IMG/VR virus record: IMGVR_UViG_3300032327_000597
Coordinates: 1 to 42,314 of that record
Direction: 5' to 3' (one strand)
DNA length: 42,314 nucleotides
DNA from: a virus
Lineage: Duplodnaviria > Caudoviricetes
Part shown: positions 1 to 42,314 of the stretch, piece after piece
Layout of the letters: each line of letters starts with the position of its first letter
Position numbering within the stretch: the first letter of the stretch is position 1
Notes under the pieces: generated by a model
The model's input: the letters and a program-made list of their open reading frames with translations, nothing else
What the model was told of the DNA's origin: nothing
Databases searched by the model: none
Translations under genes and position numbers: made by a program

Positions 1-2
1 AC

Positions 3-434
3 CTTAACTCCACCTAATGTGGTATTGCTAGCTGTTGGTAATGTGTAAGGTGTTGGGATATTAACAGAAATAGTGCCATCACCTGCTAGACTGATCCCAG
101 TACCAACCTTAACTCCACCTAATATGGTATTGCTAGCTGTTGGTAGGGTATAGGTATATGTAACAGCATCTGCAGAAATAATACCATTGGCAATAGTAAT
201 TCCAGTACCAACCTTAACTCCACCTAGTACAGAGGAACTTGCTACCGGCAATATATAGGGATTGTCTGTTGCGGCAGCCGCTATTTGGACAGCACTAATT
301 TCTTGTGCTGCGGTATCAAGTGCCAACGCAATCTGAGCAAAATTATCTCTAAATCCTTGACTAGGATTATCTTGTCCTTGTACAGGAAAGTTTGTGTTTA
401 TATTTTGTGTGTAGTTGCTAACGTTGCTGGTCAT
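3..434 (-). CDS. Virion fibre protein, N-terminal part (continues beyond window start)
   Basis: Not in the ORF track; translated by hand from ATG at 434: MTSNVSNYTQNINTNFPVQGQDNPSQGFRDNF..., followed by three LP(T/V)ASxxxLGGVK repeats typical of phage head/tail fibres. A TAAATA motif lies upstream. Confidence 0.8.
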   Translation of the reverse strand, partial: MTSNVSNYTQNINTNFPVQGQDNPSQGFRDNFAQIALALDTAAQEISAVQIAAAATDNPYILPVASSSVLGGVKVGTGITIANGIISADAVTYTYTLPTASNTILGGVKVGTGISLAGDGTISVNIPTPYTLPTASNTTLGGVK

Positions 435-460
435 AATTGGGTTACCTTGGATATGAATAT

Positions 461-3406
461 TTATTGCTTGGATGTTGGATATGCCAACCACCCTGTTTGT
501 TCTGTATCTCGTGTTGTTTCTATAACAACTCTGTCGGTGTCAAAATCAAATTGTTTAAAGTCAAATGCACCTGTGCTAAGTGCATTATTAATTCTAGAAA
601 GAATTTTAGTCCCCCCACCTGGTACTGTGTAACATATAGGAACTGCTTTGACAAATCCCAACGGCACTCCAGTATCAGCCTGTAAGGTAGTCATATACTT
701 GGGCTGTAGTCTTTCATTAACTGAAATTATAGAATCAGTTAGCTGTATTGTTTGTAATCTGTGTTGCATACCAGCAACTGTAGCTGGATAATAAGGATGT
801 CCGTCTACTGCAAAAGATCCGGCAGCAACACCACCACTCATTTGATCGTCTATAATATCAACATATATCAATTCGTAGATGTTCTTGCCTTTGTTGTCTT
901 GAGCCAGAATGCTCTTTACTTGACCAAAATAAAATCTCTTACGTGAAAAATACTGTTGCATAGCAGGAACATAATCGTCAATATTGATTTTTTCTATACC
1001 AGATTCTATGACCATTTTGATTGCTGGTTGTATTCCAAACTCTGGATCATCAGGCCTATAGATTAATGCTGAATCAAAAATTATAGGATCAGTGACAAAA
1101 TCTCTATATGCATTTCGTTTTTCTCTAGTTAAGAATGGCTTAACATACATCCTAGTATATTCAGTTAAGGCATCTTGATTAACCGTAATAGAGAATTCCT
1201 GTTCAACAGCACTTAGTCTATAGACATCGCTGGCTCTAACTGTAAAATACCATTTTTTGTCTATAGTGGTTGAGTTTTGATCAAAGGTAACTAGCGAATT
1301 TGTAGCAGTAAAATCAAAGTAAGTTTGACCACGATATTCAAGACGGCCTTGAATTGTGCCGTCGGTATTAAGAGATAGTCCGTCTGGTAGTTGACCTGAA
1401 ATTAAATCGTATTGAACAGCATAATCGGTGTTGGTATTAACTGCGGTCACGACCAATTCGCTTATTTCTCCTGGAGTCAACGACCCTAAAGAACTGGGAG
1501 TAACAAATTTAATAGAACTAGGAATTTCACCCAGAATGCTTAGTAGATAAATTTGACTAGAAGTTACAGTCTGTCCTAGATCTGCCCAATAAGGAGTGGC
1601 TCCACCAGTGAATACATATGCACGACTTGTACCGTCCATCAAAGGATATAGTGCGTCAACATCTACTGCGGGAGTTTTGCTTAGTAATATAACATCTCCT
1701 GCTCGACCAGTGTACGAACTGGCATATGGCAATCCGTCATCGCCTTCTGGTGGGTCAATATCAATTTCAGTAAAAGATATTACGCTTGATGATTTTACCT
1801 GACCTTTGTTAGGGTCAGTTAGTATAACCTGTGTAGGACTGCTGACGCTCGACACGTTGGTAGTACTGTCGGGTCCATACAATCCATCTGACCCTGTGAC
1901 AGTCATACCAGGAGTTATGCCATCGGTATTTGCTAGTGTAAGAATCGATGATCCAGTTGAACCAGTTGCTGATTGTCTAACTTTTGTCAGTGTTTTGTAA
2001 ATTTTTCCTACTATTCGCAATTCATTGCCGCCGGTAGCGTTGAATAAAGTTGTCTTTCCTGTACTCTGATCAATCTTAACTGATTTAACAGTGAATCTAT
2101 AATTGCTACTATACGCAGGTTGATAGGCCAGCTTGCCGTATAGATTTCCAGTCATTGGATCTAAGTTCATACCGGGCGGATGTCGACTCTCAGTTCCGGC
2201 ATAAAATATTCTTGAATCAGGAATCTGTTGAGCTAATGGTTGATTAATATTGATAATACCGCTGGTCTCAGTTAATTTAATAACACCGGTGATTGTGTAG
2301 GTAGTAGAATCAGTATTGGGAATATATTCATTAAGTCGTATCTGCATTCCTTTTACAGGAAATACAGTTGCGTTTTTAAAATAGATTGCGTTTTGTCCTT
2401 TTAGATTCTTTGATGGTAAGCCAGCTGGATTAACACGTCCGTCAGTTACTAATTTTATATCTGGATTAACTGCCAGTGTGCTCCAGTCAAATACTGTTGG
2501 ACCATCTTCTGGGTACGGATCAAAGTCATAAATTGTAAGAATCTGTTGACGACCTGCTCTAAATGAACCCAGGTTACTGACCGCAGGCAGTTTGTCACCA
2601 TATTTACTTTGCCATATTGGTGCTAATAGGTAACCAGCACTGGCATCAAATATCACGCTGTCAATTTGAATAAACGAAGTATCGGCTCTTAGGGTATCTG
2701 GATTGATCACTTCAATATTAAATTGTCGTCTTGAACTAACGACACCATCGGTCACAGTAACATAAAATTGATATATTTTTTTTATGTTTTGTGGTCGTGC
2801 TGTGTCAACTACGTTAACATCCATAGTACCGTATTCATACGGATAGCGATCATATGGGTCAAGGTCGTATCCTCCGTTAAGACTAGCATCGACATCAATA
2901 ACTAAACTATCTTTTATATAGCCAAGAAGTTTGCCATCTTGAGTTAGAGTTAATCCGGGAGGAAGATTGCCGTCGTTGTCGCCGATAAAATATTTTAGTT
3001 TCTTGCCAGTTGCCAGTATGTCGGTTTCTGCCCTAAATGAGTAGTCAACATACTCACGGTTAATGGCATAATATTCACCATTTAATCCCACCGGCAATGA
3101 TCCAACGGGTGTAACCCAAAGCGGTTCAGTAGGTCCAGTGGTGGTAAATGTAAATGTACGATCAGCAAGTCCAGCGTTATTTTGTGCTCTAACAACAAAT
3201 TTTGAATTGACATCTAATGATACTGAAACAGGAGTTCCTAATATAACTCCAGTGGAGGTATTAAGATACAGGCCAGAAGGCAGTTGCCCACTGATAATGG
3301 AATAGATAATGTTTGTTCCAGTGGCAATTACTGGAATAGAAACGGTTCTTCTTTCAGTTAGGGTTCCTAAAAACCCTGCTGAAGTAATCCAGACTGGAGC
3401 AGTCAT
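461..3406 (-). CDS. Virion structural protein (baseplate-associated) with putative Ig-like repeats
   Basis: 981 aa. Repeated G.LP.GL.L...G.I.G.P motifs resemble He_PIG/Ig domains; located in the structural block and overlaps the upstream gene's stop by 1 nt. Confidence 0.7.
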   Translation of the reverse strand: MTAPVWITSAGFLGTLTERRTVSIPVIATGTNIIYSIISGQLPSGLYLNTSTGVILGTPVSVSLDVNSKFVVRAQNNAGLADRTFTFTTTGPTEPLWVTPVGSLPVGLNGEYYAINREYVDYSFRAETDILATGKKLKYFIGDNDGNLPPGLTLTQDGKLLGYIKDSLVIDVDASLNGGYDLDPYDRYPYEYGTMDVNVVDTARPQNIKKIYQFYVTVTDGVVSSRRQFNIEVINPDTLRADTSFIQIDSVIFDASAGYLLAPIWQSKYGDKLPAVSNLGSFRAGRQQILTIYDFDPYPEDGPTVFDWSTLAVNPDIKLVTDGRVNPAGLPSKNLKGQNAIYFKNATVFPVKGMQIRLNEYIPNTDSTTYTITGVIKLTETSGIININQPLAQQIPDSRIFYAGTESRHPPGMNLDPMTGNLYGKLAYQPAYSSNYRFTVKSVKIDQSTGKTTLFNATGGNELRIVGKIYKTLTKVRQSATGSTGSSILTLANTDGITPGMTVTGSDGLYGPDSTTNVSSVSSPTQVILTDPNKGQVKSSSVISFTEIDIDPPEGDDGLPYASSYTGRAGDVILLSKTPAVDVDALYPLMDGTSRAYVFTGGATPYWADLGQTVTSSQIYLLSILGEIPSSIKFVTPSSLGSLTPGEISELVVTAVNTNTDYAVQYDLISGQLPDGLSLNTDGTIQGRLEYRGQTYFDFTATNSLVTFDQNSTTIDKKWYFTVRASDVYRLSAVEQEFSITVNQDALTEYTRMYVKPFLTREKRNAYRDFVTDPIIFDSALIYRPDDPEFGIQPAIKMVIESGIEKINIDDYVPAMQQYFSRKRFYFGQVKSILAQDNKGKNIYELIYVDIIDDQMSGGVAAGSFAVDGHPYYPATVAGMQHRLQTIQLTDSIISVNERLQPKYMTTLQADTGVPLGFVKAVPICYTVPGGGTKILSRINNALSTGAFDFKQFDFDTDRVVIETTRDTEQTGWLAYPTSKQ

Positions 3407-6400
3407 TAGTTTCTTCCTATTGCTACTTCAATAATACCACCTTCTTCAAACGCTTTATCCTCAAGTGCTTTGCCTATGATGGTTCCAACTTGTGGATTAA
3501 CAGCATGGCAAGCATACCCTGGAATTGTAGATGTTGTTAATAAGTCACCTTTCTTAATAGTGCCAACTACCTTAACAGGCACTCGCCCTTGAAGTGCGAT
3601 GCATGCTCGAGTGCCTTTCTGTGCGGCATTTAAAGTGTATGCCGGATTAGTGGTAACTGGACCAGCTACCCTTGTGTCGTTAATTTTAGCAGTAGTTGTA
3701 AGTTCTCGATCCCCACCAAACACCAACACTGTGCCGGGCTCATATTCGGTGTCTGCTGAGTACCACTCTGCCAAGTCAGCGTAGGTTGCTTGGAATGTTG
3801 CACCAGGATCGAGAGTCCAGTTGCCAGTAACAGTACTACCACCGACAGCAGCTGCCAATGTATTAAGTGTGGTTGTTCCTCGAATTAAATTTGTACCGCT
3901 AGCGTTGCCTATGTTTAGTGTAGCGGCTGCACCAAATGCGTTAACAGTTGTTGCTACTGAGTTAAACAAGTCCTGTGAAGGCTGAGTACCTACTACAATT
4001 GGATTACCTACTGTCAATGTACCTAAAGTTCCACCAAGCCTTACTGTAGTAGCCGCACTACCTATGTTCAATGTTGTTGCTACTGAGTTAAACAAGTCCT
4101 GTGAAAGCTGAGTACCTACTACAATTGGATTACCTACTGTCAATGTACCTGAAGTTCCACCAAGCCTTACTGTAGTAGCCGCATTACCTAGATTTAACGT
4201 AGTCGCATCTGTACTTCCTATGTTCAATGTTGTTACTGTAGAAGTAAAGATTTCAGCAGTAGTTTGATTTGTTGAAATTCTAGCAAGTGTGTTGAGAACT
4301 AGTCCACCGTCTACTGTCGCAGTGCTTGAGATAAACAAGTTTTGCCATCTTCTAGCACTTGTACCTAAACGCTGTACTCCATCCTCGTTGGGTATTAGAT
4401 CTCCTGCAAATGACCAAGCAGTTGCCTCATTACCTAACCAAGTCTTAATTGAAGAACTTGACACATAAGTAGCTGACGTAGCTGCCGCTGTATTTGTAGC
4501 ACCCAATAGGCCGCCACCTGCTGGAATATAGGCCATCTTCTCAGTCTTAATGCCGTTGGCAATAGAAGTAGCAGTACGTAAACTGACCCAACCATTATTA
4601 GCGGTAAACATCACATTGTCAAACTGTGCAGAACCTAAACTGGTCTGTATTTGACGTTGTGTACCTATTGGAGGACTTGCGCTGGTTGTAGCAGCGGTTA
4701 AGAATAATTTGCTTTGAGCGATCTGTGCATCATCGTTTACTTGATAGTCAGTGATAGGATTATTAGATCCTTGTCCGCCTACCAGTTTAAATGTTGCTAG
4801 TCCAGTTGATCTATCAACAGTAATATCGCTACCACCACCTAGGCTTGTAGGAGTGTTGACAATGGTTGCTGTGTTGTTAGAAACATTAACTACCTGTCTT
4901 GTCGACTCATATATTGGCGGATTAGTTGTTGTATTAACTGGAATCACAGTACTGTTAAACATTAAGAAATCTTTGTCTTCAGTAGCAGTCAACGCTACAT
5001 CAACTAATTTACTTAATTGTTTATTTTTATCTACATATCGTTTTGTTGATGCTTGTACAACTGGATCAAAGCTGATCACAGTACCAGGTTCTATTGCGCT
5101 GGTTATTGCTGTCGACAATCCCAAGGATACTGAAACTTGACCAATTGCACTTACAATAGTACCAGCTGGAATTCCAGCACCGTTAGCCTGGTGTTGGAAA
5201 AAATCACCCTGTTCATATGTGTCTGAACTCAACGACTCAAAGAATAATTCTGTAGCGCCAATTGTAGCAGTTGTAGCTACAACAGCAGTTTTAACTTCAG
5301 GATCGCGATACAACTGTAGACTACCGGTCATGTTACCAAACTGTGGACGTCTTGTAATACCGTTTACGTCAACAGCCGCAGTACCATCGTTGGCTATCTT
5401 TGTATCTACATAGTCCTTGTTGGCAGCATCACTAGCACCGTCGCCGCCTGCTCTTGGTGTGCTGACATTATAAATTATATTCTCGCCCATGTTCAATGGA
5501 CCAGTCATAACTAATGATCCATCTCTGGCCACAAACTGTGGACCTAATGGTGAACCTTGATAAATGGCGCCGTTGCGGTCAAGACCCAGTCGACGATTAA
5601 TATAGTTAACTACGGCCTGTTCAGTTGGAACTTTATAATCAGCTTCGGTGATCATTGTGTTGTCAATTGAGAACTCGTTGATAGGAGGCCCCAAGTCACG
5701 ACGTAGACTAATAGCACTTAGATTACTTAGATCTAATGGAACACTAATACTTACTGATCCCTGTGCTTGGTTAACAGTTAGGGCCTTACCAACACGGAAG
5801 TTACCGTCTTGGTCAGTGCTCATGTAATAAACACGGCCTTTGTTAATCTCAGTGATCTCTTGACTTTGACTAATTGCCAATAAAGGAGGTCCGTATAGAT
5901 CGTTTGGATATCTAGAAGTAGCGTATCCACCAGTACCAATGTTTAAGAAGTCATGCCCAGTAGCTCGCATGGTAGAGATCTTAGAAGTAACCTCACCGCC
6001 TGAACTAACTTGAACACCTGCTCGCAGCACAGTACCCTTGGCCATCGAACGAACTAGAGGACGATCGAGATCGATTTCAGCCCAGGATTGACCTAGATCA
6101 GTCGGTGATCGATAGGCAGTTATTTTGTATACTTGTGTATCATGAGCAAACTGATAATAACGTGGGGGATTTCGAACTAATCCTGCTTGGATTCTATTTT
6201 CACTAGTGATGTCCAGCGTTGAAATTTTAACAGTTCTAGAACCAATAACACCAGCAATGTCCACAGGAGACTTAACACGTGCATCTACTCCAGCACCGGT
6301 AATAAAAATATTAGTGGTTGTGCTGTTCCAACCAATGCCGCCCTCGTCAATAATGATGTCAGTAACTGTTCCAGAATTAACAATGGCCCTTGCTATCGGA

Positions 6401-9400
6401 GGTGTGGCTGTAAATGTTAACGCAACTTGGTCAGCTATAAATCCAGCAGTTGGTAAGTTAAGCGCAATTTTATTTGTGGTAGTATTAACATAGGTAACAA
6501 CAGTATCTGGTAAAATAGACGCACCAGTTACAAGGTGCCCTACTAAAATACCAGCAGTACTGGTCATATTTAATATCTGAATACCGATAGTACCAACACC
6601 TTGTTCACCATTTACTGTTCTTGTAATACCTGATACTAAATTAGCGGTGGCAATTGTTATAGTTGTATCGTTGCTCGAATACTCAGACCCGCCAAATATC
6701 AGTGTAGGAGTAACTACACCTTGATCTCTTGCTTGGAATGTAATATAGTTGTAATCATCAAGAGTATAAATCAACACAGAACCGTCTGGTTGTACTGTTG
6801 AGAATCCAGTGATGGGATAAATTTGAGTTGTATCGTCATCCATTACCAACGAAGTACTTGGTCTGCCGATGGTGGAAGGATCTAATCCAGTAAATCTAAA
6901 CAGTGTCTCAGATCTAATGATAACCGGAGCACCGTTTGGAACATCAGTTAATAGACCGGTGCCTTCAGAAGTTGTTGCAATATTGCCAGCATTAAAGAAC
7001 AACTGATAGGTATTGGTAATTAACTGATTTTGAGAATTTAATGCCGGTGCTGCTGAGCCAACACTGTAGTTTCTAATAATACCGTCGTGATTGATTTCAA
7101 CCTGGCTACCGTTAAGCGGAGGATATCCACCGTTGAGAGGATCAATTGTTACATAAATGTACGCCTGATCTGCTTGCGCAGGGAATAGTGGATTGTTTAC
7201 ATATGCGGTGGCCACTTGAACCAATGGTGATGATAATGTTACCTTAGTCGGCACTTCGTTGGGATCCGAACCTTCAGCAGTTAACGCATATATACCATAG
7301 CCGCATGATCCAGTTGTTGAACGAATCTGCGCACCATTACATGAATAATAAGCACGATAGCAATAGTATGTAAACATAGATACATCTTCTGCCAAGCCAC
7401 CGTTGGTACATAGAATACCATAACCTAGATCGTTGACCTGTGTGTAGTCATTGGCCAACATTGATCGATTACCCGCAGTGATCAATTCAATTGGAGTAGG
7501 CTCACCGTTTTCGTCAAGTTCAACACTACCAATGAAACCAGATACAGATGCTGGAACACCGATAGATAAATTGCCAAACTCTACTAGGTAGTCGGTGTTT
7601 AGTGGATCCCAGTTGGTCCCGCCTCCAGTAATACTAAATGCAGTAATTGCACCATTCTCATCTACCGCAGTAACAATACCAGTTGCTGCAGTTGTTGTTG
7701 CCTGATACTGTGGACTAAATTTAATTAGGGTTCCTACAGCATATCCAGCACCACCAGTGACAAGACTGGCGTTGGTAACAACTCCGTTGAAAATTGTTAG
7801 ATTATTGATAATCGCTCCACCTACAGTGATCTGTGGTGTTTCAATATAACCAGTGCCTGGAAAATCTATAACAATATCTGTAATCTTGCCCGATGAGTCG
7901 CTCACGGCATAGCCGGTGGCAACAACTCCGCCTACTCCTGTTGGTTGCTGAATAGTGATAGGAATATAGTTTGTTGAGGTACTAAATCCACCAACTGTGT
8001 CATTTACTTCAACAGTGTTAGGAATACCACCCGGCACTAGAGGATTTAGATATAATGTTGCAGTATATGTTCCTGGAGCATCAGGATCGGGTTGATAGTC
8101 GGCAAAGAAACTAACTTCGTACCGAACACCTTTAATGTTAAAGAACGTAGGAACTTGGGGACGACGAACTAGTCCTTTAACAGGAAGTTGTACTGGATTA
8201 GTAAATGTTGTTGTAAGCGGACGAGCTAACACATTACCTGCGAATCCGTCAACAAACATACCACCAGCAAATCTTTGTTTAGCAATACTCTGTGAAAATG
8301 ACGAAGCAGTCTGACAGTATGGTGATTTGTTTTTAATCTGTCCATCTGGATCTAGCACCATCATAAACCCACCGTGCCCTTGACAGCTAACATAACGAAT
8401 TACGTTGGCATCATTACATAAGAACACATCCATGTCAGCATTGTTCTTTGGCGGATTATAAGCTGGATCATTGTTAATAATTTTAGAACATGCTTGAATC
8501 AAGTCAGCAATTACTATACCTGCTGTTGGTTCAACAGGGTTAGCATTGATAAGATCTTGTAGTGAGAATCCAAGATGTTCAACGGCTGCTACTGTTTCTA
8601 CTTGTTGCCCAGGAGCAACAACGTAAGCATCCCCTGCATTGATTGTTTTGTTCCAACTACCGTAGGTTATATCATATATTAATCCGTCAATGACAATACC
8701 GATATCGCGAGAATACTTGGCTTGATCGTATACAAGACCTGGATATTCGCTATTTAAAAATGATATGACTTCTGCTTGTAAACCTGCACGATTATCTTTT
8801 ATCAGCGCCGCAGCATTTACTAAACCACCCGGATTGGCCTGTTCAATAAAGACATTTATTGGACGACTAGCATCACGCAAATAATGATAACCATAATTAA
8901 ATGGTCGATAAATGTACCAATCCCCTGCTGCAATCTCATTAACGTTAATCAATGGAGTTCCAAGATTAACAGTAAAGCCAGCTTCGGATGATGATACAAT
9001 AACACCCTGTCCGCCATTACCGACAAACATGTATCCAAGACGTGCTTCGGGGAAGGAGCCTTGCGACAGTGAAAAGGTTGCATAGCCACTTGAACCACTT
9101 GGCAGTACAGCTGAGCCATTAAGTGTACCAGCTGATGCATAGTTAGTGGTGGTATCTAATGCAACAGTTTGTAGACCATCAATCTGAGCGTCTCTACGGA
9201 AATATGTATTTGCCCAAGGACTGCTACTAATACCTCTAGTTGGGCGAATAATAACACGGCGGAATTCATCACCGCGTATGGATGTGTTATTTGGTAATTT
9301 GATCGGATGTTGCTCATTGTACTCGCCAGACTCCATCATAAACGAAATCTGTAAAGCACTTACGTTGGTATTATATACAACAGTCTCACCAGGAATGAAA

Positions 9401-10917
9401 TCTCCACTGTAGACATGCCAGTCATCGGCCAGAAACGTTTGGCCAGGAGGAGGAGCCGATCCAGGCTCAAATTCCACAATAAATGATCCGTAATATACTC
9501 CACGACTATCAATCTCTGATGTAGCACTAACGATAATACCGTTGGGCACACCCGAGTCGGTATAAAATTCGTATCCAATCCAAAACTCTGGAATCGGAAC
9601 CATCTTATCTTGATCAAATGTCATCTTAACCCGATTTGGGAAGTTGATAACATCAGGAATTGATGTGGTAATATCAGTTGCAAAGTCGTCACCGTAGTCA
9701 ATATACTCGATAGTATATCTTTCTACATCACCGGGACTGTCTGCCTTGGTAATTTGTTGAATTAATCCAATAGCAAAACTGTCAACACCTTGAACATATT
9801 GTCCGGGAAATATGGTATAACGGCCAGTCTCAACAGTGCCAATTTGATCAGATCCCTGTAGGCCAACATCTAAATCTAAAAATACTAGATTGTTTGCATC
9901 ACGTGCACCGACTGCTGCAACTGTTGCGGCAGTGCCATTGTCATAGGTAATAAGTCTAGCATAATCACCCACTTGAATCTGACTGGTAGCGATTAATGCT
10001 TCAGCGTACTGCGCCGCTTCGTTTAGGCTGCGGAAGGCATGTGCCCAAGAACGGCCACGACGTTCGGCAGGAACATCAGGTTGATAATCTCTACCCTTTG
10101 TGGTGATGAACAAATTGTTGCTACTAAAGAAATCGTTACTGTCAACATACTTCTTAGTGGCAGCAATCATACCTTCATAGTCAATATCGTCTGATGTGAT
10201 TGGATCTCTTGATAGGATCAATGGACCAGTCATTACTCCAGAGCTGGTATTAACAGATCCAGTTGCTGGATCAATGGTATCCACACCAGCTAGAGATATT
10301 TTTCTATCGGCATACTCTTTGTTTACCAAATGAGTGGATGTGGTTGCTGTAGTTAATAAATGAATATTGGTGCGTAGGGTACTACCTGTAGTTACACTTG
10401 TAAATGTACTGGTATTTGTTTCTGTGCCAGAGCGATAGGTGCCGTCACGGTTGAGGAAGTTATCATATAGAAATTTGCGAGTTACTAGATCTTGGTCAGC
10501 AATTGGATCAGCAAATTTCACAGCTCTAAAAGTGCTTGTACCGCTTAGATTGGCCGAAAGAAACGGAGCAGGGTCAGTAGCCAAACTACTGGTAGTGTTG
10601 TTAATAGTCCACTTGCCAGCCGCATAGTTGTAATCTATTCCAATGCCTTGGCCGCCAACTAGACTAACTTGGGTTAGCGTTACGTTTGTAGGGTCGCTTA
10701 GATCTGTATCTGGAACAGTTACAATGATCTGCTGACCATTTAGTTGCTGAGGAGCATCGGCTAATTCAGTAAATCTAAGGCCATTATCTAATCCAGCAGC
10801 ATCAAAAAGTACTTGAAAGTTTTCATTAGTCTTTCTAAATGCATCTCTAATGCTGTCTCCGGTACCGTCGTTTGACTGAATACCAATATTAATGTTCTGT
10901 TTATTTCCAGTGGCCAT
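3406..10917 (-). CDS. Giant baseplate/tail-fibre protein (2503 aa) with gp9/gp10-like N-terminus and C-terminal intramolecular chaperone domain
   Basis: Start moved to ATG 10917 (AGGAG RBS upstream). N-terminus KQNINIGIQSNDGTGDSIRDAFRKTNENF resembles T4 gp9/gp10. C-terminus ADLAEWY...GRVPVKVVG.IKKGDLL resembles the Peptidase_G2/IMC autoprocessing domain. Confidence 0.75.
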   Translation of the reverse strand: MATGNKQNINIGIQSNDGTGDSIRDAFRKTNENFQVLFDAAGLDNGLRFTELADAPQQLNGQQIIVTVPDTDLSDPTNVTLTQVSLVGGQGIGIDYNYAAGKWTINNTTSSLATDPAPFLSANLSGTSTFRAVKFADPIADQDLVTRKFLYDNFLNRDGTYRSGTETNTSTFTSVTTGSTLRTNIHLLTTATTSTHLVNKEYADRKISLAGVDTIDPATGSVNTSSGVMTGPLILSRDPITSDDIDYEGMIAATKKYVDSNDFFSSNNLFITTKGRDYQPDVPAERRGRSWAHAFRSLNEAAQYAEALIATSQIQVGDYARLITYDNGTAATVAAVGARDANNLVFLDLDVGLQGSDQIGTVETGRYTIFPGQYVQGVDSFAIGLIQQITKADSPGDVERYTIEYIDYGDDFATDITTSIPDVINFPNRVKMTFDQDKMVPIPEFWIGYEFYTDSGVPNGIIVSATSEIDSRGVYYGSFIVEFEPGSAPPPGQTFLADDWHVYSGDFIPGETVVYNTNVSALQISFMMESGEYNEQHPIKLPNNTSIRGDEFRRVIIRPTRGISSSPWANTYFRRDAQIDGLQTVALDTTTNYASAGTLNGSAVLPSGSSGYATFSLSQGSFPEARLGYMFVGNGGQGVIVSSSEAGFTVNLGTPLINVNEIAAGDWYIYRPFNYGYHYLRDASRPINVFIEQANPGGLVNAAALIKDNRAGLQAEVISFLNSEYPGLVYDQAKYSRDIGIVIDGLIYDITYGSWNKTINAGDAYVVAPGQQVETVAAVEHLGFSLQDLINANPVEPTAGIVIADLIQACSKIINNDPAYNPPKNNADMDVFLCNDANVIRYVSCQGHGGFMMVLDPDGQIKNKSPYCQTASSFSQSIAKQRFAGGMFVDGFAGNVLARPLTTTFTNPVQLPVKGLVRRPQVPTFFNIKGVRYEVSFFADYQPDPDAPGTYTATLYLNPLVPGGIPNTVEVNDTVGGFSTSTNYIPITIQQPTGVGGVVATGYAVSDSSGKITDIVIDFPGTGYIETPQITVGGAIINNLTIFNGVVTNASLVTGGAGYAVGTLIKFSPQYQATTTAATGIVTAVDENGAITAFSITGGGTNWDPLNTDYLVEFGNLSIGVPASVSGFIGSVELDENGEPTPIELITAGNRSMLANDYTQVNDLGYGILCTNGGLAEDVSMFTYYCYRAYYSCNGAQIRSTTGSCGYGIYALTAEGSDPNEVPTKVTLSSPLVQVATAYVNNPLFPAQADQAYIYVTIDPLNGGYPPLNGSQVEINHDGIIRNYSVGSAAPALNSQNQLITNTYQLFFNAGNIATTSEGTGLLTDVPNGAPVIIRSETLFRFTGLDPSTIGRPSTSLVMDDDTTQIYPITGFSTVQPDGSVLIYTLDDYNYITFQARDQGVVTPTLIFGGSEYSSNDTTITIATANLVSGITRTVNGEQGVGTIGIQILNMTSTAGILVGHLVTGASILPDTVVTYVNTTTNKIALNLPTAGFIADQVALTFTATPPIARAIVNSGTVTDIIIDEGGIGWNSTTTNIFITGAGVDARVKSPVDIAGVIGSRTVKISTLDITSENRIQAGLVRNPPRYYQFAHDTQVYKITAYRSPTDLGQSWAEIDLDRPLVRSMAKGTVLRAGVQVSSGGEVTSKISTMRATGHDFLNIGTGGYATSRYPNDLYGPPLLAISQSQEITEINKGRVYYMSTDQDGNFRVGKALTVNQAQGSVSISVPLDLSNLSAISLRRDLGPPINEFSIDNTMITEADYKVPTEQAVVNYINRRLGLDRNGAIYQGSPLGPQFVARDGSLVMTGPLNMGENIIYNVSTPRAGGDGASDAANKDYVDTKIANDGTAAVDVNGITRRPQFGNMTGSLQLYRDPEVKTAVVATTATIGATELFFESLSSDTYEQGDFFQHQANGAGIPAGTIVSAIGQVSVSLGLSTAITSAIEPGTVISFDPVVQASTKRYVDKNKQLSKLVDVALTATEDKDFLMFNSTVIPVNTTTNPPIYESTRQVVNVSNNTATIVNTPTSLGGGSDITVDRSTGLATFKLVGGQGSNNPITDYQVNDDAQIAQSKLFLTAATTSASPPIGTQRQIQTSLGSAQFDNVMFTANNGWVSLRTATSIANGIKTEKMAYIPAGGGLLGATNTAAATSATYVSSSSIKTWLGNEATAWSFAGDLIPNEDGVQRLGTSARRWQNLFISSTATVDGGLVLNTLARISTNQTTAEIFTSTVTTLNIGSTDATTLNLGNAATTVRLGGTSGTLTVGNPIVVGTQLSQDLFNSVATTLNIGSAATTVRLGGTLGTLTVGNPIVVGTQPSQDLFNSVATTVNAFGAAATLNIGNASGTNLIRGTTTLNTLAAAVGGSTVTGNWTLDPGATFQATYADLAEWYSADTEYEPGTVLVFGGDRELTTTAKINDTRVAGPVTTNPAYTLNAAQKGTRACIALQGRVPVKVVGTIKKGDLLTTSTIPGYACHAVNPQVGTIIGKALEDKAFEEGGIIEVAIGRN
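3947..4198. repeat. 126-bp tandem duplication (42 aa) within the fibre gene
   Basis: gttgttgctactgagttaaac... starts at 3947 and again at 4073, with 3 mismatches over about 118 bp. Confidence 0.95.
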
Positions 10918-10985
10918 GGTAGCTCCTACGTAATGTCGCTTAGAGTATTTACCAAATAATTTTGTAATCATAATGTAAATACACT

Positions 10986-11273
10986 ATGCTGATTAAGTTA
11001 AAATCAATTGTAACTGCCTATTTTAGGCCAAGCAAGTTAGGGCAGCTGCATGAATATAAAAAGGTCAAGACTGTGGCTGTTCTCAGGTGTGACAACTGTA
11101 GAGAACTATTTGAACGTGATAAGTCCAAGATGGCACCTTCTCGACTTGGAAACAATCATTTTCATGTCTGTGGGAATTGTGATGCCAAACGCTTTGCTCA
11201 ACGCAAAGGTGTAGAACGCAGGACAATTTGGGATCGTCCTGCATCAAGTGCTGATGATATCAGTAAACTTTAA
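10986..11273 (+). CDS. Hypothetical protein with two CxxC motifs
   Basis: 95 aa containing CDNC and CGNC; TAAATA lies 4 nt upstream of the ATG. Confidence 0.75.
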   Translation: MLIKLKSIVTAYFRPSKLGQLHEYKKVKTVAVLRCDNCRELFERDKSKMAPSRLGNNHFHVCGNCDAKRFAQRKGVERRTIWDRPASSADDISKL

Positions 11274-12094
11274 CCAATTAACAACTGCTTTATTTCTTCT
11301 TTCATTTCTGCATGTTGAATGATGTTTAGCACTTGATTTCTATGCGTGGTTATCAACAATGCTTCTGCGGCAGCCTGACTCATTCCTCGAGTCTGTAGAT
11401 AATAGGTACGTTCACGATCCATTAGCTCGGTTGCTGTTCCAGTATTGACTCTAGAAGAGTCTGTTTGATTAAACACTTCGGGAACACTGTGGCATAGTCC
11501 TCCTTGCCCTATAATTAGATTTATATTTTCTACTCCTGCTTGAGAGTAATTGGCAGATTTTTCTATATTAACCATGGCTTGATATACAGTTTGACTTTCC
11601 TTGCCAGCTTCGCAAGTGAAGAATTGGTTGCTGACGCTGTACATGCCTGTCTGTTCAATTTTGGTAATGATCTCGCAGTCTCCGCCTACTGTGTTTATAG
11701 CGTGTCCGTAGGCATTGAAATTAGCGCCATCATCGAGAATGACCTGAATAATGTGCTTGTTTAATGTTCCACCTTTGATAAACAGTCCCATATTAATATG
11801 GCCGCCTTCGCGAACTCGAATATCATAGATAAACACCTGCTGTAGTTTATCTGATGCTTCGTTAATAATGGCCAGATCCAGCGTGGCATTTTCACGAACA
11901 TCAATTCGCAAATGCTTGGCCAGCATTTCACGCTCGGTTGGATTTTGTCGTAGGACAATACTGTCTATTTTTCCCTGACCTAATTCGATCATGTTAGCAT
12001 CGATAATTTTAAATTCTTTATCAAAATACTGTTCTGGAGTAAATGCCCAGTCAGGATCGCCTTTTTTTGCTTTAAGAAAGCTCTGAATACCCAT
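11270..12094 (-). CDS. sufD: SufB/SufD-family beta-helix protein (degenerate)
   Basis: C-terminal YYLQTRGMSQAAAEALL matches SufB/D FYLxSRGI. Directly follows sufC. Start set at ATG 12094. Confidence 0.75.
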   Translation of the reverse strand: MGIQSFLKAKKGDPDWAFTPEQYFDKEFKIIDANMIELGQGKIDSIVLRQNPTEREMLAKHLRIDVRENATLDLAIINEASDKLQQVFIYDIRVREGGHINMGLFIKGGTLNKHIIQVILDDGANFNAYGHAINTVGGDCEIITKIEQTGMYSVSNQFFTCEAGKESQTVYQAMVNIEKSANYSQAGVENINLIIGQGGLCHSVPEVFNQTDSSRVNTGTATELMDRERTYYLQTRGMSQAAAEALLITTHRNQVLNIIQHAEMKEEIKQLLIG

Positions 12095-12794
12095 CTTCGA
12101 TGATCCTTGTATAAAGTTCTGTGTCACCTGACATTTTAATTTCACCTGCTACCATAAGGTGTACGTGTGTCGGTTCTAATATTTTTAACAGTGTTTGACT
12201 GTGTGTGATTATTAAAAAACCTCTATCTTTATTTCTCAAATAATCTTTTAATAATATTGCTACTAATACAGCATCTTTATCAGATAACCCAACATCTATT
12301 TCATCTATGATAATCATCTTTGGATCTGATAATATCATATGTATTAACTCATTGCGTTTTGAAGCACTCGCAGTCATGCCCATGCTGTTGGAAATATGAT
12401 CTCCATGGTCTGGACTAAATTCTAATAGTTCACAACATGCCGTATATTTAAGTTGTAAATCAGAAATATCGCTGCCATCTTTACCGTATAGCTCTTCAAT
12501 CAGCTCCCAGTTGGTAAGACTGTCAAACTCTGGTGGATGCTGGGCTGTGACAAATATACCCTGCCGGTATCTAAGTTCTGCTTCTAATGATTCTATCTTT
12601 TTACGTTTAAAAGTAATAGTACCTTCAGTTATTTGTATGCTAGGATGGCCAGCAATGACCTGTGCTAGAGCACTTTTGCCGCTGTGTTTTGGACCCATGA
12701 CAGCATGAATCTCACCAGCTTTGATTTCTAAGTTGACGTTTTGTAACAATGGATTTGATTCAGATACTGCTGTTATATTTTTTATTTTTAGCAT
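12072..12794 (-). CDS. sufC: SufC-family ABC ATPase (divergent signature motif)
   Basis: GEIHAVMGPKHSGKS (Walker A), QHPPE, IIIDEIDVGL (Walker B) and LIITH...PTHVHLM, all in SufC order. Confidence 0.85.
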   Translation of the reverse strand: MLKIKNITAVSESNPLLQNVNLEIKAGEIHAVMGPKHSGKSALAQVIAGHPSIQITEGTITFKRKKIESLEAELRYRQGIFVTAQHPPEFDSLTNWELIEELYGKDGSDISDLQLKYTACCELLEFSPDHGDHISNSMGMTASASKRNELIHMILSDPKMIIIDEIDVGLSDKDAVLVAILLKDYLRNKDRGFLIITHSQTLLKILEPTHVHLMVAGEIKMSGDTELYTRIIEDGYSELS

Positions 12795-12800
12795 GGATTA

Positions 12801-12829
12801 ATTATACTACATTTAGTGGGGTAAATCAA
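12801..12829 (-). promoter_or_regulatory. Sigma70-type promoter, probably leaderless sufC transcript
   Basis: TTGATT-N17-TATAAT with the ATG 6 nt after the -10 box. Confidence 0.7.
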
Positions 12830-13380
12830 CCTTGGGTTGATAGTCGGTTGTTAATAACTGTCCAATCAATGATCTTCCATATGTTGTTTAGATAGGCCTT
12901 TTTATCAGCTTGATAGTCAAGAGCAAAAGAGTGTTCCCACCAGTCGATCAACAACAATATATCTTTCTTGATTTCGTGATTAACTATGGTTTTAATTTTG
13001 CCATCTTGAGCAATATACACCCACCCTGATCCCTGTATACCCATTGCGATCTTTTCAACAGCGGCCTTGCATTTGTCAAAGGTACCAAAATGTGTTTGGA
13101 TAAATTCTAAACTGGCACCTACAGGCTTGTTTGATCCGCTAGGAGATTTGAATTGGCTAAAGTAGATAGAATGTAAAAATGCTCCTGCTTCATTGAAGTC
13201 AGCATCTCCTTCCCCTGCATTAAATCGATCAACATAGCCTTTATACAGTTTGCCATAATGATAGTCTATAGTCTGTTTGCTCAGGCTACGACCTAGCCCA
13301 TCGCGTGGGTAGCTCAGAGGAAACTGCTCCAGCTTCTTAATGTCCTTGCCTTCTACTACATATTTGATAAAATTAAACAT
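12826..13380 (-). CDS. sod: Fe/Mn superoxide dismutase
   Basis: YHYGK...YV, LHSIYF, GSGWV and DWWEHS motifs retain the four metal ligands. Start set at ATG 13380. Confidence 0.9.
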   Translation of the reverse strand: MFNFIKYVVEGKDIKKLEQFPLSYPRDGLGRSLSKQTIDYHYGKLYKGYVDRFNAGEGDADFNEAGAFLHSIYFSQFKSPSGSNKPVGASLEFIQTHFGTFDKCKAAVEKIAMGIQGSGWVYIAQDGKIKTIVNHEIKKDILLLIDWWEHSFALDYQADKKAYLNNIWKIIDWTVINNRLSTQG

Positions 13381-13585
13381 GGCTCTTTTTATGGTTAAAT
13401 ATTCTGTTAAACGGTCAATAGGACATCTGAGGATCCGCAAGCAAAGAATTTTTCCTATTTCTTCTTATAGCACAGCCAATGTGGCTCAACGGCGAATCAG
13501 CGTTTGACACCTAATTCTTTTTTTGTACTATGGTTATTTATAGGCTTAAATAAAGTACATACATTTTTATATAAGGAAATTTAAA

Positions 13586-13825
13586 ATGGAAATCATCATT
13601 GGACTTGTTGTTATTGCTGTAGTTGCTTACTTTGTATTCTTTCGTAAGAAAGAAGAAATTGTAGAAGCCGCTCCATACAAAGTAGAAACACCAGTTGTAG
13701 TTGCTGAACCAGTTGTAGTTGCTGAACCAGTTGTTGAAGTGAAAAAAGCTACTCGCAAGCCTAAAGCAACAGGCGACAAACCAGTTGCCAAAGCCAAGAC
13801 CACTCGTAAGCCTAAAGCAAAGTAA
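13586..13825 (+). CDS. Small membrane-anchored protein with PVVVAE repeats and Lys-rich tail
   Basis: N-terminal TM helix, 18-bp tandem repeat, AAGGA RBS and upstream TAAATA. Confidence 0.75.
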   Translation: MEIIIGLVVIAVVAYFVFFRKKEEIVEAAPYKVETPVVVAEPVVVAEPVVEVKKATRKPKATGDKPVAKAKTTRKPKAK

Positions 13826-14849
13826 GAGATTTAGCCTGCTCGGCTAGAGCAAATGATGCAAGATTTTTCCCCTTGCTCTCTGCCATGATATCGTGTGTGT
13901 TGAGAAACCCCAGAGCCCATTCATTTACTGGTGTATTCCAGTAGAGTTCTGAATGGGCTCTCATCTTTTGTTTCTTAAATCCCTGTTCTAATAGCTTTTT
14001 ATAATCTGGCATTATATTAGGATTATGATCTACAAGATAGTCCTCTCTACTAATACTGTAGTGCATAGTGGGCCTAACACCGCGCCAGCTGTCTAGTAGT
14101 CTTGACATCCTAGGATCGTTGGGCTGAATATATTCTCCCTCACGTATCCAGAAATGGTGTACGTCTAAGACCGTGGGTATGATATCACTGAGACTAAGGC
14201 AGTCGTCGAGTCCCCATGAGTTTTCTTCGTTTTCAAGTGTAAGACAATTACGTGCTTCTGGGCTAAGCCGCTTATATGCTTCTCTAATACCTTCAGGACC
14301 TCGCTTGCCGCTGATATGTACATTAATTTTAAGGTCCTGGAACTTTTGTCCATAGCCCATCCAACGAGCCATATTGGCATGATACTCAAACTCCTCTATT
14401 GATCGTTCCACTATACCTGGATTTTCACTCGCCATTACTGTAAACTGTCCGGGATGGAAAGACAATCTAACATTGCGAAGCCTAGCATGATCACCCACCT
14501 GCATGAAATGTTTCTCGCAGTAGGCAACAACATCTGGACGAAGCCAAAAGTAAGACCAATCGCGCTGAGTATAGACGGGAAGTATGTCGCTACTGATACG
14601 CACCATTCGAAGATGTTTTTCTAGGCCGCCTACCTTTTCTATAAGTTTATAAATGGCGCTGAGATTGTGTACCATGATATCCCAAAGCCGCTGTTCTGCT
14701 ACTTCTTTAGTCTGTCGGTTTAGCCAAGCTACTGTAGTGGTAGTAGTATTGAGCTCTCTGTCAGCGGCATTGATTTTCATGCCATCGATTTCGCTGGGAT
14801 CAGTGATCCATTTACAAGGAAATCCTATACGTTTAAGTGTCTGTGTCAT
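13812..14849 (-). CDS. uvsE: UV-damage endonuclease
   Basis: RISSD, RLSFHPGQF, LENEE, LDVHH, HYS and AHS motifs of UvsE/UVDE. Confidence 0.92.
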   Translation of the reverse strand: MTQTLKRIGFPCKWITDPSEIDGMKINAADRELNTTTTTVAWLNRQTKEVAEQRLWDIMVHNLSAIYKLIEKVGGLEKHLRMVRISSDILPVYTQRDWSYFWLRPDVVAYCEKHFMQVGDHARLRNVRLSFHPGQFTVMASENPGIVERSIEEFEYHANMARWMGYGQKFQDLKINVHISGKRGPEGIREAYKRLSPEARNCLTLENEENSWGLDDCLSLSDIIPTVLDVHHFWIREGEYIQPNDPRMSRLLDSWRGVRPTMHYSISREDYLVDHNPNIMPDYKKLLEQGFKKQKMRAHSELYWNTPVNEWALGFLNTHDIMAESKGKNLASFALAEQAKSLTLL

Positions 14850-14855
14850 ACATTA

Positions 14856-14884
14856 ATTATAACACAGATTTTGGTAAAAATCAA
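14856..14884 (-). promoter_or_regulatory. Sigma70-type promoter, probably leaderless uvsE transcript
   Basis: TTGATT-N17-TATAAT with the ATG 6 nt after the -10 box. Confidence 0.65.
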
Positions 14885-15330
14885 CCTTCGTATATAGCCG
14901 AATTAGCACCGTGTTCAGCACATTCGACTCGCACACAATAGCAACGACCTTTGGATTCTTTGCGTATCAATCGATCTGCAAAATTAAAAGCATGTTCGGC
15001 AAACTTTTCTGCGCCTACACCATCAAAGATCCTGGTTTCCGCTAGACCCAATGCTTCCAGTTCCTGGAACTTGGCCAAGTGTGGATCAGAACGATCCAGA
15101 GCCAGCTTGTGATCAAAGCTATCCTCTAACCAGGCCTTGAGCTTTTTAAGACCACCAAAGTCCACTGCCCAATTCTTATCATCTAGATGATCACAGCCAA
15201 ATGTAAATGTGAATGCCAGACTATAGCCATGTAGTAGATGACAGTGACTGTGATCTGCGTTTGGTTGGCGGAATACGGCACTTAGCCCGATGTTATGTCC
15301 ATAATGCTTTGTTGAATAATACTTTGCCAT
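14881..15330 (-). CDS. queD: 6-carboxy-tetrahydropterin synthase (PTPS/QueD family)
   Basis: CHLLHGYS, VDFGGLK, FDH and C-terminal EHGANSA motifs. Confidence 0.85.
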   Translation of the reverse strand: MAKYYSTKHYGHNIGLSAVFRQPNADHSHCHLLHGYSLAFTFTFGCDHLDDKNWAVDFGGLKKLKAWLEDSFDHKLALDRSDPHLAKFQELEALGLAETRIFDGVGAEKFAEHAFNFADRLIRKESKGRCYCVRVECAEHGANSAIYEG

Positions 15331-15432
15331 TGTTGTCTCCTTAAGATTAGCAATGACACGCAGAGTTTATATTCCGGGATGAGCGTCCTAGTCCGGATAT
15401 AACTATTATAACACCTGTATTTAGATTGTCAA
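15331..15432 (-). promoter_or_regulatory. Sigma70 promoter plus structured 5' leader of queD
   Basis: TTGACA-N16-TATAAT (15405-15432), then a hairpin with arms 15365-15377 and 15393-15403, then an AGGAG RBS. Confidence 0.7.
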
Positions 15433-15747
15433 CTATTGCTTGAAAGTTTTTCTGACTTGGTCTTTGATTTCTCGAACTTCTCGAACAATATCCATTAGGA
15501 TTTCAGTTTCTTCTTTTCTAAAATTGATAAAACACCGAATAACTCTCATAGTCCAATACCACCAAACAACCGCCAATATCAGTGAAAGGGAAACAATAGC
15601 CCAGCCTAATTTTAGATCGTGGACGGTCTGCCATTCAAATATTATATATCCGATAGTGGAGGTTACAACGGCGCTGAGCATTAGCCACCAGCGTCTTTGA
15701 ATTTCGATACGTTTTAAATCTGTTATATGTCTTGTTAATGTTTTCAT
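15433..15747 (-). CDS. Hypothetical two-TM membrane protein
   Basis: 104 aa with two hydrophobic helices; AAGGA RBS. Confidence 0.7.
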   Translation of the reverse strand: MKTLTRHITDLKRIEIQRRWWLMLSAVVTSTIGYIIFEWQTVHDLKLGWAIVSLSLILAVVWWYWTMRVIRCFINFRKEETEILMDIVREVREIKDQVRKTFKQ

Positions 15748-15837
15748 TTTAATTTCCTTGTAGTGAGCCTATATATGCCTGATGAGAATTTTGTCCCCAT
15801 ACTCATAATTATCTCACTTATCAAGGAAATTAAACTA

Positions 15838-16470
15838 TCATAGATTATCTGTTGGGCGTTTACTTACAATCTGATCAGCAAGACCATATGCAACTGCTTC
15901 TTCAGAACTTAAAAATGTATCGAATTTCATGGTTTCAAAAAGTTCTTCGTAGGTCTTGCCCGCAGTATTATGACGAACATATAATTCTGTTAGGCGTTTA
16001 TTGATACGGACTGATTCTTCGAAGGATCGTTTGGCATCTTCAAACTGCAGATCCTGCACATGTACGCTGCCACGTGTGCCGGGTGTACCCGAGCTAACAC
16101 GATGTATCATTGTGCGGGCTTCTGGCAATACAAATCTCTTGCCGGGTGCTCCTGCTTGTGCTAGAAAACTACCCATACTACAGGCCTGACCCATAACATA
16201 GGTTGCCACGTCCGGTTTAATAAACTGCATAACATCATAAATGCTCAAACCTGATGATACAGCGCCGCCTGGTGAGTTAATATAGAAGTTAATGTCCTTT
16301 TCTGAATCCTCTGATTCTAAAAACAGCAACTGAGCTACGATTACGTTAGCTGAATGATCATCAACTGGACCGTTTAAGAACACAATACGTTCTTTGAGCA
16401 AGCGGCTATAAATGTCATAGGCACGTTCGCCACTGCTTGTTTTTTCTACCACCATTGGGATAAGGCTCAT
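15838..16470 (-). CDS. clpP: ClpP protease proteolytic subunit
   Basis: [28 protein letters not shown] (Ser), MIH (His) and DTFLS (Asp). Confidence 0.95.
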
Positions 16471-16667
16471 TTTGTTTCCTTTTTAATTTTACGACATTCT
16501 TCTCTCATAGCAGGAGTAAAGTCTAAACTAATCTCTGCTATACTACAATCATACACTGCTTTCTGATCAGGTAGTAGATTACTAATACCATATAATAATC
16601 CGCACATTGCCAAAAACAATGCCGCCAGCGTCGGCCACATGATCAAATGTTCTTTTAATGATGTCAT
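16467..16667 (-). CDS. Hypothetical membrane protein
   Basis: 66 aa with a TM helix; coupled to neighbouring genes. Confidence 0.65.
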
Positions 16668-16948
16668 TACGTGCTCACATGTTTAATAAACTTAAACATG
16701 TCCTTTGGATTTTTTGGTTCCCAAAATCTTCCTTCTTTACTACAGGCTCCGTCACGTGCTCGAGCCATTCCGGGACTATCAAAATGCCCTTTAGTAACTT
16801 GTTCTCCTAATACAGGATCAAACTCACGCTTTTCTGGTACCCATGCTTTTAAGCACACTCCTCGGTATCTTGCTGAAGAAGAAATAAACCAATCAGCTAC
16901 AGTAACCTTACGATGCTTGCAATCTAAACATCTAACTAGTTCTGTCAT
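16667..16948 (-). CDS. Hypothetical Cys-containing protein
   Basis: 93 aa with CLDCKH; start/stop overlaps with neighbours. Confidence 0.7.
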   Translation of the reverse strand: MTELVRCLDCKHRKVTVADWFISSSARYRGVCLKAWVPEKREFDPVLGEQVTKGHFDSPGMARARDGACSKEGRFWEPKNPKDMFKFIKHVST

Positions 16949-17127
16949 TCAAACGCACCTTCCATATCCTGTTGCACCATATCGAACATTGAACTATAAC
17001 AGGTTGGGCAAAATGCTACAGGTAACATTCCAAAGTAGCCTTGTACTCCACCTTCGTCGTCGGTAAACTCACATGAGCATACATTACATTTGTGGGTACT
17101 ACCCACGTGTTCTAGTCCTAGTATCAT
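16945..17127 (-). CDS. Hypothetical zinc-ribbon protein
   Basis: 60 aa with CNVC...CPTC. Confidence 0.7.
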   Translation of the reverse strand: MILGLEHVGSTHKCNVCSCEFTDDEGGVQGYFGMLPVAFCPTCYSSMFDMVQQDMEGAFE

Positions 17128-17318
17128 TCTTTCACTCCGAAATGTTCTCTAATCTCATCGCCCATAGTTCCGCCACCATCCTTACGCTCACGCAGGATAT
17201 TATCTACCTTGCCAGCACATTCCTCAACAATCAACTCGGCAAACTTTTCAATATCAAATCGTTCACCTTGCTCGTCAGTAAATGACCGACTTACGAGTTT
17301 TTTAATGCGTTGGTTCAT
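17124..17318 (-). CDS. Hypothetical protein (MNxRI...EKFAELIV.EC phage family)
   Basis: 64 aa; paralog of 21803-22015. Confidence 0.75.
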   Translation of the reverse strand: MNQRIKKLVSRSFTDEQGERFDIEKFAELIVEECAGKVDNILRERKDGGGTMGDEIREHFGVKE

Positions 17319-18505
17319 TTGAATACTTTCAATATCATTACTTCTGCGTTAATACGTCCATTGAGTGCTACCTCAGTGGCCTTGATGTTACCAATCCATG
17401 TTTCTACACGTTTCTGCGTATTCTGTTCCTTAAACTCTCGCAACTGTATCTCTGGCTTGCGAAGCGTCTTTTGTGCGCTCTTGTCTGTAAAGTTATCAAT
17501 ACTAGTGCCTTTAACAGTAAGTCCTGCGCTTGTTTTAGCCTGATAATATCCAATCTTACGCGACTTCGTATTGTACACTACACAGGCACTGGCACCGATG
17601 ATCTGTACAGATGGTACGCTGGTAACACCTAACTTGTCATCTGTTGCTTTGAATTTAAGTTTGGCAACCAACTTCTCTGCTGGAACTGCTTTCTTAGCAC
17701 GAGGGGCCTTGTTGAGTTTAGCCTCGCCAATGATCTGATCGCACCCTGACATAACTGCCTGTAGGAACTCTTGCATTTTCTTAAGATTCTTTTTGCCGTA
17801 ATGCTCGTATGCTTCTGCTAGTTGTTCTTCACAGTCTTTAGTCTGTGCTTCTTCAATTTCTGCAAGCATAGACTCGTAAAAACCCTTAACCATACGAGCG
17901 TGAGCTGGCTTAACACCCTTGCCACGCAACAATGAAACAACCTTAAATGCCTTTGGATCAAACGTTTCTGGATCCATAATCCACGCATCAATGGCCGCAT
18001 CTAAGTCTTCAGTCATTTGTCCAGCGGCATCACGCAGGCGTTCTTGGATACTAGGAACATATACTGCGGGCCTGGCGGCTTCGAGAGCAGCAACTGCTTC
18101 CTCATCAATGTCGTTACGGCCTTCGTTGATAATCTTAGCAATCTCACCACGCAACCATTCTGCTGTGTCACGACCGTCATTAAAATCCACTCGCTGTTCC
18201 GGCATACCTTTGAGCAGGCAAGCAGCAATAGCACCAACAGTACCATTACAGCGATTATCTTTGGTTTTCTTAAATGCTGAGATTTCAGACTTGGTGTATT
18301 CATTACGAGCCATCCAATCGATAACCTTTGGCTTCAACTCTTTGGCAGTTTTTTCCAAACGATACCAATCCATAGCACTTTTAAATTTACGATGGAATTC
18401 ATTTGCCAGTAACGCTTCGCAACCATCCCATTTTGGACTATGATCCTTGCTACGAGCTTCACGAATATCTACTGAAGTAATGCGTTTCTTTTTTGCTACT
18501 GCCAT
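17315..18505 (-). CDS. Hypothetical basic protein (396 aa)
   Basis: ATG 18505 with AGGAG RBS and its own sigma70 promoter. Confidence 0.85.
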   Translation of the reverse strand: MAVAKKKRITSVDIREARSKDHSPKWDGCEALLANEFHRKFKSAMDWYRLEKTAKELKPKVIDWMARNEYTKSEISAFKKTKDNRCNGTVGAIAACLLKGMPEQRVDFNDGRDTAEWLRGEIAKIINEGRNDIDEEAVAALEAARPAVYVPSIQERLRDAAGQMTEDLDAAIDAWIMDPETFDPKAFKVVSLLRGKGVKPAHARMVKGFYESMLAEIEEAQTKDCEEQLAEAYEHYGKKNLKKMQEFLQAVMSGCDQIIGEAKLNKAPRAKKAVPAEKLVAKLKFKATDDKLGVTSVPSVQIIGASACVVYNTKSRKIGYYQAKTSAGLTVKGTSIDNFTDKSAQKTLRKPEIQLREFKEQNTQKRVETWIGNIKATEVALNGRINAEVMILKVFK

Positions 18506-18537
18506 TTTCAACTCCTGTTTTGTTAGTGTATGTATAT

Positions 18538-18566
18538 ATTATACAGTCACTCTTTGGTTTTGTCAA
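18538..18566 (-). promoter_or_regulatory. Sigma70 promoter
   Basis: TTGACA-N17-TATAAT. Confidence 0.85.
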
Positions 18567-18930
18567 GCGGAACCCAGCCTAATTTTTGGAGATCTTCACG
18601 TATTTCGTCCGTAATAGTGCCTTCTGGAACGTACTTATTTTGGACATAATAGGAGTCTTCTTGATCGCTAGAAAAGGCATGTATGCCTGAACAGTACCAA
18701 TCCATATAGTCGCTCTCTTTTCGGATACGGGCAACTATGCCACCAGCTGATCTCCAACTACAGGCCCACGTTTCTTCTTTTAGGATTGGAACTACTTCGA
18801 GTTTTTGGAACTCGTTATTACACAGAGCCGCATAGAGATTTTGGCTAAATGATTTGCTGGCTCTGATCTTGTTTCGAAACCATTCAGACAGGTACATGTC
18901 CTCTTCTAGGTCTGGACGGTTATCTAGCAT
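18547..18930 (-). CDS. Hypothetical protein
   Basis: Start set at ATG 18930; contains WACSWRSAGGIVA...DWYCSG. Confidence 0.75.
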   Translation of the reverse strand: MLDNRPDLEEDMYLSEWFRNKIRASKSFSQNLYAALCNNEFQKLEVVPILKEETWACSWRSAGGIVARIRKESDYMDWYCSGIHAFSSDQEDSYYVQNKYVPEGTITDEIREDLQKLGWVPLDKTKE

Positions 18931-19075
18931 CTCTGTTAAAGATATTTTTAAAAAACTCAATTAAATTATAAAATCTCTTTTGATATTCTGAGATCATTGG
19001 AGCATGATGTGGGCAACGACCCTGACGATGGTTGCAATCTTCGGAGTATTCATTACCACAAGTTTTACAAATCAT
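18920..19075 (-). CDS. Small Cys/His-rich hypothetical protein (51 aa)
   Basis: Hand-translated MICKTCGNEYSEDCNHRQGRCPHH...; GGAG RBS; fills the intergenic gap. Confidence 0.6.
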   Translation of the reverse strand: MICKTCGNEYSEDCNHRQGRCPHHAPMISEYQKRFYNLIEFFKNIFNRDAR

Positions 19076-20252
19076 TTGGATCTCCTTGTGCGATTACTAT
19101 TCTATCTAATGATGTAGCTGGATCCCAGGGTTGACAATACTTGGCACGATTAGCTTTCCCTTCTTTAGTATCCGGATCATAATCAATCCAACTGAAGTCT
19201 GTGCCGTTACAGTCAGGACAATGCTCATCAAAATTTTCATCAGTAATTCGAGCATCACTCTTACCGATCCACTCACACTCTTTATTATCACAAACGATAT
19301 TAGGTGGTTCTGGTGGTTGGTTGACCCACGAGCTTGTGTCCCAGTTATAACCAGACCAAGACTCTACCCCCGATTCTGGTTTAAACTTGCCGTATTCCCA
19401 TTCGCCAAACTCTGTGCCATTCCAGTACAGCGACCCGGTAGTGGTGCCATAATTTTTCCATACAGCATTGTAATACCCTGGGATAGTGGGTTTTTGTTTA
19501 GCAAATTTAAATGTCTTAGACTGTTCCCAAGAGCTTGGGCTTGTACCATACTCTGGATGGCCCCAATCTTTCTCTTCCGGATTATAAGTTTCCCATGTGT
19601 TACTGTCTATCACAACATACATGCCAAAGTCTGAACTCTTACCGTCTGTGCCGCCACCATTGTTGTCGATATCTTCGCCGTTGTACTGCACACAGTTGAC
19701 CAGTTCCTCGCCGTCAATCTCATCGTATTGTAAGGTCAGTTTAGTGATGTCAAACGGTGCAGTCAGTTCAATCTCACCTTCAAAGAATGTGCCCTTTTCG
19801 TTACTAGTACCAATAAACACCACAGTACCAGCAGGTTTACTACCGATCCATGCTTCATCAAAGCAACTCCATTCAGGTTCATCATCTGCGCCGCCGGTAA
19901 TATCATCTAAAGACTTTTCAAAAACTACGTTGCCGTTTTCATCTTCAATTTGCAGTGTACCAGCATTTCGGCTAACACCGTTAGTATGTGCCATGTTATC
20001 ACACTCATACCACGAACCTGGGGGGAATGGCAACATGTCGATATCAAGATTCATTTCTTCTTGGACAGTGTCTTCATCGCCCCAAGCAATTTCAGAAAGG
20101 TCAACACAATTTTCTAAACAATAATCGTATACTTCACGACTGACTGTTCCCATGACTTTTTCACCACCGTATCCCCACATGCTAATTTTATAGGTCCGTG
20201 GAGTAAATTTAAGTACTTCTATTAACTGCTGTTTTTGTTCTTGAGTTGCCAT
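19065..20252 (-). CDS. Hypothetical acidic Trp-rich protein with C-terminal zinc ribbon
   Basis: 395 aa; CDNKEC...CPDC near the C-terminus. Confidence 0.85.
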   Translation of the reverse strand: MATQEQKQQLIEVLKFTPRTYKISMWGYGGEKVMGTVSREVYDYCLENCVDLSEIAWGDEDTVQEEMNLDIDMLPFPPGSWYECDNMAHTNGVSRNAGTLQIEDENGNVVFEKSLDDITGGADDEPEWSCFDEAWIGSKPAGTVVFIGTSNEKGTFFEGEIELTAPFDITKLTLQYDEIDGEELVNCVQYNGEDIDNNGGGTDGKSSDFGMYVVIDSNTWETYNPEEKDWGHPEYGTSPSSWEQSKTFKFAKQKPTIPGYYNAVWKNYGTTTGSLYWNGTEFGEWEYGKFKPESGVESWSGYNWDTSSWVNQPPEPPNIVCDNKECEWIGKSDARITDENFDEHCPDCNGTDFSWIDYDPDTKEGKANRAKYCQPWDPATSLDRIVIAQGDPNDL

Positions 20253-20267
20253 GATATAACCTTTCCG

Positions 20268-20642
20268 TTATTTGATAATAGTTAACTGCACTTGTTTAAA
20301 CTCTTCCGGAGTCATTAACTTCCAGCCTGTCTGTGCCGCTACTCCGCCAACATCTTCTAGCAAAAATATGTGCTCAGGAAATCGAAATTTAAGTACTGCA
20401 ATTACTTCTTCAGTAGTACTGCCCTGCCCTAAAAAGTGATGACTATCAGCATCATACCAATATTCAATATCGTCACGCTTTTCTATCTTAACCTGATGGA
20501 TAATTTCTTGTAGTTTTTTAAGAACATCAACTCGCTCTTGTAGTTTTACAATGGTAAATGCGTCCATAATACCCAAACAGATTTGATTGACAATCCACAT
20601 GACTACACCTATTAAAACAAGCTCGCCGATACTCAAGTCCAT
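20268..20642 (-). CDS. Hypothetical protein with N-terminal TM helix
   Basis: 124 aa in operon context. Confidence 0.75.
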   Translation of the reverse strand: MDLSIGELVLIGVVMWIVNQICLGIMDAFTIVKLQERVDVLKKLQEIIHQVKIEKRDDIEYWYDADSHHFLGQGSTTEEVIAVLKFRFPEHIFLLEDVGGVAAQTGWKLMTPEEFKQVQLTIIK

Positions 20643-21475
20643 AGTCCACGCCTTACACGAATTAAACGGATCATCATGGCTTCATCTTCTTTCTCGTAGT
20701 CTGCTTCCATCTTGTCCAGCAACTTACGAGCTTTAGTGGACTGTGCTCGTTCCTTCTTATCTTCCTTGCCCCAACTGGCTATACCACCGCCGTATTTTTC
20801 ACGCATGGCTTCACAGTGCGCAGTCCAACCGCTGACTTCATATGGATCAGGACGACTGACTCTAGTACAGGTCCACCATGTGTATAGGTCTAGTATTTCT
20901 TGTGCTTTAATAGCCTGGCTAGTTGGTGTTCCAAATCGTGGGTCATCTTTATCTAGGAACTCGTCCTCATTCCAAACTAATTTTCGTTGCCATTCCAAAT
21001 TGTCTAGTCCAGCTTGTGGGCAACGCCACGTTCTCCAACGGAACCAACCACGGGCCCAAAACGGTGGCTTGTACTTCTTAGCTTCGCCCGAACTGTCCCA
21101 AGCAATATGCCACCATGCTAGTTCGACCTCGACGAAATCCACCAGCTCGTTAAATAGGCAAGGCAAAAACCTGTCGCCAACATCACGCCAGCTGCCACGC
21201 TGAATATCGCGAGGATGAGCGGTAAGGGCATGAGTTTTAGTAACCCAACGGTTGTTAATATAATATTTGACGTCATATAATTTGTCCGGTATAAAATAGA
21301 CAACATTAGAAATGTAGTCTAATCCTTCTTCAGCTAGCCAATAACGCAAGGGGTTATATCCTTTGGCGGTATCTTGCCATTCGTCCCACTGCTCGCATGT
21401 GACGGCTTCGGGCTTGCGTGTTCCACGTACCCAGTCTGCGAATTTAGTACAACTCCAGTAGTGTGTCCTAGCCAT
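20633..21475 (-). CDS. Hypothetical Trp-rich protein
   Basis: 280 aa in operon context. Confidence 0.85.
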   Translation of the reverse strand: MARTHYWSCTKFADWVRGTRKPEAVTCEQWDEWQDTAKGYNPLRYWLAEEGLDYISNVVYFIPDKLYDVKYYINNRWVTKTHALTAHPRDIQRGSWRDVGDRFLPCLFNELVDFVEVELAWWHIAWDSSGEAKKYKPPFWARGWFRWRTWRCPQAGLDNLEWQRKLVWNEDEFLDKDDPRFGTPTSQAIKAQEILDLYTWWTCTRVSRPDPYEVSGWTAHCEAMREKYGGGIASWGKEDKKERAQSTKARKLLDKMEADYEKEDEAMMIRLIRVRRGLWT

Positions 21476-21806
21476 TCTTATTCTCTCTAAATTGTCTTAC
21501 ATCTATTATAGCACTTTTTAGTGTTTCAGCATAGTTCAATGCCTGTTGCTGACTCATAATAATGTTTGCTTCGTATTCAACATAGCCCTTGGTAAGCAAG
21601 GTCCAAATGTGATGCCAGCGTGTCTTGGACCAGAAGTTGGTTTTTTGCATAGTATATGTATTAACAGTAATACCGCTTTCATCTGCTTCTACCCAAACAT
21701 TGTGCGTATGATCGTCACTGCAACATTCACAGGTAACAACGTAAGATTTTGAGTCGCCCCAATCCTTACGTGTTAAAATGCCTTCTGCTGGCTTTTGTGC
21801 TTTCAT
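21468..21806 (-). CDS. Hypothetical protein
   Basis: 112 aa with CECC...H; GGAG RBS. Confidence 0.75.
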   Translation of the reverse strand: MKAQKPAEGILTRKDWGDSKSYVVTCECCSDDHTHNVWVEADESGITVNTYTMQKTNFWSKTRWHHIWTLLTKGYVEYEANIIMSQQQALNYAETLKSAIIDVRQFRENKNG

Positions 21807-22015
21807 AGTTTAACTCCAAATCTTTCTCTAATAGCATCACTAACTGCAATGGCTGTACCAGCTTGGGCAATATCAGCACACTCTGATGCAACCAACTGGG
21901 CGAACTTTTCTAAGTCTGTTTCTTTACCATCCACAATAGGAACCATTGGATTGCTCATCAGTTGAGTAAATCTTAGTCCAGCCTCATCAGCAAGTAGTCT
22001 AATCCGCTCGTTCAT
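21803..22015 (-). CDS. Hypothetical protein (MNERI...EKFA.LV..EC family)
   Basis: 70 aa; paralog of 17124-17318. Confidence 0.75.
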   Translation of the reverse strand: MNERIRLLADEAGLRFTQLMSNPMVPIVDGKETDLEKFAQLVASECADIAQAGTAIAVSDAIRERFGVKL

Positions 22016-22251
22016 CCTCTTCCGCCTGTCTGTGACTTACTCACCGTTGGTCCATTGCTCTCAAAGTCCATTCCAGTTGAACGACCTTCATAACACTTGC
22101 CGTTCCACTTCATGCTGATTCGAACAGCCTTGTTTACAATTACATTGAGCTTGACCTTATCTTCAAATGATTCTACAACTGCTAGAGTTTCTTTGGCACT
22201 TTTTGCCATTTTGATCATACAGGTATCGCCGTGTCTGGTAATCTCACTCAT
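22012..22251 (-). CDS. Hypothetical protein
   Basis: 79 aa, coupled to the exonuclease stop codon. Confidence 0.7.
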   Translation of the reverse strand: MSEITRHGDTCMIKMAKSAKETLAVVESFEDKVKLNVIVNKAVRISMKWNGKCYEGRSTGMDFESNGPTVSKSQTGGRG

Positions 22252-22796
22252 TAGAACTCTCCATGTCTCATTAAGTATAACATATGGTGATAAATCTTAA
22301 AAGTGTTTTCTGCGTCATCCTGGGCATCGTGTTTGCGACCATCAAACTTTAGGCCAAACCGTGTCATAGCAGTACCTAGGCCACCGCTGTACACTCGGTT
22401 TTCTTTTCCGATCATGCGACTGACAACCAAGGTTTTAGCATCAATCCAACGACGTCCAAAACACCAATCCTCACGTGCCGCAGGACTAAGCTGTTCACGT
22501 ACTTCTGCAGAGTCACCACCACCCCATGTTATTGGATTAAGAAACTCTGTATACTTGCGGTGAAAATCTTTTAGGATCTGATAAGCATCATCCAACGGCA
22601 TGCCGTCTCGATCAATTTGCTCCTGTGTAATGCCGCATAGTTCTGTGATAAACGGGGTAATAGGCTCACCAGGATTTACATAGATGCGTAGTCGTTGACT
22701 TATTTCTCCGGTTTCGGTATCTCCGACAACGGCACCAATTTGGATAATTTTGCCCGAGGGCTGATTCATTTCTAGGTCAAGTGATGTAAGTTTCAT
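22251..22796 (-). CDS. DEDDh 3'-5' exonuclease (DnaQ/RNase T-like)
   Basis: LDLEM (ExoI), TWGGGD (ExoII) and HDAQDDA (ExoIII). Start set at ATG 22796. Confidence 0.88.
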   Translation of the reverse strand: MKLTSLDLEMNQPSGKIIQIGAVVGDTETGEISQRLRIYVNPGEPITPFITELCGITQEQIDRDGMPLDDAYQILKDFHRKYTEFLNPITWGGGDSAEVREQLSPAAREDWCFGRRWIDAKTLVVSRMIGKENRVYSGGLGTAMTRFGLKFDGRKHDAQDDAENTFKIYHHMLYLMRHGEF

Positions 22797-22802
22797 ACTG
22801 CT

Positions 22803-22831
22803 AGTATACTGCCTTTCTTTGGTTTTGTCAA
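22803..22831 (-). promoter_or_regulatory. Sigma70 promoter, probably leaderless exonuclease transcript
   Basis: TTGACA-N17-TATACT with the ATG 6 nt downstream. Confidence 0.8.
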
Positions 22832-23091
22832 GGACTAACTTTACCAAAACGTAGATAAAACTCTGTAAGTTTCTTTTTGGCAAAGGTAGCTGAAATGGTA
22901 TATCTATGTCCAAAACTTGCGGGATCGTTGTGTCTGTGCCAAATTGGAGTTTCTAGTGCGTTTTCCATGCACCATTTCCCAGCATCACTTTTCTGCCACT
23001 GATACAAGGGTTCCGCCGCATAGAGATCTGGGTCATCCACGTCGCTCATGATAAACGTGTGTACTACAATTTCTTTAGTTTCTGCAACCAT
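22828..23091 (-). CDS. Hypothetical protein
   Basis: 87 aa, DVDDPDLYAAEPLYQW. Confidence 0.75.
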   Translation of the reverse strand: MVAETKEIVVHTFIMSDVDDPDLYAAEPLYQWQKSDAGKWCMENALETPIWHRHNDPASFGHRYTISATFAKKKLTEFYLRFGKVSP

Positions 23092-23097
23092 ATTACG

Positions 23098-23280
23098 CTA
23101 TGCGTATTGTGCCCATCGTAGTGCAAATAGTGTGGCATCCTTCTCGTTCTTAAACTCAAACAAGTAGTCACCCCAAGCGTTCTGCAACCACATGTTCCAA
23201 TCTTCAAACACAAGATTTTGTTCGCACCATTCAGCTGCCAAGTATCCTGCATTAGCGCCATTAATAGGGATCTTGATCAC
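23098..23280 (-). CDS. Hypothetical protein (F..EKDATLFALRW family)
   Basis: 60 aa, overlapping the upstream stop codon. Confidence 0.65.
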   Translation of the reverse strand: MIKIPINGANAGYLAAEWCEQNLVFEDWNMWLQNAWGDYLFEFKNEKDATLFALRWAQYA

Positions 23281-23717
23281 ACTGTTTTTTTCTTGTAGAA
23301 TCGTTTTTTAGGAACAGATTTTTTAGGTTTGGCAATAGGATCGTGCTGTATGGCTTTTTGGCTACGTTCCATTGCGGCATGAATCTGCTCAGGAGTTGGC
23401 TCATCGTGTTCGTATTCCATAACACCTTGTGGCAAGGGCATTCCTACCTTGGTCATTGCTCGGTTGGTTATACGATGGTCTTCTTTGCGGAACAGACCAA
23501 TAGGACCGTCAGCATCTGGACTGATTTGATCAAACGATCGAATTTCGTAAACGTTCTCAATTCCTGATTTAAGTTCAACTACATACAGTTCATGCTCTGG
23601 ATCATGCCCTTCTTCAAGGTGCGCTAGGTCAATAACTTCAACAACACGACCCTGTGTTAGAGTGCGCTCGCCGATGTGAATCCACACTGAATCTTTAATG
23701 TTATATTTTGTTATCAT
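23277..23717 (-). CDS. Hypothetical protein
   Basis: 146 aa with a basic C-terminus. Confidence 0.8.
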   Translation of the reverse strand: MITKYNIKDSVWIHIGERTLTQGRVVEVIDLAHLEEGHDPEHELYVVELKSGIENVYEIRSFDQISPDADGPIGLFRKEDHRITNRAMTKVGMPLPQGVMEYEHDEPTPEQIHAAMERSQKAIQHDPIAKPKKSVPKKRFYKKKTV

Positions 23718-23878
23718 GAATTTTCTGTTAGTTGCGTCTTGCCTTCAAGTAAGTCTTTTACAAAACGAAGGGCCTTGCGATTAGTATCAAATACATACTC
23801 GCAATCTTCGTCCGAGGTGCGCAGACCAACTACTACACCGTTTTTTACTTTACGTACTTCGATTGATTCAAAATCCAT
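23714..23878 (-). CDS. Small hypothetical protein (54 aa)
   Basis: Hand-translated MDFESIEVRKVKNGVVV...; ATGA overlap with the next gene. Confidence 0.7.
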   Translation of the reverse strand: MDFESIEVRKVKNGVVVGLRTSDEDCEYVFDTNRKALRFVKDLLEGKTQLTENS

Positions 23879-23893
23879 GATATGCCTTTTTGT

Positions 23894-24619
23894 TTATTGT
23901 GGAACGGAAAGATTATAGTTAAAGTGGAAAATTCCAATGTGTGATATTTCCTTACTGAGTTCGTGATCACACCAAACATCAAACCCTGCGTCTATTGCTT
24001 TTTTACAGAAGTAAATATCTTCACCAATTTCCAAATTTAATTCTGGAACAAACTCTTGTAAGTAATGCGGCTGTGAAACTTTTTCATAAACAGATCGATG
24101 TACCATTACACAACCATGTGGTAAAACATCGACTTTCTGCATTGCTGGGGAGTTGTCATCTGTGATTAATTCTTTAAATCCGCCTGGCTGACCCATCATT
24201 CCGGTAAAACCTGGATTAGGGAAACGGCGACGACGATAGTTACAGCCCACTAGTGGTACGCCACGTTTGAGTAGGCGTATTGGAGTGTCAATTGGAAACT
24301 TCATGTCACTGTCGATCCAAAATGCATAATCGAAGTCACTCTTAAGGAAAATGTCTGTTAAGTTGCGGCGAGCAATGGTGATCACTGATCCAATGTTAAA
24401 TGCGCAATTGATCTTAATGCCGTTGGCTACTAGGTTAGCACAGGCCATGGCCAGGTGTTGAGCAAATTCTGCATTGACCATTTCCATAGCTGGAATTAAA
24501 ATCATTACACTTGGAGTTTTACCCTGCTGTGCAACCGGATTTGGTGTATTCGGTTGTGGAACATTAGCACGAGTTTGGGTTGGCCGGCTAGGGATTTGCA
24601 GTTTACCTTTGTTTTTCAT
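23894..24619 (-). CDS. Glycosyltransferase-like protein (GT-A fold)
   Basis: ARRNL, FWIDSDM (DxD), HGCVMV and GEDIYFC motifs. Confidence 0.75.
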   Translation of the reverse strand: MKNKGKLQIPSRPTQTRANVPQPNTPNPVAQQGKTPSVMILIPAMEMVNAEFAQHLAMACANLVANGIKINCAFNIGSVITIARRNLTDIFLKSDFDYAFWIDSDMKFPIDTPIRLLKRGVPLVGCNYRRRRFPNPGFTGMMGQPGGFKELITDDNSPAMQKVDVLPHGCVMVHRSVYEKVSQPHYLQEFVPELNLEIGEDIYFCKKAIDAGFDVWCDHELSKEISHIGIFHFNYNLSVPQ

Positions 24620-24764
24620 CTTTGTCCTTTAAAGTTTTAATAAGTCTATATTGACTATTTGATAACAGTTTTGCACCTGTACTATCTAATTTATCGTCTA
24701 AAACAGCTTGAATCACAAAATTTGGATCTAGGCTGATAGACGTTTCTGTATTATTGTTTTCCAT
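24603..24764 (-). CDS. Possible small hypothetical protein (53 aa)
   Basis: Hand-translated MENNNTETSISLDPNF...; fills the gap between two genes. Confidence 0.45.
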   Translation of the reverse strand: MENNNTETSISLDPNFVIQAVLDDKLDSTGAKLLSNSQYRLIKTLKDKDEKQR

Positions 24765-24921
24765 TTCGTTGCTGATGTTTAAACTCTCTTTTTAACCAAT
24801 ACTTGTAGCGTTGGAAATATTCTTCCATAGTAAAGGGCAACTCACCGTAGTCTCGATGTTCGTCACAATTTTGCAACCACAGTTCACGTAACCAATGTCG
24901 AAAGCTGGTATCTTTAGTCAT
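24751..24921 (-). CDS. Small hypothetical protein (56 aa)
   Basis: Hand-translated MTKDTSFRHWLRELWLQNCDEH...KYWLKREF; TTGACA-N17-TATAAT promoter at 24927-24955. Confidence 0.7.
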   Translation of the reverse strand: MTKDTSFRHWLRELWLQNCDEHRDYGELPFTMEEYFQRYKYWLKREFKHQQRNGKQ

Positions 24922-24955
24922 AATTTATTATAGTAGATTAATTATGTGTTGTCAA

Positions 24956-25303
24956 CTAATTATCTAGAACATCTTGAGTAAAATTATAGTTTTCGGCAAT
25001 TAGAGTTAGTCTGTGGTGTCTTTCGCTAATTAATCCGTCAACGTACTCTTTAAAGTTTTCTATATTGATATCTTCAGTTAACCATTCGGTCTTCCAATCT
25101 TCGATTACCCAAATATTATCTATGTATTGTGTCTTAATATTACGTTCTAGTGCTTTAGCATGATTGCGGAGACCACCGTAGACAAACATGTTAACAATAC
25201 TACCGGCATGTGAGCAGTATTGTTTATTACGTTCTTTGATGTCCTGTGCAATACCAAACCCAATACGCCCACTGACAGATATAACAATATAAAAATAATA
25301 CAT
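24956..25303 (-). CDS. Hypothetical protein, possible GIY-YIG/T5orf172-like nuclease
   Basis: YFYIV...IGFGIA...ER..QY, LE..IK and TEWL pattern. Confidence 0.5.
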   Translation of the reverse strand: MYYFYIVISVSGRIGFGIAQDIKERNKQYCSHAGSIVNMFVYGGLRNHAKALERNIKTQYIDNIWVIEDWKTEWLTEDINIENFKEYVDGLISERHHRLTLIAENYNFTQDVLDN

Positions 25304-26433
25304 TATTCTGCCAAATTCAAAATGTCTTCGTCAAAGAACTCAATAAGTCCGTCAAAGTGATCGAGCAATGTGGGAGCTACTTTTTCCTTACCACCAAAGT
25401 GTTGATACAATTGAATTAGAGCACAGGCATAAGCATCATCATCCCATGCGGCTTGATAACCATAACGCTGTACAGTCCACCGTCGATGTGCTTCTGTAAC
25501 AGACTCCTGGAACTGCGACATATTACCGAAGCAACTTTGTACCATTGCCGCAAGTTCGTCTTGAAACTTAGGAGTCAATTTAATCTTGGCACTACCAAAT
25601 TGGCGGCACAAGTCACGGAATACAAAGAACAAACTAACGTGAATATTTTCGTAGTGGAAGTACTGATTATGCCAATTGCATGCAATGGTCAGTTCACTGT
25701 CATTAAGAGTTTGAAATGTTGCAATGTTAGTAAATGTACCCGGATACTTGGCCAAGTCACTACCAACTTCTACAGGAAAGCAGTTATGCTTTTCTGCAAT
25801 CGCAACTTTCCTTTCCAACTCTACTTCATCATCGTCAGTCGTATCTTTGTCGATACGAATAGTAAAGACAGCATTACGCAGGTCTTGATAAGCTGACTGC
25901 TTCTTTTTTCCTTTACCGTTGAGAATACCAAATGCTCTGCGAGCGTAGGCAAGATTATCGGTTTCGATATAGGTAAATGGATACTCAAACGTTTTCCAGT
26001 CAGAAACACCTGGCATGAAACCTGCATCAATTAAAGCGGCAATAGTGCTTACTGTGTGTTGGGTGTCAATGCTGATAAATTTACCCTTGGAAGTTTTAAT
26101 ACAAACAACCGGCTGAAGCAATGCTGGATCGAACAAGGTTGGATTGGCAATTTTATTAGCACAATGTTTGTCGTCGAGAGCACGTTGTATATCTTCATCT
26201 ATATCTAGTACACCTAGCATCTCCATAGAAACTTTGGGCAACCTTGTAAGATCAAATGTTTTCGCCATTGCCTTCCACAATTTGGTAGTTTTCTTCCAAG
26301 CGGCACTCTTATTAAGTGTGTCAACTCGATCTTGCAGAGATACAGTTTTACCACTACCTCGTTTGAGAGGATTAATTTTGGCCATTGGGTTTGGCTTTTT
26401 GATCACATCTTCGTACTTAAATTTATAAGTCAT
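25303..26433 (-). CDS. ParB/Srx-like (DGQH-type) domain protein
   Basis: IQRALD and SIDTQHT (a DGQH variant). Start set at ATG 26433; promoter TTGACA-N17-TATAAT at 26470-26498. Confidence 0.6.
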   Translation of the reverse strand: MTYKFKYEDVIKKPNPMAKINPLKRGSGKTVSLQDRVDTLNKSAAWKKTTKLWKAMAKTFDLTRLPKVSMEMLGVLDIDEDIQRALDDKHCANKIANPTLFDPALLQPVVCIKTSKGKFISIDTQHTVSTIAALIDAGFMPGVSDWKTFEYPFTYIETDNLAYARRAFGILNGKGKKKQSAYQDLRNAVFTIRIDKDTTDDDEVELERKVAIAEKHNCFPVEVGSDLAKYPGTFTNIATFQTLNDSELTIACNWHNQYFHYENIHVSLFFVFRDLCRQFGSAKIKLTPKFQDELAAMVQSCFGNMSQFQESVTEAHRRWTVQRYGYQAAWDDDAYACALIQLYQHFGGKEKVAPTLLDHFDGLIEFFDEDILNLAE

Positions 26434-26489
26434 AAAAGGTCTTTCTGTGTGTTGTTTAATAATACTCTTATTATACAGAAAAAACCAGA

Positions 26490-27185
26490 CTATGTCAAGT
26501 TCTTGTAGACTTTTTTCAGTAGTTTTTTTACAACGGGATTTTTGAGATCTTTGGAAAAGGCCTGTATATAAGCCCAAAGATTAATGCTGTCGTTGATCGA
26601 GACAGCTGCCGGGTTGAGTATTTTGGATAAAGGGTTTTGATGTTCGCGTAGTTCGGTTGCTATATTAAACGCATAAGCATCAATTTCATCCGGATCGCTA
26701 AGATACACTAAATTTTCATCTAGGGCAATCTTACTTTTGAAACGATGCTCAACAACTACAAAATCTCTAGCTCGAGTCTGACGCATGTGAATTAATTCAT
26801 GTGCTAGACTATCTGCCAATCGATTGATAAACAGCGTCCAGAGATCTTGATCTAAAATTAAATAGTCATCGTTTGGATTGGTTACAAATACTAGTTCGAT
26901 ACTGATTTTTTTACGTTCGTCGCATTCCGAATCGTAAAACGCATTGATATTGACTTCAGAGGCTTCAACTTCTAGGGCCTTAGCATGTAGCACATTAACT
27001 CTAAATGCTCGAGCAACAAAGTGGCCAACACGATCGATTAGATCATCAACAGAAAATACTTGATCAATAATATCCTGTTCAAGATCGACACAGACGTTGC
27101 GTATCTGTTCTCTGCTGGGTATTTCTATCTGCGCCCCCAATTTTGGAGAGCAGTTGAATTTTTTGATCTTCAATAGGTCAACCAA
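26490..27185 (-). CDS. HExxH zinc-metallopeptidase-like protein
   Basis: AHELIHMRQ...DEIDAYAFNIA; true start codon uncertain. Confidence 0.7.
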   Translation of the reverse strand: MVDLLKIKKFNCSPKLGAQIEIPSREQIRNVCVDLEQDIIDQVFSVDDLIDRVGHFVARAFRVNVLHAKALEVEASEVNINAFYDSECDERKKISIELVFVTNPNDDYLILDQDLWTLFINRLADSLAHELIHMRQTRARDFVVVEHRFKSKIALDENLVYLSDPDEIDAYAFNIATELREHQNPLSKILNPAAVSINDSINLWAYIQAFSKDLKNPVVKKLLKKVYKNLT

Positions 27186-27898
27186 TCAGTTGTTTTAAAT
27201 GGTTTGCCAATGTAGGCATTTTCCAGCTGTGTTAGTATCTTACGCTTCATTCTACGTATGATCTTGTGATTGTGATTCCAATCAAAGGATTTTAAATAAC
27301 TGTACCACCAGGAATTTTTATGTCTACGGGCTTGATTTGTATCTAGATATCGTTTGATAGTTGTAGGATCATAGTCGAATCTGTCAATTAATTCGCAGGC
27401 AATATTAAATGCAAACGCACCCATTTCATCTCGATCACCAAAATATTCCTGTAGTTTACGCTCGCTGGTCAATTCTGCTGTGCTTTGATAGCCAGGTAAT
27501 GGTTTAAAATTACGAGCACGAAACTGTCGCATGTGTATCATTTCATGCAAAATTATGTGGGCAAATCTCCGGCTCATCCTGCGCCATCTATTCATAGTTA
27601 TAGTCATCTTGACATCGCTTGGATGATAGTTGAGATTTAGTTCAATAGCTGGTTTGTCTTTACGATCGAGCTCACTGTAGTAGACTCCGCCCATGTAGAT
27701 ATAGCCAGGGACGTTGTCTTCTTCAACTAGTTTGATTATCTTGATGGGCAACAGAGGCTTGATGTGACTGCTGACTATTCTGTTGATTTGATCGGGTGTA
27801 AGAGATTTACCCACTATTTTCTTGTTTAGAGAAAAAAAGCAGGAATATAGCGTGTTGCGATCCAGTGCAGACCAATTGACGGTTTTAGCGTTTGCCAC
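27170..27898 (-). CDS. HExxH zinc-metallopeptidase-like protein (paralog)
   Basis: LHEMIHMRQ...DEMGAFAFNIA; GTG start with GGAG RBS and TAAATA upstream. Confidence 0.75.
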   Translation of the reverse strand: MANAKTVNWSALDRNTLYSCFFSLNKKIVGKSLTPDQINRIVSSHIKPLLPIKIIKLVEEDNVPGYIYMGGVYYSELDRKDKPAIELNLNYHPSDVKMTITMNRWRRMSRRFAHIILHEMIHMRQFRARNFKPLPGYQSTAELTSERKLQEYFGDRDEMGAFAFNIACELIDRFDYDPTTIKRYLDTNQARRHKNSWWYSYLKSFDWNHNHKIIRRMKRKILTQLENAYIGKPFKTTDWLTY

Positions 27899-27962
27899 GG
27901 TATTTCTCCAGTGATCTTACTTACTCTATTTACGCTAGACTCTATTACAATTTTATATATGC

Positions 27963-28256
27963 TTAACGACCACGCCCTGCTGAGCGTGTAGCGGGCTTTT
28001 TAACCAAGACCTGCGGTTTTTTAGCCTGTTGAACCTGGGCTGTTTTAGCACCCGGAACCTTGGGAGTTGCAGCAACTTTTTGTGCGGCCGCAATAAAGGG
28101 GTTTTTGCTTGTTTTTTTAGCTTCTTCTGCCATGACTTTTCTCGCTAATTTCTTTGCTTCTAACCTGGCCAGCAGTGCTAACAGTTCATCACGGGTCAGC
28201 ATTTGCCCCCAGGTTGCGACCTTTTTAGGTTCTTCTCGTTGTTTTCTTGTTGCCAT
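27963..28256 (-). CDS. Small Lys/Ala-rich basic protein
   Basis: 97 aa ending RSAGRGR. Confidence 0.6.
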   Translation of the reverse strand: MATRKQREEPKKVATWGQMLTRDELLALLARLEAKKLARKVMAEEAKKTSKNPFIAAAQKVAATPKVPGAKTAQVQQAKKPQVLVKKPATRSAGRGR

Positions 28257-28275
28257 TACTACCTTATTATAATAC

Positions 28276-28385
28276 TGGTGCTGGTTACCGTGTCCAGCGA
28301 AGGCTTATGGCTCCTTCGGCATATGACTTCAGTCTGTTGCCCTCACACTGATCGACTCTAGGAGTCAGGCTGCGGAGTTACCTAT
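28276..28385 (-). ncRNA. Candidate structured small RNA ending in ACCA
   Basis: Four short hairpins; the last (GCTGG/CCAGC) is followed by ACCA. Lies directly 3' of tRNA-Leu. Confidence 0.5.
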
Positions 28386-28386
28386 T

Positions 28387-28471
28387 TGGTGGGAATGGTC
28401 GGACTCGAACCGACACGTCTTGCGACGCCAGAACCTAAATCTGGTGCGGCTGCCAATTACGCCACATTCCC
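28387..28471 (-). tRNA. tRNA-Leu(TAG)
   Basis: Cloverleaf, CCAGA-TTTAGGT-TCTGG anticodon arm, long variable arm, CCA encoded. Confidence 0.95.
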
Positions 28472-28555
28472 AATTAAATCTAAGAACCCTACACCAAAAA
28501 AATACCGCTCTTTGAATTCTGGATGAGGAATTCTAATAACCTTGTACTCTTTATA

Positions 28556-28717
28556 TTATCTTACAAATGCTTGAAAATAATACGTTGTTGGAACTGTGAG
28601 ATACTCACGTATAATACTAACTCCACCCTGCGGTTGCCAACCATCTGCTAACAAGTTGGATACTAACTTGCAAAACTCATCGTGTGTTGCGTTAACAACT
28701 TTATATTCAGTTATCAT
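28556..28717 (-). CDS. Small protein, DUF1737-like (53 aa)
   Basis: Hand-translated MITEYKVV...LLADGWQPQGGVS...YFQAFVR. Confidence 0.65.
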   Translation of the reverse strand: MITEYKVVNATHDEFCKLVSNLLADGWQPQGGVSIIREYLTVPTTYYFQAFVR

Positions 28718-28727
28718 AATATTTTTG

Positions 28728-28798
28728 TGCCTTGTGAGAGAATCGAACTCCCGTAACAGGATTACAAATCCAGCGTAATACCTCTATACGAACAAGGC
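28728..28798 (-). tRNA. tRNA-Thr(TGT)
   Basis: Cloverleaf with loop TTTGTAA and one anticodon-stem mismatch; CCA not encoded. Confidence 0.88.
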
Positions 28799-28820
28799 TT
28801 AAAACTTTACTGCGAAACTT

Positions 28821-28923
28821 TTACGGCTGGGAGGACTCGAACCTCCAAATGCGTTGACTAAGTCGTTGCACCGTCCTAGACCCGGGTATGGGTCAGAGCT
28901 CTGCCATTTGCTCACAGCCGTAA
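28821..28923 (-). ncRNA. tRNA-like RNA without a canonical anticodon loop
   Basis: Acceptor ACGGCTG/CAGCCGT, D arm and GGAGG-TTCGAGT-CCTCC T arm. The central region has a 6-nt-loop hairpin plus an extra hairpin. Own promoter at 28929-28957. Confidence 0.7.
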
Positions 28924-28965
28924 GTATAATTATACACATTCGTCGACTGTAGAGCAAGAGCTGAT

Positions 28966-29214
28966 TTAACCACCCAGTGTTTGACTCTTTGTATCCATTT
29001 TGAGTATATAAGCACCAGCGTCAATTTCACCATTTTGGATCTCTAAAAGCGCATCGATTGTTGTTTGATGTTTTCCATGACGATGCTGTTTCTTAAGCTC
29101 ACGCAGGCGTTCTGCAGCAACCAGCACCATGTCGTAGCGTAGGTTATCTACGTTGCGAACGCATTTTTCGAGGTCCAGTTGCGGGTGGCGGCTGTCAATC
29201 TTTTTCTTAATCAT
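28966..29214 (-). CDS. rpoZ: RNA polymerase omega subunit homolog
   Basis: RYDMVLVAAERLREL and TTIDALLEIQNGEI align by eye with omega RFDLVLVAARRARQM and TTVIALREIEEGLI. Promoter TTGACG-N17-TATAAT at 29247-29275. Confidence 0.75.
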   Translation of the reverse strand: MIKKKIDSRHPQLDLEKCVRNVDNLRYDMVLVAAERLRELKKQHRHGKHQTTIDALLEIQNGEIDAGAYILKMDTKSQTLGG

Positions 29215-29258
29215 ATCTACCTTTAGTTGTACTGCGTTGATGTTTTATTATACAGAGA

Positions 29259-29708
29259 TTATTTGGTAACGTCAACCACTTGATATTCGTAATTGATTGT
29301 GTCTTCATTTTCACGGAAGGTAACAGCACCATTCTTATGATGGAAACGGCGTGCCATTTCTGTTTTTGGACTCAGAGTCACAAAGCGAGTGACGTTGGGA
29401 AATTGACGTTTGATCTCATCTACAGTTTCTATCAGCAGTTCTTTGCCAGCACCTGGAGCATACGACCAAATGGTGTAGAAAATTGCCGTATTGGGCATGA
29501 GTGCGTCTTGGGCTAGTTCAGCTACTGACGCAGGAACATGATCGCAAAGACTAACACATACCATGGCTTTTGGATCCTCGCCCTCAACTATGCTTGAGAT
29601 AAAACGATTTTCGCTAACACGGAACTCAGCAGGAATCTCAGGACGAACTGGATCATCCTTGAGAAACTTGATAAGTGGACTGGCCAAATCTGTGATAAAT
29701 GTTAGCAT
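29259..29708 (-). CDS. Hypothetical protein, GNAT-like C-terminus
   Basis: IFYTIWSY..GAG...VTLSP...A.RFH.KNG; preceded by TAAATA-N5-ATG. Confidence 0.7.
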   Translation of the reverse strand: MLTFITDLASPLIKFLKDDPVRPEIPAEFRVSENRFISSIVEGEDPKAMVCVSLCDHVPASVAELAQDALMPNTAIFYTIWSYAPGAGKELLIETVDEIKRQFPNVTRFVTLSPKTEMARRFHHKNGAVTFRENEDTINYEYQVVDVTK

Positions 29709-29729
29709 ATAATTATTTACCTTTCTTGT

Positions 29730-29960
29730 CTATTCTGGAGTGGCCTCGGCGACAACTTCTTCAACAACTGGAGCCTTGTAGCCAGGACGACTTTTTAACA
29801 CAGCAATCCTACGTTGTATCTTTGCCGCATTCTTTTTGCGAGCGCCGCCTAGCATTTTTTCCAACTGAGCAATGTTTAGTGGGCCTAGTCTTTCCTTGCC
29901 ATTCTTGGTGCGCATTGGATCTGCTTGACGAGTTTTTTGACCTGTTTTATTGCTTGCCAT
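29730..29960 (-). CDS. Small basic hypothetical protein
   Basis: 76 aa; AAGGA RBS. Confidence 0.7.
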   Translation of the reverse strand: MASNKTGQKTRQADPMRTKNGKERLGPLNIAQLEKMLGGARKKNAAKIQRRIAVLKSRPGYKAPVVEEVVAEATPE

Positions 29961-29977
29961 TTTTGTGTCCTTTATTG

Positions 29978-30051
29978 TGGAGCGGGATAAGAGAATCGAA
30001 CTCTTGACTGGAGATTGGAAATCTCTAATTTTGCCATTAAACTAATCCCGC
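29978..30051 (-). tRNA. tRNA-Gly(TCC)
   Basis: GCG...CGCTCCA ends, anticodon loop TTTCCAA. Confidence 0.93.
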
Positions 30052-30060
30052 ATGTTGTTA

Positions 30061-30089
30061 ATTATACAGCCTAAGATACAAACTGTCAA
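30061..30089 (-). promoter_or_regulatory. Internal sigma70 promoter upstream of tRNA-Gly
   Basis: TTGACA-N17-TATAAT. Confidence 0.85.
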
Positions 30090-30094
30090 CTATT

Positions 30095-30171
30095 TGGAGC
30101 ACAGGGTGGGACTCGAACCCACGGCTGGACGGCTTTGCAGGCCGCTACATTGGCCACTCTGTCACCTGTGC
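30095..30171 (-). tRNA. tRNA-Cys(GCA)
   Basis: Loop CTGCAAA, U73 discriminator, CCA. Confidence 0.93.
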
Positions 30172-30177
30172 AGTGTT

Positions 30178-30269
30178 TGGCAGAGACGGTGAGATTCGAA
30201 CTCACGGTACTGATTACTCAATACGACAGGTTAGCAACCTGCTGCCTTCGGCCACTCAGCCACGTCTCT
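30178..30269 (-). tRNA. tRNA-Ser(GCT)
   Basis: Loop TTGCTAA, long variable arm, GCCA end. Confidence 0.95.
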
Positions 30270-30302
30270 ATTACTGCTGTAAAACCATTATAACATCTAT
30301 TT

Positions 30303-30392
30303 TGGCGGAAAGTGTGAGATTCGAACTCACGGAGCCCTTTCGAACTCGCTAGTTTTCAAGACTAGATCCTTAAACCACTCGGACAACTTTCC
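30303..30392 (-). tRNA. tRNA-Ser(TGA)
   Basis: Loop CTTGAAA, long variable arm, GCCA end. Confidence 0.95.
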
Positions 30393-30399
30393 ATGTTAG

Positions 30400-30497
30400 T
30401 GTTAGTTATTGTTGGGTCGGGAAACTAACAAACCCCGTGAGCACAGCCCATCCTGTTTTCGTGTCAGCGGATGCGGAATATGGTTACAGGTCCGCTC
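30400..30497 (-). ncRNA. Candidate multi-pseudoknot RNA
   Basis: AGCGGA/TCCGCT stem crossed by CCTGT/ACAGG; CGGG/CCCG stem crossed by TGTTAGTT/AACTAACA. Confidence 0.5.
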
Positions 30498-30516
30498 GAT
30501 TACTTATTACAATATT

Positions 30517-30592
30517 TGGGGTGCTGGATGGGATTCGAACCCACGACAACCGGAATCACAATCCGGGATTCTACCGCTGAACTACCAACACC
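30517..30592 (-). tRNA. tRNA-His(GTG)
   Basis: Loop TTGTGAT, G-1:C73 pair, CCA. Confidence 0.95.
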
Positions 30593-30594
30593 AT

Positions 30595-30630
30595 TGGTCC
30601 GCCCAGAAGGAATCGAACCTCCATCAGGCA
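30595..30630 (-). pseudogene. 3' half of an interrupted tRNA (probably Arg)
   Basis: TGCC-TGAT-GGAGG-TTCGATT-CCTTC-TGGGCGG-ACCA; the acceptor strand pairs with the 5' half at 31174-31201. Confidence 0.88.
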
Positions 30631-30641
30631 TAAATAATTAT

Positions 30642-31106
30642 ATGCTCAAATGTATCCATTGCCAAACTGAATTAAAAGGAAAATATACCTTAAAATTCTG
30701 TTCTCGTTCTTGTTCAGCATCTCATAATAATAAAACTAAAGTTAAGCATGGTAAGTATGCTGAAAAAGAATGCGCTGTTTGTAAAACATTAACAAAGACT
30801 GCCACATATTGTAGTAAAACATGTAGCGGATTAGCTCGTCGAAAATACCTAACTGAAGAAGAAAAAACAGATGCTCGTCGTAGAGGGTGGCGTGAGCATA
30901 ATGCTAATTATAGAGCACAGCTATTAAATCAAACACCAGTTGATGCAGATCGAAATAATATTCGAATCTTTTATGATAACTGCCCGACTGGATATGAAGT
31001 AGATCATATTATACCTATCAGTAAGGGAGGATTACATACCCTATCTAATTTGCAGTATCTTACTGTTACTGAAAATCGTAGAAAAAGTAATAAACTAGTG
31101 GTCTGA
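30642..31106 (+). CDS. HNH homing-type endonuclease with N-terminal Cys zinc ribbons (154 aa)
   Basis: EVDHIIPISKGGLHTLSNLQYLTVTENRRKSN; CIHC, FCSRSC, CAVC and YCSKTC motifs; start at TAAATA-N5-ATG 30642. Confidence 0.9.
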   Translation: MLKCIHCQTELKGKYTLKFCSRSCSASHNNKTKVKHGKYAEKECAVCKTLTKTATYCSKTCSGLARRKYLTEEEKTDARRRGWREHNANYRAQLLNQTPVDADRNNIRIFYDNCPTGYEVDHIIPISKGGLHTLSNLQYLTVTENRRKSNKLVV

Positions 31107-31173
31107 CTGGAGAGGATCGAACTCCCATCAAAAGGGTAGAAACCTTCTGTACTATCCATTGTACTACAGTCAG
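31099..31173 (-). tRNA. tRNA-Arg(TCT)
   Basis: CTGACTG/CAGTCAG acceptor, loop TTTCTAC, A20 in the D loop, ACCA end overlapping the HNH stop codon. Confidence 0.9.
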
Positions 31174-31201
31174 CCTGTACTATCCATTGTACTACGGGCG
31201 G
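31174..31201 (-). pseudogene. 5' half of the interrupted tRNA
   Basis: CCGCCCG-TA-GTACAATGGATAGTAC-AGG; 21 bp (31175-31195) are identical to the D-arm region of tRNA-Arg(TCT) at 31147-31167. Confidence 0.88.
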
Positions 31202-31222
31202 ATTTGTTTGTTAAATAGCATT

Positions 31223-31888
31223 ATGCCAAAAAAATTACTATTGCTTGTTGCGTTACTTCTTATATCTTTGTCTGCTCGTGCCGTACAAGATGGTGTATAC
31301 GGAATGATAGCCTATGGTGATGTTATAGGACCTAGTTCAATTTCCGTTGCCAACGGTGCATTTAATGGTGCACCATATGCTAATGGCAACGCCAACAATA
31401 ACTTTAATCTAGCAAATGATGGACGTTTTTCCGTTAATGGGTCTGTAGGGTATATTAAAAGCAACATCGGCATTGAGTTCAAATATATTAATCTAGGGTC
31501 ACAACATCAAACTGGTGTCAACGGTAACAGCCTACAAGCAGGTGAAACTGGAACATATGGTGGACACTATTATGGGATCAATGGACAGTACTTTATGCCC
31601 ATTATGGACAACAAGCACGATATATTCTTTTCGCTGGGCGCCGGTCAGATGCACACTACCTTTGCCACAGTTAATTCTCAAGCATTCACAAGTTCTGCAC
31701 CACAAAGTGCTACACAAAATGAGTGGGCCGCATTGCTGGGTGTTGGAGCTAGATTTAGTATCACCGATCACTTCGGCATCAATCTCGAAGCTGATCGTAT
31801 CACTCCGGTGACACACGGACTTCTTAACTCTGGTATCTATAACAACGCCTACACTATACTTTCTGTAGGTTTCGTTGTTAGTTACTAA
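31223..31888 (+). CDS. Outer-membrane beta-barrel protein (OmpA-TM/Ail/Lom-like)
   Basis: Signal peptide MPKKLLLLVALLLISLSARA, amphipathic strands, GVGARF and terminal SVGFVVSY; preceded by TAAATA-N5-ATG. Confidence 0.8.
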   Translation: MPKKLLLLVALLLISLSARAVQDGVYGMIAYGDVIGPSSISVANGAFNGAPYANGNANNNFNLANDGRFSVNGSVGYIKSNIGIEFKYINLGSQHQTGVNGNSLQAGETGTYGGHYYGINGQYFMPIMDNKHDIFFSLGAGQMHTTFATVNSQAFTSSAPQSATQNEWAALLGVGARFSITDHFGINLEADRITPVTHGLLNSGIYNNAYTILSVGFVVSY

Positions 31889-31890
31889 TT

Positions 31891-31964
31891 TGGCTCCGGG
31901 CCAGGGAATTGAACCCCGTCAAGCAGGTTTGGAGTCTGCGGTGCTACCGTAACACTTGCCCGGA
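31891..31964 (-). tRNA. tRNA-Trp(CCA)
   Basis: Loop CTCCAAA, GCCA end. Confidence 0.9.
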
Positions 31965-31970
31965 ATTGTT

Positions 31971-32045
31971 TGGTAGTAGCGGTGAGACTCGAACCAACAC
32001 CTTGCTCCGTATGAAGGAGGTGCACGACCATTATGCTACATTACC
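31971..32045 (-). tRNA. tRNA with CAT anticodon (Met/fMet/Ile2 not resolved)
   Basis: Loop TTCATAC; mismatches in acceptor, anticodon and T stems; ACCA end. Confidence 0.75.
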
Positions 32046-32354
32046 TTATGCTATAAACCAATCATCCTCATCTTTGGTAACGATTGATTCATTTCCGTCG
32101 TACTCATCTATTCTAAATGCAGTTCCCTCGGGAACCCAAGCAACGGTTAAATCATTGTAGTTGCTGACATAAATGTCTGGAAACTTCAATCCTATATAAG
32201 AACGAAGGGCATCATCATCTTCATCCTCTAGATATTTTACAATAGTAGGATCAAATAGTATTTCTGGATATTCCTTGTTCCAAGTGTACCAGCCTGCTCC
32301 AAATCCAGGAGAGTAGACCACAGCAACCTTACCATCACGCACGACTTTATTCAT
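32046..32354 (-). CDS. Hypothetical phage protein (102 aa)
   Basis: MNKVVRDGKVAVVYSPGFGAGW...FRIDEYDGNE; AGGAG RBS. Confidence 0.85.
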   Translation of the reverse strand: MNKVVRDGKVAVVYSPGFGAGWYTWNKEYPEILFDPTIVKYLEDEDDDALRSYIGLKFPDIYVSNYNDLTVAWVPEGTAFRIDEYDGNESIVTKDEDDWFIA

Positions 32355-32382
32355 CTTGCTCTCCTTTACAGTTGAAAATATT

Positions 32383-32528
32383 CGGCTTTCGCCTTCCACA
32401 ACTATACTCCTCAACTTCCCATCCATCGGCACCTGTGGTCAGACTTGCGATGTTTGTACGGCCCCGCATTCTAGTGCGAGTGATCCTTGAGGTAGACTGC
32501 TAGGCCTAAACCCGCCTAGCATCGGGCC
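32383..32528 (-). ncRNA. Candidate multi-helix structured RNA
   Basis: GCTAGGC/GCCTAGC, CCTCAA/TTGAGG, CTCGCA/TGCGGG, CATCG/CGATG and GGC-GAAA-GCC helices. Confidence 0.5.
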
Positions 32529-32630
32529 TTTGTTGTTTTACCCATTAAACTACCGTAGACTGCTTTTCCATAATACTACGTAACTATGGTCCACTTGATC
32601 TACAGGCAGGCTTCGAACCTGCAAAACAAA
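32529..32630 (-). ncRNA. Circularly permuted tRNA-like RNA (YrlA/Y-RNA-like topology)
   Basis: Order is T arm, acceptor 3' strand CTGTAGA, 39-nt linker, acceptor 5' strand TCTACGG, D arm; closed by TTTGTT/AACAAA. Confidence 0.7.
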
Positions 32631-32632
32631 TA

Positions 32633-32746
32633 TGGTGTTTGTGTTGGCGCTTGAATCCACGGTAGCCCTACTCTTCATGGCACCTCTTGCGTCGACCGGT
32701 ATCATAGCAAGTTCAGTGTTGTTCCATTGTAGCTACTACACAAACA
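32633..32746 (-). ncRNA. Candidate structured RNA with terminal stem and CCA end
   Basis: TGTTTGTGT/ACACAAACA terminal helix plus CCA; internal GTAGC/GCTAC and ATGATACC/GGTGCCAT pairings. Confidence 0.6.
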
Positions 32747-32752
32747 TTGATT

Positions 32753-32851
32753 TGGCTCCCATACAGGATTCGAACCTGTGGTGCATACTCTCTCCCGGCG
32801 CCGGGAGGTTGGAGTTTGGGCTACACCAGCTGCCCTCTCATGCGATGGGGG
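32753..32851 (-). ncRNA. tRNA-like RNA with anticodon arm replaced by a long hairpin
   Basis: Perfect T arm ACAGG-TTCGAAT-CCTGT, short acceptor CCCAT/ATGGG, GCCA end; GGTGTA/TGCACC, ACTC/GAGT and CTCCCGG/CCGGGAG helices. Confidence 0.65.
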
Positions 32852-32857
32852 TGCTCT

Positions 32858-32890
32858 TGGCGGATCATTTAACTTTCGAATCGCTCTAAA
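32858..32890 (-). pseudogene. Possible degraded tRNA 3' remnant (Asp-like end)
   Basis: TTCGAAA loop followed by ...TGATCCGCCA; the T stem pairs poorly. Confidence 0.35.
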
Positions 32891-32907
32891 CAATGATAAA
32901 TATTAGT

Positions 32908-33678
32908 ATGAAACAAAAATATTTTATCCAGGCTCGATGTAAAAATTGTAATAACCCTTATTCTAAACAGCAGGATTCTAATAGAGCCCACTGTAGTGAT
33001 CAGTGTCGCAAAGAATTTCGCAACGCTAACAAAAAAATTGTTGAGACAAAAGAATGTCTCGAATGTAATATTGCCCATAATAAACCAGGCATATTTTGTT
33101 CCTCAAGCTGTTCTGCAAAATATTCTAATGCTAGAAAAGACTATAGTAAAATAAAAACTGGACCTGTTAAAGGAACTTTACCTGCTAATATATTTTGTAA
33201 ATTGCCACACTCGATAGTAGAATTTTGCACTTGCGAAATATGTAATACTACATTTACTCGAAACTCAATACACAAAGGATCTAAACGGGTATGTAGAGAT
33301 GAGACCTGTATTAAAAAATTTAAACGCAAAGTAAGAGTTGGTAAATGTGGAGGATTTCGTGCTAATTCTACTAGGGTTACTAGGACAATCTACAAAGGCC
33401 AGCAGATGGATTCTGGTGCAGAACTAGCATTTGCAAAATTACTAGATACTAATAATATAGATTGGGACAAAAATTCTACTATCTGGTTTGAGTATTTGCC
33501 TGGCAAAAAATACTATCCTGATTTTTTCTTACCAAAATACAATGCCTGGATAGAAATAAAAGGCAAATACTATGTTAGAGAAGACGACGAACTTCGTTGG
33601 AAGTCTGTTCCTAATCTTGAAGTTATATGGTCAAATAATATTACTTTGCCAAAAGTATATGGCGAGGATGAAGGGTAA
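32908..33678 (+). CDS. PD-(D/E)XK endonuclease with N-terminal Cys zinc ribbons (homing-type, 256 aa)
   Basis: DSGAE...YYPDFFLPKYNAWIEIKG; CKNC, HCSDQC, CLEC and FCSSSC motifs; start at TAAATA-N5-ATG 32908. Confidence 0.85.
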   Translation: MKQKYFIQARCKNCNNPYSKQQDSNRAHCSDQCRKEFRNANKKIVETKECLECNIAHNKPGIFCSSSCSAKYSNARKDYSKIKTGPVKGTLPANIFCKLPHSIVEFCTCEICNTTFTRNSIHKGSKRVCRDETCIKKFKRKVRVGKCGGFRANSTRVTRTIYKGQQMDSGAELAFAKLLDTNNIDWDKNSTIWFEYLPGKKYYPDFFLPKYNAWIEIKGKYYVREDDELRWKSVPNLEVIWSNNITLPKVYGEDEG

Positions 33679-33739
33679 CGATCCCTCCTGAATATCCGGC
33701 GTGACAGGCCGGCGACCACTCCGTGCAGTCCCCATCCCC
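33660..33739 (-). tRNA. tRNA-Asp(GTC) with atypical T loop
   Basis: CCGGC-CTGTCAC-GCCGG anticodon arm, G73, CCA; T loop ATCGTTA; 3' 19 nt overlap the endonuclease ORF. Confidence 0.85.
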
Positions 33740-33824
33740 TAAATTTTGAGACTTACTCCTTCGATCACTTCTCACCGGCTTCAAGGCGCAGGGCGAGTTA
33801 GTCAAATCCATTACGGGCGAATAC

Positions 33825-33898
33825 TGGTTGCTGGGATAGGACTTGCACCTATACCTTTGGCTTATGAGACCAATGTGCGGCTTTTACACTACCCTGCT
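33825..33898 (-). tRNA. tRNA with CAT anticodon (initiator-like 1:72 mismatch)
   Basis: Loop CTCATAA; A1:A72 and A4:A69 mismatches; T loop TGCAAGT; ACCA end. Confidence 0.75.
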
Positions 33899-33906
33899 AT
33901 TGTTAA

Positions 33907-33982
33907 TGGTGGAGGTTAGGAGATTCGAACTCCTCGCCTATTGCTTGCAAAGCAATTGCTCTACCAAATGAGCTAAACCCCC
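33907..33982 (-). tRNA. tRNA-Ala(TGC)
   Basis: G3:U70 pair, loop TTTGCAA, ACCA end. Confidence 0.95.
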
Positions 33983-33998
33983 ATTGTAATACATTATG

Positions 33999-34071
33999 CT
34001 CCCCGGGTACGACTTGAACGTACGACCAAAAGATTAACAGTCTTCTACTCTACCGACTGAGCTACCGGGGA
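33999..34071 (-). tRNA. tRNA-Asn(GTT)
   Basis: Loop CTGTTAA, G73; CCA not encoded. Confidence 0.93.
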
Positions 34072-34095
34072 GCATAATGCACTACCTAAAACTTA

Positions 34096-34310
34096 CCATT
34101 AGTTGTATTGTCATGTTATGGACTAGGCCCAACCCTAGTCGTTTGCTTTTACCGTCCCATGCTTACTTTACAGGATGATCAGTCCCATCTCGTCATAGTC
34201 CAACTCGCGTTAGTTAGTCTACAGTTATACTGTAGCATTTGCCGGCGCTCCCTAACGTTGAAAGTGCATTATCCCATACAGGGATTTTTCCATAACAACA
34301 CAACTAATGG
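34096..34310 (-). ncRNA. Candidate ~215-nt structured RNA closed by a long terminal helix
   Basis: 11-bp and 9-bp inverted repeats join the ends; internal hairpins at 34121-34140, 34219-34235 and 34271-34285. Confidence 0.6.
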
Positions 34311-34334
34311 CGTCCCTAACCGATAGACGATGGC
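34308..34334 (-). pseudogene. Internally deleted tRNA remnant (Glu/Asp-like)
   Basis: GCCATCGTCTATCGGTTAGGGACGCCA is a D-arm sequence fused to a GGACGCCA 3' end. Confidence 0.45.
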
Positions 34335-34397
34335 TGTATGACTCTACCTTTGTGGCCCTTGCCAGTGCTATATTATTAGTGGTTACTATAAAATCTA

Positions 34398-34532
34398 TTA
34401 TAGATTAAACACATGAACAATACATTTATATACTAGAAATGCTAAAAATGCATATGCTACTAGTTTCATAATAAATCTTACCTTTTTCTCACCAGGTGTT
34501 ATTATTTCATTCTCATAATCGTTTAGTGCCAT
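34398..34532 (-). CDS. Small membrane protein (44 aa)
   Basis: MALNDYENEIITPGEKK followed by a TM helix; AGGAG RBS. Confidence 0.7.
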   Translation of the reverse strand: MALNDYENEIITPGEKKVRFIMKLVAYAFLAFLVYKCIVHVFNL

Positions 34533-34564
34533 TTTAATACTCCTTTTTAATGTTATGCTGCTAG

Positions 34565-34641
34565 TGGTACACTGTACGGGATTCGAACCCGTGAATGTCA
34601 CCGTGAAAGGGTGATGACTTAAGCCACTTGTCGAACAGTGT
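34565..34641 (-). tRNA. tRNA-Glu(TTC)
   Basis: Loop CTTTCAC, ACCA end. Confidence 0.93.
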
Positions 34642-34650
34642 ATAAAACTT

Positions 34651-34735
34651 TGGTGGAGCATCCTGGGATCGAACCAGGCATGTCTAAAGACGGCGGATTT
34701 ACAGTCCACTGCATCACCATTGATGCTTCTGCTCC
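34651..34735 (-). tRNA. tRNA-Tyr(GTA)
   Basis: Loop CTGTAAA, long variable arm, ACCA end. Confidence 0.95.
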
Positions 34736-34971
34736 ATTGTAAAATTGTAACACTCTCTCGGCTATACCGGTTCCGGCCCGTTCAGGGGGCTATGAGAGAG
34801 TGTAATAAAGCATACTGCTTTCATCCTCTTAGACGCTGGATCAACGCACCACAATACGCTTTATTACGCTAGATTTTTTTACACCACACAAGGTGCTCCA
34901 TCCCTAGGTCCGCCCGTTTGTGCTTGTTTTCAGTGTAGCACAGGACCTCGTTTCCTGCAACCACTCCCTGC

Positions 34972-35142
34972 TTATCTTGCTGTATGAAACGCCGGATTCA
35001 CTCTACGTGATTCCATGGCTATCACAGCACGATCAATCTTGCTTTGAAACAACTGCTGTTTCTGTTCTTCACTTAGAGTGAATCCAGGAATTTCTGTTGC
35101 TTGTCTAACAATGCGTTCATTCAATTTTGTATAATCAATCAT
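34972..35142 (-). CDS. Small hypothetical protein (56 aa), first gene after the attenuator
   Basis: Hand-translated MIDYTKLNERIVRQATEIPGFTLSEEQKQQLFQSKI...; AAGGAG RBS. Confidence 0.65.
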   Translation of the reverse strand: MIDYTKLNERIVRQATEIPGFTLSEEQKQQLFQSKIDRAVIAMESRRVNPAFHTAR

Positions 35143-35157
35143 GTTTTCACTCCTTAT

Positions 35158-35196
35158 AAAAACAAAAAACCCTAGGTTTTTAATCTAGGGCTTTGT
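35158..35196 (-). terminator. Intrinsic terminator (attenuator) at the head of the tRNA island
   Basis: CCCTAG/CTAGGG hairpin followed by TTTTTTGTTTTT; its 5' arm overlaps an alternative 13-bp helix. Confidence 0.8.
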
Positions 35197-35219
35197 TAAA
35201 CTATAACTATTTTATATAA

Positions 35220-35348
35220 TTACGTTAACAAAACCCTCATCTCCGTCGGCTCATTACCATCACAATTTGAACTAATCACTGACCAATAGGTGGACATCAC
35301 CTGTCTGGCTATGGATAGTAATTCCAAGTGTAATGATGTTTGTAGCAT
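35220..35348 (-). CDS. Putative attenuator leader peptide (42 aa)
   Basis: MLQTSLHLELLSIARQVMSTYWSVISSNCDGNEPTEMRVLLT; its last codons form the 5' arm of the antiterminator. Confidence 0.65.
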   Translation of the reverse strand: MLQTSLHLELLSIARQVMSTYWSVISSNCDGNEPTEMRVLLT

Positions 35349-35375
35349 TTGTTTCTTAATTTCCTTAATAATTAT

Positions 35376-35404
35376 ATTATACGTTTATTTATCCCAACTG
35401 TCAA
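35376..35404 (-). promoter_or_regulatory. Main promoter of the tRNA island (sigma70 with nested TAAATA)
   Basis: TTGACA-gttgggataaataaacg-TATAAT. Confidence 0.88.
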
Positions 35405-35519
35405 TGGATTTTTGATCTTTTGGTAAATTTTGTTCTAATTTGCATACCGTACAGAACCATCTGTTGTTTCCCCACAACGGCATTAGTTCACCACCACACG
35501 CACATTTATATTGTTTCAT
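35385..35519 (-). CDS. Small zinc-ribbon protein (44 aa)
   Basis: Hand-translated MKQYKCACGGELMPLWGNNRWFCTVCKLEQ... Confidence 0.55.
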   Translation of the reverse strand: MKQYKCACGGELMPLWGNNRWFCTVCKLEQNLPKDQKSIDSWDK

Positions 35520-35604
35520 TATAATAGTACCTTTGTATAAATTCGTCAATCAAAAAATCCAACCGTAACTTAGACTCTGCTAAATTTCAGTTGGATTTTA
35601 GGTT

Positions 35605-36321
35605 TTATTTCTTTTTGTTAATCACAGCAACAAGGTATCCGTTGTGCCAATCGCTATGCTGAAGTGATATTTGAGGATGAGTACCATCACCAGTGGTTAT
35701 AATTTCAATACTGGCAACAACTTCAAGTCCTAATTCTGCAATAGCCTGTTCTGTACCGGCTTTAACTGCAACGCCGTTGTAGTCATCAACGATTAAAACA
35801 TATTGATCATCAAGAGCAGGCTGAGCAATTACAACTCCGTCGTATTGATCTTCTTGACTGTGAGGGCCATCAAACATGTAAACATTAAATTTACCAATGT
35901 CTGCATAATTGACTTTCCTAAAGTCACTGTCGATATAATTGAAATCGGCAGTATCGCCACTGGCGGCACGGAGATTCTGTTCAAACTCGCCTCTTACGCT
36001 TTCTGATGTGGCACCCCAAAGGAAATCACTCCAGTTGTCAATACACAAGGCCTTACATTTATTTCCAAATACTGCTGAGGCGGCTGTGGAGCCTTTCCAA
36101 CTGCCTACTTCTAAATATCTAGCGTTGTCTATGGAGCCCATTAGATTATTGATAAAATATCTGTATTTCTTTCCACTCATTCCATCCATGTAGCGAATAG
36201 AGTCTGGTATTTTAAAATTCATAGCAATAGAATCAAACCAAGCATTTTGTACTGCGGATGCCATTGGACTAGACCAATCACCTGTAAACTTTGTCGATGT
36301 TTCTTCGTGTAAACTTATCAT
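35605..36321 (-). CDS. Class I SAM methyltransferase (Methyltransf_24-like)
   Basis: YLEVGSWKGST, FDGPH and IVDD motifs. Confidence 0.85.
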   Translation of the reverse strand: MISLHEETSTKFTGDWSSPMASAVQNAWFDSIAMNFKIPDSIRYMDGMSGKKYRYFINNLMGSIDNARYLEVGSWKGSTAASAVFGNKCKALCIDNWSDFLWGATSESVRGEFEQNLRAASGDTADFNYIDSDFRKVNYADIGKFNVYMFDGPHSQEDQYDGVVIAQPALDDQYVLIVDDYNGVAVKAGTEQAIAELGLEVVASIEIITTGDGTHPQISLQHSDWHNGYLVAVINKKK

Positions 36322-36337
36322 TATTTTTCCTTTAATT

Positions 36338-37120
36338 TTAAAAATATCTAATGTTCAATCGTCCGGGGTAGTTAATTTCCAAACGTTCAAACGATTCATT
36401 TTTATGTGTTTCTACCCACATAGTTTTCCCCAGTGCTAAAGCTAGAGCACAGGGTGAGCTCATACTGCATACAAATAATTCGCTTCCTTGAATTACACGA
36501 GCCAATTCCATAAAGTCTGGTGTCCTATAATGCGGTACACGAATTTTAAAAATTTCCTCAAACCAGGCATGTTCGCTTTCTAAACCAACATACACTGCCT
36601 GATCTGCAAGACCTCTATTTACTAAATCTAGCCATACAGGACTTTGTCTTTCATTGCCATCTTGATATTGCGGTGCGCGAAATATAACAATAGGCCTGCC
36701 AGGAAATTTACGAACTTCTCGACATTCCATATACGGTTCTACTTGTAATTCTCTATAGTGCTTGTCCATGTCGATACCCTGTGCAAGAGCATGTTGATTA
36801 GGAAAATTGCGTGGAAAGCGGTTTGTTTCTAAATGACTTGCTGCGTTTTCTAATTCATAATCGATATGTTCACCCTTCCATGGTTTAAAGTCAGTAATGT
36901 ACGGTTGGTGCAACATAAACTCACGCATAATTTCATAGTCATGTTCTGTCATCCTTCCACTATGTCTATGACCCGGTGCAATTCTCCATCCTAATTTTTC
37001 CTTCATCATATTTTCTAGATTATGCAATCGTAGATAAAATTCGCCACCACCTAAAATTTTCACAGCTACACAACTACTAAAGGTGTCTCCTGCTGTTCCT
37101 GAATGGCTGAATGTTGTCAT
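36338..37120 (-). CDS. GT-B/GT9-like glycosyltransferase
   Basis: HSGTAGD N-terminus and ELARVIQGSELFVCSMSSP..LA; paralog of 40108-40878. Confidence 0.7.
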   Translation of the reverse strand: MTTFSHSGTAGDTFSSCVAVKILGGGEFYLRLHNLENMMKEKLGWRIAPGHRHSGRMTEHDYEIMREFMLHQPYITDFKPWKGEHIDYELENAASHLETNRFPRNFPNQHALAQGIDMDKHYRELQVEPYMECREVRKFPGRPIVIFRAPQYQDGNERQSPVWLDLVNRGLADQAVYVGLESEHAWFEEIFKIRVPHYRTPDFMELARVIQGSELFVCSMSSPCALALALGKTMWVETHKNESFERLEINYPGRLNIRYF

Positions 37121-37830
37121 ACTTTCCTTGCGTAAAATACCAACTTACCTGGGATAGGTTGTGTTACTTTTGCTACCGTAAACCCGTTTTTGTTTAAAAT
37201 GTCTGCAAATTGCTCTTCGGTAAAGAACCACAAATGTTCAGTATGCTTCCAGTGATGCTGACCCTGTGGACTAAAGTAATCAGGTAAGTCTATAATAGCT
37301 TGACCGTCTAATTTTAAAATATCCCAAACTAATGCCAACGCACTATTAACATCTATCATATGTTCTATACTATCGTGCATGGTGACAAAGTTAAAATGGC
37401 CTGGATTGAAATGAGCAGTTTCTAAAGTTCCTCTTACTGTAACAGAATTATCACCAACATTTTCGCCAGGCTCTAAACCTAAACATCGAATGTTCCTGTC
37501 AATTGCTCTATGAACAAATGCACTATTACTACTACCGATATCTAAACCTATAGACTCTTCCGGCAAATTATAAGTGTCTAATCTTAAATCTGCTACTCGG
37601 CAATCGTGCTCATATCGTTGTTCATAGGTCATTGTTCCTCTGTTTTTTTGATAATCGAGGTGATAGTCTGTTTTGTAAAAATTAAAATATTTTTCAGGAG
37701 TCCAACCTTCTAAACATTGATGAATCACCCCACACTTGTCACATCTGACTACAGATAACATGTTAACAAATAATTTTGAAAACTCTGTTTTGTTACCGCA
37801 GGTACATTTTTTAATTAAATTATTTTCCAA
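37117..37830 (-). CDS. Class I SAM methyltransferase with N-terminal zinc ribbon
   Basis: LDIGSSN, GLEP, HDSIEH and LKLDG motifs. Confidence 0.85.
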   Translation of the reverse strand: MENNLIKKCTCGNKTEFSKLFVNMLSVVRCDKCGVIHQCLEGWTPEKYFNFYKTDYHLDYQKNRGTMTYEQRYEHDCRVADLRLDTYNLPEESIGLDIGSSNSAFVHRAIDRNIRCLGLEPGENVGDNSVTVRGTLETAHFNPGHFNFVTMHDSIEHMIDVNSALALVWDILKLDGQAIIDLPDYFSPQGQHHWKHTEHLWFFTEEQFADILNKNGFTVAKVTQPIPGKLVFYARKV

Positions 37831-37832
37831 GG

Positions 37833-38672
37833 TTAATCTCTATATAAATCAGTTACATGAAATGCTGCATTTGGTATAATCATGTGTTGATACTTGTCTA
37901 GATTTTGTGTAATACAATCTGGAAAGTACTCATCTACTTTTACATACTCAAATCGTTCTGGATGACTCGGCCCATGATATCCGCATTTATTTTGAATAAA
38001 CCAATCAATGTTGTGTTTAGTAATCATCTCGAATATATCAATTTCGGTGTGTGCAAAATTTTGTATCTTAGTAATAGCATGATTATTATCTCCAAAATAT
38101 GTAAAATGCCAACCTGCATGATCAACGGATACTAAATCTTCAGGCTTAGAAACCCAAGGGAATGTGTACTCTCGTTCCTGTTGAGGATTCGTATAACAAC
38201 GAGCACGGGTAACCATAATATTAGGTTGCTTGACAATATCGTATATCTTCATATAGTTGATTTTATATTGGAGCATAGGAATAATTAGAATATAACGGCC
38301 CCAATCGTTCTCGTCTTGTTTGATCATTGTGATTGCTTCTGCACGAGGAATTTCGTCTAAGTCACTAGTAATAATAATGTCTTCTACTTTGATGTCTGTC
38401 AACCCCTTGATAAGACTATACCGTTGATATTTTTCTCTTGCCCAGCTATCCTGTGTCTCTGGCATATCGTCAACTATGACACGACGAATTTTACTCAGGT
38501 ATTTGGCAAATCGATCTTTGTTATTTTCAAAAATATATTCTTTAGATTTGCCACTATGGCTTTGATTAGACTCAGCTAAGACAAAGACGTCAACTACATC
38601 CCATAGTTCTTGCAATCTAATTTCTAAAACATCCAATTCATTAAAGAACGGAAAACAATCGTAAACTTTCAT
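37833..38672 (-). CDS. GT17-family glycosyltransferase
   Basis: VYDCFPFFNELDVLEIRL, SDLDEIP, GWHFTY and KIQNFAHTE motifs. Confidence 0.88.
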   Translation of the reverse strand: MKVYDCFPFFNELDVLEIRLQELWDVVDVFVLAESNQSHSGKSKEYIFENNKDRFAKYLSKIRRVIVDDMPETQDSWAREKYQRYSLIKGLTDIKVEDIIITSDLDEIPRAEAITMIKQDENDWGRYILIIPMLQYKINYMKIYDIVKQPNIMVTRARCYTNPQQEREYTFPWVSKPEDLVSVDHAGWHFTYFGDNNHAITKIQNFAHTEIDIFEMITKHNIDWFIQNKCGYHGPSHPERFEYVKVDEYFPDCITQNLDKYQHMIIPNAAFHVTDLYRD

Positions 38673-40108
38673 TGTGAGTCCTGTATATATTGTTGATACT
38701 GTTCTGCTAGTATCACTCGAGATTCGTTAGGTAAGCCTGGCCAATGTATAACAAAGTCGCCCTGCTCCCATTGTCCGCTGTGTCCTAATAAATCTGTGTT
38801 ATCTACATTATATATTCTATAGTCATATGAATTCAAGGCCTTCTGCGGAATCAGTTTGAATAGGTGTTGAAATTTTGGATAAAAGTCTATAACGGCCTGT
38901 TGCTCAAACCATTTGACATCGTTTTTATATTCGGTCTTTTTGCTCAATAAGAATTCCAGCCAGGCACGGGCCTGTGGGCTATTACGTACTATAAAACTAC
39001 CTGTGTTAAGTGCGTTAGTGTCTGTAGGCATAATAACGTGATAGTCGGGGTCAATTAGATCCTCTAGGGCAATGTCGAAGTTGGTAATCATAGCATCATT
39101 GTCTAACCACCATACCCAATCCAAATCTGGATTAGTCTTCATTACATCTAGTATGTGTACGAATTTGTCAAAATGCACTTGTTCAGCACTGAAGTTGTCT
39201 GTTTTGGCAATGGCCAAGTAACCGTGCTTGTTGGCATATTGTTGTTTGTTGGTCCAAGTTAATCGTGCTAGATTTTGATGGGGCTCGTTGAATATGCTGA
39301 CAATAGCAATGTTAGGAGAGATTGATTCGTCCTTCCATAATTTAGGTACACTGTTCCATAATATATCAATATCCACATAGGGATCTTTGCCAGACTCGTC
39401 CATTATGTAAAATGCTAGTCCAGGAATAGGAGAGAATAGCAACACGTCGGGCTTGTTCCATACAAGGTTAATCGACTTGTCTTCAACCCAATCAGTACCC
39501 TTTAATCTAATAATATCTTGAAAGTGGTTACGATACTTGTCATAGACGGCTCGGCTGGTCAAACAGGTATAGGTAGTATGCTTGACTGTTCTATAATGGC
39601 GATGCGGACCTAACAATAGAATACTGTCGTATATCTGACTACGGTATCGCCGAATGTCATCGTGTGGATTGATAGCAACCATCTTCTTAGTGGCAACTTC
39701 AAATTGATCTACAGTATCGATCATATCTTGGATAGCTTTTGGAACGTGTAGGTAATCGTCCTCAATGTGATACCAAAGATCTACTGCGTATGTTTCTACT
39801 AGATCATATACTCGACTCATAGTGTGAGCATTACCTGTACCGTCTTCCACAGGAATAAATTCTGTAGGAAACTTGCAATGAGATAGTATGCGTTTAATGT
39901 CTGCCACTGCTTGGGGTGTGCTGTGATCATCTAATACTGCCAATTGTATGTCGTGATTGACCACTTGATTGATACTGTTAACTAGACTGCTGACACAGGT
40001 ATTGACCAACTCGTGCTTTGGCACTTTGATGTATCGTCCAGCACCTGTGTCATTAACCATGTTAACAGTGGTGCAAGTACGTAATACAATTAATAAATTT
40101 CTTCTCAT
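38669..40108 (-). CDS. Two-domain glycosyltransferase (GT2-like plus GT34-like)
   Basis: N-half LDDHS...IEDDYLH; C-half YANKHGY, WWLDND, LNTGSF, EQ and GDFVIHWPG. Confidence 0.8.
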   Translation of the reverse strand: MRRNLLIVLRTCTTVNMVNDTGAGRYIKVPKHELVNTCVSSLVNSINQVVNHDIQLAVLDDHSTPQAVADIKRILSHCKFPTEFIPVEDGTGNAHTMSRVYDLVETYAVDLWYHIEDDYLHVPKAIQDMIDTVDQFEVATKKMVAINPHDDIRRYRSQIYDSILLLGPHRHYRTVKHTTYTCLTSRAVYDKYRNHFQDIIRLKGTDWVEDKSINLVWNKPDVLLFSPIPGLAFYIMDESGKDPYVDIDILWNSVPKLWKDESISPNIAIVSIFNEPHQNLARLTWTNKQQYANKHGYLAIAKTDNFSAEQVHFDKFVHILDVMKTNPDLDWVWWLDNDAMITNFDIALEDLIDPDYHVIMPTDTNALNTGSFIVRNSPQARAWLEFLLSKKTEYKNDVKWFEQQAVIDFYPKFQHLFKLIPQKALNSYDYRIYNVDNTDLLGHSGQWEQGDFVIHWPGLPNESRVILAEQYQQYIQDSQ

Positions 40109-40878
40109 TAGAAATAATTACCTTTAGGCTGATCTGGAAAGTAGCACTCGTTTCTTTCTAAAGGTAGATCACGACGAGCTTCACACCAGTATTCTTGTCC
40201 TAGTCCTATAGCCATGCTTAGAGCTACACTTTGATTGCCAATAAACATATCAGCACCAGCAATATATTCTGCTAGTTCCAACATAGATGTAGTGGGTTGA
40301 TAAGGAATATCCCAACCGGTAGCTGTTTTGAAAGCCTCGTATTCTTCGGGTAGTCCCAAGAATACAGCAATATCCTGTATGCCTTCACTACTCCACTTGA
40401 TCCATTGTGAGCTAAGTTCGGGTGGCAACCAACGAGAAGTTCTGTTAATTACCACAGTTCTATTGCCGTGACGCTTGGGATTAGGTACTGTAAGCCAAGG
40501 AGTAGTTCTAATTCGTGTCTGTTCTACAGGATCAGTAATATTGTACACTGTTGAGTAGACATCTACATAGTTGCCAGGATGGCCTACAAACGGCGCACGA
40601 AAGTCATCTAGATTATGAGTAATCATTGTGTTCTTGGGATCCATCGGCTCAAATTTACTAATGTATTCTTGCGCCAGCATGAAGGACTCCATAAACTCAA
40701 AATCCTTCATTGTCATACGTCCTTGATGAAAAGGCGAAGGCTTTGAACCGTAATAGCGTTGCCCAATCCAATCAATTTGATTTAGGTGAAGATAGAACTC
40801 GCCACCCCCAAAGTGCTTTACCATGGGCAGGCTGTAGACTAGGTCACCGTGAGTACCTGAGTGTTTAAATCTGTTCAT
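40108..40878 (-). CDS. GT-B/GT9-like glycosyltransferase
   Basis: HSGTHGDL N-terminus and [17 protein letters not shown]...AIGLG. Confidence 0.75.
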
Positions 40879-41820
40879 CGAAGGGAATTCTCAAAATAAC
40901 GAATGGTTCGTTTAAGTCCTTCGTCTAGATCAAATGTAGGCTCCCACCCTAGCAACCGCTTGGCCTGCGTAATGTCTGGCTTGCGTTGACGAGGATCATC
41001 TTGTGGTAAGTCTTGAAATACTATCTTACTAGACGTTTTAGTAAATTCAATTACTTTCTCTGCTAGTTCAATCATGGTAAATTCGCCCGGATTGCCAATA
41101 TTAACAGGCCCGACTATTGAGTCATCACTGGCCATAAGTGCCATCATACCAGCAATATTGTCATCAACATAGCAGAAGCTACGAGTTTGACTGCCGTCAC
41201 CATAGATAGTAATGTCTTCACCCCCGCAACGCCTGTACAATAAAGTTACTGACTACTCTGCCATCATCTGGTGCCATACGGATACCAAATGTATTGAAAA
41301 TACGCATTACTTTAATCTTAACACCATGCTGTCTGTGATAGTCAAAGAACAGGGTTTCCGCGGCTCGCTTGCCTTCATCGTAGCATGAACGAATACCTAT
41401 GGGATTTACATTGCCCCAGTATGTTTCTGGCTGTGGATGAACGGTGGGGTCACCGTAGACTTCGCTTGTGCTGGCCTGTAGAATCTTTGCGCCTGTGCGT
41501 TTGGCAAGTCCCAACATGTTGTAAGCACCTAACACACTGGTCTTTAAAGTTTGAATAGGATCCTGTTGATAGTACTTGGGGCTAGCTGGACAGGCTAGGT
41601 TATAAATTTCATCTACTTCTACATACAGAGGAAAGCAAACATCTTGTCGCATGACTTCAAAATTTGGTTTATTCAAGAGATGCTGTATGTTGTCTTTACT
41701 GCCGGTAAAGTAGTTGTCGACGCACAAGACATGATGTCCTTGTTCGACCAAACGATCACACAGGTGACTACCTAAAAATCCAGCGCCACCTGTTACTAGT
41801 ATTTTTTTGACTTTTTTCAC
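40875..41820 (-). pseudogene. UDP-glucuronate decarboxylase (UXS-type NAD-dependent SDR), frameshifted
   Basis: [22 protein letters not shown] and YDEGK lie in one frame; [15 protein letters not shown]...DDPRQR lies in another. Removing one G from the G5 run (41221-41225) fuses them. Confidence 0.88.
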
Positions 41821-41873
41821 ATTATTATTTAAGTGCATACATTATTGGCACACGCATTTCTTGGCTAATACTA

Positions 41874-42314
41874 TTATTTAGGTAATCTGCCTAGTCTTTC
41901 AATTTCTTCAGCAGTACGTTTACGTACAATAAACTCAATGGCACATTCTGCGATGCTGTGATAGGTTTGATCAAACCGTTGTACATCATACATAAATGCT
42001 TGATTAATCAGTTCGACTTTTAAGATTTCTACTTTGTCTTTGTATTGGTATAATAATTCTAGTAAGTTAATACTTACAGGACTCCAACTTTGATCTTTTG
42101 AAATAGTCCACGATGTTTTGTGATCTGGATTATGATTACTCGGCCATACTCCTTGTTCGTATAGATCCTCATCTGGGATAGTAGTAATAATATGTCCGCC
42201 TGGTTTACAAATACGAATCCAATTGTCAAATGCTTCGTAAGGATCATGTAAGTGTTCTAAGCAATGGCTGCTGTGTACAAAGTCATATGACTCGTCTGTG
42301 GCATTGGCCATTAG
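41874..42314 (-). CDS. Class I SAM methyltransferase (5' end outside window)
   Basis: YDFVHSSHCLEH...RICKPGG motifs. Confidence 0.85.
   Translation of the reverse strand, partial: LMANATDESYDFVHSSHCLEHLHDPYEAFDNWIRICKPGGHIITTIPDEDLYEQGVWPSNHNPDHKTSWTISKDQSWSPVSINLLELLYQYKDKVEILKVELINQAFMYDVQRFDQTYHSIAECAIEFIVRKRTAEEIERLGRLPK

Follow-up and report, generated by a model that had tools for sequence, protein, structure and literature searches.

A tRNA-Arg(TCT) gene in the tRNA cluster of the window (the entire analyzed stretch of 42,314 nucleotides, virus record IMGVR_UViG_3300032327_000597) is interrupted in its anticodon arm by a 546-bp insert that carries an HNH endonuclease gene and an intact replacement tRNA with the same anticodon. 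This insertion with a same-anticodon replacement is real and well supported. Comparison of related sequences suggests that the insert is probably a homing element without an intron, with a nuclease that would cut the resident allele but not the new one. The preliminary description of this DNA had proposed an intron-less cassette that destroys a tRNA gene at its anticodon and compensates with a recoded isoacceptor. The comparative evidence bears out the cassette, the destruction in the anticodon arm, and the same-anticodon tRNA; "recoded" is too strong, because the new tRNA is of an ordinary allele type that also occurs without an HNH gene nearby.

The window is a linear virus record with a completeness estimate of 12% and is apparently a fragment of a large phage. 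It contains 15 tRNA genes called by ARAGORN plus a tRNA-Tyr found with Rfam, together with tail-like, sugar-modifying, and metabolic genes. Sequencing runs sharing parts of the locus are labeled metagenome, freshwater, or lake water.

Both halves of the resident tRNA, the intact tRNA-Arg(TCT), and the antisense HNH gene lie where they had initially been placed (sequence, ARAGORN, Rfam, and Pfam; Table 1). The resident 5′ half comprises the acceptor strand, the D arm, and anticodon-stem bases 1 and 2, and the 3′ half comprises the final anticodon-stem base, the variable loop, the T arm, the acceptor strand, and CCA. As had been noted, the acceptor strands of the two halves pair at 7/7 positions (six Watson-Crick pairs and one G-T). 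Against a tRNA 3′-end profile, the orphan 3′ half reaches a score of 39.0, whereas only 0.28% of 4289 control windows reach 10 or more, and hence it is not a chance match. The insert contains the HNH ORF and the tRNA as its only genes, integrase being absent, and the HNH stop codon (31104–31106) does fall within the acceptor end (3′ end) of the new tRNA. Two details required adjustment. The GGC…GCC stem in which both halves were said to stop is partly real, but the new tRNA begins with the C at 31173 as its base 1, and 30628–30629 belong to the insert; the promoter motif, said to begin exactly at the junction, is near it but 3 nt inside the insert, the resident half starting at 30627 rather than 30630. 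Sigma-70-like sites, one of which is listed in Table 1, were found 10 times, compared with 5.3 ± 2.3 expected.

Table 1. Positions of the features at the split tRNA locus, in window coordinates. X2 is one of the sequencing runs that share parts of the locus.
Feature	Position	Strand	Basis or remark
Resident tRNA-Arg(TCT) 5′ half, 28 nt, tRNA positions 1–28	31174..31201	-	Sequence; first 30 letters identical in the X2 empty allele
Insert, 546 bp, swapping out 14 bases (tRNA positions 29–42, anticodon loop included)	30628..31173		X2 joint 30627–31174 with 14 other letters
Intact replacement tRNA-Arg(TCT), CCA encoded	31099..31173	-	ARAGORN; Rfam tRNA, 61.8 bits
HNH endonuclease gene, 154 aa	30642..31106	+	Pfam, PHROGs, alignment, structure model
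TAAATA late-promoter-like motif	30631..30636	+	5 nt before HNH ATG
Resident tRNA 3′ half, positions 43–76, CCA end at 30595	30595..30627	-	Profile score 39.0; empty-allele match
21-bp D-arm stretch, two copies, one per tRNA	31195–31175 and 31167–31147	-	Sequence
Sigma-70-like site, 11/12, at start of HNH gene, towards downstream tRNAs	30637..30665	-	Consensus match only
tRNA-His(GTG), downstream	30517..30591	-	ARAGORN

The locus was recovered in three allelic states. The full allele is spanned from 30234 to 32100 by a single contig of run X1 with 0 differences at a depth of 34, and was seen only in this run, the probable source of the window. Run X2 has a single left-hand contig, at depth 8.1, with two alternative continuations. 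The first is an empty allele (102 nt, depth 2.7), an unbroken tRNA in which 31174 is joined to 30627 via 14 other letters. By inspection, these letters form a complete 5-pair stem and a 7-base loop with the anticodon TCT, and the resident gene was therefore also a tRNA-Arg(TCT); the uninterrupted gene that the preliminary description had proposed to look for thus exists, and its anticodon can be read. Over 30586–30627, the resident 3′ half differs from this allele at two positions. The second continuation is a third allele (130 nt, depth 2.8, 0 differences) in which the resident 5′ half is kept and the new tRNA is followed directly by tRNA-His, the HNH gene and the old 3′ half both being absent; such an allele would be the outcome of the tRNA allele swap that had been suggested. 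Run X3 contains two non-overlapping pieces consistent with the HNH-less allele, and an X3 contig, from another study, bridges the 5′ junction (31138–31290) with one difference. An X4 contig that joins 31198–31132 (5 differences) to 30627 is a chimera.

The HNH cassette is optional, closely related alleles with common flanks being without HNH; lack of coverage over HNH in X2–X5 was not counted as absence. The three alleles correspond to the states that a homing cycle would produce, the empty and HNH-less ones being known from short contigs at depths below 3, from which the order of events is not readable. The tRNA-His beside the full cassette (30517–30591) has a D arm and anticodon stem unlike those of the His allele in X2, X3, and X4, which adjoins the empty and HNH-less alleles. 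An exact search of viral contigs gave no match for the resident 5′ half, the 3′ half, or the promoter junction, and blastn against 50,697 phage records returned tRNA matches only. A 76-aa gene downstream led to 21 loci, all too distant, two of them with a tRNA-Arg(TCT). In related phages (L002, L007, L010, L011, L013–L020), rare-anticodon tRNAs were called, e.g., Ser(ACT), Leu(AAG), Phe(AAA), and Asn(ATT).

An assembly artefact around the 21-bp D-arm repeat, as had initially been considered, is extremely unlikely. The restriction of the full allele to X1 could be read in this way, but the X1 contig crosses the locus unbroken and without differences, the 5′ junction recurs in X2 and X3, two more database proteins, encoded on contigs of 68 kb and 19 kb (perhaps from the same sample), read through the 3′ junction, and the layout is found throughout the nuclease family. 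The 21-bp D arm itself has 33 matches in viral contigs, all within intact tRNA-Arg(TCT) genes with one copy each and varied stems, and a partial HNH-like match is present at only one of these 33 loci. Since this D arm is common to phage tRNA-Arg(TCT) genes, the repeat need not be a target-site duplication.

The pairing of the acceptor strands, which persists here and at about six other loci, could also be taken to mean that the two halves are rejoined after transcription, in the manner of an intron or a split tRNA, an alternative already raised in the preliminary description. However, compared with the empty allele, the halves lack 14 bases including the whole anticodon loop. A ligated product would have no anticodon, which makes re-ligation very unlikely. 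In Rfam scans of 30560–31230 and 27800–35700, no intron family was matched, neither group I or II nor any other tRNA intron; the HNH gene has its own promoter motif and its own ORF, and in most relatives the halves are decayed or gone.

As had been described, the new tRNA has the same D arm as the old one and different stems. The two differ at 18/75 positions (four of these by inspection), all but one in stems; 6/10 anticodon-stem positions differ, while the D arm, anticodon loop, and variable loop are identical. ARAGORN and Rfam both recognize the new gene as a whole tRNA, with an acceptor stem of its own. Its anticodon stem also occurs in L023/L054, with no HNH gene nearby, and it shares 85% identity with a free-standing tRNA in L050, compared with only 62% for the tRNA beside the nearest nuclease relative, whose protein is 78% identical. 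The spare tRNA is thus not a fixed cargo of the nuclease. In a comparison set biased by the D-arm search, no position of the Arg(TCT) anticodon arm separates cassette (8) from ordinary (38) tRNAs. Among tRNA-Trp genes, a non-standard T loop (54 not T, 58 not A) is found in 8/25 cassette tRNAs (L072, L170, L176, L184, L186, L190, L204, and L209) and in 0/22 ordinary ones, a contrast (p 0.004, uncorrected for ~200 tests and for kinship) that we regard as a hint only.

The layout extends well beyond this locus. A protein search returned 1064 relatives of the HNH protein, and an alignment built from 52 of them retrieved the best 80 of 380 viral and the best 80 of 497 metagenome loci. With the window included, this set of 161 loci reduces to 126 that are non-redundant at 90% identity, 97 full-length and 29 domain-only. 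Among these best loci retrieved, a tRNA lies antisense at the nuclease stop codon in 56/97 full-length members, compared with 1/29 domain-only members (Trp 25, Met-CAT 12, Arg-TCT 8, Arg-CCT 8, Cys 2, and Pro 1). An orphan tRNA 3′ half directly behind the promoter was detected in 23 of the 52 testable members, again among the best loci retrieved, whereas 2/326 other TAAATA sites and 0.28% of the 4289 control windows show one; its offset is nearly fixed, the start being at offset 6–11 in 21/23 cases. At least the T-loop word is kept in 29/52 testable members versus 6/361 controls. Hence, the split halves flanking a nuclease and a tRNA, for which a search of other genomes had been proposed, recur across the family.

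At 8 of the 23 loci, the window included, an upstream 5′ half pairs 7/7 with the locus's own 3′ half, compared with 2/506 cross pairings; one of these eight (L204) is a false match and another (L145) is shifted by 2 nt. The paired halves differ between loci, which points to repeated recent entries, and decay is seen in many of the other remnants, as it should be if the halves are dead. A classifier with an accuracy of 453/633 gave 10/23 remnants the amino acid of their cassette tRNA, against 4.7 expected (p 0.001), the other 13/23 not being classed as matching. The nuclease clades track tRNA type, with 25 label changes versus 63.7 after shuffling, on a quick tree (97 rows, cut to 158 residues, strong support at 13/94 branches) in which kin share labels. 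The antisense layout is absent in 41/97 full-length relatives, 22 of which have a same-strand tRNA upstream and 15 no adjacent tRNA called; a CCA-ending remnant follows the stop in 4/22 same-strand members, compared with 15/301 controls. Cultured phages yielded no full-length family member and no record covering 80% of three queries, and a genome scan gave 10 loci, three with a called tRNA, and no intron-borne member as judged by tRNA calls and flanks.

Two further features of the family were observed. Within the Met(CAT) clades, the nuclease gene may point either way with respect to the tRNA, and both arrangements were seen (L057, L058, L059, L064, L078, L080, L081, and L089). At L083, L145, L201, and L205, the 3′ remnants look chimeric, the promoter-side half of the T stem being common to nuclease relatives and the far side differing. 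T-stem mismatches are present in 8/21 high-scoring remnants versus 26/690 intact tRNAs. The chimeric-looking remnants could reflect T-loop crossovers or plain decay.

The HNH protein consists of two Cys-rich modules, a long helix, and a C-terminal HNH domain for which both the Pfam HNH and HNH_4 profiles score above cut-off. Residues D121, H122, N136, and N145 are present; D121, H132, N136, and N145 are invariant among the 52 aligned proteins and H122 is nearly so. The structure model (pLDDT 90.9, pTM 0.53) has a helix of 26 residues, and this helix and the Cys-rich modules at the N-terminus resemble elements that bind DNA. The best solved matches in sequence and fold searches are HNH domains only, e.g., Cas8-HNH, the fold matches being weak (E 0.03), and Foldseek returned no match for the model at a threshold of E 0.001. 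Directly ahead of the gene, TAAATA is only 5 nt from the ATG, leaving no room for a ribosome-binding site. We take this motif to act as a promoter from its likeness to the T4 late promoter. It lies 4–5 nt ahead of the ATG in 68/97 full-length relatives among the best loci retrieved, and the window gene starting at 29708 has the same motif with the same spacer, which suggests that TAAATA is likely the phage's own late promoter.

A different function for the protein would be that of an RNA toxin that cuts host or rival tRNA-Arg, with the adjacent tRNA as its resistant antidote. The tracking of tRNA type by nuclease clade and the non-standard T loops of cassette Trp tRNAs would fit such a role, and the available text of PMC13096335 describes an HNH domain as needed by the Septu defence, which cleaves tRNA-Tyr. 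We nevertheless consider a toxin improbable. It leaves unexplained the location of the gene inside a matching tRNA gene with a fixed junction, the N-terminal part of the protein seems to be built for binding DNA, and HNH is dispensable while the tRNA persists, as in the HNH-less allele.

For the homing element that we favor, the following cycle can be envisaged. The HNH protein would be made late from its own promoter; because its gene is antisense to the tRNA operon, operon transcripts would not yield it. In a mixed infection, it would nick or cut the rival gene across the anticodon arm, where 6/10 stem positions differ, and repair would copy the cassette, the two dead halves and their flanks providing homology as exons do in intron homing. 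Breaking the resident gene would be cheap because the cassette tRNA reads the same codon. HNH could later drop out when the 3′ ends of the two tRNA genes recombine, after which a new tRNA allele and a 28-bp scar would remain; such a loss is the simplest reading of the HNH-less allele. Against a homing cut at this site stand the identity of the anticodon loop in the old and new genes and the difference between full and empty loci in the neighboring tRNA-His allele. In addition, known free-standing phage enzymes are described in the available part of PMC2988022 as usually cutting far from their own site.

The main rival explanation is intron-less homing with a distant cut (e.g., in tRNA-His or in T arms), in which the split tRNA would be an old accident of illegitimate recombination that was co-converted. 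It would fit the tRNA-His difference and the distant cutting by free-standing enzymes; the nearest relative (L137) also has a downstream tRNA-His, and SegB reads a T-arm motif of many tRNAs (PMC2330249, as far as its available text goes). However, the downstream neighbor varies in the family, whereas the type of tRNA found upstream follows the nuclease phylogeny. At several loci, the halves are fully paired and particular to that locus, which requires that new alleles were entered repeatedly, and the cassette's own 3′ half still has an intact T arm. On balance, a distant cut seems unlikely, if less so than the toxin.

Several known systems share parts of this arrangement, the nearest being SegB of phage T4 and a group of fungal mitochondrial elements. 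As in T4 and T6, where SegB is encoded, a free-standing nuclease gene lies in a phage tRNA cluster; the accessible portions of PMC2330249 and PMC13096335 describe SegB as a GIY-YIG enzyme that cuts tRNA genes and in mixed infection moves itself together with flanking tRNA genes. The layout seen here is not of the SegB type, since SegB sits between intact tRNA genes and favors no type, whereas the HNH gene is antisense inside a destroyed tRNA gene, beside a same-anticodon spare, and its clades keep one tRNA type. HNH genes are common in mycobacteriophage and plasmid tRNA arrays and have been proposed as a source of tRNA repertoire diversity (PMC5966550, PMC6409571, citing Pope et al. 2014); the available text of these reports describes adjacency of HNH and tRNA genes only, not insertion with a same-type replacement.

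The mobile endonuclease ORFs of fungal mitochondria follow the same logic, in that they bring along a substitute end for the gene they enter (Allomyces atp6; Glomus atp6, atp9, cox2, and nad3; PMC3630166, in its available sections). Like the cassette, these are intron-less endonuclease elements that insert into their target gene, push out its native part, and make up for the loss of function with a foreign copy of the disrupted target, in the cassette with the same anticodon in old and new genes. In the fungal elements, as those sections describe them, a C-terminal fragment is joined in frame to the 5′ part of the resident gene, which yields a hybrid protein gene. The phage cassette, in contrast, supplies a whole stand-alone tRNA; neither resident half survives as a gene, 14 bases are lost, and no hybrid is formed. 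Group I intron homing at a tRNA anticodon is represented by I-Ssp6803I in tRNA-fMet (PMC2677866, available text), which likewise places an endonuclease gene at the anticodon region with the halves as flanks; unlike group I introns, the cassette has no ribozyme, the anticodon is deleted, and function is restored by a second gene rather than by splicing. Intron-less homing is used here as defined in the available part of PMC2988022. Endonuclease-bearing tRNA introns in Al-Shayeb et al. were considered as a precedent and set aside, the words "intron" and "homing" being absent from the main text of either version. In the phage tRNA-gene literature, covered mostly through main texts available without subscription, we found no description of this layout.

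The cassette also resembles integrative elements in that it is inserted into a tRNA gene and the damage is compensated. Such elements rely on an integrase, and a duplicated end makes the tRNA gene whole again; here, by contrast, there is no integrase and the resident tRNA is not restored. Besides splicing and integrase duplication, destroying the gene and bringing a whole spare would be a third way for a selfish element to reside in a tRNA gene. The locus is unusually useful in that empty, full, and nuclease-lost alleles have all been seen, which gives the exact substrates for a cleavage test. Variation in phage tRNAs is usually attributed to codon use or to escape from host tRNA-cutting defences. 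If the homing mechanism is true, homing nucleases would be among the causes of the mosaic and divergent tRNA sets found in large phages, and the family would be a source of small nucleases (154 aa) whose natural specificities cover several tRNA genes.

A second cassette-like locus is present in the window at 32840–33739. It encodes a 256-aa endonuclease of another type (32908–33678, + strand) with a similar Cys-rich N-terminus and a non-HNH nuclease domain. The gene runs antisense into the 3′ end of a tRNA-Asp(GTC), TAAATA lies 5 nt before its ATG, and behind this motif is an apparent decayed tRNA 3′ remnant; no tRNA 5′ half was recognised at this locus. Many of its 93 relatives end in peptides resembling antisense tRNA ends. 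The tRNA-Asp beside this nuclease (33660–33739) also has a non-standard T loop.

We tentatively suggest that such cassettes could act more generally as tRNA gene drives in the arrays of large phages, a possibility that we rate clearly below the homing reading of the locus itself. At least two nuclease folds (HNH and the type at tRNA-Asp), each locked to one tRNA type, would draw on the conserved D and T arms in the dead halves for built-in homology, combine with any resistant allele that is available, and afterwards be lost. If so, repeated drive cycles would turn over tRNA alleles and push divergence of stems and T loops independently of host anticodon nucleases.

The tRNA cluster contains several further features. 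A 222-aa gene with a signal-peptide-like start (31220–31888, + strand) has no Pfam or PHROGs match, and a search for relatives found none; by eye, its product looks like an outer-membrane barrel protein. The tRNA-Tyr(GTA) at 34651–34735 was detected by Rfam and by relaxed ARAGORN and missed by default ARAGORN. More orphan tRNA-like 3′ ends or tRNA-like RNAs that ARAGORN missed are located at 32595–32779 and 28819–28846 (minus), and a weak Y-RNA-like match (E 0.15) covers 32527–32632. Elsewhere in the window, positions 11270–16470 encode a SufBD-domain protein with an ABC ATPase, a UvdE UV endonuclease, and a Clp protease.

Follow-up and report, generated by a model that had tools for sequence, protein, structure and literature searches.

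Amino acid operon attenuators include the trpL, hisL and pheL leaders, the multivalent thrL and ilvGMEDA leaders, and pheM, which precedes pheST. In leaders of the trp/his type, a 1:2 protector hairpin sequesters the antiterminator arm when the leader is not translated. The upstream ORF (uORF) of whiB7 has a diverse composition, and its efficient translation leads to termination, while stalling leads to antiterminator formation and readthrough (PMC10274678). Loss of the start codon raises whiB7 expression, and the content of the uORF, which has 19 amino acids in M. smegmatis, sets the shortage that is sensed (PMC10274678).

The reason for phage tRNA genes has been debated for decades between codon compensation and defence evasion (PMC10264068), and phage tRNAs have been proposed to counter host anticodon nucleases (PMC10264068; PMC7824862). 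The available portions of both papers treat why phages carry tRNAs, not the control of their transcription, and the available text of PMC7824862 uses neither 'attenuat' nor 'leader'. The trn operon of Anabaena, a large accessory tRNA array on a megaplasmid, is activated under translational stress (PMC10272220). Unlike the phage leader described here, it is repressed at initiation by TrcR, a ribbon-helix-helix protein, and the available part of its account mentions no leader attenuator (PMC10272220). A search of titles and abstracts, outside which supplementary motif catalogues lie, found no published leader attenuation of phage tRNA genes.

The window, the whole stretch of 42,314 bases that was analysed, was an entire virus record with matches to a head maturation protease, a tail fibre and a baseplate. 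Relatives carrying the same element were as large as 346–358 kb at 100% estimated completeness, so the record probably represents part of a giant tailed phage. Sixteen tRNA genes were arranged on the minus strand from 34735 to 28387; 15 were called by ARAGORN, and tRNA-Tyr by Rfam or at a lowered threshold. The features of the leader and the array were as follows.

35376..35404, minus strand: sigma70-type promoter, 12/12 consensus, 17-nt spacer
35362..35366, minus strand: putative SD-like pentamer, 13 nt ahead of the leader ATG
35220..35348, minus strand: leader ORF, 42 codons and TAA, 18 amino acids (no Phe, no Lys)
35225..35237, minus strand: antiterminator 5' arm, in the final codons of the ORF
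35203..35223, minus strand: inner 8-pair antiterminator helix enclosing the stop codon, by prediction only
35187..35199, minus strand: antiterminator 3' arm, overlapping the terminator 5' strand
35158..35194, minus strand: intrinsic terminator-like hairpin with a 9-nt loop and a U-tract
34972..35142, minus strand: 56-aa ORF with no assigned family, the first gene past the terminator, four relatives
34740..34970, minus strand: structured-RNA-like stretch ahead of the first tRNA, judged by eye
31099..34735, minus strand: first tRNA block (Tyr, Glu, Asn, Ala, Met, Asp, Met, Trp, Arg)
28387..30591, minus strand: later tRNAs (His, Ser, Ser, Cys, Gly, Thr, Leu) with their own consensus promoters

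The TTGACA-N17-TATAAT promoter, the 42-codon ORF and the terminator overlapping the antiterminator 3' arm were all found where the original prediction had placed them. Of the 71 promoter-like sites in 26000–42314, three matched 12/12, the leader promoter among them. The ORF used 29 different codons, none more than three times, and contained one Ala codon; an in-frame upstream ATT had no support as an alternative start. The antiterminator, announced as a 13-bp helix, had 13 pairs between its arms, 12 of them Watson–Crick and one G–U. The terminator was composed of a 6-bp core (35190–35185 with 35175–35170), extendable to 10 pairs, and a U-tract at 35169–35158. It was missed by the hairpin scanner, which had a loop limit of 8 and listed a plus-strand hairpin instead.

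When the leader was folded as free RNA, the antiterminator formed with a pair probability of 0.97–1.0, and when positions 35250–35212 were masked, the terminator formed with a pair probability of 1.0. The antiterminator alone gave −19.6 kcal/mol and the extended terminator −12.2 kcal/mol by folding. A ribosome, assumed to cover −15/+11 relative to the A site, was stepped along the ORF. With the modelled ribosome at codons 1–34 the antiterminator stayed (0.94–1.0), and with it at codons 35–43 the terminator formed (0.99–1.0). All 18 amino acids of the leader occurred within codons 1–34, the predicted sensing window. The stability of the whole leader gave a z score of −3.54, and 0 of 200 shuffles were equally stable.

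In the folding of this leader, no hairpin trapped the antiterminator arm in the untranslated RNA, and the 1:2 protector hairpin of the trp/his/phe type was absent. Because of this difference, the modelled leader was closer to whiB7 than to the trp/his type, and global translation arrest is also predicted to open the switch. The trp/his-type geometry claimed earlier was thus upheld as attenuation, which is supported by ORF and stop conservation, antiterminator covariation and tRNA linkage, and was amended as to the trapping hairpin. An untrapped arm would also suit a generic sensor of translation speed or timing, one that answers antibiotics, ribosome shut-off or uncoupling and whose content follows the array historically; any translation failure is then predicted to give readthrough, and whiB7 likewise answers ribosome-targeting antibiotics (PMC10274678).

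The composition of this ORF was ordinary when taken alone. At least 18 amino acids in 42 codons were found in ~30% of random protein segments, 29.2 different codons were expected under synonymous resampling, and the rare codons CTA, ATA, AGA and AGG were not significant, so that none of the three features first described as unusual stood out here. Rare-codon sensing at this locus was rejected. The amino acid diversity signal was visible at the family level only.

Several other features were observed around the leader and within the array. On the minus strand at 35385–35549, a 10/12 promoter (at 35549) and an ORF of 44 aa that contains cysteine pointed into the leader, and the end of this ORF overlapped the leader promoter. 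Further upstream, 35605–42311 (minus strand) held a cluster of methyltransferase, glycosyltransferase (GT17, GT34) and nucleotide-sugar epimerase genes, with the epimerase match split across two neighbouring ORFs; by eye, an inverted repeat and T-run at ~35599–35554 appeared to end this methyltransferase operon. Structured or tRNA-like stretches lay between the tRNA genes on the minus strand (34740–34970, 32520–32830, 28820–28920 and 28270–28380). The first had no Rfam match, and a similar stretch followed the leader in two relatives (L005 and L009). The sole match among the inter-tRNA stretches was a weak one to Y RNA-like YrlA at 32527–32632 (E 0.062, 23.7 of 69 bits). Three long antisense ORFs on the plus strand interrupted the array (30471–31106, 31187–31888 and 32893–33678), and the first is an HNH endonuclease, probably mobile. 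An 82-aa ORF inside the array (28966–29214, minus strand), downstream of an 11/12 promoter at 29275, matched RNA polymerase omega/Rpb6 under the curated cut-off (PF01192, E 3e-5), and a 149-aa ORF (29259–29708, minus strand) matched the C-terminal domain of malonyl-CoA decarboxylase (PF05292, E 7e-8).

The first relatives with the same layout were four loci reached through the 56-aa ORF, and 4/5 matches to a short leader motif. The 56-aa ORF had four relatives, every one behind the same leader type, and gave no PHROGs, Pfam or Atlas match. A terminator-only pattern then yielded 119 IMG/VR stretches from 19 of 64 parts, with ~430 estimated overall. These large scans specified the terminator only, and the promoter, ORF, antiterminator, tRNAs and content match lie outside the pattern; 34 early pattern matches additionally demanded Tyr-Trp nucleotides. 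A leader was called when a promoter scoring at least 9.5 was followed by an ATG ORF of at least 18 codons ending near the terminator, with the stop searched 10–45 nt before it. A promoter and an ATG ORF ending 19–37 nt before the terminator were present at 111 of 126 distinct terminator sites with at least 200 nt upstream, compared with 13.8% in shuffles. Once 10 GTDB loci outside the family and all sites with <200 nt upstream had been left out, a promoter and leader were present at 272 of the 303 distinct sites in the larger set, all sharing one terminator type.

Among the 151 non-redundant leaders (<70% identical), the stop codon was located 19–37 nt ahead of the terminator in every one. The ATG lay at most 11 nt from the −10 box in 86, which are probably leaderless; the other 65, this locus among them, had a longer 5' region and often a long SD spacing. 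In these 65, an SD-like 4-mer was found 11–16 nt before the ATG in 32, 5–8 nt before it in 9 and elsewhere in 3, and was absent in 21. The 13-nt spacing raised as a caveat is therefore real, yet common in the family. A tRNA gene lay within 2 kb downstream at 159 of 160 leader sites with enough flank, which bears out the proposed tRNA cargo. Sites with no called leader had a tRNA within 2 kb in 3 of 13 cases, and those three were leaders missed by the filter.

When 34640–35420 was searched by blastn against annotated phages, 37 records were returned, none covering 80%; the listed matches were tRNA-Tyr or weak pieces of 38–62 nt. Over the window, only tRNA reached the Rfam gathering score, with no such match to cis-regulatory families (T-box, riboswitches, leader motifs). 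The best Rfam match over the leader was the rimP leader, below the gathering score (E 3.8, 20.7 of 47 bits), and 14 related loci matched tRNA and tmRNA families only. Among GTDB bacterial genomes, 15 terminator matches were found, five of them with a leader, on MAG contigs. Two of these (L159 and L161), from one Haliscomenobacter MAG, carried a leader and tRNA arrays; this MAG held two T4-type gp23 major capsid genes, and the three other leader MAGs held none. The leader-bearing contigs are probably phage contigs, not a bacterial version; one terminator pattern was searched, and bacterial versions with another terminator loop would escape it.

The same terminator loop also ended a protein gene with no leader, antiterminator or tRNA at 12 loci (L039, L048, L051, L101, L111, L112, L119, L136, L138, L141, L146 and L147). 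A conserved terminator loop as a regulatory site was rejected as circular, since the loop is the search pattern and also occurs on leaderless terminators. Those leaderless terminators preceded a TAAATA/TAAATAC-like motif, which may be a late promoter; 99 of 151 leaders also had the TAAATA hexamer in their promoter region, where a late-promoter role is putative only. A phage-borne permuted tmRNA lay immediately upstream of the leader promoter at two loci (L001:2408–2774 and L002:1183–1545), and that of L001, of betaproteobacterial type, gives a host hint only. A Roizmanbacteria MAG locus (L165, ~2270–2550) showed a promoter, an ORF of 24 codons and a tandem pair of terminators, followed by a 413-aa gene that by its start we take to resemble argininosuccinate synthase; this may be a separate attenuator in a CPR bacterium.

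The predicted alternative fold was compared across the family. At equilibrium the antiterminator prevailed in 52 of 84 leaders, compared with 0 of 420 shuffles and 0 of 14 leaderless same-loop terminators, and with the ribosome at the stop the terminator prevailed in 72 of 84. Both properties were shared by 40 of 84 leaders and by this locus, and in 32 of 84 the free RNA at equilibrium already favoured the terminator. Co-transcriptional pairing, ahead of a finished terminator, occurred in 150 of 151 leaders, yet also in 253 of 453 shuffles, which makes this a weak measure.

In a structure-anchored count, five positions beside the invariant G-C core alternated between G-C and A-U types and were 81–97% paired, compared with 49–82% when arms were swapped between loci, the count being fitted to the structure. 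An unfitted MAFFT alignment was made of 52 sequences with similar arm spacing, 51 of the 151 and this locus. Of the cells in the eight antiterminator pairs, 84.6% were paired, and two-sided changes numbered 58, compared with 25.0 ± 8.1 in shuffled alignments, a comparison inflated by sequence relatedness; the covariation score was 0.336, compared with at most 0.216 for slid versions. The terminator stem was 100% paired across 51 aligned rows, which was partly forced by the search pattern. After an arm swap with the nearest relative the helix was nearly as stable (−19.0 vs −21.2 kcal/mol), and the own arm was best in 65 of 151. The alignment of relatives thus agreed with the original prediction, with a conserved short ORF ending at an antiterminator arm that covaries. 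The features of a leader-peptide attenuator were found together: a positionally conserved short ORF between promoter and genes, an intrinsic terminator upstream of the genes, as judged by its sequence features, and an exclusive antiterminator, by predicted fold and covariation, with its 5' arm within ribosome reach. A chance arrangement or search artefact is scarcely credible. The loci are related and were gathered with element-derived patterns, including the early ones that required Tyr-Trp nucleotides, but the large scans fixed the terminator only and the other features are independent of the pattern; the conserved layout, folding controls, tRNA linkage and held-out content match described below largely refute this explanation.

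The amino acid content of the leaders was compared with the tRNAs downstream. All 20 amino acids were present in 41 of 84 leaders, compared with 2.2% (at most 8 in 2000 draws) under nulls of pooled composition, real protein segments and alternative frames, and in 86 of the 151 non-redundant leaders (~2% expected). Amino acid types ahead of the masking boundary numbered 2679, compared with 2582 ± 13 in shuffled order. The discovery set comprised 31 loci that had long flanks and 8 or more tRNA types. Of the 29 amino acids that their leaders lacked, 22 were also without a tRNA downstream (5.5 expected). The leader/array match was set as a prediction before new loci were fetched. A downstream tRNA was present for 211 leaders, of which 64 had a visible array end and 53 were non-redundant; 33 loci <70% identical to any discovery leader were held out, some sharing clades with discovery loci. 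Family tRNAs were called by ARAGORN at a 95% threshold, with CAU scored as Met.

In the held-out loci, 53 of 66 amino acids lacking in the leader were also lacking in the array, compared with 32.4 ± 2.9 with both margins fixed (null maximum 43), and 26 of 31 compared with 12.9 when the five most depleted leaders were removed. Over all loci, 74 of 94 leader losses were matched by an array lack, compared with 45.1. With one locus per single-linkage cluster the values were 32.1 vs 18.4 (22 clusters) and 29.1 vs 17.0 (18 clusters), and with 25% clustering (8 clusters) the excess shrank to 17.5 vs 13.2 (median P 0.003, worst 0.067). The match was one-directional, with leaders retaining amino acids that have no array tRNA in 192 of 966 cells; for 20 of the 94 leader losses the corresponding tRNA was present in the array. 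At this locus, Phe and Lys were absent from both leader and array, and the amino acids of the absent Ile, Pro, Gln and Val tRNAs were kept in the leader.

Because leader content tracks block content, the analysis points to feedback on downstream tRNA supply. The earlier proposal that the phage senses general translation failure thus kept its attenuator, while the evidence favours feedback on the downstream tRNA types, not failure alone. The generic sensor of translation speed introduced above, with which the lack of enrichment of exact cognate codons would agree, has no need of all 20 amino acids, nor to lose just the amino acids absent from the block, and is considered unlikely.

Codons exactly matching downstream anticodons were not enriched (483 of 892, with 473 or 533 simulated). 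All 28 leaders whose array has both Ser tRNA boxes used both codon boxes, and distinct codons family-wide numbered 1655, compared with 1563–1575 expected. Sensing appears to operate at the level of the amino acid or codon box, not of the exact anticodon. A match at the amino acid level would also be given by a leader that senses host amino acid starvation, through uncharged tRNA, and not the loss of tRNA molecules. The attenuation mechanism itself cannot distinguish an uncharged tRNA from a missing one as the cause of a stall. The content of the whiB7 uORF decides which starvation induces it (PMC10274678), which lends starvation sensing a precedent. More tRNA would be no cure for a lack of amino acid, however, so that a match to tRNA content would be hard to select, and the use of both Ser boxes and the excess of distinct codons also argue against starvation sensing, which we regard as very improbable.

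At 13 loci, two promoter-leader-terminator units were found, each heading its own tRNA block. In one of them (L373), the first leader had no Cys, His, Ile, Lys, Gln, Trp or Tyr, and none of the corresponding tRNAs was in its block; the second leader had no Ala, Asp, Glu, Leu, Asn or Val and headed a block with tRNAs for Ile, Trp, Cys, Lys, Gln, Met, Arg, His and Phe. The largest exception to the leader/array match (L375) was resolved by split blocks in the same way. In the 11 other split loci, the extra unit preceded an upstream block rich in Glu, Tyr and Asp tRNAs, and in 10 of 11 the main leader lacked at least one of Glu, Tyr and Asp (L238 had no Glu, and L259 no Asp). The match of second leader to block was read from the table by eye. 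Paired leaders over split blocks are a further feature of which a generic speed sensor has no need.

The leader promoter was the only promoter of 11/12 or better for the first nine tRNAs of this locus, with a 10/12 promoter-like site at 31214 ahead of the Arg tRNA in that block. Consensus promoters at 30665, 30089 and 29275 preceded the last 7 of the 16 tRNAs, and for this reason the candidate switch cannot by itself control every gene of the array; its claimed control of the tRNA operon would apply to the first nine genes. Among relatives, a consensus promoter lay between the terminator and the first tRNA in 25 of 98, and a median of 5 tRNAs came ahead of the first internal promoter. Because of the internal promoters here and in those relatives, the switch may boost rather than gate tRNA transcription.

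Such frequent internal promoters would also suit a leader promoter that constitutively makes a terminated small RNA, or a peptide, with a function of its own, the tRNAs then coming mainly from internal promoters and readthrough being leaky or set by a phage antitermination protein. The ORF region folds as a long hairpin, 77 of 84 leaders retain a Trp codon, and the same terminator loop follows protein genes with no leader, all of which this explanation would accommodate. The leader peptides were highly divergent, however, the closest relative of this one scoring 0.33, and the antiterminator covaries and is missing from the leaderless terminators. Trp was lost in 6 leaders, for which four arrays had no tRNA-Trp, one had it only in the second block and one is unexplained. 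A small RNA or peptide with its own job is accordingly judged very improbable.

We consider it probable, from the sequence comparisons and modelled folds, that the element is a whiB7/trp-like ribosome-coupled transcription attenuator acting as a feedback sensor of tRNA supply. The leader would be translated, with translation coupled to transcription. A ribosome at codons 35–43 is predicted by folding to cover the antiterminator 5' arm, so that the terminator forms; with a ribosome held at codons 1–34, or with none, the antiterminator is predicted to form first. The leader would act like a checklist on which every tRNA type supplied downstream has one codon or more, and amino acids with no downstream tRNA would be free to drift out of it under relaxed selection. 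Because the match is one-directional, feedback together with relaxed selection is the simplest account. The natural trigger would be tRNA loss, through host anticodon nucleases or infection-driven tRNA decay, and fresh phage tRNA would complete a negative feedback loop; the switch would also open when translation slows for another reason. Loss of tRNA is a likelier selected signal than starvation because added tRNA cannot remedy a missing amino acid. Work on PARIS and retrons reportedly concerns the same theme of phage tRNAs against host anticodon nucleases. A tRNA-loss trigger fits the proposals that phage tRNAs replace nuclease-cut ones (PMC10264068; PMC7824862). The wider reading, which we favour only narrowly, is that a giant-phage lineage audits the tRNA pool of the infected cell with checklist leaders, one per block, and that replacement tRNAs are transcribed only when host defence or tRNA decay slows those codons.

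When compared with amino acid operon leaders, the phage leaders are alike in that codons would report downstream supply and that antiterminator and terminator are mutually exclusive. They differ in having no run of one codon, with up to 20 amino acids in about one to three copies each, and in a product that is tRNA, not biosynthetic enzymes or a synthetase. At this locus no control-codon run was found among the 18 amino acids, and the cargo (the 56-aa ORF, RNA-like stretches and tRNAs) neither makes nor activates a sensed amino acid. The leader resembles whiB7/wblC of Actinobacteria in its diverse uORF and its logic of ribosome position; the cargo of whiB7/wblC, a bacterial system, is a transcription factor and its uORF is enriched in Ala (PMC10274678). 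The phage leader instead fronts tRNA genes, which its content tracks, and with a virus record, one Ala codon and tRNA cargo it works like whiB7/wblC but is not a member of that group.

A switch that senses tRNA supply, with a content that follows the tRNAs it precedes, would imply that phage tRNA genes are an inducible replacement stock. If true, the tRNA supply would regulate itself, and the leaders would provide a sequence-readable map of the tRNAs that each phage expects to lose. Attenuation would then reach tRNA genes and phage counter-defence, and the leaders could be put to use as compact anticodon-nuclease biosensors. The purpose of phage tRNAs also becomes testable, as this 250-nt element should ignore the loss of tRNA-Phe or tRNA-Lys and answer the loss of specific others.
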